NCBI GenBank assembly: GCA_045605345.1
Contig: JAZUPT010000013.1
Span: 802-64,801 of the forward strand
DNA from: Candidatus Spyradenecus sp.
GTDB taxonomy: Bacteria > Verrucomicrobiota > Kiritimatiellia > RFP12 > DVOR01
Length of the DNA: 64,000 nucleotides
Reading direction: 5' to 3'
The notes below the pieces were generated by a model that had not been told where the DNA came from, ran no database searches, and worked only from the letters and a program-made list of their open reading frames with translations. Made by a program: the position numbers and the translations under genes. Positions 1 to 64,000 of the stretch are shown here, piece after piece. Positions within the stretch are counted from its first letter, which is position 1; each line of letters starts with the position of its first letter.

Positions 1-1517
1 ACAAGGCTTATAAGGAGTCGCTGATTAAAAGTATTAATACAGTTCTTAATAAAGATGTGGATGAACATAAAGATGATTTGAGTGGTATAGAATTTCCTGT
101 TATAGGGGTTGAGCTAACAAAGTATGATATATTGGATTCTGTATTGATAAAAAGAATAGAGGAGCAGATTCAAATATGCCAAGATATTATTGCGAAATAT
201 AAAGATTATGTTGATAAAAAGCAGGGTAATATATATACACCGATTACTATATCACGAATGGGGCTTTTGGAGTCTGTTAATTTGTTGAATGGTTTACTAA
301 AACAGTTGGATGACAAGCGAAAAGAATTTAATAATATTGTGGGCAGAAAAACCAAACTTGTTCAGCAACTTTTGTCAATTAATAACTTGATTGCGCATGT
401 GCAAATAGAACAAACGCATAGAGATTACAAAAAGCAAACTTCAGTAAAGAAGAAATTGGAAGATGAAGTTTCTGAAAAACAAAAAGCTTTAGATGTTGCA
501 AAAAAAAGATTAAAAGAATTAGAACAACGGAAAGCTAATACTGGTTTAGCTATTGGAAACATAAATCATTCTTTAGACTATGTGTTTTTTGAGCCGGGAA
601 GATTGTCTATTGAGTTGAAGAATGATAGATATTATTTAAAATCAAAAGGTAATGATGTAAAACCAAAAAATGTATCACAAGGTGAACGAAATATAATTGC
701 GTTATGCTATTTCTTTACTCAGATTCTATCGAATCAGGATGTTTTAAAACTTTATAAAAAAGAAATGTTTGTTGTTATTGATGATCCTGTTTCAAGTTTT
801 GATTTTGAAAATAAGGTAGGAATAATGTCATTTTTACGGCTTCAGATTAGTCGAATTATAAACGGTAATCAAAAAAGTAAGATTTTAATTTTGTCACATG
901 ATCTTGAGACAGTGTTTAATTTACGAAAGGCATTGGATGAGATATGTAAATCCACAAAGGAAATGAAGGATTGTAATTCTACATATACGGCATGGGAGTT
1001 GTGTAATGGACATTTAAATTTACTTTTTAATAAATGTAGTGAGTATAAGAATCTCTTAATAAGAATTTATAATTATGCTTATGGGAATATTACTGCCGGC
1101 AACACTACAATTGGCAATGCGATGCGCCGTGTATTAGAGGCGTTTTCAACATTCAATTATCAAAAAGGAATAGAACAGGTTTCATGTGATAAAAATATTT
1201 TAAAAGTCCTTGGCGAGCATTCTGTTTACTTTGAAAATTTGATGTATCGGTTGGTATTGCATGGCGAGAGTCATTATGAGGAACAAGTTAATAGTATGCA
1301 TGATGGAAACAATTTTTATGAGTTTATTTCAGAGGAAGAAAAGCAAAAGACAGCAAGAAATATTCTATGTTTTATTCATTTGCTCAATCCGTATCATTTG
1401 GTTGCGTATTTGAAAGATGAGAAGGATGCAATATCAAATATACAAAAATGGGTTGCCGCCGTGCCAAAGAATTCGGCGTTTAGTGTTAAGACTATATCGG
1501 AGAAGGAGCTTGAGTGA
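1..1517 (+). CDS. AAA_13-type (PrrC/RloC-like, ABC/SMC-fold) ATPase, 5' end outside the window
   Basis: The frame is open from nt 3 (no stop before the track's GTG at 57) to TGA 1515-1517. A long coiled-coil (KRKEFNN...LKELEQRK) is followed by signature-like SQGERNIIALCYFF, Walker B FVVIDDPVSSFD and ILILSHD. The C-terminal NAMRRVLEAFSTFNY block matches what I recall from Pfam AAA_13 proteins. Walker A is expected upstream of the window. Confidence 0.7.
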   Translation, partial: KAYKESLIKSINTVLNKDVDEHKDDLSGIEFPVIGVELTKYDILDSVLIKRIEEQIQICQDIIAKYKDYVDKKQGNIYTPITISRMGLLESVNLLNGLLKQLDDKRKEFNNIVGRKTKLVQQLLSINNLIAHVQIEQTHRDYKKQTSVKKKLEDEVSEKQKALDVAKKRLKELEQRKANTGLAIGNINHSLDYVFFEPGRLSIELKNDRYYLKSKGNDVKPKNVSQGERNIIALCYFFTQILSNQDVLKLYKKEMFVVIDDPVSSFDFENKVGIMSFLRLQISRIINGNQKSKILILSHDLETVFNLRKALDEICKSTKEMKDCNSTYTAWELCNGHLNLLFNKCSEYKNLLIRIYNYAYGNITAGNTTIGNAMRRVLEAFSTFNYQKGIEQVSCDKNILKVLGEHSVYFENLMYRLVLHGESHYEEQVNSMHDGNNFYEFISEEEKQKTARNILCFIHLLNPYHLVAYLKDEKDAISNIQKWVAAVPKNSAFSVKTISEKELE

Positions 1518-2131
1518 TGAAAACCTATCGAAAGATGGTAAGTTTGTTTGAGAGCGCAAATGCTACATTTTTGGAGCATGACAAGGCGTTGTTTGCCAGC
1601 CAAGTTTCTGAAAGAACTTTATGCGGCGCTTTAATGCTTCACATTCATGACATCATTGCATGCGACAGGAAATTTGCCGGATATCATGCGGATGTTGAAT
1701 ACAATCGAAACAAGGGTGCCATCAAGACTATATGCAAGACCATTAAAGGCCCAGATTTCAAGATTATTCCCATTAACTGTGATTTGATAGTTCATAGCCG
1801 CGGTGAAATCGTGGAGCAGGACAATCTTATCGCAATTGAGATGAAGAAGGCCACTGCGCCCCGCGCAGACAAAGAAAAGGACAGGGAAAGGCTTATTGCC
1901 CTTACAAAGGATTCGTTTGACGATGTCTGGCCCTTTGGCGGAAAGGCTCTTCCCGAATATGTTTGTTGTTACGTTTTGGGTGTTTATTACGAAATAAATT
2001 ACAAGCGAAAATCGATTCTGATTGAATACTACCGCAAGGGACATATGGTCAAGAGTCGAATAGTCGATTTGTGCGCAGCCTGTAGATCTGCCAAACTTGC
2101 TTCTGCTTCAACTGCTGTCCGTGAGATATGA
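1514..2131 (+). CDS. hypothetical protein with PD-(D/E)xK nuclease-like motif spacing
   Basis: The start (GTG 1514 / ATG 1517) overlaps the stop of the ATPase gene (GTGATGA). The translation shows SERTLCGAL (helix Glu), NCDLIVHSRG (Asp at a strand start) and NLIAIEMKK (E-x-K), which is the classical restriction-endonuclease-fold order. Confidence 0.45.
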   Translation: MMKTYRKMVSLFESANATFLEHDKALFASQVSERTLCGALMLHIHDIIACDRKFAGYHADVEYNRNKGAIKTICKTIKGPDFKIIPINCDLIVHSRGEIVEQDNLIAIEMKKATAPRADKEKDRERLIALTKDSFDDVWPFGGKALPEYVCCYVLGVYYEINYKRKSILIEYYRKGHMVKSRIVDLCAACRSAKLASASTAVREI

Positions 2132-2351
2132 AGATATTGAGAACTATATCATGAGTCTTGGCGATGACATCACGCAGACTTCATTGAAGTTCTATACGGC
2201 TTTTCGCAAGAGTTCAAATTTCGTGTGCGCGGAAGTGTTTACCGATCATGTTATCCTGCATCTTAAACTTAATCCAAAGAAGTTCCCGTTTGAGAAAGGG
2301 TTCTCGCGCGATATGACTAAAATCGGACACAGCGGCACAGACAACGTCTAA
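2097..2351 (+). CDS. small DUF5655-like protein or gene remnant
   Basis: 84-codon ORF (alternative ATG at 2151) overlapping the previous ORF by 35 nt. FYTAFRKSSNFVCAEV...LHLKLNP...RDMTKIGHSGTD resembles the DUF5655 pattern (k.yiaf...nFa.i......l.l...rdv...GHwGtGd) as I recall it, but it is short and ends abruptly. Confidence 0.3.
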   Translation: MLLLQLLSVRYEDIENYIMSLGDDITQTSLKFYTAFRKSSNFVCAEVFTDHVILHLKLNPKKFPFEKGFSRDMTKIGHSGTDNV

Positions 2352-2394
2352 TTGTACTTGAAAACCATTTCTGATTTCGAGAAGGAAAAACCAT

Positions 2395-3537
2395 ATGGAA
2401 ACACAACCGACAGAAGATTACATCATTCCAGATGAAGATACTACATTTAGTTTATTGCCTGATGGGAGAGAAGTGACATTTCCGGATTTGGGCGGGTTGC
2501 AAAACCATGTGCAAGAAGAGATTGCAGCATGGACTAATGTGGAAAATACGATTGCGGATAGATATAAAACGGTTTTGAGTAAACTTGAGAATGTTACCAA
2601 AGAAGCAAAAGATGGTCGTATTGAACTAGGCGCATTGTCTGAAGTTAAGAAGCTTTTGCAAGAATGGGCGGTTAATACGAATGGAATTAATTCATGTGTC
2701 GATTCTCATTCGCGGCTTGGACTGTATATTAAAGAATTAAAGGGGCGAAAGTTACAGGGACCTGTGTTTCGAGATTTTTGTTTGTTGGCAATGCTCGTTC
2801 TTGGATATCCGCTTCCTCAAATAAGATTTAATTCCCAAGTGTTTCCATTAGCGATTGAGGCAGCTAAAATTGCTAAATATTTTGCGTGTCCGGAAGATCT
2901 TACAGAGAAGATCAATGATTATAAGAGACGTATAGAAGAATTGACTGATTCAGCAGAAGGAATTAGTAGAGATTATGAACTTCGGAAATCACAGTTTGAA
3001 GAAAAGATAAGTATAGCGGAACATAAAATGGCGGCATTGGAAGATGCCTATTCAAAGAAGTTGCAATTAGAGGGACCTGCTCAACACTGGAAGAATCTTT
3101 CAAGGTTTTATTTGGGTTGGGGTTGGGGATTGTTAACTTTGTCATTAGTGTTAGGTGGTGTTGCAATAGCCGCCTTGATTTGGTTGTTAGTTCAGGCTGA
3201 TACAATAGTGATTTTTAACGAGGATAAGCTCAGTTTGTCGACAATTAGAGCGAGCCTTATTTTGATCGCCGCAACATCAATGGCTGGGTATCTATTGCAT
3301 TTATTTACCAAGTTGGCAATGAGTTGTTTTCATCTTTCGCGGGACTACCGTGAACGCTTTCAATTGACGAATGTGTTTTTGGCACTTTTACGTGATGGGG
3401 ATGTGAAATGCGATGACCAGGTTAAGCAGATAGTTATGCAGGCGCTTTTCAGCCGATCGGATACTGGGCTATTGAAAGGTGAACATTCCTTTAAGATGCC
3501 GGGTGTAGCAGATTTGGTAAGGAAAGAAGAGTCGTAA
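2395..3537 (+). CDS. membrane protein: ~240-aa soluble N-terminal region plus 2-3 C-terminal TM helices, function unknown
   Basis: ATG is preceded by GAAGGAAAAA. Hydrophobic segments GWGWGLLTLSLVLGGVAIAALIWLLV and ASLILIAATSMAGYLLHLF. A coiled-coil-like stretch lies before the TM region. I recognised no enzymatic motif. Confidence 0.5.
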   Translation: METQPTEDYIIPDEDTTFSLLPDGREVTFPDLGGLQNHVQEEIAAWTNVENTIADRYKTVLSKLENVTKEAKDGRIELGALSEVKKLLQEWAVNTNGINSCVDSHSRLGLYIKELKGRKLQGPVFRDFCLLAMLVLGYPLPQIRFNSQVFPLAIEAAKIAKYFACPEDLTEKINDYKRRIEELTDSAEGISRDYELRKSQFEEKISIAEHKMAALEDAYSKKLQLEGPAQHWKNLSRFYLGWGWGLLTLSLVLGGVAIAALIWLLVQADTIVIFNEDKLSLSTIRASLILIAATSMAGYLLHLFTKLAMSCFHLSRDYRERFQLTNVFLALLRDGDVKCDDQVKQIVMQALFSRSDTGLLKGEHSFKMPGVADLVRKEES

Positions 3538-4022
3538 TGGATGAAACAAAGAAAACGTCGGTTATGAAAACGACCTTTAAATTCAAGCCCAAAGCGGGCT
3601 ATGTGTATGTTGTTACAAACGAATGCCTAAAGCTTGTAAAGGCGAAGGGTGTTTTTAGGGGTAAGATGGTTAAGCCTGTGAAGATTGGCAATGCGAAGGA
3701 TTTTACGAGTCGTCTGGGATCACTGAATACGGCGGTCTATGAGAACTTTGATTTTCATTTAGGTATAAAGACTGATGATGTTGTTGGATTGGAAGGCATT
3801 ATCCACACAGCTTTGCAGGATTATAGGATTTACACGAGAGATGGTGATGCGACGGAATTCTTTGCATGTCCCTTGGATGAGGTTGTTGGCAGAATCAAAA
3901 ATCTTATCGTGCGCGGGCACAAGGTGGATGTTGAAGAATACAAAGGCGGCAAGGTGGTCGGGCGTTCGGGCGCAAAGATTCATGCTTTCCATCAAGATTT
4001 ACATTCCATCGGCGTTGAATAA
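3537..4022 (+). CDS. T5orf172 (GIY-YIG superfamily) domain protein
   Basis: The ATG overlaps the previous stop (TAATG). GYVYVVTNE...VKIGNAKDFTSRLGSLNT...LEGIIHTALQDYRI...ATEFFACPLDEVV matches the T5orf172/MUG113 pattern (GyvYv..n...vKIG.t.d...R...l......lE..lH..l...r....EfF). Confidence 0.6.
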   Translation: MDETKKTSVMKTTFKFKPKAGYVYVVTNECLKLVKAKGVFRGKMVKPVKIGNAKDFTSRLGSLNTAVYENFDFHLGIKTDDVVGLEGIIHTALQDYRIYTRDGDATEFFACPLDEVVGRIKNLIVRGHKVDVEEYKGGKVVGRSGAKIHAFHQDLHSIGVE

Positions 4023-4153
4023 TTTTTCGCATTGCGTAGTCAATACGCACTCGTTTTTTGGTATCCTTATTCACGTTAGCATTCCTCTTTTGATTGTTTT
4101 TTTGTTCAACTAAAATCATAGCGGATTTGCTGACTTTTTTCATTTTGGCGCGC

Positions 4154-4169
4154 CGCCCCCCGGGGGGCG
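4154..4169. repeat. perfect 16-bp GC palindrome CGCCCCCCGGGGGGCG at the AT-rich/GC-normal composition boundary
   Basis: Read directly. It sits exactly where the AT-rich left block ends. No T-run follows on either strand, so it is not a canonical intrinsic terminator. Confidence 0.6.
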
Positions 4170-4188
4170 TAAGGTGACAGTTCTTCTT

Positions 4189-4262
4189 CTTTCCTTTCTG
4201 ACATGCCTTCCTCTGAGCGGGTCTCTTTTTAGCCCCGCGGTTATATTGTGCAATATTCCGGG
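4189..4262 (+). promoter_or_regulatory. conserved ~70-nt intergenic motif, copy A (second copy at 58897-58967)
   Basis: CTTTCCTTTCTGACAtgCCTTCCTCTGAGCGG-N14-CCCGCGGTTAtATTGTGcAATATTCcGGG aligns almost base for base with 58897-58967. Both copies lie upstream of + strand genes for exported proteins. Confidence 0.5.
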
Positions 4263-4304
4263 AGGGAGAATGTTGATGAAGTGGTGTTAAGGTTTTAGAG
4301 GGTG

Positions 4305-4313
4305 TGTTATACT
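4305..4313 (+). promoter_or_regulatory. extended -10 promoter element TGTTATACT
   Basis: TGnTATACT lies 41 nt upstream of ATG 4354. The same element recurs upstream of tyrS, leuS, the PP-loop gene and others. Confidence 0.45.
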
Positions 4314-4353
4314 GTATTTATTCGCCATTTTATTAGGTAAGGAGGGGATTTGA

Positions 4354-5289
4354 ATGGTAAAGCTCATGTGCATCGTTTTGGGGGTGTTGTGTTGTTGGTC
4401 TCTTTGGGGGGCGGTGGCGGGTTTGTCTCCGGTGGCGCAACAGCATGCTAAGGTGTTGCAGGCGGCTTTTGAAAAGGGGAACCGTTGGGAGGCAGTATCG
4501 GAGGAGGATTTGCGGGAGTATGTGTTGCCTTTGACGTCTTTGGGGGAGGATGAGGTGGCGTGGTTGCCGGTGTTGCAACCGCTTGCACAGGAGTTTTCTG
4601 CCACGGCGAAGACACCATTAGAGGCGGCGATGTTGATTAATCGTCATCTTTGGAAGCGGATTCAGGTGATTTATTCAACGAAACGTGAGAAGGCAAATCA
4701 GGATCCGTTGCATTCGATTCGGTTGGGCCTTGCTTCGTGTTCGGGGCTTTCTATTCTTTTAGTGGATGCGTGCAGGAGCATTGGTATTCCGGCGCGTGTG
4801 GTGGGATGCGTGTGGAAGTTGAAGCCGGGGAATCACAGTTGGGTAGAGGTGAAGAGCGGTGGTAAGTGGTATCCGCTGGGGGCGTTTGAGGATGTGCCAC
4901 CAGATCAATTGTGGTTTTTGTCAGATGCGGCGGCGGCGGATGGCACAGATCTGCGTTATGCTATCTATGCGGCGCGAGCTACGTCGGATGGGACGCGCTT
5001 TTTTGGTTGGGACGTGCCTGCAGAGAATGTGACGGCGCACTATGTGAAGTCGAAGCCCGCCACCGAGGGATGCCGCATTTTCTACGCGGTGGAACGTCAT
5101 GGTGCGCGTGTAGCGGAACCGTTTAGCGTGAATGGCGTGACTTATTATTCGCCGGGTCCACTTCAGGATATGAATGATTATGCAGAGATTGTTTTGCCCG
5201 CACCGGGTCCTTTTGAGGTGCAGATGCAGGGGAAAGTCTATCGTTACGTGGGGCAGAATAATCAAATTATTGTGGAGCAATTACCATGA
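4354..5289 (+). CDS. transglutaminase-like superfamily protein, exported/lipoprotein-like
   Basis: Strong SD (AAGGAGG) a few nt upstream. N-terminal MVKLMCIVLGVLCCWSLWG. Transglutaminase core pattern LGLASCSGLSILLVDACRSIGIPARVVGC...GNHSWVEV. Confidence 0.7.
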   Translation: MVKLMCIVLGVLCCWSLWGAVAGLSPVAQQHAKVLQAAFEKGNRWEAVSEEDLREYVLPLTSLGEDEVAWLPVLQPLAQEFSATAKTPLEAAMLINRHLWKRIQVIYSTKREKANQDPLHSIRLGLASCSGLSILLVDACRSIGIPARVVGCVWKLKPGNHSWVEVKSGGKWYPLGAFEDVPPDQLWFLSDAAAADGTDLRYAIYAARATSDGTRFFGWDVPAENVTAHYVKSKPATEGCRIFYAVERHGARVAEPFSVNGVTYYSPGPLQDMNDYAEIVLPAPGPFEVQMQGKVYRYVGQNNQIIVEQLP

Positions 5290-6653
5290 GTTCTGCGGAG
5301 AAGAGCAAGTTTGAATTTACGCCGTGGAATGCGACGAAGTTCTTTTTCCCATTGTGTATTCAGGCGGCGAGTCAGTCTTTGACGTATCCGCTCGTGGGGA
5401 TTGTGGTGGCGCATGGTCAGGGTGGCTCTGCGGAGTACGCGGCATTTGCGCAGGGCTTGATGATTATGTTCTTCTTGGGCACGTTAGGGTATGGCCTTGT
5501 GACCACGGGGATGGTCTATGCAAAGAACCGCATTGGTTATCTGCGCTTTGCGCGGGTGAACTTGATGATTCTCTTACTGGAGGTGGCGGTTCAGATTATT
5601 TTGGCTCTACCAGGGGTGGCACCGCTCGTCTTTGGGAAGTTATTGGGACTTCAGGGGGCGCAATTTGAGGTGGCGCGTTGGTCAATGTTGTGGGCGATGC
5701 CTGCGCAAATTGGGTTTATGCTTCGCAATGTGCCGCAGGTGGTGCTCTATAACGAACACGAGACAGGGATTGCAAATGCGGCAACGATTTTACGTATTGT
5801 GATTACGGCGATTGCGGCGCCAATCTTTTATTGGTGTGGGTTGGTCGGATGGCAATGGGGATGCGTCTGCTTGAGTTTCCCAGTTTTGCTTGAAGCGGCA
5901 ACGATGAAGTGGGTGGCACGCCCTTATGTGCAGCGGTTGCCACGTCGCCCCTCCACGGAGGTGCGTGCGAGCACGGGAACCATCTTTCTCTTCAATATTC
6001 CGCTTTCGTTGGGTGGGATGTTCTTAATGTTTGCGATTTTTATGTTGAATGCGATTATCAACCGTGTGCCGCAGGGACCAGAGATGTTGGCCGTGCATTT
6101 GGTGGCGGTGGGATTGATTAATCCATTGTCCTATGGCGCCCTGCGCAATCAGGCGGTGGCGATTGGCTTCCCGCAACGTGATGCTCGCGATCAACGCACG
6201 CTTTGTTTTGCCCTTGTGAGTGGCATCTGCCTCTCACTCTTTCTCTTAGGGGTGCAGATTCCTTTTGTCTCGGAGTGGTATTTTAGCGAGATGCAGAATC
6301 TGAATGCGTGGCAGGTGCCCTTGGCACGGAATGCGCTCTGGGTGGCAATGCTCTTTCCGGTGTTGCAAGCCCTGCGTGGACATGCAGAGGGTTTGGCCGC
6401 CTTTCGCAAACGTCCGAATGCAGTATTGGCGGGGCAGGCGGTTTTCTTTGGTGTTCTGGTGGCGATGTTGTTCATCCTCTTCTGTTTGGAAGTGCCAGGT
6501 TATCTAATGGGAATTTTGTCGTTGTGCGCGGCATCGGCATCGTCTTTTGTTACGATTCGCGTGGGATTGGCATTGGCTCGCTTGGAAGAGACTGAAGATT
6601 TTCCTGGTGCAGAGCGTGTAGCGCGGATACGTTCTTCCGAACGGCGCGTTTGA
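5286..6653 (+). CDS. polytopic membrane protein, MATE/MOP-exporter-like
   Basis: ATGA overlap with the upstream stop. About 12 hydrophobic segments. The N-terminal region (PLCIQAASQSLTYPLVGIVVAHGQGGSAEYAAFAQG) resembles MATE family openings. The assignment is weak. Confidence 0.45.
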   Translation: MSSAEKSKFEFTPWNATKFFFPLCIQAASQSLTYPLVGIVVAHGQGGSAEYAAFAQGLMIMFFLGTLGYGLVTTGMVYAKNRIGYLRFARVNLMILLLEVAVQIILALPGVAPLVFGKLLGLQGAQFEVARWSMLWAMPAQIGFMLRNVPQVVLYNEHETGIANAATILRIVITAIAAPIFYWCGLVGWQWGCVCLSFPVLLEAATMKWVARPYVQRLPRRPSTEVRASTGTIFLFNIPLSLGGMFLMFAIFMLNAIINRVPQGPEMLAVHLVAVGLINPLSYGALRNQAVAIGFPQRDARDQRTLCFALVSGICLSLFLLGVQIPFVSEWYFSEMQNLNAWQVPLARNALWVAMLFPVLQALRGHAEGLAAFRKRPNAVLAGQAVFFGVLVAMLFILFCLEVPGYLMGILSLCAASASSFVTIRVGLALARLEETEDFPGAERVARIRSSERRV

Positions 6654-6679
6654 GTTGAGATGGATTGATGGAGAATAGG

Positions 6680-7921
6680 ATGGTATTACCTGAATTACTT
6701 GCACCTGCGGGTGACCGCGCTTGTTTTCATGCGGCATTAGAACATGGCGCTGATGCGGTTTATATCGGCATTGGCCGCTTCAATATGCGGCGCAGTCAGG
6801 ATGGGTGTTTGCACTTCAATCAGATCCCTGGCATGGTGAAAGCGGCGCACGAAAAAGGTGCCAAACTCTACGTGACGCTCAATACCATTGTCTACCAAGA
6901 GGAACTTGCCGAACTCGATCGGACGATTGCGCTCTTGAAGGCGGCCGAAGTGGATGCGGTGATTGCCTGTGACTGGGCGGTAATTCGCCGTGCAAAGGCG
7001 GCGGGTATCCCTGTGCATATCTCCACGCAGATGTCGGCCTCAAATGTGGAAGCGGTGAAGTTTTTGGCAGAGCAGGGCGCGGAACGCGTGGTGTTGGCGC
7101 GAGAGTGTTCTTTGGAAGATATTGCGATTATTGCCAAAGAGAGCGGTGTGCCGATTGAGGTCTTTGGACATGGTGCGCAGTGTGTAGCCACCAGTGGACG
7201 ATGCTTCCTCTCGCAATTGGCCTATGGGTGCTCCTCTTCGCGCGGTAAATGTCTGCAACCCTGCCGACGCCGTTATCATATCCGCGAAGTCTCTGATGGC
7301 GTGGAGGCGGGTGCTCATGCGGAATTTGAAGTTGGGACCAACTTCATCCTTTCGGCGAAAGATCTCTGCACGTTAGGGATGTTGCCAGAGTTGATTCAGG
7401 CTGGGGTGGCCTCTTTGAAGATTGAGGGGCGTGCGCGTAATCCTGAATACGTGGCGAATGTTGTCAAAGCCTATCGTATGGCCTTGGATGCGATCGCAGA
7501 GGGACGTTATGATGCGGCTTGTCAGGCGGAGTGTATGCGTTTGGTGGAGGCTGTCTATCATCGACCCTTCGCCGAAGGGTTGCTCCGTGGACGCCCAGGT
7601 CAATCGCAATTTACCGATTCGGATGCGAATTACGCCACGGAAAAGAAGCTTTACTTAGGCGTGATTCGGAATTACTATGCACGCCACAATGTGGCAGAAG
7701 TCTTGGTGCATGAGGGCATCTTGAAGCCAGGAATTCGCCTGGCCGTGCATGGTCCGAAGACGGGGGTGGTCGACTTTACGGTTGGGACCTTGCGCCAGGA
7801 TGATGAAACGCCCGCAGAAGTGCATCGTGGCGCGTGGGCAACCTTTGTGGTGCCCGAACGGGTTCGTCCTGGGGATAAGGTCTACTTTGTTGTGCCGGCG
7901 ACCCCCACCGCGCTCCGTTAA
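6680..7921 (+). CDS. peptidase U32 family protein (RlhA/TrhP-type)
   Basis: MVLPELLAPAGD...GADAVYIGIGRFNMR, EVFGHGAQCVATSGRCFLS and RGKCLQPCRRRY are typical U32 blocks. GGAG lies 5-6 nt before ATG 6680; the track's alternative starts are 6665 and 6668. Confidence 0.8.
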   Translation: MVLPELLAPAGDRACFHAALEHGADAVYIGIGRFNMRRSQDGCLHFNQIPGMVKAAHEKGAKLYVTLNTIVYQEELAELDRTIALLKAAEVDAVIACDWAVIRRAKAAGIPVHISTQMSASNVEAVKFLAEQGAERVVLARECSLEDIAIIAKESGVPIEVFGHGAQCVATSGRCFLSQLAYGCSSSRGKCLQPCRRRYHIREVSDGVEAGAHAEFEVGTNFILSAKDLCTLGMLPELIQAGVASLKIEGRARNPEYVANVVKAYRMALDAIAEGRYDAACQAECMRLVEAVYHRPFAEGLLRGRPGQSQFTDSDANYATEKKLYLGVIRNYYARHNVAEVLVHEGILKPGIRLAVHGPKTGVVDFTVGTLRQDDETPAEVHRGAWATFVVPERVRPGDKVYFVVPATPTALR

Positions 7922-7929
7922 TCCATGAA

Positions 7930-9186
7930 TTACGAGATAATCAAGGTGTCCCCCTCCAACGCAGTGGGGGTGACCCAGATGCGTTTGCCTCGTTCAAAGG
8001 AGGCGGGCAGACGGCAACGGAAACGTTCTGCAGACCATCCCTGACGAAAGCCTGCGCGGCATTGTTCGGGGATGACTTCTAAGGGTTTGCCGATGGCGGC
8101 TTGGAGTTGGCGTAACCGTTGAACTTCTGCGGCCTCTCGCAAGCCTTTTGCGCGACGTAAAATTTCGTTTGGGGGCACCTGATTGGGGAAGGTGGCCGCG
8201 GGCGTGCCGTCGCGTTTGGAGTAGGGGAAGACGTGTGCGCCCGTGAAGGGATAGGCAGAGATGAAGTCCGCTGTGAGCTGAGCCGCTTCAGGGGTTTCGC
8301 CAGGATGCCCCGCAATCCAATCTGCCCCCAAGCCACATCCAGGCAAGGCTTCGCAGACGGTGTCCAGTACACGGCGTAAATCGGCCTGGGTATAGCGGCG
8401 ACGCATGAGGCGTAAGACCTCATCTGCCGCGGACTGCATCGGGAAATGAAGGAAGGGGCAGATGCGCCCGTGGCTAGCGGCAATCAACCGAATGAGCGCA
8501 CGATCATCCAAGACGCACGGTTCCAATGAGCCAATGCGAAAACGGCCTTCGCCACGAACATCGATGAGCCGACGGAGGAGTTCAATGAAATCAAATCCGT
8601 TTTTGGGGTCACGATAGAGCGCGAGGTGGCATCCTGTCAGTACAATCTCTTCGTATCCTTGCGCAAAGAGCGTCTCGGCTCTCGCCAAAATCTGGTCGGC
8701 AGGTTCGGAAATGGGAGCGCCACGCAGGTGTGGCACGATGCAATAGGCGCAGAAGTGGTCGCATCCATCTTGAATAATCAACGCCGCACGCGTCCGTGTG
8801 GGACGAGGAGGTGAAGCGAGGGCGGGGGGTGTAAGTGGGGCGCGTGTGGCAAGGAAGGCGGTGGTAAGCGCCATCCACTCCGACTTTTTCGCATGCGGGA
8901 TGCGGAGGTCAATCGCGACCTCTTTGACCAAATCTGCGGCACATCCACTGAGAATGAGGCTTAGTGTGGGACGCTGTTGGCGTGCCATTCGCAATAGACG
9001 CGTGACCTCTTTTACCGCGGGTTCAGTCACCGCACAGGAGTGTACGATGAAGACATCAGCCTCTTTCCACGGCACAATCGGGTAACCCTGGGCAGCAAGT
9101 TCGCTCTGCCAGCCCTCGCTTTCTGCCTGATTGAGACGGCAACCGAAGGTTTGGAAGGCGAGGGCGGGGAGGAGGCAGTCAGGCAT
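7930..9186 (-). CDS. mtaB: MiaB-like radical SAM methylthiotransferase (MtaB-type)
   Basis: UPF0004 N-domain FQTFGCRLNQAESEGW and radical SAM cluster motif DGCDHFCAYCIVPHLRG. The start overlaps the murG stop (TAATG). Confidence 0.6.
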   Translation of the reverse strand: MPDCLLPALAFQTFGCRLNQAESEGWQSELAAQGYPIVPWKEADVFIVHSCAVTEPAVKEVTRLLRMARQQRPTLSLILSGCAADLVKEVAIDLRIPHAKKSEWMALTTAFLATRAPLTPPALASPPRPTRTRAALIIQDGCDHFCAYCIVPHLRGAPISEPADQILARAETLFAQGYEEIVLTGCHLALYRDPKNGFDFIELLRRLIDVRGEGRFRIGSLEPCVLDDRALIRLIAASHGRICPFLHFPMQSAADEVLRLMRRRYTQADLRRVLDTVCEALPGCGLGADWIAGHPGETPEAAQLTADFISAYPFTGAHVFPYSKRDGTPAATFPNQVPPNEILRRAKGLREAAEVQRLRQLQAAIGKPLEVIPEQCRAGFRQGWSAERFRCRLPASFERGKRIWVTPTALEGDTLIIS

Positions 9187-10280
9187 TAGGCGTTTTCTGC
9201 GGCGATGGAGAGGATTAAGTCGGCCACCGCACGGGCGGCATCATCCTGCGGAAGGGTGGCAAAGGCATCACGCATTTGTTGACGCAAGGGCGCATCGGTG
9301 TAGAGCGTGCGCAATGCATCGGCAAACATTTCAGGCGTGGTGGTGCGTTGGTTAAGGCAAATCGCACCGCCACAACGCACGAGCGCCTCGGCATTTTTGC
9401 GTTGGTGATCATCGGCGGCGGTGGGCAAGGGAATGAAGATAGTGGGCACACCGCAGCGTGCGATCTCAAAACACGTTGCCGCACCAGCGCGAGCGATAAT
9501 GACATCTGCCACACCATAGGCGGTGCCCATGTCATCAATGAAGGGGGTGAGCGTGATTTGTTCGGTCAGACCTTCATAGAGGGGGCGCAGGGAGTCGATA
9601 TTGTTGGCACCACACTGATGGAGAATGCGCACATTGGGGTCGGCCTTCGCAAGGGAGGCTAAGACTGGTGCAATGAGTTGATTCATGCCATGTGCGCCCT
9701 GGCTGCCACCCGTGACCAAGATGGAAAAGGTCTCGGTGGAACGTTTAACAGCGCGTGCCTTCGCAAGGGAGTCTAAGACATGTTGACGCAGGGGGAGGCC
9801 TGTGAAGACGGTCTTAACGCCAGGGAGTTGTTCGTGGGTGTCTGCGAAGGAGGTCGCCACGGCGGCGATGTTAAAGTGTTTGGAACAAAAACGAATCGCA
9901 GAGCCAACGAGACTATTTGCTTCGTGGAAGACCACCGGAATCTTTAAGAAGCGCGCAGCGGCCACAGGCGGGAAGCAGGTGTAGCCACCTGTCGCAAAGA
10001 GCACGGCGGGACGTTGGCGCTTGAGGAAGCGGAGGCACTTGAAAAAGGCTAAGAGATTGGCAATCGGCGAACGGGGATTGAGCGTTTTACGAATCGGCAA
10101 AGCGCCAGATTTCAACAACGGCCCCTTCCATGCATCGGCCGTTTTCTGCTCTGCATCGCGCGTACCTGAGAGGATTAATGAGACCGGATGCCCCGCATCA
10201 AGGAGTAAATCCGCCACTGCCATTGCGGGATGAATATGTCCGCCTGTCCCGCCGCAGGCGATAGCAATAGAGGTTTTCAT
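9186..10280 (-). CDS. murG: UDP-N-acetylglucosamine--N-acetylmuramyl-(pentapeptide) pyrophosphoryl-undecaprenol N-acetylglucosamine transferase MurG
   Basis: MKTSIAIACGGTGGHIHPAMAVA G-loop, and 364 aa is typical for MurG. The track ORF (to 10628) adds a 116-aa non-homologous extension, so I place the start at ATG 10280. Confidence 0.85.
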   Translation of the reverse strand: MKTSIAIACGGTGGHIHPAMAVADLLLDAGHPVSLILSGTRDAEQKTADAWKGPLLKSGALPIRKTLNPRSPIANLLAFFKCLRFLKRQRPAVLFATGGYTCFPPVAAARFLKIPVVFHEANSLVGSAIRFCSKHFNIAAVATSFADTHEQLPGVKTVFTGLPLRQHVLDSLAKARAVKRSTETFSILVTGGSQGAHGMNQLIAPVLASLAKADPNVRILHQCGANNIDSLRPLYEGLTEQITLTPFIDDMGTAYGVADVIIARAGAATCFEIARCGVPTIFIPLPTAADDHQRKNAEALVRCGGAICLNQRTTTPEMFADALRTLYTDAPLRQQMRDAFATLPQDDAARAVADLILSIAAENA

Positions 10281-10473
10281 TGTTATGAGTATAACAAATT
10301 GCGCCTTAATTGTGTGTCTTTGGGCGCGATCGTGGGGGAAGAAATCATTTAAGTTTGCCGTGTTGTCTAACCTCGTTGAGGCGGAGAAGATGAAAAAGGC
10401 TTTCTTTCGTGGGTGGGCTTTTCGCGCGGAGGGACGGAGTAGAGAAGCTTTTTGTGTTAAAATAGTGCGTATT

Positions 10474-11289
10474 ATGAAGTTTGATTTTCCTATTGCGTTG
10501 CGACGTCCGTTGGTGGTGTTTGATATTGAGTCAACGGGGATTTCGCCGCGAGCAGATCGCATTATTGAGTTGGCAGCGATTCGTTTGAATCCTGATGGGT
10601 CTCGTGATGAACGGGAATGGTTGCTCAATCCGCAGATGAAGATTCCGATTGAAGCGGTAGCAATTCATGGGATTACGGATGCTGAAGTGGCGGATTGCCC
10701 GACGTTTCCTGAGGTCGCCACTGAGATTTTCATGTTTTTTGAAGGGTGTGATTTAGCCGGATTCTCGGCTGGATATTTTGACGCACAGATTCTGAATGAG
10801 GAGTTTTTGCGTTGCGACATCCATAATTTCCACCCAGATGGTCGCGCCTTGTTGGATGCACAAAAGATTTATCACAAACGTGAACCGCGCGACTTGACCG
10901 CCGCATTGAAGTTCTATTGTGGCAAGGATTTAGGCGAAGCGGCGCATGGCGCGATGGCAGATACGCAAGCAACGCTTGAAGTGTTGATTGGACAGTTTAA
11001 GAAGTATCCCGATTTGCCGCGTGACATTGAGAAGTTGGATGAGCTGTTTAATCCGAAAGATCCCTTCAATGTTGACCGCATGGGGCGGTGGCGTTGGATT
11101 GATGGCGAAGTCTGCGTGAACTTCGGTAAGAAGAAGGGAATCAAGTTGACAGACTTGGCCAATGGGACAATCGCAGACGGAAAGTCCTTCTTGAAGTGGA
11201 TGATTAAGAGCGATTTCCCTGAAGATACGCGTACCGTGGCAGAGAATGCATTGCGTGGTATTTTCCCCATCCGTGGCGTACGGAAGTGA
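10474..11289 (+). CDS. DEDDh 3'-5' exonuclease (DnaQ/epsilon-like)
   Basis: ExoI VVFDIESTG, ExoII AIHGITDAEV and ExoIII HGAMADTQAT. The start is placed at ATG 10474 (MKFDFP...) rather than the track's 10285. Confidence 0.75.
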   Translation: MKFDFPIALRRPLVVFDIESTGISPRADRIIELAAIRLNPDGSRDEREWLLNPQMKIPIEAVAIHGITDAEVADCPTFPEVATEIFMFFEGCDLAGFSAGYFDAQILNEEFLRCDIHNFHPDGRALLDAQKIYHKREPRDLTAALKFYCGKDLGEAAHGAMADTQATLEVLIGQFKKYPDLPRDIEKLDELFNPKDPFNVDRMGRWRWIDGEVCVNFGKKKGIKLTDLANGTIADGKSFLKWMIKSDFPEDTRTVAENALRGIFPIRGVRK

Positions 11290-11324
11290 TGTGAATTTGA
11301 ACGTATTCAGGAAGGAAGTGAGTG

Positions 11325-12149
11325 ATGCGAGACATTACAGCGTTTATTGAACAGTTTCAGAAGACGGGTGAGTATCGGACTCCGCCAGAATTATTAGGTA
11401 AGCCGCGTAAGAATGGGCTCTGGACGTCCCTGGTTTATAACTTCCGTGGGTTGGGTGGTTCGATGCTGCGCGGCACGTGGTTGTCGCATCAGGGAAAGTT
11501 TGATGACTGGCGCTGGCAGGAATGTGGCTTGCATTTGCTCTGGGAGACGGAGCGTATGGGCACCGAGGTCATTTTGGAAGGCTTTGCCAACCTGAAGGAT
11601 GTGGGACCGGTCGTGGTGGTGAGCAACCACATGAGCCTGTATGAAACCTTTGCTTTCCCGCCCTTGATGCGTGTATTTGGCGATGTGGCAATCGTATTGA
11701 AAGAATCGTTGATGAAGGTGCCGCTGTTAGGGCAGACCTTTTCAACGCGTAAGATGATCCCGGTGGGTCGTGCTGATCCGCGCGCAGATTTGAAGGCTGT
11801 GTTGGAACATGGCGAACGCTTCTTGCGTGAGGATAAGGCTTCAGTATTGCTCTATCCGCAGGGAACGCGTCAACCTCACTTTGACTGTCGCAAGTTTAAT
11901 ACCTTGGGTGTGAAGTTGGCACAAAACGCAGGCGTGCCAATTGTGCCGGTGGCGGGTCAGACCTCTTTCCTTGGCGTGGGTAAGTATACGAAGGATTTCG
12001 GTCCTGTGGATACGTCCATTCCTGTGCGTTTCGCTTGTGGCCCTGTCATTCAGGTGACGCGTGCAAATGCAAAGGAGGCGCAGGCTCAGTGCGTTGACTT
12101 CATTGCTTCGAAGTTGGAAGAATGGGGTCGAGTCGAGGTTCGCCGATGA
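11325..12149 (+). CDS. lysophospholipid (1-acyl-sn-glycerol-3-phosphate) acyltransferase family protein
   Basis: VVVSNHMSLYE (HX4D/E box) and LYPQGTR (FPEGTR-like) motifs. GAAGGAAG SD before ATG 11325. Confidence 0.65.
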   Translation: MRDITAFIEQFQKTGEYRTPPELLGKPRKNGLWTSLVYNFRGLGGSMLRGTWLSHQGKFDDWRWQECGLHLLWETERMGTEVILEGFANLKDVGPVVVVSNHMSLYETFAFPPLMRVFGDVAIVLKESLMKVPLLGQTFSTRKMIPVGRADPRADLKAVLEHGERFLREDKASVLLYPQGTRQPHFDCRKFNTLGVKLAQNAGVPIVPVAGQTSFLGVGKYTKDFGPVDTSIPVRFACGPVIQVTRANAKEAQAQCVDFIASKLEEWGRVEVRR

Positions 12150-13003
12150 GCGGTGTCAACTTCGGTACATTTTTGGGAATGATGATTGCGCTTGTGACGG
12201 CATTGCCGCTGCAAGCGCAGTTCTCAATGAGCGAGATGTTCGCTCCTGCTGCGATTACGAACCAACTGAATGAAACGATGCCCGTGCGCGTCTGGCGGAA
12301 TTACCAACCCTCCGATTTGCCGGTGCCAGTGGTGGTGATGTTGCATGGGAGTGGCGAATGTGGGCAGGATAATGCGAAGCAATTGACCTCCTTTGCGCCG
12401 ATTCACCGTCAGGCTTTGATTGACGAAGACCTTCCTCCCGCGCTCTATCTGGTGCCCCAGTGTACGCAACGCAATGCGTGGGTGCGCTCACTTGCCTTCA
12501 CTGCAGATTATAAGGCACCGCGTTACCCAGCGCCTGCTTTACGAACACTCAAAGAGTACTTGGATCGTTTAGTCGCCGAAGGGGTGGCAGATTCAGACCG
12601 ATTGTATCTTATTGGGTTGTCCTTAGGGGGCTTTGGCACGTGGGATGCGATTCAACGTTGGCCGAATTATTTCGCCGCGGCAGTGCCGATTTGTGGCGGT
12701 GGTTCGGTCCAAGAAGAACAGGTGAAAAATGCAACCTCCACTGCTGTTTGGGCCTTCCATGGTGAAGTGGATGCGAATGTCCCCGTGGATTGTTCGCGGA
12801 GAATGGTGGCCGCTTTGACAAAGGCGGGTGCCACGCCGAAGTATACTGAATATCCGAAGTCTGGACACAATATCTGGGGTCGGGTGTTTCAGGATACTGC
12901 AGTGCTCAAATGGGTCTTTCGCCAACGCCGTGGCGTGTCGGAATCCACGGGCGAAAGCAAGGGCTTTTGGGGGCGTATCAAGGCTTACGTGACGCCACAG
13001 TAA
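12146..13003 (+). CDS. secreted alpha/beta-hydrolase (esterase/peptidase, COG4099-like)
   Basis: ATGA overlap with the upstream stop. Signal peptide MSGVNFGTFLGMMIALVTALPLQAQ. VVVMLHGSGE, nucleophile elbow GLSLGG, FHGEVDANVP and GHNIW. Confidence 0.6.
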   Translation: MSGVNFGTFLGMMIALVTALPLQAQFSMSEMFAPAAITNQLNETMPVRVWRNYQPSDLPVPVVVMLHGSGECGQDNAKQLTSFAPIHRQALIDEDLPPALYLVPQCTQRNAWVRSLAFTADYKAPRYPAPALRTLKEYLDRLVAEGVADSDRLYLIGLSLGGFGTWDAIQRWPNYFAAAVPICGGGSVQEEQVKNATSTAVWAFHGEVDANVPVDCSRRMVAALTKAGATPKYTEYPKSGHNIWGRVFQDTAVLKWVFRQRRGVSESTGESKGFWGRIKAYVTPQ

Positions 13004-13059
13004 GGATTTATGAGGATTTAAAACCGCTCCGAATGGGATGATTTGTGAGCAATTTAGCA

Positions 13060-13085
13060 GGGGACGCTGACAGGCGTTCCCTTTT
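13060..13085 (+). terminator. intrinsic terminator
   Basis: GGGGACGC-tgacag-GCGTTCCC stem (8 bp, one G-T) followed by TTTT, 57 nt after the esterase stop. Confidence 0.55.
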
Positions 13086-14201
13086 ATGGTGAGAACGATG
13101 CATATGCGAATTATTTGGGGTATTCTTTGTTGTTTGTCATTAGTGATTGCATTTGGGCCCGTGCGTAAGCTGCGGTTGCCACTGTGGTGCCGATGGATAT
13201 TGGGTTTTTTTGCCTTTTCTGCGGCGCAGGGTTACGTGTTGCAGAAGTTGTTTGATGCTTCTGTGATGTGCCCAGACAAACTGCCGTTCTTCCTCTTGGT
13301 GCCCGCGAAGTGGGGCGATATTGCAATCTTGCTGACGGGCCTCTTTTCGTTGGCATGGATTCTGTTACGCCTGTGCCGCATCAAATGTCCTGCGTGGGTG
13401 CCGTTGTGTAGCGGGATGGTGCTCGGGGGCGTAATGTTGTGGTTGGGGGTTCGCCAACCGCCCGTGCAGGAGCGCCTCTTGGAGGTGGCGAATTTACCCG
13501 CGGAGGCGGAGGGGGTGCGCATCGCAGTGATTGCGGATTTGCACATTGATTGTTGGCGTGGGAAGCGCTGGTGCGAAACGTTTGTGGCGCGCCTCAATGC
13601 CCTTCAGCCAGATATTGTGGTCTTTACGGGAGACCAAGTTGATGGCGAGATTGAGTGCCGACGTGAGGACTTGTCTCCCTTGGCTGCGATTCAAGCACCA
13701 GGAGGAAAGTTCTTAATCAGCGGTAATCACGAGTTTATGTTTGATGCAGAGGGCTATTTGGGGCTTTATGAGGCATTGGGTTTAACCGTTTTGGATGGTC
13801 GCATTGCGACGTCGCGTGGTATCACCTTTGTGGGATTGCCAGATGAACGTTCGCTTGTGGTCTCTCACAATGTGCCGATCTTGGATCGCTTGGTGAAGGA
13901 ATTGCCGCCAGAGGCCTTTTCGGTGTTATTGGTCCACAAACCTGGCATTGCGCCGGAAGCGGATGCGCGTGGGATTGATGTACAGTTCTCGGGGCATACG
14001 CATGGCGGTCAATTTCCTGGCTTGGCGTGGATTATGGAACGCTTTAACCATGGCTTTGTGCGTGGATTTTATACGCTTCCAGGCGGGATGCAACTCTTTG
14101 TTGCGCCCGGCAGTGCCGCGTGGATTGGCTTTCCTTATCGTCTCTTCTACACGTCTGAGTTAACCCTCTTCACCTTGAAGCGTGCTCCGCATGCAGAGTA
14201 A
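13086..14201 (+). CDS. membrane-anchored metallophosphoesterase (calcineurin-like)
   Basis: Four N-terminal hydrophobic helices, then IAVIADLHID, FTGDQVDG, GNHEF and GHTHGG. Confidence 0.8.
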   Translation: MVRTMHMRIIWGILCCLSLVIAFGPVRKLRLPLWCRWILGFFAFSAAQGYVLQKLFDASVMCPDKLPFFLLVPAKWGDIAILLTGLFSLAWILLRLCRIKCPAWVPLCSGMVLGGVMLWLGVRQPPVQERLLEVANLPAEAEGVRIAVIADLHIDCWRGKRWCETFVARLNALQPDIVVFTGDQVDGEIECRREDLSPLAAIQAPGGKFLISGNHEFMFDAEGYLGLYEALGLTVLDGRIATSRGITFVGLPDERSLVVSHNVPILDRLVKELPPEAFSVLLVHKPGIAPEADARGIDVQFSGHTHGGQFPGLAWIMERFNHGFVRGFYTLPGGMQLFVAPGSAAWIGFPYRLFYTSELTLFTLKRAPHAE

Positions 14202-14225
14202 TGCGGAGAGATACGTAAAACAACA

Positions 14226-14262
14226 AGCGCCACTTGGTCTCCCAAGTGGCGCTTCTATTTTT
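14226..14262. terminator. bidirectional intrinsic terminator between convergent genes
   Basis: AGCGCCACTTGG-tctc-CCAAGTGGCGCT (12-bp stem) flanked by A-rich 5' and T-rich 3' sequence. Confidence 0.75.
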
Positions 14263-14280
14263 AATAACGTGGCGTCAACC

Positions 14281-15279
14281 TTATCCTCTGGGATGCTTTT
14301 CGTGATAGGTTTTCGCGAGGTGCTCAACCGAGAGGTGGGTGTAAATTTGGGTGGTGGCAGGGGAGGCGTGGCCCAACAACTCTTGGACGGCGCGCAAGTC
14401 GGCGCCATGGGTGAGCAGATGGGTGGCAAAGGAGTGACGCAGTTTGTGCGGGGAGAGCCCGGGGGGAAGCCCTGCAGCGATGAGCCAACGCTTCATGAAG
14501 CGCTCGATGGAGCGCGTCGTTAAAGCAGTCCCAAAGTGATTGGTGAAGAGGGGCTTTTCGGGGGCGGTGGGCGAGGGGTAGAGTTGTGCGGCTTGTTGGC
14601 GCATGGATTGAATCGCACGAACGGCTGGATCGCCCAACATACAGAGCCGCTCTTTATTGCCCTTACCTCGGACGATGCAGTAGCCTGCTTCAAGTGATAC
14701 ATTGGCGTTGGTCAGATTGGCAATCTCAGCGACACGTGCGCCAGTGGAGTAGAGGGTCTCAAAGAGGGCAATGTCGCGTAGGAGGAGGAAGTGCTTACGC
14801 GCGGGGAGTGCTTCGCCGCAGGTGGTACGCGCCACCTTTAATGCCGTTACAGGGGCATCTAAAAGACGGGTAACTTCTTCTTCTGTGAGTAAGGTCGGCA
14901 GTCGCTTTTCTTGATGGGGAGGGCGAATGCCTGAGAAGGGAGAGTGTTCAAGCGTCTTTTCGGTAATGAGAAATTGGTAGAAGGAACGCAAAGAGGCCAG
15001 TTTTCTGGCGGTTGAGGCAGGCTTTGCCCCAGTTTTTGCGTAGGTATGTAGGAAGCGTTTCGCATCGGCGCGCGTGGGGCTTTCCCAAGGAAAGGGCGCG
15101 GGACGTTCTGCCCAAATGAAGGCAATGAATTGTCCGATATCGCGGAGGTAATTGGTGACTGTATGCGTGCTCGCATTGCGACCGGAAATCAGCCACTGCT
15201 TGAAACGCGCCACCGCCGAATCGTCTGTAATCTCGGTCCGGACGGGGAGCGTAGGAAGCGTGTGCTGATTCCGATTCAT
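14281..15279 (-). CDS. tyrosine recombinase, XerC/XerD family
   Basis: N-terminal SAM-like domain (ARKLASLRSFYQFL) and C-terminal HKLRHSFATHLL...GADLRAVQELLGHASPATTQIYTHL. Confidence 0.85.
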   Translation of the reverse strand: MNRNQHTLPTLPVRTEITDDSAVARFKQWLISGRNASTHTVTNYLRDIGQFIAFIWAERPAPFPWESPTRADAKRFLHTYAKTGAKPASTARKLASLRSFYQFLITEKTLEHSPFSGIRPPHQEKRLPTLLTEEEVTRLLDAPVTALKVARTTCGEALPARKHFLLLRDIALFETLYSTGARVAEIANLTNANVSLEAGYCIVRGKGNKERLCMLGDPAVRAIQSMRQQAAQLYPSPTAPEKPLFTNHFGTALTTRSIERFMKRWLIAAGLPPGLSPHKLRHSFATHLLTHGADLRAVQELLGHASPATTQIYTHLSVEHLAKTYHEKHPRG

Positions 15280-15288
15280 GAGGTTGGC

Positions 15289-16839
15289 TTATTCAACCAC
15301 AATAAAGGTCGGCAAGCCCTGAATGCCGAAGCGTTCCTGGGTGGGGCGAATGGCGCGGTCGGCGAGATCCATGCGCACTTTGATGACTTCAAAGCGTTCC
15401 AATTCCTTTACCACAGCATCATTCTGCAGGGTGGAAGCTTCCATTTCATCGCAAGCCTTGCATGCAGGGCCCCAGAAGTCGAGCAAGACAGGCTTGCCAT
15501 CGGCGCGTGCTTCGGCAATCGCAGCTTCGATTTCGGGGAGGTTTGCGCCATCAAGTCCTTCGTGTGGCAGGAAGGTCTTAATTGCGGTCCAACCATAATG
15601 TGCGGCGAAGAGCAATACAATCACGGCAAAGATCTTCTTGACCCATGCCATCCATGCGCCAGGGCGCGGCAGGAAGGAGAGCCCCGCACCTGCGATGGGC
15701 CACGGAGCGGCCATGCCGAGACCCAAGACGAAGGGCAGGCAGAGTGCCCAATATTCACCCGCCGCCACGTAGTCTGTGGTGAGCAAGAGTACGGCAATGA
15801 GGATTGGTGCCACGCAAGCACCCGCGAGCACTGCACTGACTGCACCAGCGATGAAGGCGGCCAAGGTGCCTTGCTTGCTATTGCCGCCGTTGGAGAAGCG
15901 GGTGAAGTCAATCATGAAGACGTCCAGGAGCGCCAAGGCGAGGAAGATGAAGACCACGGCAATCGCGGCATTAAACCACCAGGAGGCCTGCAGGGTGCCG
16001 AATGCAGCACCCGTCAATACGGGGATTAAGGCGAGGATGCCATAGGAGAGGGCAATGCCCAAGCCGTACGCACCGCCACGCAATGCGCCCTTCAAACGGC
16101 TACCACCCGCAGCCCCCGCGCCGATAATGGCGAGGTTGATGGGCATCATGGGCAACACGCAAGGCGTGAGGTTCAGCGCAATGCCGAAGACGAAGACGAG
16201 GCCAATCAAGAGCCAAAAGCCGTGAATGGCGACCCATGCACGCGGATCTTCGAAGAAGGAGACCTCTCCTGTGGCAGCATCAGTTGCCGATTCGCCACGC
16301 AAGAAGGCGAGGAAGTCTTCAGCGGGAATAAAGCCAGAACGTGCACGTTCACGTGCAGGTGCCACCGCTTCCACGGCTTCCGTTACGGCCGTCTGTACGG
16401 TGGTGGAGATTTCAGGGAGCGAGAGATCGGGCGTGGAGGTCGCAGTGGGCACCTCTTCGCCATCGGTGGTCACCGTGCCATCTTCACGAATGAAGAAGGT
16501 GAGCGTCTGCGGCATGTAGCACTGGGCGGCATCGCATCCCTGATAGTCCAAGGTGAAGGACTGGGCGGGTTGGGCAGCCCAAGTGAAGGTGGCGAGGCCT
16601 TCATAAATGTCGCGCCCTTCGCCATCTTTTGTCGCAACAGGTTTAGAGGTGGGCACACCTAAGGAACACGCCATCATGTCATCGTAGATATGCTGGCTCG
16701 GGTCGTTCATCGTAAAGGTGACAGTGATGACGCCATCTGCATAGGTCGCTGTGGGGCGGAAGGGGTCGGCAAAGAGCGAGAAGGCCATTGCCGCGGCAGA
16801 GAGGAGGCCAGAGACGAGAATTGTGATGAAGTGTTTCAT
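15289..16839 (-). CDS. dsbD: thiol:disulfide interchange protein, DsbD-like (CcdA/DsbD membrane core + C-terminal thioredoxin fold)
   Basis: Signal peptide, then a polytopic core with LTPCVLPMMP and a C-terminal LLDFWGPACKACDEM thioredoxin-type CxxC. Confidence 0.65.
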   Translation of the reverse strand: MKHFITILVSGLLSAAAMAFSLFADPFRPTATYADGVITVTFTMNDPSQHIYDDMMACSLGVPTSKPVATKDGEGRDIYEGLATFTWAAQPAQSFTLDYQGCDAAQCYMPQTLTFFIREDGTVTTDGEEVPTATSTPDLSLPEISTTVQTAVTEAVEAVAPARERARSGFIPAEDFLAFLRGESATDAATGEVSFFEDPRAWVAIHGFWLLIGLVFVFGIALNLTPCVLPMMPINLAIIGAGAAGGSRLKGALRGGAYGLGIALSYGILALIPVLTGAAFGTLQASWWFNAAIAVVFIFLALALLDVFMIDFTRFSNGGNSKQGTLAAFIAGAVSAVLAGACVAPILIAVLLLTTDYVAAGEYWALCLPFVLGLGMAAPWPIAGAGLSFLPRPGAWMAWVKKIFAVIVLLFAAHYGWTAIKTFLPHEGLDGANLPEIEAAIAEARADGKPVLLDFWGPACKACDEMEASTLQNDAVVKELERFEVIKVRMDLADRAIRPTQERFGIQGLPTFIVVE

Positions 16840-16937
16840 TTGTAGGGCTTATGTGTTGGCGAGGAATTTTAAAATACCGCGCGGGTTTTAGTGGTAAAAC
16901 GCCGCGCAGTTTAACATAATTTGAAGGAGTTGCCCGA

Positions 16938-18869
16938 TTATTTCACCATGTTATTGCGACGGGCATACTCGAAGATGCCCCCTGCGGCAATAACAGGCGC
17001 CACGGCATCAGCTGCAGAGAGGGTGAAGACTGCACCATCGGATGTACGCGTCAAGGTGCCCTTGGCGAGGTCAAGCGTGGCTTCATCGCCCGTCTTGAAG
17101 GCGTCCTGGAGGGAAACAGGCGTTTCCAAGGGGAAGACTTCACCTGTTGCCACCGCATTACGGAAGTAGATGCGTGCATAGCTCTCTGCCACGACCGCTT
17201 TGCAACCCGCTGCACCAATCGCGATTGGTGCGTGTTCACGGGAGGAGCCGCATCCGAAGTTCTTGCCTGCGATGATGATGGCGTAGGGGGTGGTGCCGTC
17301 AGGGTTGGAGGAGAAGATCGGGTAGCTGTCGGGGAGACCTGCGAGCGCATGGGAGCCGAGCTTGCGGTATTCTTCCGGAATGGTCGGCACGAGATTGAGA
17401 TACATGGTCGGGATAATCAAGTCGGTGTCGATGTTGTCACCGAGCACATAGACCTTACCTGTCACGGCGAAGTCGGAGACGGGTTCGTCAGGACGTGCCG
17501 CCGTCTGCTTTTCAGGATTGCCATCAGCCTTTGTTGGCGGGACGCGTTCCAATGCATCATTGCCAGGAATGCCGAGGATAGCCCACGGGCTTTCAATGTG
17601 GCCCGCGATTGCCGTTGCGGCCGCGGTGGCAGGGGAGGCGAGGTAAATCTGCGAGTCCTTGGAGCCCATGCGGCCGATGAAGTTGCGGTTGGTCGTGGAG
17701 ACAACGACTTCATTGCCCTTCGTGCGAGCGTAAGTATCCACAGGGCCACCGAGGCAAACGCCGCAACTCGGACGCTGGATGGGTTCGCAGCCAGCATTGA
17801 CAAAGATTTGTTCAAGGGTTTCACCATCGATGGTGAGCGTGGTCAAAGCGCGCATGACTTCGCAGGTCGCGGGGACGAGACACGTGCGAATTTTGACCTT
17901 TTGACCCTTTAAGACCTTTGCGGCCCAGAGGAAGTCTTCGGTCTTACCGCCCGTGCAGGAGCCGATGTAGACTTGGTCAACGGCGATGTCGCGGCAGTCT
18001 GCCGCAGCAGCGTAGTTGCCCGGCAGGTGGGGCTTTGCTACGCAGGGGACGAAGGTGGAGACGTCATAGGTGTAGGTGGCGAGCACAGGGGCGTCCGGAT
18101 CGCCTTCAATGACTTCAATATTCTGCTCGCCAGAGTGTTCACGCACATAAGCAAGCGCTTTTTCATCCGGCGGCATGATGCCGCTCTTGGCACCCGCTTC
18201 AATCGCCATATTGCAGATGGTCATGCGCTCTTCAATGCTCATTGCGGTAACCGCTTCGCCGCGGAATTCCATCGCGCAGTAGGTCGCGCCATCCACGCCG
18301 ATATCACCGATGATACGCAGAATCACATCCTTCGCCGTAACGTAAGGGGGCAACTTGCCATTCAGGATGAAGCGCAGGGTGTGCGGCACCTTGACTAAGA
18401 GCTTACCCGTGCCCATGACGAAGCCAGCGTCGGTATTGCCAATGCCAGTGGCAAATGCGCCGAGTGCGCCGTGGGTGCACGTATGGGAGTCGGTGCCGAA
18501 GATGACCTGACCAGGCTTGACATGGCCCTTTTCGGGAAGCCCCACATGGCAGACGCCAACGTAGCTCGGCGTGCCAGGATCATAGAAGTGCGGAAGACCT
18601 TGTTCTTTCACGAACTGACGTTCAATGTCAATGTTGCGGTGGGCCTTTTCATCCTTGGTGTGGATGTAGTGGTCGGGCATAATGACAATGCCTTCCTTTG
18701 AGAAGACCTTGGCATCTTGGCCAAATTCGCGATGAAAAACGCCGATGGTGCCCGGACCACAAACGTCATGCGTTAAGAGAATGTCTGCATTGACCCAAAT
18801 GGATTCACCGGGCACAACTTTTTCTTTGCCGGCTGCACGAGCGAGAATTTTTTCAGTAATCGTCATCAT
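16938..18869 (-). CDS. fused aconitase-family dehydratase (LeuC/HacA-like large domain + LeuD/HacB-like small domain)
   Basis: The N-terminal ~420 aa begin MMTITEKILARAAGK and carry GTDSHT and GSCTGG blocks. A Pro/Asp-rich linker (PPTKADGNPEKQTAARPDEP) follows. The C-terminal ~165 aa carry GKVYVLGDNIDTDLIIP and GKNFGCGSSREHAP. Confidence 0.8.
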   Translation of the reverse strand: MMTITEKILARAAGKEKVVPGESIWVNADILLTHDVCGPGTIGVFHREFGQDAKVFSKEGIVIMPDHYIHTKDEKAHRNIDIERQFVKEQGLPHFYDPGTPSYVGVCHVGLPEKGHVKPGQVIFGTDSHTCTHGALGAFATGIGNTDAGFVMGTGKLLVKVPHTLRFILNGKLPPYVTAKDVILRIIGDIGVDGATYCAMEFRGEAVTAMSIEERMTICNMAIEAGAKSGIMPPDEKALAYVREHSGEQNIEVIEGDPDAPVLATYTYDVSTFVPCVAKPHLPGNYAAAADCRDIAVDQVYIGSCTGGKTEDFLWAAKVLKGQKVKIRTCLVPATCEVMRALTTLTIDGETLEQIFVNAGCEPIQRPSCGVCLGGPVDTYARTKGNEVVVSTTNRNFIGRMGSKDSQIYLASPATAAATAIAGHIESPWAILGIPGNDALERVPPTKADGNPEKQTAARPDEPVSDFAVTGKVYVLGDNIDTDLIIPTMYLNLVPTIPEEYRKLGSHALAGLPDSYPIFSSNPDGTTPYAIIIAGKNFGCGSSREHAPIAIGAAGCKAVVAESYARIYFRNAVATGEVFPLETPVSLQDAFKTGDEATLDLAKGTLTRTSDGAVFTLSAADAVAPVIAAGGIFEYARRNNMVK

Positions 18870-18959
18870 AATTGTAGGGATTTAATTAGGAAATAAAAGA
18901 GTCTGTGTTTACACCAACGGCCCCACCCAAAGGTGGCGCCGCTGAAGTTGGAGAAAAGA

Positions 18960-20357
18960 TTAGTTCTGACGGGACGTATGCAGACGCTGCATACGTTCGC
19001 CCACATCCATAAAGCCGATATCTGCAGCATAGACGTCTTTGTAGTAGTCCAATGCCTTTTCGATATCGCCCGCTTCTTCTGCAATGACACCCAACGTATA
19101 GACTACGCGCTTCTTGAGGTCGTCCATCACATTGAGCTGGCTCTTCGCCGCATCCAGCTGCATCACTGCCAAATCGCCCTGGCCCTTTTCCTTGAAGCAG
19201 CAAGCGAGGTAGTAGAGTGCTTCCAAGCGGTGCTTCGGGCTCTTCTGGGCCAACTGGAATTGTTGCATGGCTTCATCATAGTACTCATTGTCGTAGTACA
19301 TGATGCCGAGGTCATAACGCAAGCCGAGGTCGTTCGGGTAGCTTTCCACACGACGGCAGAGGTCATCAAAGGCGAACTGTGCCTTTTCAACTTCCATGTT
19401 GTAAGCGTCATCTTCCTGACCTGCCGCACGGAGCGCTTCAATCTTCGCTTCGTAAGACTTAATCTTCGTGTCGGACCAGTTGCGGTCAAGTTCAGGGTCA
19501 GAAGGGTTCACTTGGCGTGCCGCATCCAAGGTCTCCAAAGCTTCATCAAAGCGCTTGTTCTGGAGGTAGATACGAGCGAGTGCGCGGTAGTAGTTGATGT
19601 TCTTCGGTTCCTTCGCGATCTTTTCCTTCGCGTCGGCGATTGCGGATTCAGCGTCATCACCGGTCACGATTGCCTTTGCATCGCGGTCAAGCTTTGCGGC
19701 GAGCTCCTTGTCGCGAATCAATGCCTGGAAGCCACCCTTCTTACCTGCGTTTTCTTCCCAACCGCCAGCAGCCATGGTGTTCTTTGCCATTGCGTCCTTC
19801 AACTTGCGCTGAATGTTGAGGTCAGAGGGAGCCTTTGCAGAGGCATTGCGATAGCATTCGCAAGCGCGGTCATAGACGCCCGTCTGCATATAGGTGTCGC
19901 CCAAGCGGAGCATCAGATTCATATCATCCGGGCAAGCTGCGGCCAAGGTTTCCATCGCCGAAAGCAAGGCTTCGGGATGGTTTGTGCGCTGTGCCACGTC
20001 AAAGTAAAATTCGTTGAGCTTGGCAGAGATTGGGTTCACGTCCATAATCTCTTCGGCCATTGCCATCGCTTCTTCAAGCTTGTTCTGCTTGATCAACTTC
20101 TGGACGTTGCCCATCTTCATCTGCGCGGAGAGTTCCGCCATCTTCAAGCCGAGCCCGCCCTTATTTTCATTGCGGAAAATGCGAATGCGCACTTCATGGA
20201 ACTGACGACGCGCACCTTCGTCATGCGGCGCCAAGGTTAAGGCCTGACGGCAAAGGGTCAGGGCAATATCCAAGCTACCGCGTTCTGCGGCCTTCTTCGC
20301 TTTGTCCAAAAATTGTTGAGCTTTCAGCTTGCGTTGCAAATCGGCCATGCTTGCCAT
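18960..20357 (-). CDS. TPR repeat protein
   Basis: Repeated A..Y..(A/L)..P helices throughout. GGAGAGG lies 9 nt before ATG 20357 (MASMADLQ); the track start at 20375 is a non-ATG codon inside the SD region. Confidence 0.7.
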   Translation of the reverse strand: MASMADLQRKLKAQQFLDKAKKAAERGSLDIALTLCRQALTLAPHDEGARRQFHEVRIRIFRNENKGGLGLKMAELSAQMKMGNVQKLIKQNKLEEAMAMAEEIMDVNPISAKLNEFYFDVAQRTNHPEALLSAMETLAAACPDDMNLMLRLGDTYMQTGVYDRACECYRNASAKAPSDLNIQRKLKDAMAKNTMAAGGWEENAGKKGGFQALIRDKELAAKLDRDAKAIVTGDDAESAIADAKEKIAKEPKNINYYRALARIYLQNKRFDEALETLDAARQVNPSDPELDRNWSDTKIKSYEAKIEALRAAGQEDDAYNMEVEKAQFAFDDLCRRVESYPNDLGLRYDLGIMYYDNEYYDEAMQQFQLAQKSPKHRLEALYYLACCFKEKGQGDLAVMQLDAAKSQLNVMDDLKKRVVYTLGVIAEEAGDIEKALDYYKDVYAADIGFMDVGERMQRLHTSRQN

Positions 20358-20518
20358 AATACGAATCCTCTCCAAAAGGTGTAACTGTTTTCTATAAGGA
20401 TAGCGAAAACCTCTCCAAAAATCAAGTAAAACCTTAGCAAATGATAGGGATACTACGCGCCTCTTGGTGCGCTACTCATGCTCGGGTATCTCGGTGAGGC
20501 ATCTTGAGCGGATAGATG

Positions 20519-20598
20519 AGACGGGCTACGGCCCGTCTATCAGATAGGGTGCTGATAGATTACTTCCTCTCCTTGCCCCCTGCCGCGGTGGGCAGGGG
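20519..20598 (+). other. two strong GC stem-loops in a divergent intergenic region (candidate structured RNA)
   Basis: AGACGGGC-tacg-GCCCGTCT (20519-20538, 8-bp stem, UACG loop on the + strand) and CCCCTGCC-gcggtg-GGCAGGGG (20577-20598). Neither can be a terminator of the flanking genes, which diverge from this spacer. Confidence 0.4.
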
Positions 20599-20842
20599 CT
20601 ACGATAAAGGAGGAGCTTCGCAGAGGGTAGGGCGGCGTCGCCCCCACGTCTCTCTTGTCTTCTAATCACCCGCTATCCAGTGTGGTACCAAACGACGGGG
20701 ATGCTGCGCTCCCCGTACCCCTCGCACCCTTGCCTTTCTTCCTCTCTTTTCTCTCTTCAAAATCCCTTTAAAATCCCTTACGCAGGTGTGTCACTTTTTT
20801 GAAATTTTTAGCGAATTTTCGCCTGTTGAAAACTTTTTTGAG

Positions 20843-20862
20843 TTATCAACAAGTTATCAACA
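20843..20862 (+). promoter_or_regulatory. tandem DnaA-box-like 9-mers TTATCAACA-ag-TTATCAACA (third copy at 21050-21058)
   Basis: Each 9-mer differs from the TTATCCACA consensus at one position. The same doublet plus singleton is present in copy 2 (37347-37366, 37554-37562). Confidence 0.3.
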
Positions 20863-21098
20863 ATACACGTTTTTTGACGCAGTTTTGGGAAAATTTTCTG
20901 GTGAAGCGATGGGTTTTCGGCGCTTTTGCTCGACTTTATTAGAAATGCATAACACATTGAAAAAGAAAGAGATAATGTTAAAACTGGGCGAAATTAACTC
21001 CGCTACAGTCGCTTCCTTGCGAAAAAAAGGGCATCAGGGGGAGGGAAAGTTATCAACAATTTGCCCGTTTTTTAGGGAAGTCTAAAGAAAATCTGGGT

Positions 21099-21160
21099 CA
21101 ATATGGGCGAAACTGAGTCGCAATATGGGCGAAATTGGGTACCCAAAAGAGGCGAAATTG
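21099..21160 (+). repeat. 22-bp periodic iterons CAATATGGGCGAAAYTG (2 full + 1 partial)
   Basis: 21099-21115, 21121-21137 and partial AGGCGAAATTG 21150-21160. An extra GGGCGAAATT lies near 20985. Confidence 0.6.
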
Positions 21161-21182
21161 CGACTCAATTTCGCCTCTTTTC
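21145..21182. terminator. terminator-like hairpin formed by the last iteron and its inverted copy
   Basis: aaaa-GAGGCGAAATT-gcgactc-AATTTCGCCTC-tttt; 11-bp stem flanked by an A-run and a T-run. Confidence 0.35.
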
Positions 21183-21257
21183 AAGACCAATTCTTGAACT
21201 CTTTTTGCCATATTTCTTCCGTCCTGTAAATGACAATTTGACATTTTTCAAAGAATT

Positions 21258-21289
21258 TGCTACACTAAAAGTGTGCGTGAGAGGAAGAG
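21258..21289 (+). promoter_or_regulatory. 32-nt conserved motif TGCTACACT-WWW-AGTGTGCGTRAGAGRAAGRG, copy a
   Basis: Also at 37761-37792 and 58989-59020. It contains an extended -10-like TGCTACACT and the palindrome ACACT-N3-AGTGT. Confidence 0.5.
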
Positions 21290-21402
21290 CGATTCTCTTT
21301 TAGAGAAGGTGTTTTTAGGGATATTACTTAGGATTTAACCTTTGTTAACTGAGGGGTGTGGGTGGTTTTTCGTTTGTGGGTGGTACATGAGTGGGGAAAG
21401 TT

Positions 21403-21411
21403 TGGTATACT
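21403..21411 (+). promoter_or_regulatory. extended -10 element TGGTATACT (tyrS proximal promoter)
   Basis: TTTGGTATACTTTGCGCG lies 43 nt before ATG 21454. It is nearly identical to the leuS upstream element GTGGTATACTTTCGCGG. Confidence 0.5.
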
Positions 21412-21453
21412 TTGCGCGTTTTTAGCTTTTAGTTTATTAAGGTTATACGTAAG

Positions 21454-22731
21454 ATGAAGTTTTTTGATTTTCTGAAGTCCCGTCATTTGGTGGATACTTG
21501 CACGTGCGATGAGGCGAAGATGGCGGAGTTGTTGGAGACGCCACAGACGGTTTATGTGGGGTTTGACCCAACGGCTTCGTGTTTGCAGGCGGGTAACTAT
21601 GTGGCGATTCAGACGTTGGCGCAATTCCAGCGTGCGGGTCACAAGGTGATTGCTTTGGTGGGTGGTGCTACGGGCATGATTGGCGATCCTTCGGGGCGTT
21701 CGACGGAACGTAACTTCCTCTCTGTGGAAGAGCTTCAGCGTAATGTTGAGGGGATTAAGGAAAACCTTTCTCGCTTTTTGGATTTCAATCATCCGACTAA
21801 TCCGGCAATTTTGTTGAATAACTACGATTGGTACAAGGATTATTCGGTGTTGCCCTTCTTGCGTGAAGTGGGGACGCTTTTCCGTATGAAGCCGATGTTG
21901 GCGAAGGATTCGGTGCAGAAGCGTTTGAATGCCGAGACGAATTCGATGACTTTCACGGAGTTCACCTACCAGATTCTCCAGGGGTATGACTTCTACTACT
22001 TGAATAAGCATTATGGGTGCACGATGCAGGTGGGCGGTGCGGACCAGTGGGGCAACATCACGGCGGGCACGGACTTGATTCATCGTTTGAATCCTGGTTC
22101 TGAATGCCATGGCTTGACGATTCCTTTGGTGTGCGATGCCAATGGCCAGAAGTTTGGCAAGTCTGCGGGTAATGCAATCTTCTTGAATGCGGATAAGACG
22201 AGCGTTTACGCATTCTATCAATTCTTCTTGCGCACGTTGGATGCCGATGCGATTCGTTACTTGCGCATCTTTACCTTCTTGGATGAAGCACGTATTGCTG
22301 AATTGGAAGCGTCGTTGAAGGAACATCCGGAATTGCGCGAACCGCAGAAGGTGTTGGCTGAAGAGCTGACGCGTGCGGTCCACGGTGAAGCGGGTCTTGA
22401 ATCTGCGCGTAAGGCCTCTGCGGTGCTCTTTGGCGGTTCGTTAGAGGGTCTTACGGCGGCGGATTTGGAAGGCATCGCCTCGGATGTGCCGTCTGCAGAA
22501 CTGGCAAAGGAAACCGTGGCAGCACAGTCCGTGATGGATGTGGTGACGGCGTGCGGTTTCGTGAAGAGCAAGAGCGAAGCGCGTCGTTTGATTCAGGGCG
22601 GTGGGCTTTCCATCAACAATATCAAGGTGACGGATGTGAATGCTACGGTCGCTGATGAACAGTTGATTGACGGCAAGGTGCTCTTGCTTCGCCAGGGGAA
22701 GAAGAATTACTTCCTCCTGCGCGTGAAGTAA
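21454..22731 (+). CDS. tyrS: tyrosine--tRNA ligase
   Basis: GFDPTASCLQAGN (HIGH region), KFGKSAGN (KMSKS) and a C-terminal S4 domain (SKSEARRLIQGGGLSINN). Confidence 0.95.
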   Translation: MKFFDFLKSRHLVDTCTCDEAKMAELLETPQTVYVGFDPTASCLQAGNYVAIQTLAQFQRAGHKVIALVGGATGMIGDPSGRSTERNFLSVEELQRNVEGIKENLSRFLDFNHPTNPAILLNNYDWYKDYSVLPFLREVGTLFRMKPMLAKDSVQKRLNAETNSMTFTEFTYQILQGYDFYYLNKHYGCTMQVGGADQWGNITAGTDLIHRLNPGSECHGLTIPLVCDANGQKFGKSAGNAIFLNADKTSVYAFYQFFLRTLDADAIRYLRIFTFLDEARIAELEASLKEHPELREPQKVLAEELTRAVHGEAGLESARKASAVLFGGSLEGLTAADLEGIASDVPSAELAKETVAAQSVMDVVTACGFVKSKSEARRLIQGGGLSINNIKVTDVNATVADEQLIDGKVLLLRQGKKNYFLLRVK

Positions 22732-22768
22732 TCTTTGCACATTGACGTCTCAATAGGCTGCTCCCGCT

Positions 22769-23173
22769 ATGCCCCTTTCTCCTGCAACAATTGAAGCGAT
22801 TGTCACTTTGATGACGCGCGCAGGACTCAAAGAGGAGGACCTGCGGGAGCAGTTTGTTTTAGGTTCGGGTTCGGGTGGCCAGAAGATCAACAAGACTTCA
22901 AGCGTCGTGCGATTGACTCATCTGCCCACGGGTGAAGCAGTGAAGATTCAGTCGAGCCGTTCACGCGAGGATAATCGTTGGCTCGCGCGGCGCGCATTGG
23001 CTGAAAGAATCCTTGAGATTCGTGATGGCGAGAAGTCAAAGCGTCGCCAGGAACAGGAGAAGATTCGTCGACAGAAACGGCGCAGGTCACGTCGTCAACG
23101 TGCGCGGATGTTGGATGATAAGTCACATCATGCGGAAAAGAAGGCAAATCGGCGTTGGCGTTCGGATGAATAA
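22769..23173 (+). CDS. arfB: alternative ribosome-rescue factor ArfB (peptidyl-tRNA hydrolase, RF-1 domain)
   Basis: 134 aa with GSGSGGQKINKTSSVVRLTHLPTG (GGQ motif) and a highly basic C-terminal tail (KRRQEQEKIRRQKRRRSRRQR). Confidence 0.75.
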   Translation: MPLSPATIEAIVTLMTRAGLKEEDLREQFVLGSGSGGQKINKTSSVVRLTHLPTGEAVKIQSSRSREDNRWLARRALAERILEIRDGEKSKRRQEQEKIRRQKRRRSRRQRARMLDDKSHHAEKKANRRWRSDE

Positions 23174-23201
23174 ACCGGAACTTGCTTCCGCATTTCTTCT
23201 A

Positions 23202-23243
23202 AACAGTTCGCGGCATCTCCTCAGAGGTGCCGCGAACTGTTTT
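23202..23243. terminator. bidirectional intrinsic terminator
   Basis: AACAGTTCGCGGCA-N12-TGCCGCGAACTGTT (14-bp stem) followed by TT, between convergent arfB and the ABC ATPase gene. Confidence 0.7.
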
Positions 23244-23309
23244 GGGGAAGTAGGGAGAGTCTTGCGCGAAGGGGGAGGTGGTTGTGTGGAGGAATTTCTT
23301 CAAAATCCC

Positions 23310-24056
23310 TCAATACGCCTCTGCGATATCGGGGACCGCGGCGAGGAGATTTTGGGTGTAGGGGTGCTGCGGATTGGCGAAGAGGGTTTTGGCATCGCCG
23401 CGTTCCACGATTTCACCTGCATTCATCACAATCAGACGATCACAGACGGTGCGCACTACGGCGAGGTCATGCGAGATGAGTAAAATCGTAAGGTTACGAC
23501 GTTGGCGCAATTCTGCTAAGAGGTTGAGGACACGTGCCTGCACGGAAACGTCCAATGCAGAGACGGGTTCGTCAGCGATAATCACGCGCGGATTCATGGC
23601 GAGGGCGCGGGCGATGGAGATGCGTTGGCACTGACCGCCAGAGAGTTCGCGCGGGTAGGCGAGCGCCACTTCGGCAGGGAGGCCAACCTCATCTAAGAGT
23701 GTGGCGATGCGTTCGGCGCGCGCTTCACGGGGGCAGAGATTGTAGACCGAGAGTACTTCGGCGAGGGTTTGGCCGATGGTCATGCGCGGATTGAGCGAAC
23801 CCACGGCATCTTGGAAGACCATCTGCACGGCGTGTTGCGGGACATCTTTAAAGGATGCAGAGCCCGAGGTGACGGGTAGAAGACCGCAGAGTGCCTTGGC
23901 GACGGTGCTCTTGCCGCAACCACTCTCGCCGACAATGCCGAAAAATTCATTTTCAAAGACATTGAATGACACCCCTTTGACGGCGCGGAAGGGGGGCTTG
24001 CCTGCGCGAGGGTAATCAATAATCAAATCGGAGACGGAGAGGATTTCGTTTTTCAT
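23310..24056 (-). CDS. ABC transporter ATP-binding protein (Dpp/Opp F-type), no adjacent permease
   Basis: Walker A GESGCGKST, signature LSGGQCQRISIARAL, Walker B VIIADEP and the C-terminal PQHPYTQNLL typical of oligopeptide-type ATPases. Confidence 0.8.
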   Translation of the reverse strand: MKNEILSVSDLIIDYPRAGKPPFRAVKGVSFNVFENEFFGIVGESGCGKSTVAKALCGLLPVTSGSASFKDVPQHAVQMVFQDAVGSLNPRMTIGQTLAEVLSVYNLCPREARAERIATLLDEVGLPAEVALAYPRELSGGQCQRISIARALAMNPRVIIADEPVSALDVSVQARVLNLLAELRQRRNLTILLISHDLAVVRTVCDRLIVMNAGEIVERGDAKTLFANPQHPYTQNLLAAVPDIAEAY

Positions 24057-24108
24057 GGTGCGATAGGGGGTGAAACGTGGGGGCGAGTCGCGAATTGAAA
24101 GGGGATGT

Positions 24109-24897
24109 TTAGTGTCGAGGTCGGGCGGAATGTGCTTCCAATGAGTAGGTAATTGATTGGATTAATTCGCCAGGACCATTACGGAAACGAGCTCGGCGCA
24201 ACATCTTGGCCGCCTCGTCATCCAGGACTTTGTAGCCACTGCTCTGGATAACCTCTGCCGAGTCAAGGCGTCCATTCGCTGTGATTCGGAGGCGAAGGGT
24301 GACGGTGCCTTCCCAACCATTTCGTCGCGCCACTGCGGGATAGGACTTGCGGAGGGCGGAGAGGTCGGTGAGGAGTTCGGGTTGTTGCACGCGAGCCGTG
24401 GCGCCAGTGGCCTGTTGGGGCGTTTCCTTGGGAGTGGTCGGGGGCGGCGCCTGTAAGGGAGGAAGGGTGATGGCGGGCAAGTCTTCGGGTTGTTCTGGGA
24501 GCGCAGGCAAGGGGATTTCTGGCATTGGAAAGCCGCTGATTTCGGGCATTGGCATCTCCGGCGGGGGCGGCGCTTCAGGTAAGGTAATCGCAGACTCGGT
24601 GTCGGTCAAGTAGGGGGCAATGTCTGGCGTGGGGGCTTGTTGGGCCGCGGCGAGCTCGGGGGTGACGGCTTCGGTGCTCGTTTCGCTTTCCACTTCGGCA
24701 AGGGTCAACTCCAACGTCTCCACAATGAGCTCTGGCGCGGCGGAGGAGGGGCGCGGCGCGTAGAGCAGGTTGAGGACCCATGCAATGCAGAGGAGGTGGA
24801 GGAGGATGCCGAGGCCCAACCACACAATTTCCTTGACGCTGGCATAACACCATCGTAAGGCAAGCTTTGTTAGAGAAGTTGGGGTGGAGAGCGCCAT
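24109..24897 (-). CDS. tonB: TonB family energy transducer
   Basis: N-terminal TM anchor, Pro-rich spacer (PEAPPPPEMPMPEI...) and a C-terminal TonB domain YPAVARRNGWEGTVTLRLRITANGRL. Confidence 0.75.
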   Translation of the reverse strand: MALSTPTSLTKLALRWCYASVKEIVWLGLGILLHLLCIAWVLNLLYAPRPSSAAPELIVETLELTLAEVESETSTEAVTPELAAAQQAPTPDIAPYLTDTESAITLPEAPPPPEMPMPEISGFPMPEIPLPALPEQPEDLPAITLPPLQAPPPTTPKETPQQATGATARVQQPELLTDLSALRKSYPAVARRNGWEGTVTLRLRITANGRLDSAEVIQSSGYKVLDDEAAKMLRRARFRNGPGELIQSITYSLEAHSARPRH

Positions 24898-24927
24898 TGG
24901 AGGAGAGGGGAATTTATGGGGGAGACG

Positions 24928-25329
24928 TTACTTCGTCTTCTCCACTTGGTAGGTGACTTTCGAGATGCCTTTGGCGCGAAGTGCGGCCATCAGTTCAAGT
25001 GCAATGCCCACCTGTGCATGGCGGTCTGCGCTAATAATCACTGGCAAATCAAGTGTTTCGCATCGCAAGGCGGCGGAATCGGCTAAGGCCTCTATTGACA
25101 TCGGGGTGCGACCATCCATGAGGAGTTCGTTCTCGGCGGTTAAAACGATGCGCACATTCTGTTGGGTGCTGACGACACCCTCCGCCTTCGGCAGTTCTAC
25201 CTTGATACCACGCTGCACGGTCATGGTCATAAAGGCGTAGATGAAGAAGACCAACAACAAGAAAACGACATCCATGATTGGCGTCATTTCCACGCGGGCT
25301 TTGGGGGTTTCTTCCGTAGAAAGGTTCAT
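24928..25329 (-). CDS. exbD: biopolymer transport protein ExbD/TolR
   Basis: 133 aa with a single TM (TPIMDVVFLLLVFFI) and a typical ExbD periplasmic domain. Confidence 0.8.
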   Translation of the reverse strand: MNLSTEETPKARVEMTPIMDVVFLLLVFFIYAFMTMTVQRGIKVELPKAEGVVSTQQNVRIVLTAENELLMDGRTPMSIEALADSAALRCETLDLPVIISADRHAQVGIALELMAALRAKGISKVTYQVEKTK

Positions 25330-25958
25330 GCGGTTAGCTTTCCTGCGGCCGCGGCTTCCACGGCGGTCATTGCGCTTTCAACATGACGCGTCAAGAGCTT
25401 ATGCCACGCACGTCCAGCATTCAACGGAATCAGTGCGATGATTGAGACGACCAAACCCGCCGCCGTTGTAATCAAAGCCTCTGCGATACCCGCGGCAATG
25501 CCCGTGGGGTCTTCGGCGCCAATGGTGCCCATGAGGTTGAAAGAGGCGATGATTCCCGTCACGGTGCCTAAGATACCGAGCATGGGCGCGAGCGTCACAA
25601 TGGTGTCTAACACGCCAAGCCCTGCGGCAAGTTTGCGGACGTATGTGCGAGCCGCGTCCTCAAGCGCTTCTTGAAAGGGAAGGTCTGGGTGCATGAGGGC
25701 TGCGGAGAGCAACGCTGCATAGGGCGAGTGGCACCGCTTGAGCGCGGTGAGGGTTGCCGCTTTATCGCCAGTCGCGAAGACTTTTAGGGTCGCCGTCCAA
25801 GCATTTGCGCCAGCCATTGCGTGGAGCATGACGAAGGTCCACTGCAAGCATTTGCGCAACGTCACGATGAGGGTGACAAGCGAACAGAGCGCAATGGGCC
25901 ACATGACAGGACCACCACGATGGAGCAATTGGGTGATTAAATCAAGTGATTCGTTCAT
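25326..25958 (-). CDS. exbB: MotA/TolQ/ExbB proton channel protein
   Basis: Three TM helices and a conserved LAPMLGILGTVTGII block. 4-nt overlap with exbD. Confidence 0.8.
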   Translation of the reverse strand: MNESLDLITQLLHRGGPVMWPIALCSLVTLIVTLRKCLQWTFVMLHAMAGANAWTATLKVFATGDKAATLTALKRCHSPYAALLSAALMHPDLPFQEALEDAARTYVRKLAAGLGVLDTIVTLAPMLGILGTVTGIIASFNLMGTIGAEDPTGIAAGIAEALITTAAGLVVSIIALIPLNAGRAWHKLLTRHVESAMTAVEAAAAGKLTA

Positions 25959-25985
25959 GTTAGATTCCCAATCTTGGCGAAGATG

Positions 25986-26025
25986 ATAAAAAATTAAGCG
26001 GGCGCCTCGGTGCAGAGACGCCCGT
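25986..26025 (-). terminator. intrinsic terminator after the 26039-27580 gene
   Basis: On the minus strand: ACGGGCG-N13-CGCCCGC followed by TTAATTTTTT. Confidence 0.45.
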
Positions 26026-26038
26026 TAAGGGGGATTGA

Positions 26039-27580
26039 TTAGTCGCAGTTCGGGCAGGCTTCTGCGCCCGCAGGCCGGGAGTTGTTGAGCACAACTGTGT
26101 AGGTCTTGTCAGCCTTGAGATCTGCATTCGGGAAACGAATCATGTTGTCCAAGCAGAGGTCGGGCTGACCCAGCGCCTCAGAGGCGGTGAGCTGCGCAGG
26201 GTCATACGTCCAATCGCCAGGCAAACGGAACCACACCGCGCCCTTACGTTCACCCTTTTCCATACGGAGCGTCAAGCGCAATTCCTTCTTTATGGGGTGA
26301 TATACCGGCGACAACACGGTGATGCGGCCATTGGTGATGCGTGCATTCAACGCAGGATCGCCATAGAAACAGACGGTGTCACGGTCGTGCATATTGCCGA
26401 TGGTGTCTTGGAAGAACTTGGCTTCTGTGCGCTGTTGTTCGATAGGAAGGCTACTGAACCACATCAACATCTTACGTGTAATCGGGCGATTGAGCTGGAT
26501 AATCTTCGCGAGTTTGCAACGGCGAATGTCATCTGCACCGATACGTTCGATTGCCTTTTCCAAGGTATCTACGATGGAGGTATTCGTGAAGTGGAAGGCT
26601 TCCGCTGCGGTGGTCATGCCTGCGGTGTCGGTGAAGAGGCCGAGTGTGCCCCAACCCTGCGCGCCAAACCACGTCGTGACGGTGTAGCCCATCATCTGAC
26701 GTACGCCACCATCGCGCATCCAAGAGAGCGCCATGCAGTCGCGTTGGTCCACATCGCCGATAAGACAGTTGCCATTGGCGAAGTAGACTTTGGGCTCTTC
26801 GGAGTGGGCAGGATAGCTGATGCGGTTGGTATCCACCGCGATCAACTTGCCTTCTTTATGTACCATGGCCATATTTGGGCCATTGTAACCCATCTGCCAA
26901 TCATGCTGTGTGGCATGGCCAGAGGTCGCAAGGAATTGGACATTGTCCTTCTGGAGACGCTCAAGGACGCCCGCAGTATTGTCCGTGTCGCACGGGATGT
27001 CCTGTATTTTTGCATCAGGTGCGGCGGCATCCCAATAGTTCATCGTGCCACGATGGTCTTCCGTGTAACGCCATGCCTTCTGGAAGGCGGTCAAGTCGCA
27101 TCCAGAACAGTCCAGGGCGCGTTCAATTGCAATCGGACCTGCTGCGGCAACCTTGCGTGCCGACTCTGCGTCATAACCCGTAATCACGCCCCAAAAGGTG
27201 TCCGGATAGGGGTCGTTGTCCAAATTGCGCGCCAAGTGGTTCACCGCAATCGTGAAGTGAACGCCCGCCTCTCCTGGCTTAACCGCAAATGCAGTGAAGG
27301 CAGGTTTGAGTTCTGCGAGGCGTTCTTTCACCTCTGTGACGTCCTTTGTCCATATCAAGACGGGTGCGCCAGGATATTTTTTCTGGAGCTCTTTGACGAT
27401 GGCATCGTTCCACTCGGTGTCGTTGAAGACACTTGCCGAGGCGACGATTGCGTAAGAATCCTGTGGGATTTCGTAGTCTTTAGCATGGCTATGGGTGAGA
27501 CACCCCGTGCCAATGGCACTGAGCCCAAGCAGGGTCGGCAGGATTGCCGAACGGAAAGAGAGCGAACGAGAGGTGTTCAT
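26039..27580 (-). CDS. secreted protein, possibly clan-CD (gingipain/C25-like) cysteine peptidase fold
   Basis: Signal peptide MNTSRSLSFRSAILPTLLGLSAIGTGC. FLATSGHATQHDW and FANGNCLIGD resemble the His and Cys blocks of caspase-fold peptidases. The assignment is weak. Confidence 0.3.
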   Translation of the reverse strand: MNTSRSLSFRSAILPTLLGLSAIGTGCLTHSHAKDYEIPQDSYAIVASASVFNDTEWNDAIVKELQKKYPGAPVLIWTKDVTEVKERLAELKPAFTAFAVKPGEAGVHFTIAVNHLARNLDNDPYPDTFWGVITGYDAESARKVAAAGPIAIERALDCSGCDLTAFQKAWRYTEDHRGTMNYWDAAAPDAKIQDIPCDTDNTAGVLERLQKDNVQFLATSGHATQHDWQMGYNGPNMAMVHKEGKLIAVDTNRISYPAHSEEPKVYFANGNCLIGDVDQRDCMALSWMRDGGVRQMMGYTVTTWFGAQGWGTLGLFTDTAGMTTAAEAFHFTNTSIVDTLEKAIERIGADDIRRCKLAKIIQLNRPITRKMLMWFSSLPIEQQRTEAKFFQDTIGNMHDRDTVCFYGDPALNARITNGRITVLSPVYHPIKKELRLTLRMEKGERKGAVWFRLPGDWTYDPAQLTASEALGQPDLCLDNMIRFPNADLKADKTYTVVLNNSRPAGAEACPNCD

Positions 27581-27588
27581 TGGAGACC

Positions 27589-28434
27589 TTATCCGATGGT
27601 AGTGATGATGTCGACGATTTGCATGAATGCCTTTGCGGCGGGGCTTTCCGGATATTTCGCAACGAAAGGTTGGCCTGCGTCACCGCATTCGCCGATTTCT
27701 GTAGCGATTGGCAACTTCCCGAGGAAGGGTAAGCCGTACTTCTTGGCGAGGGTTTCTCCGCCACCCGATTTGAAGATGGGCGTCCATTCACCGCAGTGAG
27801 GACAGGTAAAGCCGCTCATGTTTTCCACAATGCCGGCGATGCGCATGCCGATTTGGTTGCAGAAGGTGACCGACTTGCTCACGTCAAGCGTGGCAACATC
27901 CTGCGGCGTGGTCACAATCACGGCGCCATCGGCATCGGGAATCAGTTGGCAAATGCTCAAGGGTTCATCGCCTGTGCCAGGAGGACAGTCAACGATAAGG
28001 TAGTCCAAGTCACCCCAAGCGACTTCGCCGATGAATTGCTTAATCACGCCTGCTTTCAAGGGGCCACGCCAAACAATCGGGTCATCTTCCTTTTCGAGGA
28101 TGAGGGCCGTGGACATAACCTTCAACCCTTCAGGCGTTTCGGCGGGGAGAAGTTTTTCGCCGTCGCCTAAGACGCGCTGACCCTGAAGTCCGAGAATCTT
28201 GGGAATGCTCGGACCATGGATGTCAACGTCCAATAAGCCTGTCTTAAATCCGCGCAAGGTCAAACCAAGGGCGATGTTTGCCGAGACGGTACTCTTGCCG
28301 ACGCCGCCCTTACCAGAGAGTACGACGAAGACGTGACGAATCTTTTCAAGGGTGGGCTTTACGGGGTCTGCCTTCGGTTCCGAACAAGAACCCTTACTGG
28401 CACAACTCGAACAATTACCGCTGCATTCAGACAT
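27589..28434 (-). CDS. apbC: Mrp/NBP35 (ApbC) iron-sulfur cluster carrier ATPase
   Basis: SGKGGVGKSTVSANIA deviant Walker A, a CPHCG motif and a Cys-rich N-terminus (CSGNCSSCASKGSC). Confidence 0.85.
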   Translation of the reverse strand: MSECSGNCSSCASKGSCSEPKADPVKPTLEKIRHVFVVLSGKGGVGKSTVSANIALGLTLRGFKTGLLDVDIHGPSIPKILGLQGQRVLGDGEKLLPAETPEGLKVMSTALILEKEDDPIVWRGPLKAGVIKQFIGEVAWGDLDYLIVDCPPGTGDEPLSICQLIPDADGAVIVTTPQDVATLDVSKSVTFCNQIGMRIAGIVENMSGFTCPHCGEWTPIFKSGGGETLAKKYGLPFLGKLPIATEIGECGDAGQPFVAKYPESPAAKAFMQIVDIITTIG

Positions 28435-28484
28435 GATTTAAAATCCTCTTAAAGTAACTGAAATGAAAGATTGCGTGAGTTTAA

Positions 28485-29051
28485 TTAGGCGCGACCGGTG
28501 AATTCGCCAGTGGCGGTTTCAATCACGATACGTTCACCGATGACAATGTATTCAGGTACGGTCACGGTAAGACCGGTTTCACAGGTGGCAGGCTTGCCAC
28601 GACCCGTTGCGGAAGCGCCCTTCATCACGGGGTCGCACTGCGTAACGGTGAGGGTCACCTTCTGCGGAGGTTCCACCGCGAGGACCTTACCTTCGCTGAT
28701 GATTGCCTTCAAATCTTCCATTTCGGGCAGGAGATAGGGGAGCAATGCTTCAACGTCAGACTTGTTCAATTCAAACTGTTCATACGTTTCCTGGTCCATA
28801 AACGTATAGACGCCGTGGTCTTCGTAGAGGAACTGCGTCGGGCGCACTTCAAAATCGGCTTCTTTGTAGAGATCGTCGCCCTTGACCGTCTGGTCCAACT
28901 TCTGCTTGGTCACGAGGTTGCGGAAGCGGAAGTGGTAAAGCGTTGCCGCGCCGCGCGCACTGGGATTGGTCACCTGCATACTGTCTAACTGGTGCGGGAC
29001 ACCGTTCAATTCCACGAATCCACCGCGCTTCAAATCACATGCTCTAATCAT
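28485..29051 (-). CDS. efpL: elongation factor P-like protein (EfpL/YeiP type)
   Basis: 188 aa with the EF-P fold. The loop VTNPSARGAATLYHFRFRN matches E. coli YeiP (SPTARGAATLYKMRF) rather than the canonical EF-P KPGKG loop. C-terminal GKPATCETGLTVTVPEYI. Confidence 0.6.
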   Translation of the reverse strand: MIRACDLKRGGFVELNGVPHQLDSMQVTNPSARGAATLYHFRFRNLVTKQKLDQTVKGDDLYKEADFEVRPTQFLYEDHGVYTFMDQETYEQFELNKSDVEALLPYLLPEMEDLKAIISEGKVLAVEPPQKVTLTVTQCDPVMKGASATGRGKPATCETGLTVTVPEYIVIGERIVIETATGEFTGRA

Positions 29052-29139
29052 AATGAGTCCTTATTGCTTTTTTAAAATTGGGTTGTTGGGAGTGTTATTC
29101 GGCAACGTAAGGGGTGTGGGTCGCCGATTGGGGTGAGGG

Positions 29140-29709
29140 TTAGTTTTCCTTTGCGCCGTTGCGATAGGCTTCTAATGCGCGCTCAAAGGCTGGGGATTTG
29201 GCATAACCGCAGCACTTGAACTCTGGGCAGAAACCGCGATAGACGCACTCCGGTACGCAACACGAGGCGAGCTCAGGATTCTCCACTGCGATGGCATCGA
29301 CCAACATCTTCCACGCCTCTCGCGTTTCCGGCGAGGCCTGTATGCAGAGGCGTTTGCGAGAGATATTCATAATTGCCTGGGCATTGGCAATGCATTCGTG
29401 CGTGACGGGTGTATCCTGACGGGCCGCATTGCGGTCATTGCCAGTGCGGTCGCTGCGTTGCGTACTGACAAAGTGGTCGATGCCGAATTTATGGCGCACC
29501 AAATGTACGCTGACCCAACTCTTCAGGCCAACCCACTTCCAACGAAAAACGAGTTGGCGCACCGGTGAGTGTTCTGCCAAAAGCATGCGCTTTTTCCAGG
29601 CAGAGGAGGGTTCACCTGTGCCGGCCTCCTTATTGATGGTGGTCCTTGCTGCGTCTGCAACGTCTCGCCAAGTGGAGCGCGTTCCGAAAAATTGGAGTTC
29701 AAGGGACAT
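29140..29709 (-). CDS. ThyX-like (flavin-dependent thymidylate synthase family) protein, short and divergent
   Basis: AEHSPVRQLVFRWKWVGLKSWVSVHLVRHKFGIDHFVSTQRSDR resembles the ThyX core including the RHR...S.R signature. It is only 189 aa and has a Cys-rich C-terminus (CCVPECVYRGFCPEFKCCGY). Confidence 0.4.
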   Translation of the reverse strand: MSLELQFFGTRSTWRDVADAARTTINKEAGTGEPSSAWKKRMLLAEHSPVRQLVFRWKWVGLKSWVSVHLVRHKFGIDHFVSTQRSDRTGNDRNAARQDTPVTHECIANAQAIMNISRKRLCIQASPETREAWKMLVDAIAVENPELASCCVPECVYRGFCPEFKCCGYAKSPAFERALEAYRNGAKEN

Positions 29710-29781
29710 GCGAAATCCTTAACGTTCAAATTAAAATTAGCCTTTAGTAGGTCTTTAATTTCTCCACCTACTATCTACGAT

Positions 29782-29790
29782 AGTATATCA
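29782..29790 (-). promoter_or_regulatory. extended -10 element TGATATACT (minus strand) for the ThyX-like gene
   Basis: The reverse complement of AGTATATCA lies 73 nt upstream of the start at 29709. Confidence 0.4.
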
Positions 29791-29949
29791 AAAGAATGGC
29801 ACGCGTTACCTTGTAGATTTGTTTCCTTGTGAAAAAATAGACGAAAGTCGGCACGGAGCTCCCGTAAGTTGCGCCAAAGGAACGAGAAGTGAGCGCTTGG
29901 CACGAGAGGATGCGTTGCCTTTGAACGATTGTTGGGTGCAGAGTGTCGA

Positions 29950-30001
29950 TAAAACAGTCGCACCCGAGGTCAACGCGAAGGGCGCGAAAGGCTCGGGTGC
30001 G
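29950..30001 (-). terminator. intrinsic terminator after the rluD-like gene
   Basis: CGCACCCGAG...CTCGGGTGCG 10-bp stem. On the minus strand it is followed by CTGTTTTATC. Confidence 0.5.
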
Positions 30002-30030
30002 AGAGGTGGGAGAATCGGTGTGCAGACGGC

Positions 30031-30918
30031 TTATTTCTTGCCGCGCTTGCCGAGTCCGAAGAGTTTTAATGCGGCGCGGAAGTCTGCCGGAAGGGGCGCG
30101 TGGGCTTTGATATGCACACCCGAAATCATGGGATGTGGCAACTCCAATTCGCTCGCATGGAGCATTTGACGCGTCACCGAAAGTACACGCGGGTCATCGG
30201 AGTGCTTCATGCCGTACTGGCGGTCACCAATCACGGGATGGCGAATACCCGAGAGGTGACGGCGAATCTGGTGCGTGCGGCCCGTTTCAATGCGCAGCGA
30301 GAGGAAGGTCGCATCCGCAGTTGCTTGCAGACGGCGCAGATGCGTCACGGCACGTTCGCCATCTAAGGTCTCGGTCAAGGTCGAGGAGAGACGATCCACG
30401 CTGCCAGAGGCGATGGCATTGTAGAACTTAATCACACGATGTGTCTTAAACATCGCAATGGCTGCTTCCTGCGCTTCGTCATTCTTACTGAAGAGAATCA
30501 CACCCGAAGTCTCGCGGTCTAAACGGTGAACCGCCTGGATGTCGGGATTGTGTTCCTGTACACGGAGCAACTCCTCTGCGGAGTTGCGCCCCTGGGTGAG
30601 CACGCCTGCGGGCTTGTCTACGGCGAGATACCACTCGTCCTGCCACAAAATGCGGATGTGCGGACGTGCATCGGTCGTCTTGTCCTGCTTCGCACCTGTG
30701 CTACGCTGCACCACGAAAGCCACTTTGTCGCCTGGTTTCAACACATGACGTGCGATCCAGACCAATTTGCGATTGACCCATACGACACGGGCGTCAATCA
30801 TCGTCTTGGCGGCGCGTTTGGTAACTTTTAGGCGCGAGGAGAGGAAGTCCTGTAGGGAGATTCCCTCTTCATCGCGGGTAACGATGGCAATTTTAGGTTT
30901 GCTGGTGGTCGGGGGCAT
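30031..30918 (-). CDS. rluD: RluA-family 23S rRNA pseudouridine synthase (RluD-like, with S4 domain)
   Basis: N-terminal S4-like domain and catalytic HRLDRETSGVILFSK. GRTHQIRRHL block. Confidence 0.7.
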   Translation of the reverse strand: MPPTTSKPKIAIVTRDEEGISLQDFLSSRLKVTKRAAKTMIDARVVWVNRKLVWIARHVLKPGDKVAFVVQRSTGAKQDKTTDARPHIRILWQDEWYLAVDKPAGVLTQGRNSAEELLRVQEHNPDIQAVHRLDRETSGVILFSKNDEAQEAAIAMFKTHRVIKFYNAIASGSVDRLSSTLTETLDGERAVTHLRRLQATADATFLSLRIETGRTHQIRRHLSGIRHPVIGDRQYGMKHSDDPRVLSVTRQMLHASELELPHPMISGVHIKAHAPLPADFRAALKLFGLGKRGKK

Positions 30919-30930
30919 AGTGATCTTTCG

Positions 30931-32097
30931 TTAAAGCGTTTTCACGAAACGCGCGATGCGCGTGACGGCTTCTTTGAGTTGCTCAAGTCCTGTGGCGTAA
31001 GAACAGCGCACAAAGCCTTCGCCGCAGGCGCCGAATGCCGTGCCCGGCACAACCGCCACATTCTCTGCATCCAAGAGGCGAACGGCAAATTCGCGCGAGG
31101 TCAAGCCGAATTTTGCAATTTGCGGGAAGGCATAGAATGCGCCCGCGGGGGTGTGCATCGGGATGCCCGCTTCCGTAAATGCGGCGCGCAGGAAGTTACG
31201 GCGCTGCTCATAAGCTTGCAACATCGGCTTCATGTCTTCTGCGGGGTGGCGCATCGCTTCAAGCGCAGCGTACTGCGACGTGGTCGGGGCGCACATGATT
31301 GCGTACTGGTGAATCTTCAAGATGGTGTCCATCATCCACTTCGGTGCGCAGACATAGGCCATGCGAAAACCCGTCATTGCCCACGATTTGGAGTAACCAT
31401 GGTGCAGAATCAGGCGGTCACGCAGTTCGGGAATTGACGCGAAGGAGACGTGCTTCTTGCCGCCCCATGTCATCTCTGCGTAGATCTCGTCCGAAATTAC
31501 AATCAGATTGTGGCGAATTGCAAAGGCAGCAATCGCCTCCACATCGGCGCGTTCAAGCACGGCGCCAGTGGGATTGTTGGGGAAGTTGAGCATCAAAGCC
31601 TTGGTGCGCGGGGTAACCTTGGCCTCCAAAGCTTCAATCGAGAGGCGGAAATTATCCTCTACACGTGTTTCCACCGGCACGGGCACGCCATGCGCCATGG
31701 CAATTTCTGGACCATAGCTCACGAAGCACGGTTCATGATAAAGCACTTCGTCGCCAGGATTGAGAATTGCGCGCAACGCGATATCCAAACCCTCCGAAGC
31801 ACCCACCGTAATGAGGATTTCCGTGGCGGGGTCATAGGTGCCACCAAAGTTGGTGTGGACGTAGTCGGCAATTGCGGTGCGCAGTTCAATCAATCCCGCA
31901 TTGCCAGTGTAGTGCGTGCACCCCTTGTCCAAAGACTTGGCTGCCGCTTCACGAATGTGCCAGGGCGAATCAAAGTCGGGCTCGCCGATGGCCAGGGAGA
32001 TCACCCCAGTGCGGGTGCTCACGATGTCAAAGAATTCGCGAATGCCACTTTTGGGCAAGTCAACGATATGACGGGCTAAATAGGCGTGTGGATCCAT
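30931..32097 (-). CDS. PLP-dependent aminotransferase, class I/II (AspC-like)
   Basis: NFPNNPTG and YSKSWAMTGFRMAY (PLP-lysine block); 388 aa. Confidence 0.8.
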   Translation of the reverse strand: MDPHAYLARHIVDLPKSGIREFFDIVSTRTGVISLAIGEPDFDSPWHIREAAAKSLDKGCTHYTGNAGLIELRTAIADYVHTNFGGTYDPATEILITVGASEGLDIALRAILNPGDEVLYHEPCFVSYGPEIAMAHGVPVPVETRVEDNFRLSIEALEAKVTPRTKALMLNFPNNPTGAVLERADVEAIAAFAIRHNLIVISDEIYAEMTWGGKKHVSFASIPELRDRLILHHGYSKSWAMTGFRMAYVCAPKWMMDTILKIHQYAIMCAPTTSQYAALEAMRHPAEDMKPMLQAYEQRRNFLRAAFTEAGIPMHTPAGAFYAFPQIAKFGLTSREFAVRLLDAENVAVVPGTAFGACGEGFVRCSYATGLEQLKEAVTRIARFVKTL

Positions 32098-32099
32098 AA

Positions 32100-32582
32100 T
32101 TAGGGGCTCACGACAAGGCGATTGTCATCCTGCGGCTTGGCCATCAGGACGTTGTTTTGCTTGTAAGTTTTCAGACGGAAATGGGTGGCGGTGGAGACGA
32201 TGCCACGAATCGTGGAGAGCTTTTCGCTCACGAAGCGTGCCACGGAGAGAAGGGTCTTGCCACTGACAAAGAGGAGAAGGTCATACGCGCCACTCATCAA
32301 ATAGACCGCTTCAGTCTCTTCAAAACGGCTCACCTCTTCGGCGATGCGGTTGAAGCCACCATCGCGTTCAGGCGTGACACGCACTTCAATCACGGCAGTC
32401 ACGGAGTCATGCGGCACGAGGTCTTCATTGATAATCGCCTGCCAACCGCGAATAATGCCTTCATCTTCCAAACGTGCGATGGCGTTTTCCACCTCGGCCA
32501 CTTCCACCCCTAAGAGGCGGGCCATATTCTCGGGCGACTCCTTCGCATTGGAACGCAGGATATCCAAAAGACTCTCTACCAT
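32100..32582 (-). CDS. Lrp/AsnC family transcriptional regulator
   Basis: N-terminal wHTH (LLDILRSNAKESPENMARLLGVEVAEVENAIARLEDEGIIRGW) plus a C-terminal RAM-type domain. Confidence 0.8.
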   Translation of the reverse strand: MVESLLDILRSNAKESPENMARLLGVEVAEVENAIARLEDEGIIRGWQAIINEDLVPHDSVTAVIEVRVTPERDGGFNRIAEEVSRFEETEAVYLMSGAYDLLLFVSGKTLLSVARFVSEKLSTIRGIVSTATHFRLKTYKQNNVLMAKPQDDNRLVVSP

Positions 32583-32649
32583 GATTTGACTCCTTCCCTA
32601 AAAAATCAAAAAAGTCCGCAGAGACGCGCTCTACAGACTTCTTTCGGTA

Positions 32650-32723
32650 TGGTTGCCTCACAAGGATTCGAACCTTGACAAACTGATCCAGAGTCAGTTG
32701 TGCTACCGTTACACAATGAGGCA
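32650..32723 (-). tRNA. tRNA-Gln (anticodon CUG), CCA encoded
   Basis: The reverse complement folds by hand as a cloverleaf. Acceptor UGCCUCA/UGAGGCA, D stem GUGU/GCAC, anticodon stem ACUGA/UCAGU with loop CU-CUG-GA, T arm CAAGG-UUCGAAU-CCUUG, discriminator A plus CCA. Confidence 0.9.
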
Positions 32724-32823
32724 ATAAACGTAAAACGCGACACATTATGCCAAACGTCATTCTCAAATGCAAGCACTTTTTAAAAAATTTTTACTTTTAG
32801 GTCGTATTATTTTTCTTATTAAG

Positions 32824-33106
32824 TTTCATTTCTTCGGCCCTTCGTACTATTTTCTAAAATTTTCTAAACAATTCTAAAAAGTTTCGGACAAAAATTGTAC
32901 TATTTAAGATTTCTTCCCGAGAGGAAATTTCCCCTTAAAATAATTTGCACGGAAAGATTTTGTACTGTTTAAATTTTGCACGGATAGTACAAATTGTACT
33001 GATTTTAAGCTTAAAATTGCCGGCCATAAAATATTCAAGATAAGTTATTGTAAATGAATAAGTTATGGTGCGGTAAATATAGTACAAAGTATTGAAGAAA
33101 TGAAAT
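32824..33106 (+). repeat. MITE-like repeat R1, copy a (283 bp)
   Basis: 12/12 terminal inverted repeats TTTCATTTCTTC/GAAGAAATGAAA. Colinear with R1b and R1c, with an internal ~65-bp duplication. Contains the palindrome AGTACAA-A-TTGTACT. Confidence 0.75.
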
Positions 33107-33112
33107 AACTTA

Positions 33113-33287
33113 TATGAATTTATCCCACTTTTGTACTAATTTTGGAGAAATACAATAGTACAAAATGCATAGCCCCATACTAATTTTTTGGAATGTAATT
33201 TAGCCCCGAAATAAGCTATTAGAAATCAATTACATATGAATGCAAATGCGGCTCCCCAAAATAGTACAATCATCTGAAAAAATGATA
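33113..33287 (+). repeat. repeat R2, copy a (175 bp)
   Basis: Near-identical to 34022-34197 (ATATGAATTTATCCC...GTACAATCATCTGAAAAAATGATA). Confidence 0.8.
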
Positions 33288-33348
33288 CAATTACATATGA
33301 ATGCAAAACGGCTCCCCAAAAATGGTACAATCATCTGAAAAAATGATA
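33227..33348 (+). repeat. 61-bp tandem duplication of the 3' end of R2a
   Basis: Units 33227-33287 and 33288-33348 (CAATTACATATGAATGCAAA..GGCTCCCCAAAA..GTACAATCATCTGAAAAAATGATA) differ at only a few positions. Confidence 0.85.
33323..33331 (+). promoter_or_regulatory. extended -10 element TGGTACAAT for ORF 33370
   Basis: Lies in the second 61-bp unit, 39 nt before ATG 33370, which has SD AAGGAG at 33357-33362. The first unit has TAGTACAAT instead. Confidence 0.45.
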
Positions 33349-33369
33349 GATTAAGAAAGGAGCGGGAGC

Positions 33370-33888
33370 ATGAAGAAGAAAATGCTATTTGCTGTGCTTG
33401 CGGGGGTGATGATTGCCATAGGATGGTTGGTCGTTGCCAAGATGAACAAGAATCCAACCAGTGAAAAGGAGAAGAAAATGAACGAGGAAAGACCTCAACT
33501 GTCAAAAGAGTGTTCCAGATTGCTTGACGTCTCGATAGAAAGCAATGTTCCTATCGTCCTTGACATGGGCGAGGACTTCTGTCCGACGCTTTATGTGACC
33601 GAAGGCGAGCGCGGCACGTTCTACAATCTGGCTGGTTTTGCGTCTATTGAGGAGCTTCGCGCCAAATCAAAGGAGGTGTTGGCTAACATGGCCTCCGTCA
33701 AGGCCTATCTCCTGGCATACGCACCGGCCTGTGAGATGGGGGGCGCCCGCAAGGTTCTGCTAGTCATGGAAACTGCTGACAGGAGCGATGCCAATGCGAC
33801 AGTGGTGGCGGTTGTCTGCGATGTCGATAAGAAACAGTCTGAGGATGGGCTGAAGCTGCTGCCCCAGGCCGATTCGCTCTTCAAGTAG
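33370..33888 (+). CDS. hypothetical exported/membrane-anchored protein (172 aa)
   Basis: Good SD. N-terminal MKKKMLFAVLAGVMIAIGWLVVA hydrophobic anchor. I recognised no motif. Confidence 0.5.
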   Translation: MKKKMLFAVLAGVMIAIGWLVVAKMNKNPTSEKEKKMNEERPQLSKECSRLLDVSIESNVPIVLDMGEDFCPTLYVTEGERGTFYNLAGFASIEELRAKSKEVLANMASVKAYLLAYAPACEMGGARKVLLVMETADRSDANATVVAVVCDVDKKQSEDGLKLLPQADSLFK

Positions 33889-33947
33889 TGCAAGTTATGG
33901 TGATGTGCAGACGATGGATGTTGAAGCGCAAGAAAGGAGCTAACGAA

Positions 33948-34013
33948 ATGAATACGCGGATGATGTTTGCGCGGGTCGTCGCGGGAGATTTTAGACAGGA
34001 TTTACAAGATTGA
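33948..34013 (+). CDS. 21-codon ORF MNTRMMFARVVAGDFRQDLQD with strong SD (speculative)
   Basis: AAAGGAG lies 8 nt upstream of ATG 33948, with TGA at 34011-34013. There is no other support. Confidence 0.15.
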   Translation: MNTRMMFARVVAGDFRQDLQD

Positions 34014-34021
34014 CAGGATTA

Positions 34022-34197
34022 ATATGAATTTATCCCGCTTTTGTACTAATTTTAGAGAAATGCAATAGTACAAAATGCATAACCTCATACTAATTTTTTG
34101 GAATGCAATTTAGCCCCGAAATAAGCTATTAGAAATCAATTACATATGAATGCAAATGCGGCTCCCCAAAATAGTACAATCATCTGAAAAAATGATA
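34022..34197 (+). repeat. repeat R2, copy b (176 bp)
   Basis: Near-identical to 33113-33287. Confidence 0.8.
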
Positions 34198-34248
34198 AAC
34201 TTAAGTTGGTTTCAACAATGATCTCATTCTTATTTAACTTTGATATCA

Positions 34249-34466
34249 TTTCACTTCTTCAGAGCTTCGTACTATTTTCTAGAATTTTCTAGATAGGTCT
34301 AAAAAGTCCCCGGCCAAAAATTGTACTGTTTAAATTTTGCATGAATCGTACAAGTTGTACTGTTTTTGCTCCTAATGCTACCAGCCTAAAATATTCAAAA
34401 TGAGTTATTGTAAATGAATAAGTTATGGCTCTGCAAATAGAGTACAAAGTATTGAAGAAGTGAAAT
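34249..34466 (+). repeat. MITE-like repeat R1, copy b (218 bp)
   Basis: Termini TTTCACTTCTTC/GAAGAAGTGAAA are again 12/12 complementary. Relative to copy a, the T>C change in the left arm is matched by A>G in the right arm. Confidence 0.75.
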
Positions 34467-34566
34467 CTTTTGTCAAATATTTCACTTTAAATCCATTGCA
34501 ATGGCGAACCATGTAGTATTCCCCATAGTGATTCTTGCAAGTGTTTAGATTAAAGCGGGGATTGAG

Positions 34567-35802
34567 TTATTCCTTCCAGCCTAAAATTCTATAGAATTTT
34601 GGAAGCTTCCCAGTGTCAGCGAAGTTGATATATGGTGTGGCGACTGACGCAGGAATCGGCGTTTCTTCACAAGGACATTTTGCGAGTTCTGAACCTTGGG
34701 CCAACATAAGACACTTTCCTCGTGGACGGCGGAGGGTTTGCTGCATCTCTGTAAGCGCATGAGAGAGCGAGGTTTGTTGTAAATTGCCAAATGAAATTGG
34801 GGTGAAATCGCATGGTTGTAGATTGCCAAGCATATCTACATAAAAATGCTGAAAACCTGCGCCACATCCATACCGATCTGCATCTTCAATGAAGGCGAAA
34901 GAGGAGACTTTGGTTGCAGAGGGGATGTGATTCGAAGTGCAGTGAATAGATTTTAGCCAATCATGCTGTTGGGCAGAAATCCTCCAAGCATCTTCACCTA
35001 AAAGTCTACCACACGGCATTGGTTCTAAAAGGCGAACCTCATGCACGCCTAATGCTTTAGTAAAGTCGAGATAGCGCTGCATCCAAGAGGGGTCGCAACG
35101 ATCTTTTGTGGCAACGATTTGGGTCATGGTGTAAAGACCCGCTCGTTGAAGGCAATCAATCGCCTTGAGCGCAGTTTTGAAGGCGCCCTTGATGCCTCTT
35201 CCTCGGTCATGTTCGTCTGCATCAAAAGAGTCTAAACTGACGGCGGCGCCGAAGAGCCCTGCAGCTTTTAATGCGCGTGCTCGATCCTCGGTAAGACCAT
35301 CTCCTGCGGTAAAAAGAAATGTGATTGAGCGTTCATCTACACTTGCGATAAGTTCTTCTAACCGTTCACATAAGAGGGGCTCACCACCTGTAAAACCAAG
35401 AATGGCAACGCCGAGGTCTTGCGCTTCACGAAGGATTCGCTTCCAAACGTCTACCGTTAAGGCTTTGCCTTTTCGCCCCACCTTGCTACAGTGAGGGCAA
35501 TTATAACGGCACGCATCGGTAATTGCGAAGTAGGCTGAGACTGGAGTAATGAGTTTGGTGGACTGTTGAGCATCGCGAAGCTGGGCAACTTTACTTGCGA
35601 GTCCTGCAAAAGCGGGAGAGGGGAAGGGCGGCAGAAAAGAATTGACGACATAACGCCCTTCGTGTTTGACAAGTTTTTCGGAGGAGAGGAGGCGATTCAT
35701 AGCAAGAAGTTGTCGCCATGAAAGGTGTTGATAGCCTTCGTAACGCAGGGTTTTACTCAATGCTAAAAGGCGTTTCATGCCTACGACATATTGCGGTTTC
35801 AT
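34567..35802 (-). CDS. radical SAM enzyme with C-terminal SPASM/twitch-like Cys cluster
   Basis: CxxxCxxC in ITDACRYNCPHCSKVG, and GGEPLL. C-terminal CGAGFQHFYVDMLGNLQPC plus GKC...AKCPC. I prefer ATG 35802 (MKPQYVV), which forms an ATGA overlap with the methyltransferase stop; the track start at 35823 is TTG. Confidence 0.75.
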   Translation of the reverse strand: MKPQYVVGMKRLLALSKTLRYEGYQHLSWRQLLAMNRLLSSEKLVKHEGRYVVNSFLPPFPSPAFAGLASKVAQLRDAQQSTKLITPVSAYFAITDACRYNCPHCSKVGRKGKALTVDVWKRILREAQDLGVAILGFTGGEPLLCERLEELIASVDERSITFLFTAGDGLTEDRARALKAAGLFGAAVSLDSFDADEHDRGRGIKGAFKTALKAIDCLQRAGLYTMTQIVATKDRCDPSWMQRYLDFTKALGVHEVRLLEPMPCGRLLGEDAWRISAQQHDWLKSIHCTSNHIPSATKVSSFAFIEDADRYGCGAGFQHFYVDMLGNLQPCDFTPISFGNLQQTSLSHALTEMQQTLRRPRGKCLMLAQGSELAKCPCEETPIPASVATPYINFADTGKLPKFYRILGWKE

Positions 35803-36680
35803 GGCTTTACTCCTTTTGCCCAAGCGTAACGATGCTCGATTTTCAAACCATCAGGTTTAAGATCGCGTTCGATAAATTGAATGAATGCAGTATCACATGC
35901 ATCACGCATTGTGGGAGCCATCGCTTGGTCAAATCCAGCAGATACACCTGTTTGTAATGACCACTCTAAAACTGCTCGCCCATTCGCAAAAGGCAATGCT
36001 TCGGCGCCCTCTCCATTACAAATCTTGACAAACCCACAGCACTGCAAAAGGCGTTGCAGCGAATGCGCATTTTTGGGAAGATTGAGGTGTAAATCCATAA
36101 GCGCCATGAGCGCATGCGGATATTCCATTGCCACACGAAAGGCGGCATTGCGTATTTGCAACCACGTGTCTCGCTTATTTTCAAGAATTAAGAAGAGCCC
36201 ACCTTGTTTTAACTTACGATAAACGAGGCGTGTTAATCGTTTTGGTTTAACATAACCAATAGCCCATGCACAACTGACGATATCGAGAGAATTGTCGGGT
36301 AACTGAGCAAGTCTTTCTTCCATTTCGCCATGCAATAACTGTGCTGTTGGACAGCGTTTGGAAGCCTCGCGCAACATCCCTGCAGATTGGTCGATGCCGA
36401 TTAACTCTGCTTCAGGGTAATGCTCTGCCCAAGTTGCCAAAAGAGCACCCGTTCCACAAGCGAGATCAAGGATACGAGCCTTTTGGGGAAGGTCTTCGAC
36501 GCATGCAATGAGAGCATCTGAATGTGCTTTGGCATGAGCCGAAAAATGGGTGTCGTAGCCTACACTAATTCGGTCATAATCAGCCGCAATTGCCGATTGA
36601 GAAACATAGGTCTTTTTTAATAAAAGCGTACAGACGCGAAGAAGTGTTCGAATTGGTTTTGCACCCATAAAGAGAGTCAT
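35799..36680 (-). CDS. class I SAM-dependent methyltransferase
   Basis: Motif I ILDLACGTGALL, post-I IGIDQS, and LDIVSCAWAIGYV; 293 aa. Confidence 0.75.
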   Translation of the reverse strand: MTLFMGAKPIRTLLRVCTLLLKKTYVSQSAIAADYDRISVGYDTHFSAHAKAHSDALIACVEDLPQKARILDLACGTGALLATWAEHYPEAELIGIDQSAGMLREASKRCPTAQLLHGEMEERLAQLPDNSLDIVSCAWAIGYVKPKRLTRLVYRKLKQGGLFLILENKRDTWLQIRNAAFRVAMEYPHALMALMDLHLNLPKNAHSLQRLLQCCGFVKICNGEGAEALPFANGRAVLEWSLQTGVSAGFDQAMAPTMRDACDTAFIQFIERDLKPDGLKIEHRYAWAKGVKP

Positions 36681-36697
36681 CCTCGTTGCAATTTCAA

Positions 36698-36931
36698 TTA
36701 TATTCTATAGGATTTCGAAAATTGGTGCAAGACGTGAGCATATAGCAATAATGCAGCTGATGGTTTAGTACAACTTTGGTGGTAGATGTGTACAAAAGGG
36801 AAGGGCGTAATAGCATGCAAAAAGGTGATAGTGGCGGAGAGGCGTAATGTTTTACAGAGGTTTTTACTATGAGTAGCTATTTCGCTTTTACCTATTTGGG
36901 TAGTCTTGAAGAATAAACCCAATGATTTCAC
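36698..36931 (-). CDS. 77-codon ORF immediately upstream of the methyltransferase (speculative; possible precursor/leader)
   Basis: Co-directional and ends 18 nt before ATG 36680. The GTG start lies inside the left terminus of R1c with GAAGGG 8 nt upstream. AT-rich, with no internal Met and no recognisable motif. Confidence 0.2.
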   Translation of the reverse strand: MKSLGLFFKTTQIGKSEIATHSKNLCKTLRLSATITFLHAITPFPFVHIYHQSCTKPSAALLLYAHVLHQFSKSYRI

Positions 36932-37141
36932 TTTTTCGGCCCTTCGTACTATTTTCTAAAGTTTTCTAAATAGGGCTAAAAAGTTTCGGACAAAAATTGT
37001 ACTATTTAAATTCTGTATGAATGGTACAGACTGTACTGATTTTAAGCCAAATGCTACCAGCCTAAAATATTCAAAATGAGTTATTGTAAATGAATAACTT
37101 ACGGCACGGCAAATATAGTACAAAGTATTGAAGAAATGAAA
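36926..37141 (+). repeat. MITE-like repeat R1, copy c (216 bp)
   Basis: Termini are TTTCACTTTTTC/GAAGAAATGAAA (10/12 complementary). Colinear with R1a and R1b. Confidence 0.75.
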
Positions 37142-37601
37142 TATTAAGGTAAAAGAAAGAGAAAAGTGAGGGGGAAGAAGTGAGGAGAAAGGAGAGAGGG
37201 CGCGGGGAGGAGAGGTGGGGGCGGCGTCGCCCCCACGTCATCCCATCTATCCCTTTTCTCCTTTTTCCCCTTCAAAATCCCTTACGCAGGTTTATCACTT
37301 TTTTGAAAATTTTAGCGAATTTTCGCCTGTTGAAAACTTTTTTGAGTTATCAACAAGTTATCAACAATACACGTTTTTCAATGCAGTTTTTTGAAAATCC
37401 TTCGGCGAATCGGCCCATTTTAGGCACTTTTGCTCAACTTTGCTAAAACTGCATAACTCCTTGAGAAATAAGGAGATAAAGCAAAAATAGGGGTAAATCA
37501 ACTCCGCTACAGCGGCTTCCTTGCGAAAATTTGGGGTAGAAGTGGTAGAAAAGTTATCAACAATTGGGAGCTTTTTGGGGAAAGCTAAAGGAATTCCGGG
37601 T

Positions 37602-37662
37602 CAATATGGGCGAAATTGAGTTGCAATATGGGCGAAATTGATGAGTAAAATGGGCGAAATTG
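37602..37662 (+). repeat. 22/23-bp periodic iterons CAATATGGGCGAAATTG (3 copies)
   Basis: Read directly. The last copy pairs with TCGCCCAT (37674-37681), followed by TTTT. Confidence 0.6.
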
Positions 37663-37760
37663 GGTAGGCAAAGTCGCCCATTTTCCCAAGGGAAAACCGC
37701 CTACTTTCCGCGGGATTTTAACTGACTTGCCTCAGCGGAGTTGACGACGTTTCTCCGTTT

Positions 37761-37792
37761 TGCTACACTTTTAGTGTGCGTAGAGAGAAGGG
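37761..37792 (+). promoter_or_regulatory. 32-nt conserved motif TGCTACACT-TTT-AGTGTGCGTAGAGAGAAGGG, copy b
   Basis: See 21258-21289. Lies 159 nt upstream of the argC ATG. Confidence 0.5.
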
Positions 37793-37906
37793 ATTTTTGT
37801 CTAAGATGAAGAATCGTACGCTGAGGTGAAAAGGGGGGCGCCATCTCGAATTGCGAACATTTCAGAAGGGGAGCGTATTTTGGGTCTATATTTATTAATG
37901 TAAATG

Positions 37907-37915
37907 TGATACAAT
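37907..37915 (+). promoter_or_regulatory. extended -10 element TGATACAAT (argC proximal promoter)
   Basis: Lies 36 nt upstream of ATG 37951 and is followed by TCGCGCG, as in the tyrS and leuS elements. Confidence 0.45.
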
Positions 37916-37950
37916 TCGCGCGATTAATTTTATTGGAAAGAAGTTCCCTT

Positions 37951-39006
37951 ATGGTGAAAGTTAAGATTGTCGGCGCGACCGGTTACGGCGGCATTGGTTT
38001 GATTGAATTGCTCGGGCGTCACCCGGAAGCAGAAATTACGGCTTTGGTGGCGCGTGAGGATGTTGGTAAGCGCGTCTCTGACATTTATCCGCATTTGGCG
38101 GGGTTCTGTGATTTGCCGATTTTGGACGCGGCGGATCCTCAGGCACAGGCTCCTGCAGACATTGTGGTGTTTTCAACGCCTGACCGCGTGGGCATGTTTG
38201 AGGCGCCGGGTGTTTTGAGCCAGGGCGCAAAGGTTTTAGACTTCTCGGGTGACTTCCGCTTCACGACACAAGAAGCCTATGCGGATTACGCCACGCGTCA
38301 TGGGAAAGAACCCGAACATGCGTCTCCAGATCTCTTGGGGCAGAATGCGTATGGTTTGGCAGAGTTGCACCGTGCAGAGATTGCTGCGGCACCTGTGGTG
38401 GGTAATCCGGGGTGTTTTGCGTGTAGTTGCATTCTTGGCTTAGCACCTGCGGCGAAGGCGCGTTTGTTCAACCCCTACAGCGTGATTTGCGACTGTAAGA
38501 CGGGGGTCTCGGGCGCAGGCAAGAAGTTGGCCGCGACCTTCCACTATCCGGCGCGCTATGAGAACATGAATGCGTATAAGCTCGCTGGCCATCAGCACGT
38601 GTGCGAGGTGGAACGTGAGCTCTCCTTGCAGTATGGCGCAGATGTCCGCTTGACCTTTACGGCGCATGTGTTGCCGCTTTGCCGCGGCATTATGAGCACG
38701 CTGTACGCTCAGATGGATGCAGTGCACACGGAAGAGGAATTGGTGGAACTCTACAAGGCCTTCTACAAGGATTCTCCGTTTGTGCGCGTGTACGGTTCGA
38801 AGGCGGCGATTGGCACCAATAGCGTGCAGCGCACGAACTTCTGCAACTTGGTGGTTAGCGTGGATCCTCGCGTCAATCGTCTGCGCGTGGTCTCTTACAT
38901 CGACAACTTGATGAAGGGGCAGGCAGGCTCTGCAGTGCAGAATATCAACCTGATGAGCGGCTTGCCTGAAGCAACTGGCCTGCTCTATTCTGGTTTGTAT
39001 CCGTAA
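37951..39006 (+). CDS. argC: N-acetyl-gamma-glutamyl-phosphate reductase
   Basis: MVKVKIVGATGYGG Rossmann start and active-site GNPGCFACSCILGLAP. The track start at 37906 lies inside the promoter element. Confidence 0.9.
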   Translation: MVKVKIVGATGYGGIGLIELLGRHPEAEITALVAREDVGKRVSDIYPHLAGFCDLPILDAADPQAQAPADIVVFSTPDRVGMFEAPGVLSQGAKVLDFSGDFRFTTQEAYADYATRHGKEPEHASPDLLGQNAYGLAELHRAEIAAAPVVGNPGCFACSCILGLAPAAKARLFNPYSVICDCKTGVSGAGKKLAATFHYPARYENMNAYKLAGHQHVCEVERELSLQYGADVRLTFTAHVLPLCRGIMSTLYAQMDAVHTEEELVELYKAFYKDSPFVRVYGSKAAIGTNSVQRTNFCNLVVSVDPRVNRLRVVSYIDNLMKGQAGSAVQNINLMSGLPEATGLLYSGLYP

Positions 39007-39059
39007 GGATTTGCCTCGTATTGATTTGTTTTACCCCTTGCGATTAGATAGGTTACCTC

Positions 39060-40157
39060 ATGAAGAAGACAGCCTCAACTGCGAAAAAGACTCCCGCACC
39101 TGCAAAGAAACCTGCCCCTGCTGCCAAGCAGACGAAAGAACCCGCAAAGAAGACCTCGGTGAAGAAGCCTGAAACAACGCCTGTGGCGGCCAAGGCGGTC
39201 GCGCCGCATCGTGGTTTGGGGCGAGGTCTTTCGGCATTGATTGATGCACCTGTGACGCAACAACGTCCGGGCGTGCCGGTGATTCCGAAGCCTGCGGTGA
39301 CGCCGGTGATTCCGCAGATTCCTGTGGTGAATGAACGCATTGAGGGAAGTGTCTTGACGGTGCCGGTGACGGAGATTGAACGTTCTCCCTGGCAGCCGCG
39401 TCAGACCTTTGATGATGCTGCGCTTCATGAATTGGCAGATTCGATTAAGGCCAATGGCATCATTCAGCCGCTCGTTTGCCGTAAGTTGGAGAATGGTCGC
39501 TTTGAATTAATCGGCGGTGAACGTCGTTTGCGCGCATCGATTCTCGCAGGTTTGACGCGAGTGCCGTTGATCCTCGTCGAGGCAGAGGATCGTAAGGCGG
39601 CAGAGATGGCAATCGTTGAGAACATTCAGCGCGCCGATCTCAATGCGATTGAAGAGGCTGAAGGCTATCGTACGCTCGCAGAAAAGTTTAGTTTGACGCA
39701 GAGTGAAGTGGCAGAACGCGTGGGTAAGGCTCGTCCTTCGGTGGCGAATGCCCTGCGTTTGTTGGAACTCCCTGATGAAACCAAGGCGATGGTGGCCGAT
39801 GGTCGCCTCTCGGCGGGCCACGCAAAGGCATTGCTCGGCTTGGCTCGTACGGAAGATCGCATTCGTTTGGGTCGCCGTGCAGTGGCAGAAAATCTGACCG
39901 TGCGTGCGGTGGAACGCGCCGTGATGCTCGTGAATACGCCGCCACCCGTGCGTCAACCCGCGCGTGATGATTTGCCGCCAGAATATCTGCGTGACCTCAC
40001 GGATCGTCTGCATGCCTTCTTTGGTACGGCGGTGCGTTTGACCTCGGGTAAGACGCTTGCCAATGGCCGTCACATGAAGGGCGTCCTGGAAGTTGATTTT
40101 TACAACAACGATGATTTGGATCGCATCCTGACGTTGTTGGGCATCTCGATTGACTAA
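39060..40157 (+). CDS. parB: chromosome partitioning protein ParB with Lys/Ala/Pro-rich N-terminal extension
   Basis: GLGRGLSALI, GIIQPLVCRK...ELIGGERRLRAS and VENIQRADLNAIEEAEGY. The first ~50 aa are AKKP-type low complexity. Confidence 0.85.
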   Translation: MKKTASTAKKTPAPAKKPAPAAKQTKEPAKKTSVKKPETTPVAAKAVAPHRGLGRGLSALIDAPVTQQRPGVPVIPKPAVTPVIPQIPVVNERIEGSVLTVPVTEIERSPWQPRQTFDDAALHELADSIKANGIIQPLVCRKLENGRFELIGGERRLRASILAGLTRVPLILVEAEDRKAAEMAIVENIQRADLNAIEEAEGYRTLAEKFSLTQSEVAERVGKARPSVANALRLLELPDETKAMVADGRLSAGHAKALLGLARTEDRIRLGRRAVAENLTVRAVERAVMLVNTPPPVRQPARDDLPPEYLRDLTDRLHAFFGTAVRLTSGKTLANGRHMKGVLEVDFYNNDDLDRILTLLGISID

Positions 40158-40174
40158 TTGAAATTGTCGCTCAC

Positions 40175-41053
40175 ATGACCCCATTCCACTGGCAAAAGCA
40201 GAGCCGAAAGATGCGTTTGAGAGGCGTCTTTCAGGCGATGCTTGCCGTAGGTGTGCTTGGGGTCGCCGGATGTGGCGAGCCTCGCGAGGTGGAGCGCCAC
40301 TTAGGTGAGCAAGCATTAGTTGCGGCGGCAGAATTGATTACCGCGCATCCCACCCGTCAGGCGGGGATACACTCTGAAGCCGTGGCGGGGTGGATTGCCG
40401 AGAAATTGGGTGAAGGGGCGGAGTTGCAACGCTTTGAGACGCCCGCGGGGACGATGGTCAACGTGGTAAAGCCTCACCCAAATCCCGTGGCGATTTTGGC
40501 CTCGCATTATGACACCAAGGTGGGCATCCCAGGCTTTGTCGGAGCCAATGATGGGGCGAGTACGACGGGATTGCTTTTGGCTTTGGCCGCAGAGACCGAT
40601 TGGCCTGTGACCTATCTCTTCCTTGATGGCGAGGAGTGTCGGAAATCCTATACGGCAAAAGATGGTCTGCATGGGAGTTGGCATTTTGCAAAGACGGAAC
40701 AGGCCTTGAAAGAGGCACGTGTGCCGATAATTGTGCTGGATATGCTTGGGGATAAGGCATTTAATCCCGGCTTGGCGGCAAATGGTTCGCCGCGCTTGAA
40801 TAGTTTGATTCGTCGGGCGGCTAAGCGTGCCGGGGTGGAGCTCATGGATGCGGGCGAGATTATTGATGACCATCTCCCTTTTGTGGTTGAGGGATGGCAA
40901 GCGGCAGACATAATTGATTTTGAGTATGGTCCGGAGAATGGTTGGTGGCATACTGACGCGGATACTTTGGATAAGCTAAGTGCCGATTCGCTCGCAAAGG
41001 CGGCGACTGTGGTACGTGAAGTGGTGAGTTCTTTAATTGAGGTACAAAAATGA
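40175..41053 (+). CDS. M28-family lipoprotein, glutaminyl-peptide cyclotransferase-like
   Basis: Lipobox LGVAGC. ILASHYDTK...FVGANDGASTTGLLLALA and YLFLDGEE. Confidence 0.6.
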   Translation: MTPFHWQKQSRKMRLRGVFQAMLAVGVLGVAGCGEPREVERHLGEQALVAAAELITAHPTRQAGIHSEAVAGWIAEKLGEGAELQRFETPAGTMVNVVKPHPNPVAILASHYDTKVGIPGFVGANDGASTTGLLLALAAETDWPVTYLFLDGEECRKSYTAKDGLHGSWHFAKTEQALKEARVPIIVLDMLGDKAFNPGLAANGSPRLNSLIRRAAKRAGVELMDAGEIIDDHLPFVVEGWQAADIIDFEYGPENGWWHTDADTLDKLSADSLAKAATVVREVVSSLIEVQK

Positions 41054-41868
41054 TTACAGTAATTCTAAACCTGATTTTAGCGACGGCAACGGGTGTTGGC
41101 TTGACGTTAGCAGATGTCTCGCCGTGGTATTGGTCGATTCTTTGGGGACTACTTGTGCTTCTCGGCGGGCAGTTCGCACTGGGTATGGTCTTGCGCCGTA
41201 AGATGTCTTCTATCTCTGAACAGATTCAGGGCATCATGCAGCGTGGCCAAGCGAAGATGCAGGCGAAGATGCAACGCTGGCGTGTGAAGCCGGTCTCCAG
41301 TCAGAAGACCGCCGAGCAGGAGCTCGCAAAGGATCGTGATGCGATGATTCTTGAGGTGCAGACGCTCTTAAAGCCGCTCGAAAAGTATCGCCTCTGGGTG
41401 CCGCTCTTGGGGCGTCAACTCGCCACAATGGAATTGCAGTTCGCTTGGCAGCGTCGTGATTATGCACGTGTGGATGCGTTGTTGCCGCGCGCTTTATTGG
41501 TCGAACCCTTCTTAATGTGCATCCGGTTGGCACGCTTGTGGCAACAAGATGCCTCGACGGAAGAGATTCGTAAGGTTTTCAACAAGATGGTTCAGCGTGC
41601 CCGTTATGGCACGACGGCTTTGGTCTATTCGACCTTTGCATGGATGCTTGTGAAGCGTGGCGATGTGGATGGCGCGTATAAAGTGTTGGTCGAAGCAGAT
41701 CAAAAGAATGAACACGCCGTCATCAAGTCGAATAAAGACATTTTGGCTAATAACAAAATCGCACACTTCACCAATGTGGGCTTCGGTGAAGAGTGGTATG
41801 CCTTGTGGTTAGAAGAACCCAAGATGCGCGCCAAGCGCATGCGCGATAACGGCCGCTTCTTTATGTAA
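41050..41868 (+). CDS. hypothetical membrane protein (two N-terminal TM helices)
   Basis: ATGA overlap with the upstream gene. No motif recognised. Confidence 0.4.
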   Translation: MITVILNLILATATGVGLTLADVSPWYWSILWGLLVLLGGQFALGMVLRRKMSSISEQIQGIMQRGQAKMQAKMQRWRVKPVSSQKTAEQELAKDRDAMILEVQTLLKPLEKYRLWVPLLGRQLATMELQFAWQRRDYARVDALLPRALLVEPFLMCIRLARLWQQDASTEEIRKVFNKMVQRARYGTTALVYSTFAWMLVKRGDVDGAYKVLVEADQKNEHAVIKSNKDILANNKIAHFTNVGFGEEWYALWLEEPKMRAKRMRDNGRFFM

Positions 41869-41941
41869 TAGATTCAGTTCAACGCGAGTCCCTGGTAAAG
41901 CCTAAATTATTGGTGTTTCCTGGAAACAGAAGAAGGCGCAA

Positions 41942-43531
41942 ATGACATCTTCAACGGATCAAACAGGACTTGAACAGCCTGCTATCTCCGAAGAGGTGAG
42001 GTCATTTGCGCTTCCTTTATTGCTGATTGTGTTTCCATTGGCAGTGGCATTGTTGCCAACGCCAGTGTTTACGTTGATTGTCTTGGCTTCGGCCTCTTTT
42101 CTGGCCTATCAACTCAACTGTCTACGCGGCTTTTTGTGGACGTTTGGGATTGCCTTCGTGCTTAATCTATTTGTCTTCTCTGGGGCGATTAGTTACTTTG
42201 ATATTGATGCTTACATCGCACCGCAGATTCGCTTGATTGCCGCGTCTTCAGAGTTGGCGCCAGACGGATTTTTGAACTACACGCATCTTGCTTTACCACG
42301 AGGGTTTACGGCATGGTGTGCCGCATGGTATCGGATTACTGGATCGATTGATTGCGGAGGGATGCTCTTCTTTATGTTGGTTTCGGCGGCATGGCGCGTC
42401 TTACGGAGTGAATTGTCGCGCGTACAGACGTTGGCCTTGCTCCTTTCGCCGGCGGCGTTTCCAAGTCTCTTTTGCCTCATGTCAGACGGGTGCGTTTATT
42501 TACTGCTCTTAATGGCACTCGTCTCCCTCAAAAACCCAAAATGGTTTTGGGTGCCCTTATTAGCATCTGTCGCAGCGGCCCTCTTTAAGACATCGGCATG
42601 GATTTCCTGTGCATTGACGGCGCTTTTGCTCGTGCGCAATCATCCGCGCCGTTGGTGGCAGATTGCTTTAATTGGATGTGTGACGTTGTTATGCAGTTGG
42701 CCCACCTTACGAATGATGTGGCAGGGGGGGCTTGCCGACATCTCAGCAGATTTCACTACGGCGAATGCGGCGGCGCAGGAGATGGGGTATTTCGCGCGTT
42801 TGGCCTATGTGTATATCGGCCATTGGACGAGCAGTGCGCAACCCTTTTTTGGTGCGCACTTGGGTGGTGTGGATGGTGGCGGTGTGGATGGTTTGGGGCC
42901 GATCTTCCGCGTGGCGGTGATGGCTGCGATTGTCGTGGTGATATTGTTTAGGAAACGATTGAAGCCGTGGGCATTTCCGCTTCTTTTGGCATGGGGAAGT
43001 GTCCTGCTAATGCCTACGACCTACATCGGTTATGCACGCTATGTGCCGTGGTTGTATCCAACAGTAGTGTTGCCCTTGGTGCTGATGCTCCCGCGTCTTT
43101 CGCTTGGGTTGAGTAGCGCGATGTGCGTGATGCCGCTAATGTGGTTGGGCTGGCGCATTGCACTCTCCACGGAGTATGTCGCAGTCGCCACGCATGCGAC
43201 GGCGGTTCATTCAGATTTCTACAACATTCGCTGTGCCTTTCGCGCGCAACTCGTTGAACAAGCCCAACCCACAACAAGCGGATCGCTCCTTTACACCTAT
43301 ACGATGTCGCCAGAATATTTCCCGGCGATGGAGCGAAAAGTAACGACAGATTTGAAGCAACGCCCTGCCTCTGACAAGGTAAATGATGTAAAGGTCTATG
43401 CCCTCAAAACATGGTTGCCGTGGGCACTGAAACAGGGGCCGGTCTATGTGTATGATTTGATGCGCCTACGTTGCCGTTGGCTATTGACACCTCGAGGAGT
43501 TTCTGATGGACTTTCAACCGCTCACGATTGA
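41942..43531 (+). CDS. polytopic integral membrane protein, function unknown
   Basis: At least 10 hydrophobic segments. No catalytic motif recognised. Confidence 0.4.
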   Translation: MTSSTDQTGLEQPAISEEVRSFALPLLLIVFPLAVALLPTPVFTLIVLASASFLAYQLNCLRGFLWTFGIAFVLNLFVFSGAISYFDIDAYIAPQIRLIAASSELAPDGFLNYTHLALPRGFTAWCAAWYRITGSIDCGGMLFFMLVSAAWRVLRSELSRVQTLALLLSPAAFPSLFCLMSDGCVYLLLLMALVSLKNPKWFWVPLLASVAAALFKTSAWISCALTALLLVRNHPRRWWQIALIGCVTLLCSWPTLRMMWQGGLADISADFTTANAAAQEMGYFARLAYVYIGHWTSSAQPFFGAHLGGVDGGGVDGLGPIFRVAVMAAIVVVILFRKRLKPWAFPLLLAWGSVLLMPTTYIGYARYVPWLYPTVVLPLVLMLPRLSLGLSSAMCVMPLMWLGWRIALSTEYVAVATHATAVHSDFYNIRCAFRAQLVEQAQPTTSGSLLYTYTMSPEYFPAMERKVTTDLKQRPASDKVNDVKVYALKTWLPWALKQGPVYVYDLMRLRCRWLLTPRGVSDGLSTAHD

Positions 43532-44930
43532 AGAAATGCCATGGCTTTTGCCTTATTTCTCAAATCAGGCATTTCGCTTAAGTGATTATACTGCGGGTTT
43601 TCACGTCATGTGGTCACTCTACGCTTCAATGCAGTATGCAGAGGAGGAGGGGTGTCTGCTCTTGCGCGAACATTTCGGTGGGCGCACGCGCTTTAAATAT
43701 CCGATTTCTCAAGAGGGTGATGAAGCGGCAGAATTGCGCGCGTTAGAAAAGTTGGAGCGCTATTGTGTACAAGAGGGGATCCCATTGATTCTGGGGGCGA
43801 TTCCTGCTGAACGTCTCTCGCTCTTGACGCATCGCTATGGTCGTAATCTAACCTTGACCAATCCACGAACTTGGCGTGATTACCTTTACAATATTTCCGA
43901 TTTTGCTGATTATGCGGGAAAACGCTTCGCGGGGCAACGGAATCACGTGTCAAAGTTTCGGCGCAATTATCCCAATGCCGTGTTTCGATTGATGACGGAA
44001 GAAGATTTGCCGGCGGTTCGGATGTTTTTAGAGGAGTACGCAGAGCGTCAATATGCGAAAAACTCCTTTATTGCCACAGAGGAACTGAAGGGCTCCTATC
44101 GATTATTAGACTCTTTTCATGACTTACAAATGTCGGGTGGACTCTTAATCGTAGATGAAAAAGTTGTTGCGGTGACTATCGGTGATGTGGCTGGTGACAC
44201 CCTTGTGATTCATGTGGAAAAAGCCCTTGTGAGTTATGAGGGAGTCTATCCCACCATCGCACATGAATTTGCAAAAGCGATGCGCGGCTTCGGGGTCTCC
44301 TATATCAATCGTGAAGATGATGCAGGGGATTGCGGTCTAAGAAAGTCAAAGTTGCAATACAACCCTATTCAAATTTTGGACAAATATACAATCGTTCCCA
44401 ATCGCATTATTGAGGAACTTGAAACGCCGCCAACGCTTCATTCGGAGCGCTTGGAATTGCGACCGATTGGGGATGAGGATGTACATCACTTTGGACGCCT
44501 CGCCAAAAATCTTGAACGGAATCGTTTTTGGGGATGGGATTGGCGTGAGGGCTGGAAAGAAGAGGGTGATCCGCGCGATGCATGGTTCCTTGACCTCACG
44601 CGAAAGGATTTTGCGGCGCGTCGAGAAATCTCTTTAGGGATTTATGCTGATGGTATCTTCTGCGGAGAGGCTGTCTTCCATAATTTCACCTATGATCACA
44701 TGGTGGAATTAGGGGTGCGGTTATTGCCCGAGGCAGAGGGAAAGGGTTATGCTACTGAGGCAATGCGCTGCATGGCAGATTATGCGCTCTGCTTCTGGGG
44801 TTTAGAGAAGGTGCTCGCGAAGTGTTATCGCGATAATCTCGCCTCGAAGACAATGCTCCAGTCGGCAGGGATGCGCCCTTTGGCTGAAGATGAGCAGTTT
44901 TATTACTTCTTCCGCACGGCTAAAAATTAA
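43506..44930 (+). CDS. two-domain protein: DUF2156 (MprF C-terminal, aminoacyl-lipid synthase-like) + GNAT (RimJ/RimL-like) acetyltransferase
   Basis: 26-nt overlap with the upstream membrane protein gene. The N-terminal ~300 aa resemble the LPG-synthase C-domain family (weak recall). The C-terminal ERLELRPIGDEDVHHF...GIYADGIFCGEAVF...EAEGKGYATEAM is a typical GNAT. Confidence 0.4.
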   Translation: MDFQPLTIEEMPWLLPYFSNQAFRLSDYTAGFHVMWSLYASMQYAEEEGCLLLREHFGGRTRFKYPISQEGDEAAELRALEKLERYCVQEGIPLILGAIPAERLSLLTHRYGRNLTLTNPRTWRDYLYNISDFADYAGKRFAGQRNHVSKFRRNYPNAVFRLMTEEDLPAVRMFLEEYAERQYAKNSFIATEELKGSYRLLDSFHDLQMSGGLLIVDEKVVAVTIGDVAGDTLVIHVEKALVSYEGVYPTIAHEFAKAMRGFGVSYINREDDAGDCGLRKSKLQYNPIQILDKYTIVPNRIIEELETPPTLHSERLELRPIGDEDVHHFGRLAKNLERNRFWGWDWREGWKEEGDPRDAWFLDLTRKDFAARREISLGIYADGIFCGEAVFHNFTYDHMVELGVRLLPEAEGKGYATEAMRCMADYALCFWGLEKVLAKCYRDNLASKTMLQSAGMRPLAEDEQFYYFFRTAKN

Positions 44931-45039
44931 CCATTATTTTCTTATGATGCGTGGCGCAACACCTCGTAAAAGTGTCTGCGCTTAGTAGATTGCGCACCTT
45001 GAAGAGGCGTGCTTAAATAATCTCTGAAGAAGCAGTTTT

Positions 45040-45048
45040 TGTTATACT
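45040..45048 (+). promoter_or_regulatory. extended -10 element TGTTATACT
   Basis: Lies 43 nt upstream of ATG 45091. Confidence 0.45.
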
Positions 45049-45090
45049 GTAGACGAACGGCATGCATGTTGAGTCAATGAAGGATTTTGT

Positions 45091-46068
45091 ATGGCACGTG
45101 GTATTTCTCTTTTAAGCGGTGGATTGGATTCAATGCTCGCCATTTGTATCTTGCGTGAGCAGGGCATTGAGATGGAGGGTGTGGTCTTTAAAAGTCCCTT
45201 TTTCGGAGTGAAGGGGGCAGAGAAGGCGGCGAAGCAACTTGGGGTGAAGTTGCACATTCTTGATTTTTCGGACGATATTTTGTCTTTGGTGAAGCATCCG
45301 CCGCATGGGTTTGGTGGAGCAATGAACCCGTGTATTGACTGTCATGCGGCGATGATTCGTCGTGCGGGCGAGTTTATGCGCGCAGGCGGTTATGATTTTG
45401 TCTCTACGGGTGAAGTCTTGAACCAACGCCCCATGTCGCAGAATCGTCGTAGTTTGGAAACGGTGGCAAAGACGTCTGGCTTGGAAGGCTACCTCTTGCG
45501 TCCGCTCTCTGCACAGTTGTTGGACCCGACAATTCCTGAATTGGATGGACGCATTGATCGCACGCGGTTGGGTGCGATCTCGGGACGCAATCGCCAACCC
45601 CAAATGGAACTTGTGAAAAAGTATGGCTTGACGGAGTATCCATCGCCGGCGGGCGGTTGCCTCTTGACCGAAAAGGGCTTCTGCCGTAAGTTGCGCGACC
45701 TCTTTGACCATACGGAGGGGATTCCTGCGGTGGAGGATGTGGAGTTGCTGAAGTTTTCACGTCAGTTCCGTTTGCCAGAAGGTGGCCGCATCATTGTGGG
45801 CCGTAATCGTGTGGACAATATCGCGCTGAAGGCATTGCGTGAACAAGGGAAGACGATTTTGCATACGGTGAATATCCCAGGGCCAACAGCGGCAGTATTG
45901 GGGGATATCCCTGAGGCAGACCTCTTGCGAGCGGCTTCGATTATCGCTGATTATGGCGATAAGGGCACGTTGACCGATATCATTGTGAAGGTGATTACAC
46001 CAGAGGAAACGCGCGAGATTACGGTGAATCCGTTGCCGCGTGATACGTATCAAGATTGGATGCTTTAA
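45091..46068 (+). CDS. PP-loop ATP pyrophosphatase family protein (ThiI/MnmA-like tRNA thiolation enzyme)
   Basis: MARGISLLSGGLDSMLAI (SGGxDS PP-loop), and NPCIDCHAAMIRRAGEFM. Confidence 0.55.
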   Translation: MARGISLLSGGLDSMLAICILREQGIEMEGVVFKSPFFGVKGAEKAAKQLGVKLHILDFSDDILSLVKHPPHGFGGAMNPCIDCHAAMIRRAGEFMRAGGYDFVSTGEVLNQRPMSQNRRSLETVAKTSGLEGYLLRPLSAQLLDPTIPELDGRIDRTRLGAISGRNRQPQMELVKKYGLTEYPSPAGGCLLTEKGFCRKLRDLFDHTEGIPAVEDVELLKFSRQFRLPEGGRIIVGRNRVDNIALKALREQGKTILHTVNIPGPTAAVLGDIPEADLLRAASIIADYGDKGTLTDIIVKVITPEETREITVNPLPRDTYQDWML

Positions 46069-46082
46069 GAAAGGAGTTCGTG

Positions 46083-47876
46083 ATGTTGAAACAATTCATG
46101 ACAGTGATGTCCGCAACAGTGCTTTGTAGTTTAGCAGTAGCCACAGAGATGAAGGACGGGACGGCACGCTTTGATGCTGCAGATTATGGCATTGCACCCG
46201 GAAAAACCTTCACGGCTGCAGATGTGGAACGTATGCTCGCGGATGTGAAAGCTGCTGAAGAAACGGATAAGCGTATTGTGTTTCAGCCTGGAACGTATGA
46301 TATCGGCACGGAACAGTGTCAGATTCGCACATGGTTTATCTCCAATCACGACCAAGTTAATCCGCGTAAGGTCTTCTTGCCGATTGAAGATCAGCAGAAT
46401 GTTGTCGTGGAGGGGAATGGCGCTTTCTTTAATTTACAGGGACGTATTTTGCCTGTTGCCATCTGGAATTCAGAAATGGTATACGTGAAGGATCTTACGG
46501 TCGACTACGAAATCCCGATGATTACGCAGGTCACCTTCACGGCGGTGGATGCCGAAGCAAAGACAGTGACTTTTAAGCCGATTGAGGGTACGCAGGCAGA
46601 ATTGCAGAATGGTCGCCTCTACTTTAAGGGATATGACTTTGTAAACTCGCCTGGGGGCGGTATCTTGTTTGAGGCCGATGGACGCATCGCTTATCGTACA
46701 AGTGACTGTGGTTTTAATCTGGGTAGTGTAACTGCGAATGCCGATGGCACCTATACCGCTGCCGCTTGCGCCAACAAGGCCTTTAAGGTGGGTCAGAATA
46801 TGGCCCTTCGTGCATGGGATCGCCCTGCACCAGGTGTCGTGATCTCAGATTCAAAGCGGGTTAGCTTAAAGAATGTGACCATCCACTATGCTGATGGCAT
46901 GGGCTTGATCTGCCAGAGTACAAAGGTAATTGTGTTAAACGGCTTTAAGGTCGTACCCAACAAGGCCAAGGGACGCGTCTTCTCTACGCAGGCTGACGCC
47001 ACGCACTTCTCGGGATGTTGGGGGCTGATCTCTTCACATGATGGCGTTTATCAGGGCATGATGGATGACGCAATCAATGTACATGGCACTTATTTGCGCG
47101 TCCAGAGGCGCATTGATGATAAGACGCTTGAATGTGCTTATATGCATCCGCAGGCTTACGGTTTCTCTTGGGGTATCCCAGGGGAAGAGGTAATCTTCAT
47201 CAAGTCACGTGAAATGGCGATGATGTATGACACGAAGAATGTGTTGGAATCAATCACGCCAGTAGACCGCCCCACCATTGATGGTGCAAAGGTCTTCCGT
47301 TTGACCTTTGAAAATGCGTTACCAGAAACGGTGGATCCCACAAAGGTGGCCCTTGGTATTGAAAACCTGAGGCGCACACCTACTGTACTTTTCTGTCGCA
47401 ACATTGTGATGGATAACCGCGCACGTGGCGCACTCTTCTCCACACCGCAGAAGGTGATTTGCACCAATAACATCTTTGACCACATTTCTGGTAGTGGCAT
47501 CTTGCTTTGCGGTGACTGCAATGGTTGGTACGAAACGGGCGCTTGCACGGATGTTTTGATTGCTGAAAACACCTTTGTGAATGCGCTCACTTCGCCCTTC
47601 CAGTTCACAGAAGCCGTGATTTCTATCTGCCCTGAGATTCCTGAAATCAAGGAAGATTCGCCCTATTTGCACCGCAATATCAAGATTAAGAACAATATCT
47701 TTGCGGCCTTTGACAAACCTCTCGTCTTCGCCAAGAGTGTCGATGGCTTAGTCATTAAAGATAATACGTTTGTAAAGACTGATACCTACGCGCCTTACCA
47801 TTGGCACAAAGAATGGTTGACCCTTCGCCATTGCGAGAACGTGGATGCAGACGTGCCGCGCGGTTGGAAAGAATAA
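46083..47876 (+). CDS. secreted right-handed beta-helix glycoside hydrolase (GH110 alpha-1,3-galactosidase-like)
   Basis: AAGGAG SD before ATG 46083, with signal peptide MLKQFMTVMSATVLCSLAVA. FISNHDQVNPRKV and repeated beta-helix turns resemble what I recall of GH110. Not verified. Confidence 0.45.
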   Translation: MLKQFMTVMSATVLCSLAVATEMKDGTARFDAADYGIAPGKTFTAADVERMLADVKAAEETDKRIVFQPGTYDIGTEQCQIRTWFISNHDQVNPRKVFLPIEDQQNVVVEGNGAFFNLQGRILPVAIWNSEMVYVKDLTVDYEIPMITQVTFTAVDAEAKTVTFKPIEGTQAELQNGRLYFKGYDFVNSPGGGILFEADGRIAYRTSDCGFNLGSVTANADGTYTAAACANKAFKVGQNMALRAWDRPAPGVVISDSKRVSLKNVTIHYADGMGLICQSTKVIVLNGFKVVPNKAKGRVFSTQADATHFSGCWGLISSHDGVYQGMMDDAINVHGTYLRVQRRIDDKTLECAYMHPQAYGFSWGIPGEEVIFIKSREMAMMYDTKNVLESITPVDRPTIDGAKVFRLTFENALPETVDPTKVALGIENLRRTPTVLFCRNIVMDNRARGALFSTPQKVICTNNIFDHISGSGILLCGDCNGWYETGACTDVLIAENTFVNALTSPFQFTEAVISICPEIPEIKEDSPYLHRNIKIKNNIFAAFDKPLVFAKSVDGLVIKDNTFVKTDTYAPYHWHKEWLTLRHCENVDADVPRGWKE

Positions 47877-47893
47877 ACGGGCAGGATAACTGT

Positions 47894-48523
47894 ATGAAGT
47901 TTTTGATTACCGCAGGCCCAACGCGTGAACCGCTTGACCCCGTGCGCTTCATCTCGAATCGCTCCACGGGGAAGATGGGCTTCGCCCTCGCACAAGCAGC
48001 GGCAGAAGCAGGACATGAGGTGACGTTAATTGCAGGACCAGTCTCCTTGCCGACGCCAGCAAATGTGACGCGTGTCGATGTGGAAACCGCGTTACAGATG
48101 TTGGCCGCAGTGGAGGAAAACTTACCAGCCGCAGAGGTGTACATCTCCTGTGCGGCAGTGGCAGATTGGCGACCTGCGGAGTATTCTCCAGTGAAATTGA
48201 AAAAAGCAGGCATGGATGGCATGATTCAACTCGTGCGGAATCCTGATATTTTGAAGACTGTTCGTCCGTTAAAAGGGAATAAAATCTTCATTGGATTCGC
48301 CGCAGAAACGGGTGTGCCAGACGCAGAGGCTACGCGTAAACTGAATGAAAAAGGGTTAGATTTCATCGTTGCCAATGATGTGACTGCGCCCGGTGCGGGG
48401 TTCGCGACTGATACGAATCGTGTGACCCTCATCTTTCCTAATGGTAACCGTGAGGAATTGCCACTCTGCTCTAAGCTTGAGACTGCCCAACAAATCATTG
48501 CACGTATTCCGCAGTGTCGGTAG
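47894..48523 (+). CDS. coaB: phosphopantothenate--cysteine ligase (CoaB domain only)
   Basis: MKFLITAGPTREPLDPVRFISNRSTGKMGFALAQAAAEAGHEVTLIAGPVSLPTP is almost colinear with the C-terminal half of E. coli Dfp. No CoaC flavoprotein domain is present. The track start at 47801 is upstream of the homologous region. Confidence 0.8.
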   Translation: MKFLITAGPTREPLDPVRFISNRSTGKMGFALAQAAAEAGHEVTLIAGPVSLPTPANVTRVDVETALQMLAAVEENLPAAEVYISCAAVADWRPAEYSPVKLKKAGMDGMIQLVRNPDILKTVRPLKGNKIFIGFAAETGVPDAEATRKLNEKGLDFIVANDVTAPGAGFATDTNRVTLIFPNGNREELPLCSKLETAQQIIARIPQCR

Positions 48524-48695
48524 CACTTTAATCCTTTGAGAATCTTTGAATGTACGATGCTCATGAGCATCGCACGTTTTCTATCACTTTCTCATTTCCT
48601 ACGATGGCGGTGGGGAAGAATCACGTGTTTTTCAGTCAAAAGCCTATTTTTCGTGAAGCGAATACGCTTTCTTTCTTTATTTAATGTAGGTGATG

Positions 48696-48704
48696 TGGTA
48701 TACT
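48696..48704 (+). promoter_or_regulatory. extended -10 element TGGTATACT (leuS promoter)
   Basis: GTGGTATACTTTCGCGG lies 33 nt upstream of ATG 48737. Confidence 0.5.
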
Positions 48705-48736
48705 TTCGCGGTTATTTATCTAAAGGAATTCGAGCA

Positions 48737-51271
48737 ATGATGGAAGAAAAATATCCTTTTCATGCGATTGAGCCGAAGTGGCAGAAGTATTGGGATGAGA
48801 CCGGCACATTCCGTTGTGACACGAAAGATGAATCGCGTCCAAAGTTTTACTGTTTGACGATGTTCCCGTATCCCAGCGGCCACATGCATGTGGGGCACGG
48901 GCGTAACTACATCATGGGCGATGTGATTACGCGTTACAAGATGATGACGGGATACAATGTGCTTTCGCCGATGGGTTGGGACAGCTTCGGCTTGCCCGCA
49001 GAAAACGCGGCGAAGAAGTTCAATGTACATCCGCATAAATGGACGATTGAAAACATCGCTGAGATGAAGAAGCAGGTGCGCAGTTGGGGCGTTGGCTACG
49101 ACTGGGAACGCGAAATCGCCACCTGTCATCCCGACTATTACAAGTGGACGCAGTGGGTCTTCTTGCAGGCTTACAAGCTTGGCGTGGCTTACCAGAAGGA
49201 AGCCCCGGTGAACTGGTGCCCGCTCTGCACGAACCTCGCTAACGAAGAAGTGACGGCAGATGGCCACTGTGACCGGTGCGGTCGCCCGGTGGAGAAGAAG
49301 AATCTCAAGCAATGGTTCTTCCGCATTACGCAATATGCAGATCGCCTCTTGAAGGATTTGGACCTCTTAGACGGTTGGCCGGAAAAGGTTCGCCAGATGC
49401 AGGCGAACTGGATTGGCAAGTCTGAAGGCGCGAAGGTGAAGTTCACCGTGACGGAAACGGGCGATGAATGCCCCGTGTACACGACGCGCCCTGATACCAT
49501 TTTCGGCGTGACCTTCATGGCCATCGCTCCGGATAATCCGCTCTTGCAGAAGTTGCTCCCTGGCTCAAAGAATGAAGCCGAAGTGCGTGCGTTCATTGAA
49601 AAGTTGGCTAACATCCCCGCTTCTGAACGTTTCTCTGATGCTACCGCAAAGGAAGGCGTCTTCACTGGTTTCCATGTGACCAACCCCTACAATGGCGACT
49701 CAGATATTGAATTGTGGGTGACGAACTACGTGGTCTCCGACTCTGGTACGGGCATTGTGATGGCTGTGCCGACGCATGACCAGCGCGACTGGGACTTCGC
49801 CACGAAGTATAACATCGCCAAGAAGGTGGTCATCCAGAACGCTGAAGGTTCCTTGGATGCCGCAACGATGACCTGCGCTTACGTGGATGACGGCGTTTTG
49901 GTGAACTCGGGTGCTTTTGATGGCATGGCAAACCGTGAGGCAATCAAGGCGATTATCGCTGATGGCACCGAAAAGGGTTATGCAGAAGCCACCACGAACT
50001 TCCGTATTCGTGACTGGAACGTGGCCCGTCAGCGTTATTGGGGCGCCCCGATTCCAATCGTTCACTGTCCGCATTGCGGTGCGGTGCCCGTGCCGGAAGA
50101 TCAGTTGCCAGTGCGTCTCCCGGACGACGTGGACTACAGTGGCGAACAGGGCAATCCCTTGGCACGTCATGAAGGTTTCGTGAATACGACCTGTCCGAAG
50201 TGCGGTGCACCTGCAAAGCGTGAAACCGATACCCTCGCTCAGTGGCTCTGCTCGTGCTGGTACTTCTTGCGTTACATCGATGCACGCAATGAAAATGCGC
50301 CCTTTGACAAGGCCCTCGCCGATAAGTGGATGCCGGTGGATCAGTACATCGGTGGCGTGGAACACGCAGTGTTGCACTTGCTCTACTCTCGCTTTGTGGT
50401 CAAAATCCTCAATGATGCGGGCGCATTGGACTGCGTTGAACCTTTCAAGGCGCTTTTCACGCAGGGTATGATTTGTAAGCGTTGCGAAAAGGATGACGGC
50501 AAGTATGTGAAGGGTAAGCTTTACAAGATGTCGAAGTCGGTTGGCAACGTCGTTTCGCCGGACGAACTCATTGAGGCGTATGGCGCTGATACGGTGCGTT
50601 TGTACACGCTCTTCATTGGTCCGCCTGAACTCGATGCAGAGTGGCAGGATGCCGCCGTGCAGGGCCCGTATCGCTTCCTTTGCCGCCTTTGGAAGAAGGC
50701 TTATGATGCGAAGGCGATTGTGCCGGAGACGGATACTGCTGTGGCAATCGATGCTTTGACGCCTGCTGAACGTGACCTTTATCGCAAGCTGCACCAGACG
50801 CTTGCTGGCGTGACCGATTCGATTGAACATGGCTTCCGTTTCAATACGGCCATTGCGCAGTTGATGGAGCTCATGAATACGCTCGACAAGGCGAAGATTG
50901 ACGCAAATTCTTCTGACGCCGCGAAGGCGCTCTTGCGTGAAACGATCGTGACCATCGCACGTATGATGGCGCCCATTACGCCGCACGTCGCCGAAGAACT
51001 CTGGGAAGCTTATGGTTGTTCGCCCGCAGGTGTGATGAACTCCGGTTGGCCGAAGGTCAACGAAGCCGCCTTGAAGGAAGATGCTTTGCAGATTATCCTT
51101 CAGGTGAATGGCAAGATGCGTGGCAAGATTACCGTGCCCGCAGGCATTAGCAAGGAAGAACTTGAAAAGCTCGCTCAGGAATCTCCCGACGTGACCCGCT
51201 TCACCGATGGTCAGACCATTGTGAAGGTCATCGTGGTGCCTGGCAAGTTGGTCAACATCGTTGCGAAGTAA
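48737..51271 (+). CDS. leuS: leucine--tRNA ligase
   Basis: [31 protein letters not shown] (HIGH), the CP1 editing domain and KMSKSVGN. The track start at 48536 adds a non-homologous 67 aa. Confidence 0.95.
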
Positions 51272-51284
51272 GCCAAGCAGGTTA

Positions 51285-51328
51285 CTCAAACAAAAAGACG
51301 CGGTTTCGGCCGCGTCTTTTTGTTTGAG
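51285..51328. terminator. bidirectional intrinsic terminator, 19-bp perfect arms
   Basis: CTCAAACAAAAAGACGCGG-tttcgg-CCGCGTCTTTTTGTTTGAG, between convergent leuS and the PRTase gene. Confidence 0.8.
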
Positions 51329-51439
51329 TAAAATCATTAATCGGGTTGAATGCAATCGCCGTTTGATGTGGAATAGGTGTGTGTGCCGAGTCATAATCGG
51401 GTGGTTAATTCACCCTTTTAGCACATGCCGTGTGGATGC

Positions 51440-51970
51440 TTAACCGAGGAGGATGTCTGCGAGTTCGGGGTCTTTGTGGCGGAGTTCCTCGGGGGTGAGG
51501 CCGTCAAGTTCGTGTGGGAAGACAATCCACTCATCGAGTTCACGAACGCAGTAGTCTGGTGAAAAGCCCACGAGGTTAGCCTTCGGCTTCCAGTAGACCG
51601 TTGCTATGCGCAAATCTGCATGGGCGAGGCGTTGCTTAACCGCTTCAGCGGTCTTGCCCGTGTCAAAGACATCATCAATGACCAGCACCTTTTGGCCGGG
51701 CTTAATTGCATTTAAAAGATCTTCTGCATGCTGAAACACCACGCAGTCCGTGCGTTCGCCAATGCCTGCATAAGAGGCGCATTTGACAACAGTATGCGCG
51801 GTTGGGCGACCGAGAAAGGCGAAGACTTCACTCATAATCACGCCGGGTTGTGCTCCCCCACGCCAAAGGGCTAAGAGCAATTCGGGTTGCCACGCGCAAT
51901 CATCAAAGACCTTTTTGGCCAAGCGCACACAGTCCCTTTGGAAGGCATCAGCAGTCAAGTAATATTTCAT
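51440..51970 (-). CDS. purine phosphoribosyltransferase (HGPRT/XGPRT-like)
   Basis: PRPP-binding motif KVLVIDDVFDTGKTAEAV; 176 aa. Confidence 0.65.
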   Translation of the reverse strand: MKYYLTADAFQRDCVRLAKKVFDDCAWQPELLLALWRGGAQPGVIMSEVFAFLGRPTAHTVVKCASYAGIGERTDCVVFQHAEDLLNAIKPGQKVLVIDDVFDTGKTAEAVKQRLAHADLRIATVYWKPKANLVGFSPDYCVRELDEWIVFPHELDGLTPEELRHKDPELADILLG

Positions 51971-51988
51971 AAAGCCTCTTTTGGGCGC

Positions 51989-52615
51989 TTAGTAGGCGCG
52001 TTGAATGGCGGACGTCAATTCTGGATGGGCGGTGTCCAATACGCGCAATGTCGCATAGAGGGCAATGGGTAACGTCAAAAAGATGCCGAAGCCAAAGCAG
52101 ATGAATCCAGAAAAGGCGAGCAACCCCAACGCATAAAGACGAAGCGCCACCGCAGGTGTTTGCGTGGTTAGATAAAAGACACTCTTCAAGGCGATGGGAA
52201 GGGCGAGGTCATAACGATAGGTCATGAGCAGGGCGCACCAGAGGGGTTGCATCAAAAACCATGCAAGTGGGATGCCCAGTACGAGGCTCTGCAAGTTGGG
52301 AAGAATTGCAATCCCCCAGATGAAGAGGCCTAACCAAAAGGCTGTGGCGGTGCGACGGGTGCCTTGGAGTTGTTGTAAAAACTGCATACGCGCCTGCATC
52401 GGGTCATCGGTCTGCTTGGGTGTCAGATGGCTAAGGTAGAGGAGCGAAGCGACACCTAATAAGAATCCCGTGAGAGCGGCTAAAAGAAAGAGTGCAGCGG
52501 CGACAATTTCGCCAAGCGGATTACGCAGAAAGCGCGTGAGGCCTTCATGGAGAAAGGTAAGCATGGTGAAGTGTTCCAAGGGGTGGGGACGAACAATTTG
52601 AATTAGAGTTGCCAA
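51989..52615 (-). CDS. hypothetical membrane protein (5-6 TM)
   Basis: Hydrophobic segments throughout. No motif recognised. Confidence 0.4.
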   Translation of the reverse strand: MATLIQIVRPHPLEHFTMLTFLHEGLTRFLRNPLGEIVAAALFLLAALTGFLLGVASLLYLSHLTPKQTDDPMQARMQFLQQLQGTRRTATAFWLGLFIWGIAILPNLQSLVLGIPLAWFLMQPLWCALLMTYRYDLALPIALKSVFYLTTQTPAVALRLYALGLLAFSGFICFGFGIFLTLPIALYATLRVLDTAHPELTSAIQRAY

Positions 52616-53214
52616 TCAAGCTCGTCGTTACCAATTGGCAAGGTGATGCGATTAATCGGATACCCATCGCTACCAATTCGCTTAGCGGCGTCTTTGGTCT
52701 CGGTTGGTGCGGCACGTTTGGGTTGGGTCTTCACCGTGATGCCAGAAGCAGTGTTGGGTTTGTTCGTAGTCGGAGCCGCTGCCGCAGGAGGCGGTGTCGT
52801 CGGCTGAGGCGTTACAGCAGGTTGGGCCACTTGCGTCGGTGCGGGTTGTGGTTCTGGCGTGGGTTCGGGCTTGCTTTGACGCAAGGTCGCGATTTCGCTT
52901 TCTGCCTTTTTACGCGCTTCCGCTTCACGCTTGATGGCATCTTCTGCGGCTTGCAACTTCTGACGCATTTCTGCAAGTTCAGCAGTTTCAACGGGGTCGG
53001 CCTTGGGCTCAATAGCGGGTGTGGCGGCCTGTGCGGAGAGTGCCTTTGCTTCCTGCAGGCGCACGTCCAACAGACGATCATTCAGACGTTCATTCATCGC
53101 CATAGACCGTTGCATCAACCAAACAATCATACCGCAAATCATTGCAACAATAATGATGACGGAAAAGGCAATGACAATGACTGCTGTATTGTTATTTTTC
53201 GATTCCATTTTCAC
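52603..53214 (-). CDS. membrane-anchored coiled-coil / Pro-rich protein
   Basis: N-terminal TM (AVIVIAFSVIIIVAMICGMIVWLM), a coiled-coil region, then a PEPTPEPQPAPTQ tract. Confidence 0.4.
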   Translation of the reverse strand: MKMESKNNNTAVIVIAFSVIIIVAMICGMIVWLMQRSMAMNERLNDRLLDVRLQEAKALSAQAATPAIEPKADPVETAELAEMRQKLQAAEDAIKREAEARKKAESEIATLRQSKPEPTPEPQPAPTQVAQPAVTPQPTTPPPAAAAPTTNKPNTASGITVKTQPKRAAPTETKDAAKRIGSDGYPINRITLPIGNDELDWQL

Positions 53215-54247
53215 GTTCCTTCTGTTTACGCAATCTCAATTGTCCACAGGCGGCATCTGCTTGCTTACCACGACTTCTGCGCATGGTTGTATGAATTCCC
53301 GCTTTCAACAATGCATCTAAAAAGGCGAGGCAGTCGGCATGCGGGGGTGTCTGACCGTCAAACTCTTCCACGGGGCTGAGCGGGATTAGATTCACGCGTG
53401 CCTTTCTGCCACGGAGGAGACGGATGAGTTCGGCGGCATGCGAGAGGCGGTCGTTAAAATTGTACACCAAAGTGTATTCGTAGGTGATGATACGTCCCGT
53501 CGCGGCGGTGTAGGCATCACAAGCGGTGAGCAGTTCGTTAATCTTCCATCTGCGGTTGACGGGCATCAGCTGCGAACGCAGGGTGTCATTGGGCGCGTGC
53601 AACGAAACGGAGAGTTCAAACTGCACCCCTTCTTGGGCGAGCCGTTCAATCCCTGGGACAATGCCACAGGTAGAAAGGGTAATATGACGTGCACCGATGT
53701 TGATGCCTTGCTGACAGTTGAGAATGCGCAAGGCGCGAATGACCTCATCATAGTTCACGAAGGGTTCGCCCATGCCCATCACAACGACATTGTTCGGGTA
53801 TTGTCCCATCGTCCGTGCCAACACCATGACTTCGGCTACAATCTCTGCCGCGGTGAGGGAGCGCACGCATCCCAATTGACCACTCGCGCAGAAGGCGCAG
53901 TGCATGTCGCATCCCACCTGAGAGGAGATACACTGGGTCACGCGTCCATCGGCAGGAATCCACACCGTTTCAATGCGTTCTCCATCGGTTGCTTCAAGGA
54001 GAAACTTTGTGACGCCGTCAGCGCCGGAAGGGGTGCGAGCCACCTCTTTGAGTGCCGTGAGCGGCACTTCTTCGGCGAGTTTCTCGCGCATCGCACCAGG
54101 GAGCGTGGTCAGTTCGGACCAATCGCTGATGCGATCCTTGTAGAGTCCTTGCAGAATCTGCTTGGCGCGAAAGGCGGGGAAGCCTGCAGTTTTGCAGAAT
54201 TGGGTCCAATCCTCTGGCAGTAAGCTATAGGCTCCGGACAAAATCAT
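53192..54247 (-). CDS. rlmN: 23S rRNA/tRNA (adenine-C2)-methyltransferase RlmN
   Basis: CISSQVGCDMHCAFCASG radical SAM motif, and MGMGEP. Confidence 0.9.
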   Translation of the reverse strand: MILSGAYSLLPEDWTQFCKTAGFPAFRAKQILQGLYKDRISDWSELTTLPGAMREKLAEEVPLTALKEVARTPSGADGVTKFLLEATDGERIETVWIPADGRVTQCISSQVGCDMHCAFCASGQLGCVRSLTAAEIVAEVMVLARTMGQYPNNVVVMGMGEPFVNYDEVIRALRILNCQQGINIGARHITLSTCGIVPGIERLAQEGVQFELSVSLHAPNDTLRSQLMPVNRRWKINELLTACDAYTAATGRIITYEYTLVYNFNDRLSHAAELIRLLRGRKARVNLIPLSPVEEFDGQTPPHADCLAFLDALLKAGIHTTMRRSRGKQADAACGQLRLRKQKERENGIEK

Positions 54248-54861
54248 AATTCATCCTCTGAGTCAGTGACGCGTTGGCGTCCATTGATGGCGCGGCGTAA
54301 GGTGAGCGCATCGGCATAGGCGAGACCTGATCCACACGGCAGGCCGAAGGCAAGACGTGTGATACAGACCTTGTCCTCGCGCAATTTTTCTGCGATGTAG
54401 GCGGCCGTGGCGTCGCCTTCTAAGTCGGTGGAAAGGGCTAAAAGCACCTCCGTGATGCCGTCACGTCGCACACGATGCAAGAGGGCCGCGATGCGGAGTT
54501 CGCCTGTGCCTGTCTGTTTGCCGGGGGAGAGCTTGCCTGCTAAGACGTGATAACGTCCCTTAAAGGCACCCGAGGCCTCCATGGTATAGATGTCGGCAGG
54601 GTCTTCCACCACGCAGAGTTGGCGGTCATCTCGGTCGGTACGCGTACACAAAGGGCAGGGATCGGCATCATGTTCCGTAAAGGCGCCACACTGTGTGCAG
54701 ATGCAAATCTGCTCACGTGCTTCCTGTAAGGCTTGGGCCAACGTATCTAACAAAGTCTCTGGGCGTCGCACTAAGGCAAGTGCGGCGCGTTCAGAACTGC
54801 GTCTGCCGAAGCCAGGGAGCTTGGCAAGCGCATGGATAAGGTTATCAAGCGCAGGAAGCAT
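54244..54861 (-). CDS. recR: recombination protein RecR
   Basis: LPGFGRRSSERAALAL HhH motif, a C4 zinc finger (CTQCG...CPLC) and a Toprim domain. Confidence 0.9.
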   Translation of the reverse strand: MLPALDNLIHALAKLPGFGRRSSERAALALVRRPETLLDTLAQALQEAREQICICTQCGAFTEHDADPCPLCTRTDRDDRQLCVVEDPADIYTMEASGAFKGRYHVLAGKLSPGKQTGTGELRIAALLHRVRRDGITEVLLALSTDLEGDATAAYIAEKLREDKVCITRLAFGLPCGSGLAYADALTLRRAINGRQRVTDSEDEL

Positions 54862-54879
54862 AGGGTGAAGATGGAGAAA

Positions 54880-55209
54880 TTAACGACCGAAGGGCAGGTT
54901 ACCATCCTTCATCATCTGCTGCATGGCCTGCTGGGTCTGCTGCTTGACGTTGCTGATGGCGGCGTTGAAGACGGTCTTCAACATGGTTTCAAAGCGGTCG
55001 GTCTTCCCAGCCTTCACTTCGGCGAGCGCATCTTCGGTCAACTTAAATTGTGTGACGGTAAAGTCGCCCTTCACCGTGACAGAGATGCCACCATTGGCGT
55101 GGGTGTAGGAGATTTTGTCGATTTCGGCCTGCACTTTTTTAGCTTCTTTGCGCATCTGCATGGCCTGCTTTACTTGATCAATCATACTCATTGCGAGTGT
55201 TCCTTTCAA
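54880..55209 (-). CDS. ybaB: YbaB/EbfC nucleoid-associated protein
   Basis: 109 aa in the classic dnaX-ybaB-recR context. MQMRKEAKKVQAEIDK... pattern. Confidence 0.8.
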   Translation of the reverse strand: MKGTLAMSMIDQVKQAMQMRKEAKKVQAEIDKISYTHANGGISVTVKGDFTVTQFKLTEDALAEVKAGKTDRFETMLKTVFNAAISNVKQQTQQAMQQMMKDGNLPFGR

Positions 55210-55224
55210 AGAGGTGTTTTTGGG

Positions 55225-56712
55225 TTAAACGATAATCCTGCCGCCGAAGAGTTGTAAGGCGTGATTCACGATTTCGTCAATGTACTGCCCATCGGAGTTG
55301 GTCAACTGTTCAATGCTGGTGGGCGGGGGCACTGAGAGAGTCTCTACCGTTTTGATTGAAGTGTCTTCGCAGGGTGCGTAACCTTCGTCATCATCGACCG
55401 GTTCCAAGTCGTCATCTTCAATGATTCTGGGTGCCGGCACGGCAGGAGAAGCGGGAGGGGGCGGCACGGTCGCGGACGGTTTGACCGCGGGTGTCGGGGA
55501 TGCGGCGCTCGTTTGCGCCGCGGGGGCGGCTGCCGTTCCTTGCGGATTAGCAGCCGCCAAGCGTCGGATGACGGAGTCTTTCAGGGCTGTCAAACGTTTC
55601 AAAACTTCGTCCAAAGAGACGGTTTTCGCCGCACGCGCGCATCGAATGAGGGTCATTTCCACTAATGTTCTCACGGAGAGCGCCGAGCGTAAGCGTGCTT
55701 CCATTTCGGAGAGCATACCCGTGATTTCCACAATGCGCTGCGGTGTTACGATGCGTGCTTGCGTTTCCAAAACGGCGAGTTGCTCTGCCGTGACATCCTG
55801 TTTGGCGAGTTCTACGCCTGCTTGTTGGAAGACGAGCAGATTGCGGAAGTGCCAGAGGAGTTCGGCCGTGAAGCGACGCATGTCTTTACCTGAGGATTCA
55901 AAGGTGTCCACAGCCTTCAGGATGGCAGGGATGTCACCATTGAGAATGCTTCCAGCGAGGTCCTCAAGGGCGCTTCGAGAGATTAATCCAAAGACTGCGA
56001 GCACGTCTTCTTCCGTGAGGTCATTGCCCTTAAATGCAATCAATTGGTCCAGGGCCGAGAGTGCATCGCGCAGACCGCCATTCGAGCCTCGTGCAATGGC
56101 CAACAGCGCATCGTCGGTGACGTTGATCTGTTCGGCATTGCAGATGAAGCGCAGACGGCGAACGATATCGCCAGTGGAGATGCGCCGCAAGTCAAAGCGT
56201 TGGCATCGGCTAATGATGGTGGGCAGCACCTTGTCGCCTTCGGTCGTCGCAAAGATGAACTTTACATAGGGCGGCGGCTCTTCTAAGGTCTTCAATAAGG
56301 CGTTGAAGGCCGCAGAGGAGAGCATGTGCACTTCGTCGAGGATAAAGATTTTGAAGCGACTATGCGTGGGGGCGAACTGAACCTGGTCCAATACGCCGTG
56401 GATATCTGCCACTTTGTTATTGGAGGCGGCGTCCAGCTCCACCACGTCCATATCCATGCCAGTGGCGATGCCTTTGCAGTTCGCACATTCGCCGCAGGGT
56501 TGCATTGTGGGCCCCTTTTCACAGTTCAATGCCATCGCAAAGATACGTGAAAGGGTGGTTTTACCAATGCCACGCGGACCGATAAAGAGGTAGGCGTGGG
56601 CGATGCGATCCTGTTGAATGGCATGTGCGAGGGTGCGAGTCACGTGGTCTTGACCGACGACATCATCAAATGTCTTCGGTCGCCACTTGCGCGCGAGAAC
56701 TTCGTAAGCCAT
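55225..56712 (-). CDS. dnaX: DNA polymerase III subunit gamma/tau
   Basis: YEVLARKWRPKTFDDVVGQDHV, GPRGIGKTT, a zinc module CGECANC, and ILDEVHML. Confidence 0.9.
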   Translation of the reverse strand: MAYEVLARKWRPKTFDDVVGQDHVTRTLAHAIQQDRIAHAYLFIGPRGIGKTTLSRIFAMALNCEKGPTMQPCGECANCKGIATGMDMDVVELDAASNNKVADIHGVLDQVQFAPTHSRFKIFILDEVHMLSSAAFNALLKTLEEPPPYVKFIFATTEGDKVLPTIISRCQRFDLRRISTGDIVRRLRFICNAEQINVTDDALLAIARGSNGGLRDALSALDQLIAFKGNDLTEEDVLAVFGLISRSALEDLAGSILNGDIPAILKAVDTFESSGKDMRRFTAELLWHFRNLLVFQQAGVELAKQDVTAEQLAVLETQARIVTPQRIVEITGMLSEMEARLRSALSVRTLVEMTLIRCARAAKTVSLDEVLKRLTALKDSVIRRLAAANPQGTAAAPAAQTSAASPTPAVKPSATVPPPPASPAVPAPRIIEDDDLEPVDDDEGYAPCEDTSIKTVETLSVPPPTSIEQLTNSDGQYIDEIVNHALQLFGGRIIV

Positions 56713-56737
56713 AGGGATTTTTAAGTGAGTTAAAGGA

Positions 56738-58615
56738 TTAGTTACGCGTCATCAAGGCCGCCACAAGACGGTTGAAGCGCGCGGGGTCAGGCGGCAACGT
56801 TCCTTCGGCGAGGCAGGCTTGACCATAGAGGAGCTCCACGGTGTCGGCGCGCTTGGCGTCATCGGTTTCAGTGGCGAGCGCCTTAATCAGGTCGTGGCCA
56901 GGGTTGAGTTCGAGAATGTGCTTGTCTTCAGGAATTGTCTGCCCCATGGCTTCCATCATACGTCGCATAGTGGGATTCAATGCCGCAGGGTCTTGCACTA
57001 AGCAACACGGAGAGTCCGTGAGGCGAGCGGTTAGGCGCACTTCCTTCACGGTGGCTTCGAGTTGCTTGCCGATGGCATCCAAGAGCGGCTTCATTTCCTT
57101 GCCCGCATCGTCCAAGGACTTCTTCGCTTCTTCATCGGTCAAATCCAAGTCTCCCTTGTCCGCGAAGACAATCGGGGTCTTGTCATATTCGTACATCTCA
57201 GAAGCAATGAATTGATCCACAGGCGTGGTCAGGAAGAGCACGTCATAACCCTTTGCCTTCAGCTGTTCCAAGCAGGGGCTCTGTTGGGCCGCCTGCAGGG
57301 TGTCAGCCGTGAGCATGTAGATGGACTTCTGACCTTCGGGCATCGCTTCCTTGTACGCCTTCAACGAGGTGTACTTGCCATCCTTGAGGTTGCGGAAACG
57401 AATGAGTTCGGTAATCTTTTCGCGGTGTTTCCAGTCGGAGTGATAACCCTCCTTGAGGAAGTCACCGAGGGCAACCGTAAAGGTCTCAAACTGTTCAGCC
57501 TTGTCCTTTGCCATTTCGGCGAGTGCCTTCAGGACGCGGTTGGTCAAGTCCGAGCGAATCTTGCGGATGATGGCATCATCTTGGAGCATTTCGCGCGACA
57601 CATTGAGCGGCAAGTCGCTGCTGTCTACGACACCCTTGATAAAGCGTAACCACGAGGGCATGAGCGCTTCAATCTCATCGCCGATAAAGACATTGCGCAC
57701 GTAGAGCGAGAGGCCATGCTTGTTGCCCGGCATCATCATTTCCATGCCAGCCGCCTTCGGAATGAAGAGCAGTGCGCGATATTCGAGCGTACCTTCTGCT
57801 GCGACGTGCATCACCTTCAAAGGTTCGCCTGTGCCATGCAGGGTCTGACGATAAAAAGCTTCGTATTCTTCGGGCTTAACGTCGCTCTTGGCGCGCTTCC
57901 AGAGTGCCACCATCGTATTGAGCGGCTTGGCTTCATCTTCCGCCTTCTGTGCGGCGGCCTTTTCATCCTCAGGGGCATCGCCTTCTTCGTGCAAGTAGAT
58001 GGGGTAGGCGATGAAGTCGGAGTAACGGCGCACCAAGTCTTTCAGTGCCCACCCCGTCGTGAAGTGTTCCTGATCCGGACGCAAATGGAGCGTAATCGAG
58101 GTGCCAGGCGTCGTGCGAGAGCCTTCATCCATGGTGTACTCACCATCGCCCGCGCTCATCCACTTCACCGCCGTGTGACCTTCGCCGCGGCGAAGCGTTT
58201 CCACGGTGACACCATCTGCCACCATGAATGCAGCATAGAAGCCCACGCCGAACTTACCAATCAATTCAGGGATATTGGCTTCCTTGTCTTGCTTCAATGC
58301 CTCCGCAAAGGCCTTCGAACCACTCTTTGCAATCGTACCGAGTGCATCTTCGGTCTCTTGAGCGGTCATACCAATGCCGTTGTCTTCAATCGTTAGCGTA
58401 TGCGCCGTGGCATCTGCCGTGAGGCGAATGGACCATTCAGGGGCTTCCGGTGCGATGGTCTTGTCGGTCAAAGCAAGGTATTTCGCACGGTCAATTGCGT
58501 CACTTGCATTGGAAATTAATTCGCGTAAGAAAATTTCTTTTTTGGAATAGAGAGAATGAATGACTAAATCCAACATTTGACGGATTTCAGCCTTAAACGC
58601 ACATGTTTTTGCCAT
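56738..58615 (-). CDS. htpG: molecular chaperone HtpG (Hsp90)
   Basis: FKAEIRQMLDLVIHSLYSKKEIFLRELISNASDA, and GKFGVGFYAAFMVA. Confidence 0.95.
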   Translation of the reverse strand: MAKTCAFKAEIRQMLDLVIHSLYSKKEIFLRELISNASDAIDRAKYLALTDKTIAPEAPEWSIRLTADATAHTLTIEDNGIGMTAQETEDALGTIAKSGSKAFAEALKQDKEANIPELIGKFGVGFYAAFMVADGVTVETLRRGEGHTAVKWMSAGDGEYTMDEGSRTTPGTSITLHLRPDQEHFTTGWALKDLVRRYSDFIAYPIYLHEEGDAPEDEKAAAQKAEDEAKPLNTMVALWKRAKSDVKPEEYEAFYRQTLHGTGEPLKVMHVAAEGTLEYRALLFIPKAAGMEMMMPGNKHGLSLYVRNVFIGDEIEALMPSWLRFIKGVVDSSDLPLNVSREMLQDDAIIRKIRSDLTNRVLKALAEMAKDKAEQFETFTVALGDFLKEGYHSDWKHREKITELIRFRNLKDGKYTSLKAYKEAMPEGQKSIYMLTADTLQAAQQSPCLEQLKAKGYDVLFLTTPVDQFIASEMYEYDKTPIVFADKGDLDLTDEEAKKSLDDAGKEMKPLLDAIGKQLEATVKEVRLTARLTDSPCCLVQDPAALNPTMRRMMEAMGQTIPEDKHILELNPGHDLIKALATETDDAKRADTVELLYGQACLAEGTLPPDPARFNRLVAALMTRN

Positions 58616-58728
58616 AGTCTTTGTCTTTCCTTAATAATTAAAGGAATAGTGTACCATAAAGACCGCTTTTTAGCAACGGCGCTTAAGCGGCTGCGCCGCT
58701 GGTTGGCTCGGTCGCTCCGCTCCCGAGC

Positions 58729-58829
58729 GGTGGATTAGTGGATTCGCGGCTTCGCCGCTGTGGATTACGCACCGATGGCACTGTGGATTACGGTGCTTCG
58801 CACCTGTAGATTACGCTCGTGGTGCTCGC
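58729..58829 (+). repeat. 23-bp periodic array of TGTGGATTACG-type boxes (5 boxes) interleaved with short GC hairpins
   Basis: GGTGGATTA 58729, AGTGGATTC 58737, TGTGGATTACG 58759, TGTGGATTACG 58782 and TGTAGATTACG 58805. Hairpins GCGGC-ttc-GCCGC (58746-58758) and GGTGC-ttc-GCACC (58792-58804). Confidence 0.7.
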
Positions 58830-58896
58830 TTTGGCACATTTCAAAGCAGGTTTGCCGCTGTATTTGTTCTGTGTCGGTCCATTGTTGGATCGATAT

Positions 58897-58967
58897 CTTT
58901 CCTTTTGACAAACCTTCCTCTGAGCGGACACTTCTTACCCCCGCGGTTAGATTGTGTAATATTCGGG
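58897..58967 (+). promoter_or_regulatory. conserved ~70-nt intergenic motif, copy B (copy A at 4189-4262)
   Basis: CTTTCCTTTTGACAaaCCTTCCTCTGAGCGG-N14-CCCGCGGTTAgATTGTGtAATATTCGGG. Confidence 0.5.
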
Positions 58968-58988
58968 TGCACATATTTTGCTCTGTTG

Positions 58989-59020
58989 TGCTACACTTTT
59001 AGTGTAAGTAGAGAGAAGAG
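58989..59020 (+). promoter_or_regulatory. 32-nt conserved motif TGCTACACT-TTT-AGTGTAAGTAGAGAGAAGAG, copy c
   Basis: See 21258-21289. Lies 75 nt upstream of ATG 59096. Confidence 0.5.
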
Positions 59021-59095
59021 GATTAAAGGATTCTTTTCTTCGTTCAAGGTGTGACTCGTTTTGCTCGGCAGTTAATTTTCTTAGGAGTGCATTTG

Positions 59096-61213
59096 ATGGG
59101 ATGGAAGTGCGTGTTTGGTTTGTTCCTTTGCGTGTGCAGTTTTGTCTGCATAGGGGAAACGCCATCGGTGGGGGTGAAGGATGGTGAGGCAGACTCTGTG
59201 GTGGAAACTGCGGCAGGGGTGCTTTCGCGGTTTTCGCCAGAGGTGATGCAACAGGTGCGACTGGAGCACATTTCGACGATGGCGCCTGGAACGTTTGAGG
59301 CAACGGTTCAGGAGGGGATTTTGTTGATTCGGGGGGCTACGGGTGTAGATTTGTGTCGCGGGTTTTACACTGCGCTGCGTCAGAGCGGGCGTGGAATTAA
59401 TAGTTGGACTGGGAAACGCTTTGAGCGTGGCGCGTGGAAGCCGATGGCTCCGCTACGGGGACGGACACCTTTTCAATGGCGTTATTTCTTTAATGCGGTT
59501 ACCTTTGGTTACACAACGGCTTTTTGGGATTGGTCACGGTGGGAGGCAGAGATTGACCGATTGGCAATGTGGGGGGTGAACTTCCCGCAGGCGCTCACGG
59601 GACAAGAGGCTGTCATGGCGCAGGTTTATCAAGAGATGGGGTTAACAGAGGAGGAGATTGGGGCATCCTTTTGTGGGCCAGCGCATTTGCCGTGGCTGCG
59701 CATGGGGAACATTGAGGGGATTGACGCGCCATTGCCGATGGGATGGCATGCGAGCCAAGTGACGCTTCAACAACAAATTTTGATGCGGATGCGCCAACTC
59801 GGCATGGAGCCTATCGTGCCAGGTTTTTCAGGGGTGGTCTCGGAGGCTTTTGTGCGACATTATCCGCAGGCTCAGGTGATGCGGTTGAATTGGGGTGGTC
59901 AAAAACGCTTTAATACGGTGCTCTTGCATCCTGCCGATCCCTTGTTTAAGGAGTTGACGAAGCGTTACATCCGAGCATGGGAGGCAACGTTTGGCCCGTG
60001 TCAATATTGGTTGATTGATTTGTTTAATGAGATGCCAATCCCGCCTGAATTGGATGTGGCGGCATTGGCTGCGGCGGTTAATGACGCACTGTCGGCGGCA
60101 GATGCTGATGGGGTGTGGGTCATGCAGGGGTGGATGTTTGGCTACCAACGGCACATTTGGGATGCTAATCGCGTTCAGCAGTTGCTCTCTCGTGTGCCCA
60201 ATGAGCGCATGGTGCTATTGGATCTCGCCGCAGATTATACGGCGCTTCTTTGGCGTCAGACGCCGACGCATCAGTATTATGATGGTTTTTATGGTAAACG
60301 CTGGGTGAATAGTTACATTCCCAATATGGGGGGAAAGACGGGTTATACGGGAAACCTCGCATTCTACGCCACGCATGTTGCTCAAATTGCCTCTGTGCCC
60401 GTGGCCCAACGTCCAGTCGGGTTTGGTGTGGCGCCAGAGGGCTTGGAGAACAATGAAGTCATTTATGAATTGTTGGCTGATTGTGCGTGGTCGCCAGAGG
60501 GGATTGACCTCTTATCGTGGTTGCGACAATATACGCAGTGTCGTTATGGATGTTATCCCGAACAAATGGATGCGTATTGGCAGGCATTGTTGGCAGGGCC
60601 TTATGGGAGTTTTACTGATCATCCGCGCTTTGCGTGGCAGGGACGTAGTGGGCGCGTGCTAGAAACGATTGATACACGTCACACCGAAGCGGCTTTGCGG
60701 GCATTGGTTGCGTGTGCGCCAGTATTGAAGGGGAATCCGCTCTATGAAGCAGACCTGCGTGAACTTGGGGCGATTGTCCTGGGTGCAGTGAAGCCTACGC
60801 CTGACTTTGCGTGGATGGATGCGTTATTGGAGGGGCATCCCACCCATCGATTAGCGACTTGGCTCGCTTTTGCTAAGGCTACTCCTGGCACCCCTGCAGA
60901 GCAGGCTTATTACGAACGGAGCGCACGGCGATTGGTAACCACGTGGGGGCCCGGTGTGGAGGATTACTCTGCGCGCCTTTGGAGTGGGCTCATTCGTGAT
61001 TACTATGCGCCGCGTTACCGCTTGGAAAAAGCGGGTGCTTCTCGTGAGGCTTTGGCAACGTTTGAAGCGAATTGGGTTGAGCAAGTGCGTGGATGTTCTC
61101 CTGCGAACGATGCTTCCGAAGCGCTCAATCGACTTATCCGTCACTATACATCGCTTGCAACGACGGGTGCGCCTTTTTCTCTTACTGAGGGAAATCAATC
61201 ACAGAAAGAATGA
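59096..61213 (+). CDS. alpha-N-acetylglucosaminidase (NAGLU, GH89), secreted
   Basis: Signal peptide MGWKCVFGLFLCVCSFVCIG. WRYFFNAVTFGYTTAFWDWSRWEAEIDRLAMWGVNFPQALTGQEAV is the hallmark NAGLU block. The track start is GTG 59051. Confidence 0.85.
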   Translation: MGWKCVFGLFLCVCSFVCIGETPSVGVKDGEADSVVETAAGVLSRFSPEVMQQVRLEHISTMAPGTFEATVQEGILLIRGATGVDLCRGFYTALRQSGRGINSWTGKRFERGAWKPMAPLRGRTPFQWRYFFNAVTFGYTTAFWDWSRWEAEIDRLAMWGVNFPQALTGQEAVMAQVYQEMGLTEEEIGASFCGPAHLPWLRMGNIEGIDAPLPMGWHASQVTLQQQILMRMRQLGMEPIVPGFSGVVSEAFVRHYPQAQVMRLNWGGQKRFNTVLLHPADPLFKELTKRYIRAWEATFGPCQYWLIDLFNEMPIPPELDVAALAAAVNDALSAADADGVWVMQGWMFGYQRHIWDANRVQQLLSRVPNERMVLLDLAADYTALLWRQTPTHQYYDGFYGKRWVNSYIPNMGGKTGYTGNLAFYATHVAQIASVPVAQRPVGFGVAPEGLENNEVIYELLADCAWSPEGIDLLSWLRQYTQCRYGCYPEQMDAYWQALLAGPYGSFTDHPRFAWQGRSGRVLETIDTRHTEAALRALVACAPVLKGNPLYEADLRELGAIVLGAVKPTPDFAWMDALLEGHPTHRLATWLAFAKATPGTPAEQAYYERSARRLVTTWGPGVEDYSARLWSGLIRDYYAPRYRLEKAGASREALATFEANWVEQVRGCSPANDASEALNRLIRHYTSLATTGAPFSLTEGNQSQKE

Positions 61214-61308
61214 TACACACATCAACTTATGTGAATAAAAACGTTGAGTAAAAGGTTGGAAGGGTTGCGACGGAATTGATGGATAAATGCCTTTGGAGCG
61301 AGTTTTAA

Positions 61309-62016
61309 TTGAGGTGTGACGTGGATACTTTCTTTAATCTAATCTGTGCCGTTGTCAAACGAAGTCAAGCGTTTGCCTCCGCTCCATTAGAAAGAATTGT
61401 GGATGAGGAGACTGGGTTGGCTTTTATAACAATTGAAGCAGAGGGGTGTTGCTTTCCTGAAATCGCAGAGGAGGGGGCGTTCGATCAAGCGACAGATGCG
61501 GAGGCGACGCTTCTTTTACGTGGCTTCATCGGCGAAGCGTACCGATGTACGTTTGAGCTCAATCGGCACTTTGCTCGGTTGTTGGCACGAAAAGGTGCAT
61601 TGGTCGCAACGGAACTTGAGGCGCGATTAACTACAATTGACTGGTCTTCCTATGCGTCTCCAAGTGTGTTGCTGGCAGGGTTGGCTGCATTGCCAGAAGG
61701 AACGGCGTGGATTTTACGCTTGCTTGACGAGGTGCCGATAGATCATCGCGACGGGCTGTTCACGGCGTGTTGGTACACTGTAGATGACGAAGTGCGGGAG
61801 AAACTCCTTGCGAAATTTGATGCGTGGCGGCAAGCGCCAGGCTGGGGCGGCGGTGATGGTGAAGATTATTGGTTGGGACAATTCCTTCGTAAATGGCGGA
61901 GCATGGGCGCCTTTCCCGAAGAGAGATTAGCTCCTTTAATTCAATGGTACGAAAAGACGGTCGGTCCACTGTGCAGTCCCAATGATGAACCAATACAAAA
62001 CACTCCCTCGACCTAA
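61309..62016 (+). CDS. hypothetical protein
   Basis: 235-codon ORF with a non-ATG start (TTG 61309, or GTG 61321 preceded by GAGG). No motif recognised. Confidence 0.35.
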   Translation: MRCDVDTFFNLICAVVKRSQAFASAPLERIVDEETGLAFITIEAEGCCFPEIAEEGAFDQATDAEATLLLRGFIGEAYRCTFELNRHFARLLARKGALVATELEARLTTIDWSSYASPSVLLAGLAALPEGTAWILRLLDEVPIDHRDGLFTACWYTVDDEVREKLLAKFDAWRQAPGWGGGDGEDYWLGQFLRKWRSMGAFPEERLAPLIQWYEKTVGPLCSPNDEPIQNTPST

Positions 62017-62126
62017 GGAGAGGTTTTTTGGGTAATGGCGCCATTGAGTCTGCGAGCGTCAAGTTTGGATGTAAAATTTTGCTTGCCGTTGTCGCAGGGA
62101 ATTGGATATGATGAATCTTAGAAAGG

Positions 62127-63296
62127 ATGAAGATGATGCAAATGAAACTGAAGTATTATGTGGTCGCGGGTGTGGTTTTACTAATCGTATTGATTGGTTC
62201 AATGTTGCACTCCAATGATATCCAAGAATTTCAAGTGGTGCAATCACCCACTGGGGCGATTGATATCATCAAGGATGGTGGCATCTACTTTAAGTTTATG
62301 CCTAAAATTTGGACTTACCCAAAGGTCGAGACGGTCTATTTTTCTAATGAAAAGGACGAGTCTAAGGACAATGATGGGGTTAAGGTGCGCTTCTCCAATA
62401 AGGGTGAGGGCGACATCTCCTCGCAGGTCGTTTACCGTCTTTACAACACGAATGAAGAGATCTTAAAGATGCACGAATACGTGGCAGGGTCGCGGGATCG
62501 TGTGGAAGAACTGCTGCTGGCAAAGTTGAAAGATATCATTATGGAGAAGGCAAGTAACATTACCTCCTCGCAGGCAGTGGAAAATCGTGAAGCTTTGGCA
62601 GAACAAATTCGCAAGGATTATGTGAACAATAAAGAGTTGATGAATAACGGTATTAAGGTGGAACAATTCAGCATTACGCAGATTTCGTTCGATAAAACCA
62701 CGACCGCACTCTTTGAGGCCCAACAAAAGGCTGACCTGCAGAAGAAGACCGCAGAGGCTGAAAAGCAAAACCTCATCATGCAGAAGGAACGCACCGAAGC
62801 AGAATATGCCCAAAAGATTGCCGCAAGTAAGGGCGCTGCAGAGGTGGAGATGATGAAGCAGGTGACGGATGCAGAGCGTCAGAAGAAGCTCGCAGAAATT
62901 GAAGCGCAGAAGAAGGTGGCGATTGAACAGCTCGCAAAGGAAGAAGCACTTGTGAAGGCAAGTAAGCTGCTTGAACTGGCTGAGATTGAAAAGAAGACTG
63001 AAGCAGAGAAACTTGAGGTGATTCGCTTACAGGCTAATCAAAAGATTGACCTCGCAAAGGCAAAGCAACAAGAAATTCAGTTGAGTGGTGCGATTACCGA
63101 AACGGAATTGACCAAGCTTGAAATTGATCGCGACACCAAGATTGGCGTGGCGAAGGCAATTGCAGAGGGCCTCTCAAAGATGACCCTGCCGAAGACCTTT
63201 ATCATGGGAGGAGGGAATGTTCCCGCAGGTCAAAACCCGATGGAAACTTTCTTCCAACTGATGAATGTGAAACAGGCTGAGGAATTGGCAAAGTAA
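62127..63296 (+). CDS. SPFH/band-7 domain membrane protein with long coiled-coil
   Basis: N-terminal TM YYVVAGVVLLIVLIGSML, an SPFH-like core, then an EA/KQ-rich coiled-coil. Confidence 0.55.
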   Translation: MKMMQMKLKYYVVAGVVLLIVLIGSMLHSNDIQEFQVVQSPTGAIDIIKDGGIYFKFMPKIWTYPKVETVYFSNEKDESKDNDGVKVRFSNKGEGDISSQVVYRLYNTNEEILKMHEYVAGSRDRVEELLLAKLKDIIMEKASNITSSQAVENREALAEQIRKDYVNNKELMNNGIKVEQFSITQISFDKTTTALFEAQQKADLQKKTAEAEKQNLIMQKERTEAEYAQKIAASKGAAEVEMMKQVTDAERQKKLAEIEAQKKVAIEQLAKEEALVKASKLLELAEIEKKTEAEKLEVIRLQANQKIDLAKAKQQEIQLSGAITETELTKLEIDRDTKIGVAKAIAEGLSKMTLPKTFIMGGGNVPAGQNPMETFFQLMNVKQAEELAK

Positions 63297-63323
63297 TTGC
63301 GCATCGCCTATTTCCTAATTTTA

Positions 63324-63355
63324 GGCCGTTGTCTTACTGACGACGGCTTTTTTTA
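63324..63355 (+). terminator. intrinsic terminator
   Basis: GGCCGTTGTC-ttact-GACGACGGC followed by TTTTTTT. Confidence 0.7.
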
Positions 63356-63450
63356 TTAGGGGTGCTTCGGCGTAATCCATTTTTGAATTTATATGGAAAA
63401 GAAATTAAAAAAATGTTAGTATGAATCTGTAGATGATAACGGAGAATGCT

Positions 63451-64000
63451 ATGGCGAGTTACAACTATTTAGTTCGGCGACGGCTTTGGTCATTGGTTGG
63501 AGCTAAATTTGATATTTTTGATGCACAGGGGCGTCAGATTGGCTTTTCTAAACAGAAGGCATTTAAGTTGAAAGAAGACATTCGTGTGTTTAAAGATGTG
63601 TCTTCAGAAACACCGTTTTTAGAAATCCACGCGAGAAATGTTATTGATTTTAGCGCCGCGTATGACGTCTTTAATGAGGCGGGGGTGTGCATTGGCACGT
63701 GGAAGCGGAAAGGGATGAAATCCTTGCTACGCGACACATGGATTGTGGAAGATAGCGTAGGGAATGAAGTAGGGCTTGTTCAGGAAGATAGTCTCGTCTT
63801 AGCGCTTTTGCGCAGGTCTTTGTGTAGCATAATTCCACAAAAGTACACTTTAAGTACACCAGATGGACGGACGGCTGCACGTTATGAACGTTGCTTTAAC
63901 CCTTTTGTTTTCAAACAACGTACCATTATTTACTCAGAGGTGACGATTCCTGCGATGTTAATCTTAGGCGGCGCGATTTTGCTCACTGCAATTGAAGGTC
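63451..64000 (+). CDS. LURP-one-related/scramblase-like (tubby C-terminal fold) protein, 3' end outside the window
   Basis: Not in the ORF track because it runs off the window. GGAGA SD, ATG 63451, and the frame stays open to nt 64000. The translation MASYNYLVRRRLWSLVGAKFDIFDAQGRQIGFSKQKAFKLKEDIRVFKD... has the repeating x-F-x-I-x-D-x-x-G pattern of LOR/DUF567-type proteins, then a C-terminal TM (IPAMLILGGAILLTAI). Confidence 0.4.
   Translation, partial: MASYNYLVRRRLWSLVGAKFDIFDAQGRQIGFSKQKAFKLKEDIRVFKDVSSETPFLEIHARNVIDFSAAYDVFNEAGVCIGTWKRKGMKSLLRDTWIVEDSVGNEVGLVQEDSLVLALLRRSLCSIIPQKYTLSTPDGRTAARYERCFNPFVFKQRTIIYSEVTIPAMLILGGAILLTAIEG

Follow-up and report, generated by a model that had tools for sequence, protein, structure and literature searches.

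What do two stretches of non-coding DNA built like a plasmid origin do in front of tyrS and argC? Both lie in a 64,000-nt piece of a Candidatus Spyradenecus contig (hereafter the window, meaning that whole stretch), and an earlier note on this DNA had described their layout accurately: DnaA boxes, a low-GC spacer, 22-bp direct repeats and an inverted repeat that shares the core of these repeats.

Anatomy of the copies in the window

A family profile run with nhmmer delimits the two cores at 20740-21300 (E = 1e-159) and 37248-37801 (E = 2e-177). Pairwise alignment bears out the claim that they are colinear direct repeats, with 82% identity over 300 nt (20764-21063 / 37268-37567) and 75% over a second aligned segment of 114 nt (21069-21182 / 37572-37685). 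The ~115 nt of near-identity noted before exist as well, but they lie at 20764-20878 / 37268-37382 and not at the start of the copy-1 interval, because in copy 1 a ~97-nt REP-like insert follows the GC hairpin common to both copies. This hairpin marks the left edge of many family members, all of one subfamily, while the REP-like insert belongs to a separate small repeat family that matches L013, L012, L026 and L106 at 83-90% identity and is present twice in L148. The earlier count of two copies was right as far as it went, both being real, but it overlooked a third, promoter-only copy, where strain contig L139 has a full cassette at the orthologous site, and the family is larger. The parts are as follows:

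20630-20645, + strand: GC hairpin module GGGCGGCGTCGCCCCC, at the left edge of copy 1 and outside the conserved core
20657-20753, + strand: REP-like GC-hairpin module (short GC-rich hairpin repeat), inserted, copy 1 only
20740-21300, + strand: core of cassette copy 1, upstream of tyrS (21454-22731; Pfam annotation)
20810-20823, unstranded: 5' palindrome AGCGAA-TT-TTCGCC of copy 1, whose minus strand is the inverted repeat core
20823-20864, + strand: 42-nt block of copy 1, with tandem candidate DnaA boxes TTATCAACA at 20843-20851 and 20854-20862
20992-21024, + strand: near-invariant 33-nt block AAYYAACTCCGCTACAGNNGCTTCCTTGCGAAA of copy 1 (entropy about 0 in 37 copies)
21050-21058, + strand: third candidate DnaA box of copy 1, in the context AAGTTATCAACA, exact in 36/37 copies
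21099-21137, + strand: two 22-bp direct repeats CAATATGGGCGAAAYTG of copy 1
21145-21181, unstranded: bidirectional intrinsic-terminator-like hairpin of copy 1, flanked by an A-tract and a T-tract
21238-21274, + strand: predicted outward sigma-70 promoter of copy 1 (TTGACA, 17 nt, TG-n-TACACT)
21262-21274: palindrome ACACT-nnn-AGTGT overlapping the copy-1 promoter
37217-37234, + strand: GC hairpin module at the left edge of copy 2
37248-37801, + strand: core of cassette copy 2, upstream of argC (37951-39006) and a ParB-family gene (Pfam)
37314-37327, unstranded: 5' palindrome AGCGAA-TT-TTCGCC of copy 2
37327-37368, + strand: 42-nt block of copy 2, with tandem candidate DnaA boxes at 37347-37355 and 37358-37366
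37496-37528, + strand: near-invariant 33-nt block of copy 2
37554-37562, + strand: third candidate DnaA box of copy 2
37602-37662, + strand: three 22-bp direct repeats with a GGGCGAAATTG core, copy 2
37647-37684, unstranded: bidirectional terminator-like hairpin on the third repeat of copy 2 (AAAATGGGCGA...TCGCCCATTTT)
37741-37777, + strand: predicted outward promoter of copy 2 (TTGACG, 17 nt, TG-n-TACACT), with its palindrome at 37765-37777
58977-59031, + strand: promoter-only remnant of a third cassette (TGCTACACTTTTAGTGT...GAGAGAAGAG)

These motifs are concentrated in the copies. The 9-mer TTATCAACA occurs 7 times in the window against about 0.54 expected, and six of these occurrences, all on the + strand, fall in the two copies (starting at 20843, 20854 and 21050 in copy 1 and at 37347, 37358 and 37554 in copy 2); the canonical DnaA-box pattern TTWTNCACA stays at chance level (7 vs 4.9 expected). 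All 5 window matches to GGGCGAAAYTG are inside copies (0.16 expected), and GCGAAATT is nearly restricted to cassettes, with 7/9 of its matches there. The 42-nt block is the same in both copies, and its first 41 nt were invariant across our first alignment of 14 copies. Tandem Repeats Finder (TRF) returned AGTTATCAACA x2.1 in both copies and, for copy 2, a 22-nt period x2.8. The repeat counts given before hold: copy 1 has two full units and a partial one, the latter being the 5' arm of its hairpin, and copy 2 has three. The cassettes also carry the palindrome ACACTnnnAGTGT.

The two hairpins followed by a T-run were also seen correctly, although the run of copy 1 falls one T below the threshold of our terminator scan. 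Their helix covaries in 26 distinct members: it is 85% paired vs 79% in shuffles (0/500 reach the observed value), and 5 pairs change on both sides. The earlier anatomy of repeats and hairpin was sound, but it missed a conserved element at the 3' end, TTGACA-17-TACACT with TG. Across the family this predicted sigma-70 extended -10 promoter reads TTGACn-N17-TACACT preceded by TG, with hexamers, spacer and TG all conserved, and a 5-3-5 palindrome overlaps it. It is not a general promoter motif of this genome, a possibility we rejected since TACACTnnnAGTGT is found in the window only at three cassette sites. Consensus scans also show, in most copies, a leftward promoter over the box doublet and an internal rightward promoter, both with weak hexamers.

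The element is non-coding, as previously claimed: open frames are not conserved across copies and variability has no 3-nt periodicity (p = 0.8). A minus-strand frame, open over a median of 74 codons, was discarded as a protein-coding candidate, having stops in many copies and 1-nt indels. We also dropped a link to the ParB-family gene adjacent to copy 2, as the window holds no canonical parS and the repeat core resembles a parS half-site too faintly to be of use.

A dispersed family with a fixed layout

Non-coding cassettes of ~0.55 kb like the two in the window are scattered over about 45 loci and make up a family specific to this lineage, a species complex of Kiritimatiellae from the ruminant gut that is represented by MAG RGIG7486 and the metagenome assembly JAEIGA01. 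At least 12 full copies, at 75-85% identity, are present in RGIG7486, and 37 further copies were fished from JAEIGA01 with a pattern free of both the DnaA-box and the repeat motifs. Cassettes occupy intergenic DNA, often at contig ends, and their flanking genes are distinct between loci, four orthologous pairs excepted. The family profile run on 465 kb of DNA from the lineage gave no extra diverged copies beyond the anchored ones.

The order of the parts is fixed. The GCGAA-TT-TTCGC palindrome is followed by the two tandem DnaA boxes (AGTTATCAACA x2), a low-GC spacer of ~190 bp that contains the invariant 33-nt block, and the third box; then come the 22-bp repeats, two to four per cassette, the terminator, whose 5' arm is the last repeat, GCGAAAT half-sites and the promoter. 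Paralogues share a median identity of about 70% (maximum 92%), and among them the boxes, the 33-nt block, the GCGAAATTG repeat cores and the extended -10 promoter hold fixed spacing, almost free of indels. Among 37 copies, the exact 9-mer is kept 34 times at box 1, 31 times at box 2 and 36 times at box 3, and the variants are other known forms of the box, e.g. TTATTAACA. The earlier note had considered a simple many-copy repeat in which neither 9-mers nor iterons are conserved. The copies are indeed many, but 9-mers and repeats are their most conserved parts, and this holds even for the copies fished without either motif.

The three 9-mers per copy, a tandem doublet and a singleton, had been called DnaA-box-like, and comparison with other phyla agrees. 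As a 20-mer, the AGTTATCAACA doublet recurs in other phyla: at 44/94 loci there it belongs to an oriC box array with dnaA no more than a few hundred bp away, and four of these dnaA neighbours were verified as DnaA with Pfam. The comparator arrays carry TGTGGATAA, TTATGCACA and TTATTAACA boxes beside the doublet, which in Poribacteria and Limosilactobacillus adjoins GCCCC plus TACTACTAC DnaA-trios. Because the doublet adjoins dnaA within the oriC arrays of other phyla, the cassette 9-mers are credible DnaA boxes, the comparators being oriC loci of those phyla; TTATCAACA is also listed as a variant DnaA box (10.1101/866236; PMC4674748). Cassettes are therefore clusters of at least three credible boxes in non-coding DNA with no dnaA nearby.

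Cassettes are also oriented. At 36/40 loci they run with positive GC skew, and 13/16 pairs on the same contig are concordant. Only 55% of the coding DNA of the window is on the cassette strand, and the bias is partly confounded by coding-strand skew; instead of a replication-linked function, it could reflect the mechanism of insertion, or selection that disfavours head-on transcription driven by a strong promoter.

The family changes in a patchy way. Orthologous cassettes are 89% identical vs 91-94% at third codon positions, and overall they evolve at least as fast as synonymous sites. One orthologous pair shares only 71% identity, although its flanks are 90-96% identical. Recombination between copies (patchy gene conversion) maintains and reshuffles the family. 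Some strains lack the upstream part of the cassette, which together with the fast evolution of orthologues indicates that any single copy is dispensable.

Competing readings of the cassette

Our best reading, held at somewhat less than even confidence, is that of a dispersed promoter/terminator cassette acting at the DNA level and putatively bound by DnaA and a further repeat-binding protein. Two options of the earlier note fit best here, a binding platform for an unknown DNA-binding protein (putatively) and a genome-specific regulatory cassette before tyrS and argC. The gene downstream of the predicted promoter is co-oriented with it at 26/35 loci, and the downstream genes are unrelated housekeeping genes such as tyrS, argC, icd, malic enzyme, fumarase, dnaB and pfk. 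Homologous promoter-bearing DNA thus stands ahead of non-homologous genes, which amounts to promoter reuse. We infer that the function is exerted at the DNA level, the cassette having neither a coding nor a structured-RNA signal and showing covariation in the terminator hairpin alone. In mechanistic terms, the cassette would supply an insulated promoter to the adjacent gene, and a nucleoprotein complex, with DnaA on the three boxes and a second protein on the GCGAAAT repeats and palindromes, would link the state of the replication initiator to dozens of housekeeping promoters. Counted together, the cassettes would give the chromosome some 130 strong DnaA boxes, whose role may lie in DnaA-responsive regulation, in a distributed sink for DnaA, or in both. 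Against this reading, the boxes lie 200-420 bp upstream of the promoter, a distance that is far for classical operator control. The terminator, moreover, is just upstream of the promoter, so something inside the cassette may be transcribed.

The most serious rival, unlikely in our view though far from negligible, is a selfish non-autonomous mobile element that would use its conserved motifs to propagate itself. A transposase or recombinase would bind the 22-bp repeats, as happens at the ends of Tn7 or Mu, and DnaA (and IHF) would be host factors recruited as at the IS50 end; the terminator and the outward promoter would serve only to insulate the element and so render its insertions tolerable. 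The dispersal over about 45 loci, with copies often found at contig ends, presence or absence that varies between close strains, GC hairpin modules at the left edge and an orientation bias relative to replication of the type seen in replication-coupled ssDNA transposons all point this way. So does one orthologous site with a very different member (71% identity, with flanks at 90-96%), and the dispensability of single copies fits a selfish element too. The box doublet is also a candidate match to the IHF consensus WATCAANNNNTTR. Against this, terminal inverted repeats, which a MITE would carry, do not appear across 37 copies: comparison of the left end with the reverse-complemented right end gave a mean z of 0.68, with z > 3 in 2/37 copies. 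The apparent AAAATCCCTT...ACGCA terminal match of copy 2 is not shared by the family. A transposase gene is not a regular neighbour either (one IS1595 gene among 49 loci), and as there are no near-identical copies there was no recent burst. Two promoter-only alleles are known, L148 and window 58977-59031, and we recovered no true empty site; both of these natural deletion variants retain exactly the promoter module and differ in their end points, which speaks for deletion rather than precise excision. Nor did the cassette have any match in 72,556 plasmids, 50,697 phages or IMG/VR. A selfish origin does not exclude later co-option by the host.

The regulatory reading can be extended into a genome-wide, replication-co-oriented network of origin-like DnaA/repeat sites. 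With some 130 strong boxes it would buffer the initiator in a distributed way, a kind of 'datA/DARS built from a dispersed repeat', and it would also couple dozens of housekeeping promoters to the replication cycle; in a variant, the cassettes would be latent origins with a trans-acting initiator that binds the repeats. We consider this extension quite unlikely.

Very doubtful, in turn, is the idea that the cassettes are orphan iteron-type origins, each combined with a rep promoter (oriV plus P_rep; pSC101, pPS10 and F are examples), which an initiator encoded elsewhere would serve or titrate, as latent origins or as incompatibility/handcuffing sites. The order of parts does fit this class (boxes, low-GC spacer, 2-4 22-bp repeats, inverted repeat, promoter), and copies differ in having 2 to 4 repeats, a variation known from iterons. 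However, a rep gene is missing behind all 35 promoters that were examined, the loci number about 45 where one would be expected, and the plasmid, phage and viral collections above hold nothing similar. Less clear-cut is the spacer, which has 40-41% GC vs 51% in the window and in which we saw no markedly AT-rich, 13-mer-like stretch. The inverted repeat, about 55-60 nt upstream of the -35, behaves as a covarying terminator hairpin, and GC skew does not flip at cassettes. The dispersal of the loci, the promoters without rep and the searches of plasmid, phage and viral records likewise speak against the proposal in the earlier note that the copies are relics of an integrated replicon origin.

A multicopy small-RNA gene is a long shot. 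A weak internal promoter (TTGAnA-16-AAAAAT) would give an RNA of ~185 nt from the invariant block, carrying the third box and the repeats and ending at the hairpin, with the repeats as protein-binding or pairing motifs at the RNA level. Such an RNA would account for a covarying terminator where no gene transcript is expected, most upstream genes being divergent, and for a promoter-like site at the same position in 31/37 copies, just upstream of the most conserved block. Yet the hexamers of this promoter are weak and its putative spacer is more conserved than its -35. A consensus structure was sought and rejected, with RNAalifold giving -14 and -12.5 kcal/mol over 594 columns for the two strands, so that nothing besides the terminator is predicted to fold in common. 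Single-copy folding z-scores are inconsistent (-1.4 and -4.0), and Rfam gave no match at gathering score nor at E <= 1. The terminator has an A-tract on one side and a T-tract on the other, a symmetry that an insulator would be expected to show, and we know of no sRNA with dozens of gene copies.

Finally, a chromosomal replication origin, or active secondary origins, is close to refuted, and the rejection of a chromosomal oriC in the earlier note holds: the three boxes are of a kind that oriC regions of other phyla employ, but no dnaA or dnaN is nearby (tblastn found DnaA neither in the window nor at any cassette locus), cumulative GC skew, computed as that note proposed, rises monotonically through the window with no switch and is positive on both flanks of most cassettes, the boxes are followed by ATNCACNTTTTT and not by a DnaA-trio array such as the GCCCC plus TACTACTAC of the comparators, and there are dozens of copies.

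Implications and known systems

If DnaA binds the cassettes, this lineage would have dozens of evenly scattered strong initiator-binding clusters, oriented with replication and each fused to the promoter of a core gene. They would offer a natural system in which to test initiator-titration models of replication control, and would be an example of a repeat family rewiring many housekeeping promoters at once. Even if selfish, they would represent a new kind of bacterial repeat, with sites for the host initiator and the layout of a plasmid origin. Our literature search found no publication describing such elements, and an origin-like design as a genomic repeat has not been described before. On the practical side, the family breaks assemblies, as the many copies at contig ends attest, and automatic oriC finders that rely on the number of DnaA boxes can be misled by cassettes.

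The origins of iteron theta replicons (pSC101, pPS10, F/RepE, R6K) have DnaA boxes at the edge, a stretch of lower GC, ~22-bp repeats, an inverted repeat and a promoter. Cassettes share this order of parts, the 22-nt period over 2-4 units with its GCGAAATTG core, and the flanking boxes. They differ in that their promoter comes without a rep gene, their inverted repeat is upstream of the promoter instead of over it and is terminator-like, they are present in about 45 chromosomal copies and not once per replicon, and they lack similarity to any plasmid or phage record searched.

E. coli datA, DARS1 and DARS2 and the DnaA-box clusters of B. subtilis regulate the initiator or transcription away from oriC. 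Like the cassettes, these are strong boxes in non-coding intergenic DNA, with sites for accessory proteins and near promoters. They are, however, unique loci and not homologous copies of a repeat, and none has 22-bp repeat arrays, a built-in terminator or a common promoter; such clusters are bound by DnaA and alter the DnaA-ATP level or the timing of initiation, whereas DnaA binding by the cassettes, and any effect on initiation, is putative. With IS200/IS605-derived or REP/RAYT elements the cassettes have in common the orientation bias relative to replication (36/40 loci; 13/16 pairs). Those elements have subterminal hairpins at both ends and a cognate Y1 (HUH) transposase; in the cassettes a GC hairpin is seen at the left edge, in one subfamily.

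T5-like phages carry paired DnaA boxes in their injection-stop region (bioRxiv 10.1101/866236). The variant box TTATCAACA is found there too, in close pairs outside a replication origin, but only at one locus of the phage, for which a role in DNA injection has been proposed, and with neither promoter cassette nor dispersal. Putative mobile promoters are homologous promoter regions before non-homologous genes ('Promoter reuse in prokaryotes', PMC3575422). These, and the Correia elements of Neisseria, are like the cassettes in being intergenic, non-coding, promoter-bearing copies ahead of non-homologous genes. The cassettes differ in lacking terminal inverted repeats and in being much longer (0.55 kb), old and diverged, with a strict architecture of boxes and repeats and an orientation biased with respect to replication.

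A divergent family of non-coding cassettes

The two colinear homologous stretches of the earlier note were recovered by pairwise alignment, which is colinear between a GC hairpin present in both and a point ~30 nt beyond a shared promoter, and by a repeat search of the window, which paired 20764-21063 with 37268-37567 (300 nt, 82% identity) and 21069-21182 with 37572-37685 (114 nt, 75%). The 9-mers and 22-bp repeats it described also stood: TTATCAACA has 7 occurrences in 64 kb where 0.54 would be expected, six of them within the two copies and all six on the plus strand, and GGGCGAAAYTG occurs five times in the window, confined to the two copies. TRF returned AGTTATCAACA x2.1 in each copy; in copy 2 it also gave a 22-nt unit (x2.8). 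Overlooked until now were a strong sigma-70-type promoter at each copy's 3' end (TTGACA/TTGACG, 17 nt, TACACT preceded by TG) and a third, promoter-only copy:

20740-21300, core of cassette copy 1, before tyrS
37248-37801, core of cassette copy 2, before argC
58977-59031, third copy, promoter only

Searching the box doublet in one genome per species gave more than 106 loci in many phyla; among the matches listed, homology past ~40 nt was limited to the Kiritimatiellae MAG RGIG7486 (water-buffalo colon), with at least 12 loci at 75-85% identity across 400-680 nt. A metagenome search with AACTCCGCTACAGNNGCTTCC, a block holding neither boxes nor repeats and hence giving a box-independent sample, yielded 37 more copies, every one in assembly JAEIGA01, which may mix strains and has close relatives of the window (95% nt across 11 kb) and of the MAG. 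Because flanking proteins all differ save in four orthologous pairs, ~45 distinct loci are documented, a minimum, copy numbers being lower bounds from pattern-limited searches. In 465 kb of DNA from the lineage a profile HMM turned up no further diverged copies, and there was no similar sequence in IMG/VR, INPHARED phages or PLSDB plasmids.

The 37 full copies are 59-92% identical (median 70%) and, despite this divergence, have near-zero-entropy blocks in common, with almost indel-free spacing. Cassette cores have 39-41% GC, versus 51% for the window. The features of the cassette are:

Block 1, first in order: 5' palindrome GCGAA-TT-TTCGC
Block 2: invariant, 41 nt, containing GAGTTATCAACAAGTTATCAACAAT
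Block 3: TTTTT-GACGCAG-TTTTTTGAAAA
Block 4: region CATAAC...AAAGAGATAA
Block 5: invariant, 33 nt, AAYYAACTCCGCTACAGNNGCTTCCTTGCGAAA
Block 6: AAGTTATCAACA, 196 nt past the second box
Block 7: two to four 22-bp repeats, CAATA-nnn-GCGAAATTG
Block 8: hairpin formed on the last repeat, with an A-tract and a T-tract on its sides
Block 9: more GCGAAAT half-sites, in both orientations
Block 10: promoter, with palindrome ACACT-nnn-AGTGT across the -10 and start region

Two weak promoter-like sites accompany them, a plus-strand TTGAnA-16-AAAAAT ~16 nt 5' of the invariant block (31/37 copies) and a minus-strand TTGATA-17-AAAAGT over the box doublet (30/37), whose -35 lies within the DnaA boxes. Such sites could give an internal transcript, or a leftward promoter occluded by DnaA.

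DnaA-box identity

That the cassette 9-mers are DnaA boxes is credible from comparative sequence data. In the box-independent sample the exact 9-mer is found at box 1 in 34/37 copies, at box 2 in 31/37 and at box 3 in 36/37, the variant forms being TTATTAACA, TTGTCAACA and TTATCTACA. Among the matches listed, dnaA lies within a few hundred bp of the same 20-mer in 44/94 non-lineage loci (tblastn, with a B. subtilis DnaA query), and Pfam confirmed Bac_DnaA and Bac_DnaA_C in four of these hits. At non-lineage dnaA loci the doublet sits within arrays of canonical TGTGGATAA, TTATGCACA and TTATTAACA boxes. Beside dnaA in Poribacteria (L062, L069, L084, L088, L094) and Limosilactobacillus (L074), TTATCAACA is followed by GCCCC and TACTACTAC(TAC), which is a DnaA-box/DnaA-trio unwinding module; the variant box thus serves bona fide origins in those phyla. 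Two papers also list it as a variant DnaA box, one for T5-like phages (10.1101/866236) and the other for a predicted Cyanothece origin (PMC4674748). Across the window, canonical TTWTNCACA boxes occur about as often as expected by chance.

Genomic context and strain polymorphism

In 26/35 loci the first ORF downstream runs in the promoter's direction, and in 23/33 the first one upstream is divergent, ORF calls being crude. The genes downstream have no relation to one another, most being housekeeping genes (tyrS, argC, icd, malic enzyme, fumarase, dnaB, pfk, lepA-like, gmk-like, surface proteins), with no replication initiator among them. Of the 40 loci having >3 kb of flank, 36 carry the cassette in the direction of the G-rich strand (binomial p ~1e-7), local coding-strand skew being a partial confounder; only 55% of window coding DNA lies on that strand. 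Orientation is shared by 13/16 same-contig pairs.

Two orthologous sites differ between strains in cassette content. Where the window retains only the -10 and downstream part, contig L139 carries a full cassette; upstream of tyrS, two contigs (L148, L151) have the promoter module only, and the window and three others (L143, L146, L147) the full cassette. Since end points are unlike and the promoter is kept every time, these alleles suggest deletions that arose independently, with selection keeping the promoter. Orthologous cassettes differ patchily too, at 0.893 identity versus 0.91-0.94 at flanking genes' third codon positions and, in a second comparison, 0.940 versus 0.968, the conserved blocks being unaffected. 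Between L105 (2391-3052) and L107 (1257-1886) flanks are 90-96% identical and the cassette only 71%: another family member has replaced or converted the cassette in one of them. Together these patterns indicate that ectopic gene conversion, or replacement of one copy by another, is ongoing.

In this lineage intergenic DNA is a patchwork of small repeat modules. Other elements seen were:

32824-33105, 34248-34466, 36926-37141: MITE-like element (~0.2-0.3 kb), TIRs ~30 nt, TTTCATTTCTTCGGCCCTTCGTACTATTTT / AATATAGTACAAAGTATTGAAGAAATGAAA, in a low-GC (42-45%) stretch beside a tRNA gene (32653-32723, minus strand); the third abuts cassette copy 2
33227-33348: 61-nt unit, tandem x2.0, 93% identity; another identical copy 0.85 kb off (34137-34197)
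58738-58816: 23-nt repeat GTGGATTACGC... x3.5, upstream of htpG (56738-58615, minus strand), expanded in the orthologous L139 (10900-11090); its TGTGGATTA, one mismatch off a DnaA box, has only two exact copies
20657-20753: REP-like GC-hairpin module (…CCAAACGACGGGGATGCTGCGCTCCCCGTACCCCTCGC…), separate from the cassette and inserted in copy 1; also beside cassettes in L012, L013, L026 and L106, and twice at L148 2445-2620, in a strain without the tyrS cassette
4184-4258, 58898-58927: dispersed ~75-nt module (TTTCCTTTTGACAnnCCTTCCTCTGAGCGG…), close to promoters and 5' UTRs; also L013 4704-4777 and L141 2015-2090
1-4022: low-GC island (34-41%) that may be mobile or serve defence, with genes for AAA_13, DUF6161 and T5orf172 domains; holds the sole TTATCAACA outside cassettes in the window (209-217, minus strand)
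39060-40157: ParB-family gene (ParB_N, HTH_ParB, ParB_C; Lys/Ala/Pro-rich N-terminus), directly 3' of argC and so downstream of cassette copy 2; parA is absent beside it, and the 64-kb window has no canonical parS, matches at <=3 mismatches being at chance level

An IS1595-family transposase gene (DDE_Tnp_IS1595) begins 73 nt downstream of the L121 cassette (~5486-6048), the sole transposase beside any of 49 copies. A test for TIRs came out against the cassette being a TIR-type MITE.

Interpretation and known systems

The cassette's signatures, conservation and dynamics are directly visible in its copies. They fit best, we tentatively propose, a DNA-level composite in which an insulated outward promoter lies behind a rigid protein-site array. 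This array would comprise three DnaA boxes, direct and inverted GCGAAAT repeats for another, putative protein, and an operator-like palindrome; we infer DnaA binding, the repeat binder's identity and any regulatory or titration role. The main rival, possible but rather unlikely, holds that the cassette is a selfish non-autonomous element and that its motifs work for its own propagation; this is compatible with the composite reading.

Boxes and 22-bp repeats had led the earlier note to a plasmid-origin-like layout. That the cassettes are orphan origins of an iteron replicon is nevertheless doubtful: they are numerous, have no rep gene or plasmid relatives, and lie where the skew does not flip.

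The element is non-coding, as first proposed: open frames are inconsistent across copies and variability lacks 3-nt periodicity (p = 0.8), which rules out a protein-coding cassette. Structured RNA is ruled out by RNAalifold energies of -14.0 and -12.5 kcal/mol (two strands, 594 columns) with a positive covariation penalty; single copies gave folding z-scores of -1.4 and -4.0, and an Rfam search 0 matches. The exception is the hairpin with its T-run, noticed earlier and here found to be one real helix: across 26 distinct sequences, 85% of cells pair versus 79% in shuffles (0/500 reach 85%), five pairs are altered on both sides, and slid controls fall to 33-47%. Stem types include TGG/CCA, GAG/CTC, CTA/TAG and AGG/CCT, and loops are very different. 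The symmetric A and T tracts give it the look of a bidirectional intrinsic terminator, the T-run of the window copies being one T below a simple scan threshold. Set beside this helix on one side and the folding results on the other, a multicopy sRNA that would start at a weak internal promoter and end at the terminator is improbable. Active origins are extremely improbable: no dnaA was found near cassettes and GC skew, monotonic along the window and positive on either side of most cassettes, does not flip, which speaks against a replication origin and agrees with the earlier view that a chromosomal oriC is not supported.

A literature search found no paper on such a cassette family. In layout the cassette works like a pSC101/pPS10-type oriV with P_rep, but no rep gene or plasmid relatives were found and it is not a unique locus. 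As clusters of DnaA boxes away from an origin and close to promoters, cassettes are akin to datA, DARS and the B. subtilis DnaA-box clusters, which are unique loci. They also fit 'promoter reuse' (PMC3575422), as homologous promoters before unrelated genes, although they are far larger and more elaborate than the elements described there.

Follow-up and report, generated by a model that had tools for sequence, protein, structure and literature searches.

A stretch of 4.3 kb lies in the intergenic spacer between tRNA-Gln and argC in an uncultured gut bacterium (Kiritimatiellae). Did it arrive there as one mobile unit with all of its genes, or was it put together at the site from separate parts? 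The question was addressed in the window, that is, the whole 64,000-nucleotide stretch of DNA that was analysed, and in related metagenome contigs carrying the same site or the same repeats. The features of the island and its surroundings are collected in Table 1.

A true insertion next to tRNA-Gln

The island begins with TTTCATTTCTTC (32824-32835) and ends with its exact reverse complement (37130-37141), a match of 12 bp, and the heptamer TATTAAG abuts both ends. These positions are exactly as reported in the initial annotation of the window, and the modular interior which it described (R1a, R2a with a 61-bp duplication, exported-protein gene, mini-ORF, R2b, R1b, the radical SAM (rSAM) and methyltransferase (MTase) genes, R1c) was likewise recovered. 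TATTAAG alone is not a rare word: 3.55 copies would be expected in 64 kb, and 7 are present. As a control, mismatched left/right flank pairs were drawn from 36 other R1 copies; an in-register match of at least 7 bp abutting both ends occurred in only ~0.6% of them. The flanks of these 36 copies all differ, and TATTAAG is therefore outside the repeat, as had been assumed. The left heptamer is kept in L053, L054, L036, L067, L068, L069, L074 and L075, and it is retained at both island ends in 4 other assembled strains (L053, L054, L068 and L069).

A search of relatives for an empty site, suggested at the outset, yielded one same-species contig (L072). In this contig the tRNA-Gln flank joins the argC flank colinearly, without R1 and with one heptamer, which reads TACTGAG at the position of the left TATTAAG. 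On the flank, identity to the window is 98.3%. The 4.3-kb region is thus a true insertion with a target-site duplication, and R1-type ends are shown to have entered the site in an event resembling transposition, with duplication of 7 bp.

The location near tRNA-Gln could point to a tRNA-targeted genomic island introduced by a tyrosine or serine integrase, and in a more distant relative (L027) downstream synteny is indeed lost at the tRNA, with folD instead of argC. The tRNA gene, however, is on the minus strand, so that the island lies 93–100 nt from its 5′ side (~95 nt in the initial annotation); the duplicated heptamer is outside the tRNA and is not tRNA sequence; the ends belong to a dispersed repeat that is also present at many sites away from tRNA genes; and no integrase is present. 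An integrative island of this type has next to no probability and was rejected. Proximity to the tRNA looks incidental, given the position on its 5′ side and the lack of any tRNA-derived repeat. No transposase or integrase domain was detected in the interior ORFs scanned against Pfam, in agreement with the earlier statement that no transposase lies inside, and no recombinase gene is found in the island or within ~5 kb. On the argC side, the dispersed repeat R5 holds three TTATCAACA boxes and a 22-bp array (37602-37662); the target intergenic region is therefore repeat-rich.

Table 1. Positions of the island, its repeats and cargo genes, and neighbouring features in the window.
Feature	Position	Strand	Basis or remark
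tRNA-Gln(CUG), neighbour outside element	32650..32723	-	ARAGORN; Rfam tRNA 63 bits
Left TATTAAG (7-bp target-site duplication)	32817..32823		sequence search
R1a, long-type 282-bp R1 MITE-like copy	32824..33105	+	own inverted ends ~30 nt
R2a, second repeat family	33112..33350 (about)	+	includes 61-bp tandem duplication at 33227-33348
172-aa exported or membrane-anchored protein gene (cargo module 1)	33370..33888	+	ORF
41-codon mini-ORF and junction segment	33888..34022	+	DNA match to donor-type cluster junctions
R2b, direct repeat of R2a	34022..34198	+	93% over 193 nt
R1b, short-type 217-bp R1 copy, same orientation as R1a	34249..34465	+	repeat comparison
Radical SAM/SPASM-domain enzyme, 411 aa from ATG at 35802	34567..35802	-	Pfam Radical_SAM 3.6e-19, SPASM 3.8e-5
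Class I SAM-dependent methyltransferase, 293 aa	35799..36680	-	Pfam Methyltransf_25/11 at 4e-17
Operon upstream leader, with most of 77-codon ORF	36681..36925	-	no Pfam match
R1c, short-type 216-bp R1 copy, same orientation	36926..37141	+	right end = island right terminus
Right TATTAAG (7-bp target-site duplication)	37142..37148		sequence search
R5, flanking 420-bp dispersed repeat, outside island	37268..37685	+	80% identical to window 20764-21182

The R1 repeats and their targets

The 12-bp termini belong to individual R1 copies and not to the 4.3-kb unit, as each R1 has its own inverted ends. These extend over ~30 nt, are 80% complementary in all three island copies, and their sequences are conserved in the 36 other full copies that were extracted. 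R1 is non-coding and 216–283 bp long; it is overlapped only by ORFs of 44–55 codons and matched no Rfam family. In R1a, a 65-bp internal segment lies between TTGTACTRTTTAA repeats, and this segment is missing in strain L054. Dozens of R1 copies are dispersed across gut Kiritimatiellae/Ca. Spyradenecus genomes. In a 19-mer scan, 38 of the 49 matches fell in six Kiritimatiellae/Spyradenecus MAGs, three of which have exact matches in at least 14, 11 and 8 DNA stretches respectively, numbers that are lower bounds because an exact 19-mer match was required. No match to R1 was seen in plasmid and phage collections, and IMG/VR gave only chance matches of ~20 nt. A short non-coding sequence with terminal inverted repeats, a duplication with a matching empty site and many dispersed copies, R1 has the properties of a MITE.

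Single R1 copies elsewhere had been expected to show 7-bp duplications. In-register flanking repeats are present at 4 of the 36 (~0.3 expected), with a length of 6–8 bp that is not fixed, and 28 of the 36 have no duplication. Such variation in length is unusual for a single transposase. Adjacent R1 pairs are mostly direct (~9, against 1 full inverted pair), and in two further R1 arrays, those of L021 and L034, direct repeats of 8 bp are confined to the outer flanks. The IS or transposase with matching ends that had been anticipated did not turn up around the R1 copies: neither a longer or autonomous element with R1 ends nor a multicopy protein was found, the latter in ~300 kb surrounding the 36 copies. 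This absence proves little, because IS copies are often missing from MAGs.

The second family, R2, is related to R1, with an R1-like right end and GTAC motifs, and R2-like copies are found too in L019/L028 and L034. GTAC-core motifs number 5–6 per R1 (6 in R1a, against 0.8 expected) and 3–4 per R2, against 0.5–0.8 expected; in cargo coding sequence there is 1, against 8 expected.

Many R1 copies in Kiritimatiellae loci are adjoined by 22-bp minisatellites with palindromic cores. At several loci R1 is inserted at the centre of a palindromic unit, and in L021 and L034 the arrays split the first minisatellite unit, with the 8-bp duplication. The arrays outside R1 look like favoured R1 targets. 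A comparable association is known from BrickBuilt of Porphyromonas gingivalis, a species-restricted intergenic MITE-like element with a 22–23-nt spacer-less minisatellite (PMC4596501), except that there the minisatellite forms part of the element.

Module variation at the site and a second locus

Five arrangements of the site, counting the empty one, were seen across same-species strains. The three-R1 form of the window is shared with L054. The commonest allele, found in four assemblies (L053/L070, L068, L069 and L074), is a two-R1 form that consists of R1, rSAM-MTase and R1 only, and is missing the exported-protein module. In L036 two Sel1-repeat genes replace this module, and the outer left flank and the R1b/rSAM junction are unchanged. 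R1c is cut down to its last 16 bp in L059; in L067 an R1 is at the site, its right 125 bp identical to R1c, and the contig ends within the repeat. No solo R1 with TATTAAG on both sides was verified among the assembled alleles. The content between the outer ends is thus shown to vary among strains by whole R1-bounded modules.

The initial annotation took the entire R1a...R1c array to be a composite transposon that delivered both cargoes in one step. Perfect 12-bp termini and a 7-bp duplication do flank exactly that unit, and an empty site exists. The commonest allele, however, is without module 1 and one R1; the place of module 1 in L036 is held by other genes, with left flank and R1b/rSAM junction unchanged; and the 4.3-kb unit did not turn up entire anywhere else, only the rSAM module recurring, at one other site. 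The one-step transfer is very improbable and is largely refuted by this allelic series. What stands of the original proposal is an insertion with a duplication, bounded by a dispersed inverted-repeat element; single delivery of both cargoes does not.

The other site is an unrelated R1-marked locus (L051), where the rSAM/MTase module, ~98% identical, lies between homoserine dehydrogenase and Crp/prismane/FeoB genes. Identity to window 34401-36950 is 96–100% per 50-bp bin, against ~78–88% over most of the length of the flanking R1 sequence (about 85% overall), which places the breakpoints in or at R1. That R1 is less alike than the cargo could also be due to a composite transposition followed by gene conversion between R1 copies. 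No duplication flanks this locus on the outside, and in L038, its empty counterpart, the same flanking sequences enclose a single R1. At the tRNA-Gln site, the left R1 in L053 is pieced together from R1a-type and R1b-type sequence, R1b is mosaic relative to the R1 copies of other strains, and the apparent crossover points fall at differing positions within R1; recombination is deduced here from mosaics in metagenome assemblies, which may themselves be chimeric at repeats.

These results suggest that R1 ends were inserted once, with the 7-bp duplication, and that recombination between direct R1 copies has since brought in, removed and swapped cassettes; we regard this as the probable course of events. 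The founding step would be the single insertion of one R1, or of a minimal R1-cargo-R1 unit. R1 copies would from then on act as portable homology, through which recombination adds, removes and exchanges modules, the cargo (the rSAM/MTase pair and the exported-protein fragment) being passive. Modules could be gained by integration of an R1-bearing circle, or by double crossover with incoming R1-flanked DNA, and lost by deletion between direct R1 repeats. In L036, CAAATG stands at the inner R1 ends on both sides of the Sel1 cargo, an indirect hint, as this is the pattern that integration of an R1-bearing circle would leave. The outcome would be an array of R1 copies in the same orientation, with the duplication on the outermost flanks only and unrelated flanks at internal copies; R1b has no matching duplication at its flanks, and the earlier observation that internal R1 ends lack one holds. 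The search for an autonomous element ending in R1 sequence was negative, so that no enzyme can be assigned to the transposition step.

It is also possible, if on balance unlikely, that R1/rSAM+MTase/R1 was a compound transposon bounded by MITEs and moved as such into TATTAAG, with a transposase acting in trans on the outer ends, and that the exported-protein and Sel1 modules were added later between R1 copies. All fully assembled occupied alleles hold at least R1/rSAM-MTase/R1 with TATTAAG on both sides, and the arrays of L021 and L034 similarly have their duplications outermost. R1c, moreover, retains the donor-side inner flank AAACCCAATGA, its outer flank being new. This flank, in which the operon leader ends, is half of a 22-bp palindromic minisatellite unit; in the donor-type context R1c is inserted into that unit, and in L051 the other half (CAATGGATTTGA...) follows R1c. 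Composites of this kind that move cargo are documented: TIME-COMPs are bounded by Tn3-derived miniature elements (PMC13367494), and composite structures have been discussed for MITEAba12 (PMC6382973). As in these, copies of one non-autonomous inverted-repeat element bracket the cargo, with one duplication outside and the transposase not inside. On the other hand, the lower identity of R1 than of cargo, the L051 locus with its solo-R1 counterpart and the missing transposase all weigh against a composite that came first. TIMEs, further, have a cognate transposon family (Tn3), and no partner was found for R1. The island gave no sign of moving as a whole, and the cargo is not inherited together with its bounding R1 copies. 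The duplication of Tn3-type TIMEs is 5 bp.

For the favoured course, a single insertion followed by recombination, a close likeness in architecture is provided by IS26-type pseudo-compound transposons and translocatable units (IS6 family). There too, direct copies of an element are interleaved with cargo, the outermost flanks share one duplication, internal copies have none of their own, and a module comes or goes together with an element copy, some alleles of the site holding the element alone. IS26, however, comes with a DDE transposase of its own, an enzyme that carries out targeted conservative integration (PMC7986276, PMC8722046). R1, at its length, encodes nothing, and so does not share the transposase that defines the IS6 family; its duplication is of 6–8 bp as against a fixed 8 bp, and joining at the R1 island is most simply ascribed to host homologous recombination. 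The R1 ends (TTTCAYTTCTTC...) are not known to resemble those of IS26.

Joining could instead depend on a dedicated recombinase or transposase that binds AATAGTACAA/TTGTACTATTT motifs in R1, in an integron-like cassette platform. The enrichment of GTAC-core motifs in R1 and R2 and their depletion in cargo coding sequence, the precise bounding of cassettes by R1 ends and the insertion of R1 at the centre of palindromic minisatellite units would suit such an enzyme. It is nevertheless quite improbable, given that no recombinase gene is in or near the island, that no multicopy protein accompanies the 36 R1 copies, that apparent crossovers occur at different R1 positions and that solo copies with target duplications do not fit an integron. 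An integron cassette array in the strict sense was rejected: no recombinase is in or near the island, its cassettes are oppositely oriented and solo R1 copies have duplications. A broader form of the idea is doubtful as well. In it, R1 and R2 would be docking sites of an unrecognised Kiritimatiellae recombination system, whose putative protein, encoded elsewhere, would bind these motifs, insert R1 in the middle of a minisatellite unit and exchange R1-bounded cassettes. If true, it would amount to an integron-like platform built from MITE-like units, moving exported and Sel1-type surface proteins and accessory enzymes between loci and strains.

The cargo modules

The 172-aa exported protein has no match in Pfam or NCBIfam, and homologues with 84–98% identity were found only in related metagenomes. 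Elsewhere they sit in clusters of mini-ORF and exported-protein gene pairs. In these donor-type clusters a short conserved junction precedes the genes, at which gene callers place ORFs of 31–36 aa, and window 33931-34022 matches several such gene-start junctions in L079-L081. Module 1 would be an excerpt of a larger cluster of paralogous genes: one exported-protein gene with a mini-ORF, with the R1-related repeat R2 on either side.

In the second module, the start ATG of the radical SAM gene overlaps the methyltransferase stop as ATGA, and the methyltransferase gene is translationally coupled to it. The 77-codon ORF upstream is probably non-coding; the leader that contains most of it is 97–99% identical in L051, L052 and L059. 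The radical SAM protein reached the cut-off of no NCBIfam model, and among solved structures nothing came closer than SkfB, PqqE and MoaA, with E values no better than 1e-11. The two genes are kept as a pair, in methyltransferase-then-radical-SAM order, in distant phyla; in P0056, a homologue of 697 aa, the domains of both are united in one protein.

An insertion with a 7-bp duplication beside tRNA-Gln

The inverted 12-bp termini of the 4.3-kb island and the TATTAAG heptamers abutting them match the description in the initial annotation, as do the modular AT-rich interior and the proximity to tRNA-Gln(CUG); the island lies 93-100 nt from the tRNA gene, on its 5′ side. G+C content is down to 28-35% in the island repeats, compared with ~55% in the flanks. 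The interior contains three direct copies of the MITE-like repeat R1, two copies of a second repeat, R2 (one with a 61-bp tandem duplication), a 172-aa exported-protein gene with a 41-codon mini-ORF (module 1), and methyltransferase and radical SAM/SPASM genes overlapping as ATGA (the rSAM-MTase module). A 77-codon ORF earlier listed in the interior found no support as a gene in a Pfam scan. An Rfam E-value search of 32000-38000 returned only the tRNA, plus noise on a GA/TC-rich hairpin, and promoter and terminator counts were not above those of shuffled sequence. Every R1 copy in the island has imperfect inverted ends of ~30 nt; the perfect 12-bp termini are real, and consist of nothing more than the outer ends of R1a (left) and R1c (right).

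TATTAAG might have been part of the repeat itself. It lies outside R1, because the flanks of 36 other R1 copies all differ. In-register direct repeats flank four solo R1 copies (TCATCC, GTACTA, GCATGG and TAAAGATT), against ~0.3 expected from mismatched flank pairs. At the loci L021 and L034, where R1 arrays surround cargo, 8-bp direct repeats (CCGCACTG and CCGTATTG, respectively) occur on the outer flanks only, and each array interrupts a 22-bp palindromic minisatellite in its first unit, with this 8-bp sequence duplicated. The expectation of target duplications at other R1 copies is therefore borne out by four solo copies and two arrays, but not at a fixed length of 7 bp. An extension of R1 by the motif TTGAAACCCAATGG was rejected: its central 8 bp are directly repeated, not inverted, in L021 and L034, and are therefore target sequence from a minisatellite unit.

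An empty site, suggested earlier as a check, is present in L072, a contig that encodes the exact aminotransferase protein of the window and has a 98.3% identical left flank. Here the tRNA-side flank is colinear into the argC-side flank (...GGTCTCCTTATTTTTTTACTGAGGTAAATGAAAGAG...), with one heptamer, TACTGAG, and no R1. This heptamer has two mismatches to TATTAAG, and divergence is unusually high in the 45 bp around it; L072 is therefore an old or imported uninserted allele and not an excision product. Thus, from the empty site and the duplication evidence, the region is a genuine insertion that duplicated 7 bp. As its explanation, a tRNA island of the integrase type is excluded. L027, from an 83% identical relative (JAZRAG), was rejected as an empty site, with synteny broken at the tRNA and unconvincing right-flank homology. 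In L027 (2036-3260), folD and not argC follows tRNA-Gln; a between-species gene-order break therefore falls exactly at this tRNA.

An allelic series at the tRNA-Gln/argC site

Strains of the species were found via contigs encoding the exact ArgC or aminotransferase proteins of the window. All comparisons are of metagenome assemblies from short reads, in which repeats cause breaks and can give rise to chimeras (L072, DRR848731; L067, JAEIGA01; L036, JAFYWN01; L051, ERZ27297638). The alleles are listed in the table.

Features of the island, alleles of its site and neighbouring repeats
Feature	Contig	Position	Remarks
tRNA-Gln(CUG) gene	window	32650-32723	minus strand
TATTAAG heptamers	window	32817-32823 and 37142-37148	abut both termini
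Left terminus	window	32824-32835	TTTCATTTCTTC; exact reverse complement of right terminus
Right terminus	window	37130-37141	exact reverse complement of TTTCATTTCTTC
Empty site	L072		
Two-R1 allele	L053/L070, L068, L069, L074		TATTAAG, R1, rSAM-MTase, R1c, TATTAAG; exported-protein module absent
Three-R1 allele	window, L054		
Alternative-cargo allele	L036		two Sel1-repeat exported-protein genes between R1a and R1b
Decayed allele	L059		R1c cut to last 16 bp; 8 bp of flank missing
R1 at site	L067		rightmost 125 bp the same as in R1c; contig stops within repeat
R5, 420-bp dispersed repeat	window	37268-37685 and 20764-21182	just right of island and 16 kb upstream; copies 80% identical
22-bp array with concerted change	window	37602-37662	
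22-bp array with concerted change	L055	~880-960	
22-bp array with concerted change	L059	~3290-3370	
Extra-repeat spot	L055	1-540	
Extra-repeat spot	L059	2720-2900	
Extra-repeat spot	L072	~60-290	reverse strand
22-bp minisatellite next to R1	L014	1023-1151	
22-bp minisatellite next to R1	L020	3995-4124	
22-bp minisatellite next to R1	L021	2550-2621	
22-bp minisatellite next to R1	L034	4497-4589	
22-bp minisatellite next to R1	L041	5182-5271	
22-bp minisatellite next to R1	L042	4156-4248	
22-bp minisatellite next to R1	others		

Variation at the site is module-wise and bounded by R1. The right end of the L074 allele is out of view, as the contig stops before R1c, and R1a of L054 lacks a 65-bp segment. 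In L036, whose flank is 96% identical, the left flank, R1a, R1b and the radical SAM junction are all kept, and CAAATG at the inner R1 ends brackets the Sel1 cargo. The R1c remnant in L059 (2657-2700) is TATTGAAGAAATGAAA, and the missing flank, TATTAAGG, starts exactly at the R1 terminus; such a loss, running from the very end of the element, could record cleavage by a transposase. L067 (flank 95.7% identical) was the sole contig returned by a metagenome scan with a conserved tRNA-flank 25-mer. It fits a candidate solo-R1 allele, short of proof as the contig ends inside R1.

Thus, the 4.3-kb unit is just one among several arrangements of modules at one old insertion site. This allelic series contradicts the proposal of a single composite delivering both cargoes, and with it the arrival of the whole 4.3 kb in one step. 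The main rival explanation, in which R1, rSAM-MTase and R1 formed the founding composite, may hold instead, because every fully assembled occupied allele has at least that unit. With empty, two-R1, three-R1, alternative-cargo and decayed forms, the single site is a natural allelic series that illustrates how repeats without a transposase can bring together and rearrange accessory genes in nature. Cassette reshuffling of this kind is known mainly from IS26 and antibiotic-resistance plasmids. The findings overturn nothing in the current understanding of mobile elements; it is the series that is instructive.

Three contig ends were noted separately. L073 (reverse strand, 1-30) departs from the window 23 bp short of where R1 inserted (...TTTTACTTTTAG/CGTGATGTGTCATAGTAATG...) and ends after the divergence; it appears to be a further allele of the spacer. 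L059 (1-266) opens with its own R1 end duplicated in inverted orientation, which is probably an artefact of a palindromic contig end, and L055 (1-34) opens with an Illumina adapter (TACACTCTTTCCCTACACGACGCTCTTCCGATCT), an assembly artefact in the public record.

R1 copies and the rSAM-MTase module at a second locus

L051, a 60-kb contig, encodes the protein closest to the radical SAM enzyme (99% identical). The gene context there is unlike that of the island: the rSAM-MTase module has homoserine dehydrogenase and aspartate kinase genes to one side and genes for a Crp-like regulator, prismane and FeoB to the other, and R1 flanks it here too. Compared with the window, 50-bp bins between ~34401 and 36950 reach 96-100% DNA identity, and most of the remainder of R1b and R1c drops to ~78-88%. 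The inner cargo flanks are TCTTTTG...CCCAATGA; the inner junctions (R1/TCTTTTG... and ...AAACCCAATGA/R1) are common to both loci and the outer flanks are unrelated. The outer duplication is absent at the L051 locus. Its R1c equivalent has a near-perfect duplication of its own, CAATGA/CAATGG, and sits within a 22-bp minisatellite that resumes to its right; in the window only the left half of this target is left. L038, from another MAG, has the flanks of L051 with a single R1 between them, and solo and array alleles exist at one site. In L053 the left R1 is mosaic, with segments of R1a, L036-R1b and R1b type. Taken together, these comparisons place the breakpoints in or at R1 and indicate that the R1 copies were not co-inherited with the cargo, as expected from R1-R1 recombination and not from recent movement of a fixed composite. 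The same alignments show transfer of one module between R1-marked loci, with its breakpoints in R1.

R1 ends would have been inserted once, by a putative transposase acting in trans, and cassettes would have turned over afterwards by recombination between R1 copies. Gain could proceed by circle integration or double crossover, and loss by deletion between direct repeats. Adjacent R1 pairs show a strong bias to direct orientation (about nine direct to one full inverted). An IS or transposase with matching ends, suggested earlier as a search target, was not found: in a scan of >60 loci, R1-type ends (beginning TTTCAYTTCTTCGGCC) bracketed only R1 or R1 arrays, and no multicopy protein emerged when 181 ORFs near R1 copies were compared all against all.

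GTAC-core motifs (AATAGTACAA / TTGTACTATTT) number 5-6 per R1 against 0.6-0.8 expected, and GTAC is ~eightfold enriched in R1 and R2. The cargo coding sequence (2.1 kb, within 34567-36680) has one GTAC against eight expected; in the window overall GTAC occurs at 1.75 per kb, ~twofold under-represented by a rough base-composition estimate. The pattern could stem from a restriction system that targets GTAC, from a binding protein or from the two together, and such enrichment in a GTAC-poor genome makes a candidate DNA-binding protein worth seeking. A dedicated site-specific recombination system acting at R1 is also possible; the GTAC enrichment and precise cassette boundaries would agree with it, but it has no candidate enzyme, and the crossovers seem to fall at scattered points. 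Two leads, the GTAC motif and the targeting of minisatellites, merit follow-up.

In architecture the island works like the IS26-type pseudo-compound transposons (PMC7986276, PMC8722046), but R1 arrays fall outside this type because R1 encodes no transposase. The island also resembles TIME-COMPs, the MITE-bounded composites (PMC13367494); movement of the unit with its bounding copies, which defines a composite transposon, was not seen for it. The nearby 22-bp minisatellites recall BrickBuilt of Porphyromonas (PMC4596501), but here the arrays are outside R1 and are apparent targets.

R1 is a dispersed non-coding inverted-repeat family with duplications. It was scanned for with a 19-mer invariant in the three window copies, one genome per species being searched. 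Six Kiritimatiellae / Candidatus Spyradenecus MAGs from animal guts, an uncultured and poorly studied lineage, hold 38 of the 49 matching stretches; the other 11 are chance matches in unrelated taxa, without further similarity. The 36 full copies delimited are usually 283 bp and R1a-like. A 216-217-bp form lacks the 65-bp segment otherwise found between TTGTACTRTTTAA direct repeats, and since this indel is polymorphic among near-identical strains, short versus long type was dropped as an ancestry marker. R1 had no match in Rfam or, by BLAST, in phage and plasmid collections; two IMG/VR matches to the 19-mer were rejected as chance (~20 nt). A non-exhaustive literature check found no matching described family, and R1 is filed as a new MITE-like family forming recombination-driven cassette arrays, on a principle already established. 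Its single-strand structure signal is weak (z = -1.8). R2 is related, with an R1-like right end and the common GTAC motif. A 5-bp duplication, AACTT, around R2a...R2b was considered and is not claimed; it may belong to R2, because ACTTAAG also follows an R2 copy in L019. L019 and L028, two contigs of one MAG, are 100% identical over R1 and both 200-bp flanks and may be duplicated contigs.

Cargo genes and neighbouring repeats

The methyltransferase-then-radical-SAM order and overlap are conserved in Kiritimatiellae and also in Desulfitobacterium, at a locus that adds another methyltransferase and an alpha/beta hydrolase to the pair. One 697-aa homologue, P0056, carries the domains of both proteins. 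Conserved across phyla (L063/L064 3465-6994; L062 4104-6221; P0056), the pair looks like an uncharacterised small pathway. The cargo reached no NCBIfam model at cut-off, and solved structures gave only remote matches (SkfB, PqqE, MoaA).

The segment of the 172-aa gene and mini-ORF has 91% DNA identity to part of clusters in related metagenomes, in which mini-ORF and exported-protein gene pairs are repeated, with a mini-ORF-type segment before each gene. Module 1 is therefore a piece taken from a cluster of this kind, with R2 on either side. The donor-type clusters (L079-L081, e.g. L079 338-5965) are tightly packed and same-strand, with 31-36-codon ORFs and a conserved junction sequence before larger hypothetical genes (117, 390, 495, 180, 172, 123 and 205 aa). 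Tandem paralogues occur in L078 (4454-5513), and Pfam gave no match for the exported-protein cluster genes of L078-L081. For annotation, R1 copies flag strain-variable cassette sites, often with exported or repeat-rich proteins.

Many Kiritimatiellae loci have, directly beside R1, 22-bp minisatellites of 2-6 units without spacers, whose palindromic cores differ in sequence, and the motif AAGGGCGAAAT is often found at array or R1 boundaries (L020, L032, L044).

Outside the island, each R5 copy has three equally spaced TTATCAACA boxes and a 22-bp tandem array with a GGGCGAAAT core and an inverted copy. TTATCMACA sites number 8 in the window against 0.8 expected. The array units change together between strains, being ATGGGCGAAATTG in the window and ATCAGCGAAATTG in L055 and L059, which would fit binding sites co-evolving with a protein. 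ParB is encoded 1.4 kb downstream, and a ParA-like gene lies upstream. A long GA-rich/TC-rich inverted repeat occupies 37149-37291, right of the island. In other strains this spot is enlarged by 190-500 bp of G+C-rich repeats, with units such as GGGCAGGGGCTACGATAA, and it is a second strain-variable hotspot in the same tRNA-Gln/argC spacer.

Follow-up and report, generated by a model that had tools for sequence, protein, structure and literature searches.

A radical SAM enzyme–methyltransferase gene pair on a MITE-bounded transposon of Candidatus Spyradenecus, with a possible part in lipid tailoring

A 64,000-nucleotide stretch of Candidatus Spyradenecus DNA (hereafter, the window) carries two overlapping genes, for a radical SAM enzyme and a class I SAM methyltransferase (MTase), set among repeated sequences. 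The locus raises two questions—what brought the pair to its place between repeats, and on what substrate do the two enzymes act?

Gene layout and coding status

The preliminary description of this locus reported two overlapping genes. Both open reading frames are present, on the minus strand, and direct reading of the sequence shows an ATGA (35799-35802, read from 35802 to 35799) forming the MTase/radical SAM gene overlap. A GGAG ~8 nt ahead of the 35802 ATG makes MKPQYVV the most likely start of the radical SAM enzyme, for a length of 411 aa; residue numbers given below are those of the 418-aa ORF that opens at TTG. The pair and its surroundings comprise the following features:

32817..32823, no strand: left target-site duplication TATTAAG, 7 bp, by direct reading; identical to 37142-37148
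32824..33105, plus strand: MITE R1, 282 nt, long form, with terminal inverted repeats TTTCATTTCTTC... / ...GAAGAAATGAAA
33101..33360, plus strand: repeat D1a, from a second repeat family; contains a 61-nt unit in tandem and lies upstream of the ORF of 172 aa
33370..33888, plus strand: cargo 1, a 172-aa ORF whose N-terminus includes a hydrophobic segment; it matches no family and has no relation to the enzyme pair
34011..34248, plus strand: repeat D1b, the second D1 copy
34249..34465, plus strand: MITE R2, 217 nt, short form without a 66-nt internal segment
34567..35802, minus strand: radical SAM enzyme, assigned to the twitch type; 411 aa from ATG 35802, 418-aa ORF from TTG 35823
35799..36680, minus strand: the MTase (class I, 293 aa), with a lid at its C-terminus; the ATG of the radical SAM gene overlaps its TGA stop codon
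36698..36931, minus strand: 77-codon ORF, judged non-coding; taken as the operon's promoter or leader, which extends into MITE R3
36926..37141, plus strand: MITE R3, 216 nt, short form
37142..37148, no strand: right target-site duplication TATTAAG, by direct reading

Both enzyme genes are under purifying selection. Relative to L005, a locus of another genome in which a 97% identical MITE–radical SAM–MTase–MITE unit stands in an unrelated context, changed codons were 12 synonymous to 3 non-synonymous in the MTase gene and 10 to 6 in the radical SAM gene. The 77-codon ORF had been put forward as a candidate substrate, which its changed codons (2 synonymous vs 6 non-synonymous against L005), the loss of 20 codons in L001, and a start inside a MITE rule out; it has no family match in Pfam or NCBIfam, and we judge that it evolves like non-coding DNA. 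A scan for promoters and terminators gave no signal exceeding shuffled expectation.

A composite transposon bounded by MITEs

R1, R2, and R3 are MITEs—non-coding, with terminal inverted repeats, target duplications, and dispersed copies. Members of the family are 217-283 nt long with the ends TTTCACTTCTTC... / ...GAAGAAATGAAA, and their terminal inverted repeats span ~30 nt and are roughly 80% complementary, the outermost 12 nt matching exactly. At least 60 copies were found in six MAGs, with full-length copies dispersed through Ca. Spyradenecus and RGIG Kiritimatiellae MAGs, and solo copies are flanked by 6-8-bp target duplications (for example, CCTATTG and GCAGGCA). The junction of R2 toward the radical SAM gene (TCTTTTGTCAAA) is identical in the window, L001, and L005.

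The segment 32824-37141, which sits between tRNA-Gln and argC, is a 4.3-kb non-autonomous composite transposon with the enzyme pair as cargo; this structure is recognised because of the 7-bp duplication, the occurrence of the same module elsewhere in L005, and the dispersed MITE family. The composite transposon of the preliminary description is thus real and flanked by TATTAAG, though it is bounded by non-coding MITEs and not by IS elements. In two further loci (L105 and L113), MITE pairs with 8-bp duplications surround unrelated cargo, and the D1 repeat recurs next to MITE copies in L104, L106, L111, and L117. The cargo itself is exchangeable: at the same site in L001, two Sel1-repeat ORFs take the place of the 172-aa ORF, which the pair likewise lacks as a neighbour in L005 and L094. 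The earlier suggestion that this exported 172-aa protein might be the substrate was therefore dropped, since it occupies a separate cargo segment.

Other explanations for the layout were considered and rejected. An integron-like array would present a similar repeat–cassette–repeat layout, but the repeats are MITEs with their own duplications and the island is without an integrase; for a tRNA-targeted integrative island, an integrase is again lacking and the target duplication points to transposition. Carriage by phages or plasmids was discarded in view of the absence of the radical SAM family from IMG/VR and a single match, at 27% identity, in the plasmid collection PLSDB. Searches for a transposase with matching ends returned none, as all 37 genome stretches matching the terminal repeat were further 283-nt MITE copies, and no transposase was seen among the low-GC or flanking window ORFs scanned. 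A search for the empty site in metagenomes gave no match, and Rfam models matched only tRNA-Gln on the island.

Two precedents are close in architecture—the 439-bp MITE pair around blaPER-1 in Acinetobacter (PMC3934969) and the MITE-bounded composite transposons termed TIME-COMPs (PMC13367494). As in these, a non-coding element ending in inverted repeats is present in two to three copies of the same orientation that bracket the cargo, and the target duplication lies outside the whole structure. The cargo here is metabolic or accessory, whereas that of the Acinetobacter pair is antibiotic resistance, and the window differs from known MITE composites in its new MITE family, 6-8-bp duplication, and host group, gut Kiritimatiellae. 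The locus documents a new MITE family that builds composite transposons and shuffles accessory cargo in these bacteria. To our knowledge, almost no mobile elements have been described from gut Kiritimatiellae.

Features of the two enzymes

The radical SAM enzyme belongs to the radical SAM superfamily, scoring 70 bits against a Pfam cut-off of 29.5 (PF04055). Its cluster motif CX3CX2C reads CRYNCPHC (C105/C109/C112) and its GGE motif is G146-G147-E148, within GGEPLL at 146-151; both motifs are invariant in the family, which we defined as 257 clusters (50% identity) at E<=1e-30, as against 2847 at 1e-10. These two motifs and MTase motif I (ILDLACGTGALL), all noted in the preliminary description, were found in the window ORFs. 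The C-terminal region contains CGAGFQHFYVDMLGNLQPC (C320...C338), GKC (C371), and EGRYVVNSFLPPFPSPAF. On Pfam checks that had been proposed at the outset, PF04055 lies above threshold and SPASM only marginally so (24.3 bits vs a cut-off of 21.5), the alignment covering just positions 1-46 of the 67-position SPASM profile.

A full SPASM domain is defined by a seven-Cys motif that includes CX2CX5CX3C and holds two auxiliary clusters, and a twitch domain by a truncated version with CX9-15GX4C plus a further Cys and one [4Fe-4S] cluster. In the window enzyme, CX2CX5CX3C is absent and second-cluster cysteines are not conserved, which excludes a full SPASM domain; the pattern C320-X12-G333-X4-C338 plus C371, invariant in ~255 of 260 sequences, instead assigns the enzyme, from its sequence, to the twitch type, with a predicted single auxiliary cluster on three invariant cysteines. 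The partial SPASM/twitch pattern first described is accordingly narrowed to twitch, its auxiliary cysteines being real. Their conservation, on which that description had made its reading depend, holds family-wide, with C320, C338, and C371 kept in 253-259 of ~260 sequences. GKC and CPC are both present as described; the spacing between them is X11, not X12, and CPC (C383/C385) is not conserved in the family, being confined to relatives that are 59% or more identical. The enzyme would thus combine one canonical [4Fe-4S]/SAM site with one three-Cys auxiliary cluster, and a cluster held by three cysteines probably leaves one iron free for substrate binding.

With the twitch/SPASM enzymes SkfB, SuiB, MoaA, BtrN, AhbD, and BlsE, the enzyme has in common the CX3CX2C core, GGE, a partial TIM barrel, and a C-terminal CX12GX4C...C auxiliary domain. 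It is set apart from them by its usual MTase partner or fusion and by a family-specific N-terminal domain with the signature NSFLPPFPSxAF, of which the PP motif is conserved. This domain matches nothing in Pfam, PqqD included, and has no sequence match in the PDB; in the AF2 model (pLDDT 94), it forms a small helix/beta-hairpin module with beta-alpha3-beta2 topology. Structurally, the enzyme best matches RiPP maturases and enzymes that act on nucleotides; known lipid radical SAM enzymes are not among these best matches. None of the curated NCBIfam radical SAM equivalogs (AhbD, NirJ, PqqE, MoaA, StsB, SkfB, MftC, HpnH) reaches its cut-off, the scores being 100 bits vs 500 for AhbD, 74 vs 325 for MoaA, and 46 vs 225 for HpnH.

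The MTase matches Pfam Methyltransf_25/11 at 63 bits and falls below the NCBIfam cut-offs for UbiE (subfamily model, 62 bits vs 158), BioC (60 vs 185), and Tam (44 vs 297). These best scores, together with that of AhbD for its partner, agree with the early view of a compact two-enzyme module outside characterised families. The solved structures nearest to the MTase are TmtA/GtmA, Tam (TM-score 0.82), AbBioC, JHAMT, and HvrF, and the BioC and Tam NCBIfam alignments extend across the lid. Core and C-terminal lid together therefore resemble small-molecule carboxyl and thiol methyltransferases (Tam, BioC, JHAMT, TmtA/GtmA), a likeness in fold only. The methyl-ester logic of BioC-BioH has a further echo in an alpha/beta hydrolase with weak BioH-like matches that recurs beside the pair; unlike in BioC-BioH, no biotin context surrounds the pair, and the window cassette is without the hydrolase.

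Homologous loci and candidate substrates

Homologs of the radical SAM enzyme are spread over many anaerobic phyla. Cultured carriers include Maledivibacter halophilus M1 (L026, with two MTases and the radical SAM enzyme), Victivallis vadensis DSM 14823 (L032), and Desulforapulum autotrophicum (L053). Of 73 homologous loci, ~41 have the MTase beside the radical SAM enzyme or fused to it; ~30, mostly at 35% identity or below, have no BLAST-detectable MTase, and in a Bacteroidota branch the partner is instead a GMC/Fer4 oxidoreductase. Fusions occur in either order, radical SAM–MTase (P0076-P0119) and MTase–radical SAM (P0167, P0219), and this, with adjacency in most loci, suggests that both enzymes act together on the same substrate.

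Genes of lipid metabolism recur in these loci. LplT-Aas overlaps or comes after the radical SAM gene in L007, L008, L015, and L048 (in L007, the acyl-[ACP]--phospholipid O-acyltransferase model scores 1349 bits vs a cut-off of 1221), and PlsY and FeeM lie within LplT-Aas/radical SAM operons. DAGK, CdsA, and a CDP-alcohol phosphatidyltransferase are upstream of the fusion in L010, and an Lnt-MTase fusion (lnt, 205 bits vs 133) is directly upstream of the radical SAM gene in L025. Adjacent or fused alpha/beta hydrolases were seen in L015, L023-L025, L027, L048, L013, L127-L129, and P0037. L027, L019, and L130 each combine the radical SAM enzyme with DUF3419 (BtaA-like), a short MTase, and a LysO-like protein. 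Many loci, L013, L094, and L012 among them, are without lipid genes, and the window cassette contains none. Gene neighbourhood and fusions make a membrane acyl lipid or lipid-derived carboxylate the most likely substrate; lysophospholipids, fatty acyl groups, and polar head groups are examples. We put at roughly 0.55 the probability of the reading as a whole, in which a translationally coupled pair from a widespread, uncharacterised family tailors membrane lipids or lipid carboxylates and is carried as cargo of a MITE composite. Of the candidate substrates named at first, context in other genomes favours the lipid or small molecule, and neither the 77-codon nor the 172-aa ORF.

The substrate is most likely not a ribosomal peptide. 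If the pair matured a RiPP, the radical SAM enzyme would crosslink or otherwise modify a precursor bound through its N-terminal domain and the MTase would methylate the peptide, for example at its C-terminus. Such a role would fit the closest structural and sequence neighbours, SkfB and SuiB, which are maturases with N-terminal recognition domains, as well as the presence of StsB and SkfB among the best NCBIfam matches, the small helix/beta-hairpin module predicted for the N-terminal domain, and LahSB, a C-terminal RiPP MTase, among the MTase fold matches. However, no precursor peptide or small ORF, protease, or transporter is conserved across the 73 loci, which upholds the original remark that none lies beside the pair, and in L094 the pair is flanked by only 117 and 176 nt of intergenic DNA. 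The non-coding-like evolution of the 77-codon ORF, the lack of a PqqD/RRE sequence match (Pfam, PDB), and the position of the most conserved part of the N-terminal domain—a barrel-adjacent PPxP motif, not a peptide-binding sheet—also weigh against a peptide, as do lipid enzymes as fusion partners, and we regard RiPP maturation as decidedly improbable.

Tailoring of a nucleotide or nucleotide-sugar, by a radical SAM enzyme like MoaA, viperin, BlsE, or DesII whose product the MTase would methylate (compare DesII/DesVI), is unlikely as well. All four of these enzymes rank near the top in fold and sequence matches, with a viperin-normalised TM-score up to 0.78, but the likeness is limited to the generic radical SAM core (TM-score ~0.5 on the query). 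MoaA holds its auxiliary cluster with three cysteines and an open site, an arrangement predicted for the window enzyme too, and the sugar N,N-dimethyltransferases DesVI and TylM1 are among the MTase sequence matches. Genes for NDP-sugar epimerases or dehydratases do occur near the pair in L012, L037, L054, L071, and L078, yet in most of these loci they are neither adjacent nor co-oriented; a glycosyltransferase is not conserved, and the genes that are fused or overlapping encode lipid enzymes.

A cofactor, tetrapyrrole, or quinone metabolite, made by AhbD/NirJ-like decarboxylation and UbiE-like methylation, would agree with the top NCBIfam matches (AhbD, NirJ2, and PqqE for the radical SAM enzyme, UbiE/MenG for the MTase), but every score is 3-5 fold under its curated cut-off and genes of heme, quinone, and cofactor pathways do not recur near the pair, so that this reading is very improbable. 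Pairs of the ArsS/ArsL-ArsM, MqnC/E-MenG, and Elp3/Trm9 types were rejected, being without supporting NCBIfam matches.

Carriage on a MITE composite among other accessory cargo would be explained if the pair served defence or resistance, a viperin-like radical SAM enzyme and an MTase making or neutralising a toxic small molecule. PADLOC models of prokaryotic viperins (pVip) match the radical SAM enzyme at 49 bits, and in L130 it lies beside Abi_2, HNH, and PemK-like genes. That score, however, does not exceed generic MoaA/PqqE matches and does not place the enzyme among pVips; most homologs, moreover, belong to stable operons of the chromosome that include housekeeping lipid genes, and the virus and plasmid collections argue in the same direction. 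We consider this the least probable of the roles weighed here.

Under the lipid reading, the 5'-deoxyadenosyl radical would attack an unactivated C-H bond and so functionalise the lipid, and the MTase would cap a carboxylate, thiol, or amine of the same molecule, while in many relatives the alpha/beta hydrolase and Aas, Lnt, or PlsY may feed or recycle the substrate. Radical chemistry on inert lipid carbons, as proposed here, is known from Tes, Mss, Gms, GrsA/B, Cds, HpnH, HpnJ, and Jaw5 (PMC13459092). The window family matches none of these (as the HpnH score illustrates), and none of them is paired with a class I MTase or has the N-terminal domain of the window enzyme. A literature search on radical SAM enzymes and MTases with lipids, LplT/Aas, betaine lipids, or Kiritimatiellae found nothing relevant. 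Lipid-modifying radical SAM enzymes are few and important for membrane biology and for the reading of lipid biomarkers; the family described here is distinct, phylogenetically broad, and usually MTase-partnered, with recurrent links to genes for acyl transfer and lysophospholipids, and its two-gene size makes it a concrete target in the search for new modifications of lipids or metabolites among anaerobes.

More tentatively, and with less than even confidence, the pair may represent a new lipid-tailoring system of anaerobes, in which a twitch radical SAM enzyme and an MTase install a new membrane-lipid modification and spread on MITEs. If so, the need for only two genes would allow the trait to hop among gut Kiritimatiellae genomes on MITE-bounded transposons. 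Targets could include a lysophospholipid, an acyl chain, or, with BtaA-like enzymes, an amino or betaine head group. Archaeal members of the family are found in L025, L028, L030, and L066, and a lipid substrate would have to be one common to them and to bacteria. DUF3419, which we take to be the BtaA family, and a short UbiE-like MTase in the radical SAM operons of the three loci named above recall BtaA/BtaB (DGTS), in which a lipid head group likewise undergoes SAM-derived chemistry and then methylation; the window differs in having no DUF3419 gene, and BtaA is a non-radical enzyme.

Gene pair and radical SAM family

The window derives from a Kiritimatiellae genome of gut origin, and its two overlapping genes encode a class I SAM methyltransferase (MTase) and a radical SAM enzyme (rSAM):

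34567-35823, minus strand, rSAM ORF, 418 aa, overlapping the MTase ORF
35799-36680, minus strand, MTase ORF, 293 aa, overlapping the rSAM ORF

Read directly, the DNA shows GGAG about 8 nt before the ATGA at 35802-35799, which makes MKPQYVV the most likely start of the rSAM (411 aa), its translation most likely being coupled to that of the MTase; residues are numbered here on the 418-aa ORF. Codons changed between the window and a 97%-identical copy in another locus, L005—12 synonymous and 3 non-synonymous in the MTase, 10 and 6 in the rSAM—show purifying selection on both genes. The 77-codon ORF (36698-36931, minus strand), which the preliminary description had proposed as a substrate, shows 2 synonymous and 6 non-synonymous changes and is cut off in L001 (MAG RGIG7486, water buffalo colon; 95-100% identical to the window over the shared stretch), which rules it out as a gene and so as a substrate.

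Pfam matches are Methyltransf_25/11 for the MTase (63 bits) and radical SAM for the rSAM (70 bits), the latter with a marginal, partial SPASM match (24.3 bits vs 21.5, profile positions 1-46 of 67). Neither protein comes near the curated cut-off of any NCBIfam model (score/cut-off for the rSAM: AhbD 100/500, StsB 98/625, MoaA 74/325; for the MTase: UbiE 62/158, BioC 60/185), in keeping with the orphan status assigned earlier. A word-indexed search retrieved 925 relatives of the rSAM, and exhaustive phmmer against 1.84 billion cluster representatives gave 257 hits with E<=1e-30, rising to 2847 with E<=1e-10, counts that mark a discrete, modest-sized family inside the superfamily.

Every motif quoted in the preliminary description is present in the ORFs, and that description stands with small corrections. 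Conservation was read from a 30-sequence alignment and again from 264 sequences; in both, the C105/C109/C112 triad and GGE are invariant. Beyond the triad exactly three cysteines are conserved, C320 (GCGAG), C338 (PCD/N) and C371 (PRxxC), each kept in 253-259 of about 260 sequences. C320-X12-G-X4-C338 corresponds to the opening half of the SPASM signature, and the CX2CX5CX3C half is absent from the aligned family; together these features argue for a twitch-type C-terminal domain in which three cysteines probably bind one auxiliary cluster. The earlier "partial SPASM/twitch" label thus narrows to twitch. CPC, by contrast with its proposed role as an auxiliary-cluster motif, is confined to relatives of at least 59% identity, and lies 11 residues from C371 rather than the 12 described. 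H326 is about 78% conserved. A MoaA-style three-cysteine cluster usually leaves one iron free for substrate or a fourth ligand.

The N-terminal extension, about 90 residues, is common to the family; variable in its N-terminal half, it is strongly conserved over residues 47-72 (EKL...G..V.NSFLPPFPSxAF), P65 being kept in 234/243 sequences. It has no Pfam (PqqD included) or PDB sequence match. With the AlphaFold2 model (pLDDT 94), Foldseek returned generic relatives only, at TM-scores of ~0.5-0.6 on the query (SkfB, SuiB, MoaA, viperin, DesII, BlsE, PqqE, anSME), and a PDB sequence search agreed. The rSAM family is new within the twitch rSAM enzymes, and a literature search found nothing on the rSAM-MTase family. 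Many rSAM families are uncharacterised; this one is compact, methyltransferase-paired, cross-phylum and linked to lipid genes, and its two-gene size makes a direct test by expression feasible.

Partnership and candidate substrates

Across 73 homologous loci taken from genomes and metagenomes, an MTase homolog was BLAST-detectable in about 41, directly upstream of the rSAM gene and often overlapping it, or fused to it. Fused proteins of the family have either order: rSAM-MTase, ~670 aa (P0076-P0119), or MTase-rSAM (P0167, P0219). The two enzymes thus work together, and the two-enzyme module originally described was right. Hosts comprise Kiritimatiellae, Lentisphaerota/Victivallales, Verrucomicrobiota, Planctomycetota, Omnitrophota, Hydrogenedentota, Desulfobacterota, Acidobacteriota, Spirochaetota, Clostridia and several archaeal MAGs. 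A distant Bacteroidota branch (~30% identity) is partnered instead by two small proteins and a GMC/Fer4 oxidoreductase. The Firmicutes form of the operon, seen in Clostridia loci (L024, L026, L127/L128), carries two methyltransferases (~190-200 and ~287-295 aa) before the rSAM and is often flanked by a MatE exporter on the upstream side and by an alpha/beta hydrolase or an Rce1-like protease on the downstream side.

The predicted MTase model (pLDDT 91) has a Rossmann core and a C-terminal helical/beta lid, and the NCBIfam profiles whose alignments run through this lid are those of BioC and Tam. Among solved structures the nearest to it are thiol methyltransferases (TmtA/GtmA) and carboxyl methyltransferases (Tam, with a TM-score of 0.82 on target, AbBioC, JHAMT and HvrF). 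PDB sequence matches include phospholipid/phosphoethanolamine N-methyltransferases and sugar N,N-dimethyltransferases, a mixture such that homology does not fix the acceptor atom; a nucleotide or sugar substrate, to which the sugar enzymes would correspond, we consider unlikely.

What the neighbourhoods share repeatedly is genes of lipid metabolism. An LplT-Aas fusion follows the pair or its fused form in two Kiritimatiellae loci (L007, L008, where the genes overlap), a Verrucomicrobiota SAG (L015) and a Sedimentisphaerales MAG (L048); that of L007 scores 1349 bits (cut-off 1221) as acyl-[ACP]--phospholipid O-acyltransferase, and the gene string also includes PlsY and a FeeM-like N-acyl synthase. 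In L010 the fused protein comes after DAG kinase, CdsA, CDP-alcohol phosphatidyltransferase and an LCM methyltransferase. In an archaeal MAG (L025) the partner MTase is itself fused to apolipoprotein N-acyltransferase (lnt 205 bits, cut-off 133), in a gene overlapping the rSAM gene. An alpha/beta hydrolase is fused to the rSAM in P0037 and adjoins or lies close to the pair in L015, L023-L025, L027, L048, L013, L127/L128 and L129; AMP-binding (acyl-activating) enzymes occur in L039, L078 and L129. Three operons (L027, L019, L130) open with a DUF3419 protein (191 bits); BtaA, which acts in betaine-lipid synthesis as the SAM:diacylglycerol aminocarboxypropyl transferase, belongs to this family. 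Next in these operons come a LysO-like membrane protein and a short methyltransferase resembling UbiE. The L130 operon appears invaded by mobile or defence genes, with HNH, Abi_2, DUF2442 and PemK-like genes (3967-6532 and 7943-8492) between the DUF3419/MTase genes and the rSAM.

In E. coli, Lnt makes lysophospholipids, which LplT flips and Aas re-acylates, and alpha/beta hydrolases of the type found near the pair degrade them. Given these roles, the shared theme is acyl-lipid or lysolipid remodelling, and from gene context we infer that the pair may tailor a membrane lipid or lipid-derived carboxylate. The recurring methyltransferase and esterase recalls the methyl-ester protect/deprotect logic of BioC/BioH, and candidate chemistries may include C-C or C-S bond formation, dehydrogenation and decarboxylation. 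None of the lipid-modifying rSAMs in a 2026 review (Tes, Mss, Gms, GrsA/B, Gmm, Cds, HpnH/J/P/R, Jaw5 and ladderane candidates; PMC13459092) resembles this family. Many homologous loci, the window among them, have no lipid genes nearby, and for a specifically lipid substrate the odds fall slightly short of even.

Peptide modification by the pair, as in a RiPP pathway, would accord with the peptide substrates first proposed. The 172-aa ORF (33370-33888, plus strand), one of these, is a cargo segment separate from the pair, is replaced in L001 by two Sel1-repeat genes and is not beside the pair in L005. (Those two L001 ORFs, at 3029-5045, are paralogous and Sel1-repeat lipoprotein-like, 348 and 273 aa.) No conserved small ORF, protease or transporter was found across the 73 loci, and the L094 pair (58-62% identical) stands alone between intergenic stretches of 117 and 176 nt. 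The peptide candidates of the preliminary description are rejected, and a RiPP role is distinctly improbable. A two-enzyme module tailoring a small molecule or lipid, carried by a MITE composite transposon, remains our main reading, at a probability of roughly 55%. A cofactor as the substrate seems to us very improbable.

A MITE-bounded composite transposon

The pair occupies a low-GC stretch (0.38-0.49 vs ~0.55 in the flanks) containing three direct repeat copies:

32650-32723, tRNA-Gln(CTG), one side of the low-GC stretch
32817-32823, TATTAAG, immediately left of R1
32824-33105, R1, direct repeat copy, 282 nt
34249-34465, R2, direct repeat copy, 217 nt
36926-37141, R3, direct repeat copy, 216 nt
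37142-37148, TATTAAG, immediately right of R3
37906, plus strand, argC, other side of the low-GC stretch

R1-R3 contain no ORF and end in terminal inverted repeats (TTTCAYTTCTTC... and ...GAAGAARTGAAA); the short form is missing 66 nt of internal sequence. Two MAGs of Ca. Spyradenecus and four RGIG MAGs of Kiritimatiellae have the element scattered in at least 60 copies, most of them full-length, and where a copy stands alone, direct duplications of 6-8 bp lie on either side of it (CCTATTG in L096, L101 and L121; GCAGGCA in L109; GCATGG in L126). Inverted ends, lack of an ORF, dispersal and target duplications together identify the repeat as a MITE. Copies in L096, L100, L101, L106, L113 and L121 share a near-identical site, (C/G)AAACC(C/G)TATTG...TTTTG, which suggests that insertion favours a partly palindromic target, one that these genomes themselves contain in repeated copies.

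TATTAAG at both outer ends shows that the 4.3-kb R1...R3 block inserted as one unit. Elsewhere, MITE copies bracket a methyltransferase (L105, one duplication, CCGCACTG, around the whole) and a 614-aa secreted protein (L113, likewise with CCGTATTG). The MITE-rSAM-MTase-MITE unit recurs in L005, 97% identical with the same inner junctions, between homoserine dehydrogenase/aspartokinase genes and crp/hcp/feoB; this different context, with the TATTAAG duplication, bears out the proposed spread by composite transposon. L116 has a solo MITE at the site of the L005 unit, suggesting that homologous recombination between MITE copies may also move cargo. L001 has the window's insertion site, with a different first cargo and R3 lost. 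No transposase with ends matching the MITE was found among the low-GC and flanking window ORFs scanned or among genome stretches matching the terminal repeat. MITE-bounded composite transposons are already known (PMC3934969, PMC13367494); the element in the window is a new family of them. That its enzyme cargo serves defence we regard as highly doubtful.

Other repeats and islets in the window

A second repeat family, D1 (33101-33360 and 34011-34248; tandem 61-nt unit), brackets the 172-aa ORF and adjoins MITE copies in L104, L106, L111 and L117; it may be another non-autonomous element or a portable promoter. A ~375-nt repeat (37268-37640 and 20764-21137, both plus strand, 83% identity) lies upstream of plus-strand housekeeping genes, argC (37906) and tyrS (21454). 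Each copy has three TTATCAACA boxes at the same spacing (7 matches in the window vs 0.54 expected); the repeat has no Rfam match and may be either a regulatory leader that the genes share or a further mobile repeat. Just downstream of it, in the argC upstream region, are three tandem 22-nt units (CAATATGGGCGAAATTGAGTTG; 37602-37667). Window positions 1-4000 are very low in GC (0.30-0.43) and look like a separate accessory or defence islet; they encode an ATPase of the AAA_13 type (57-1517) and, at 2395-3537, a DUF6161 protein.
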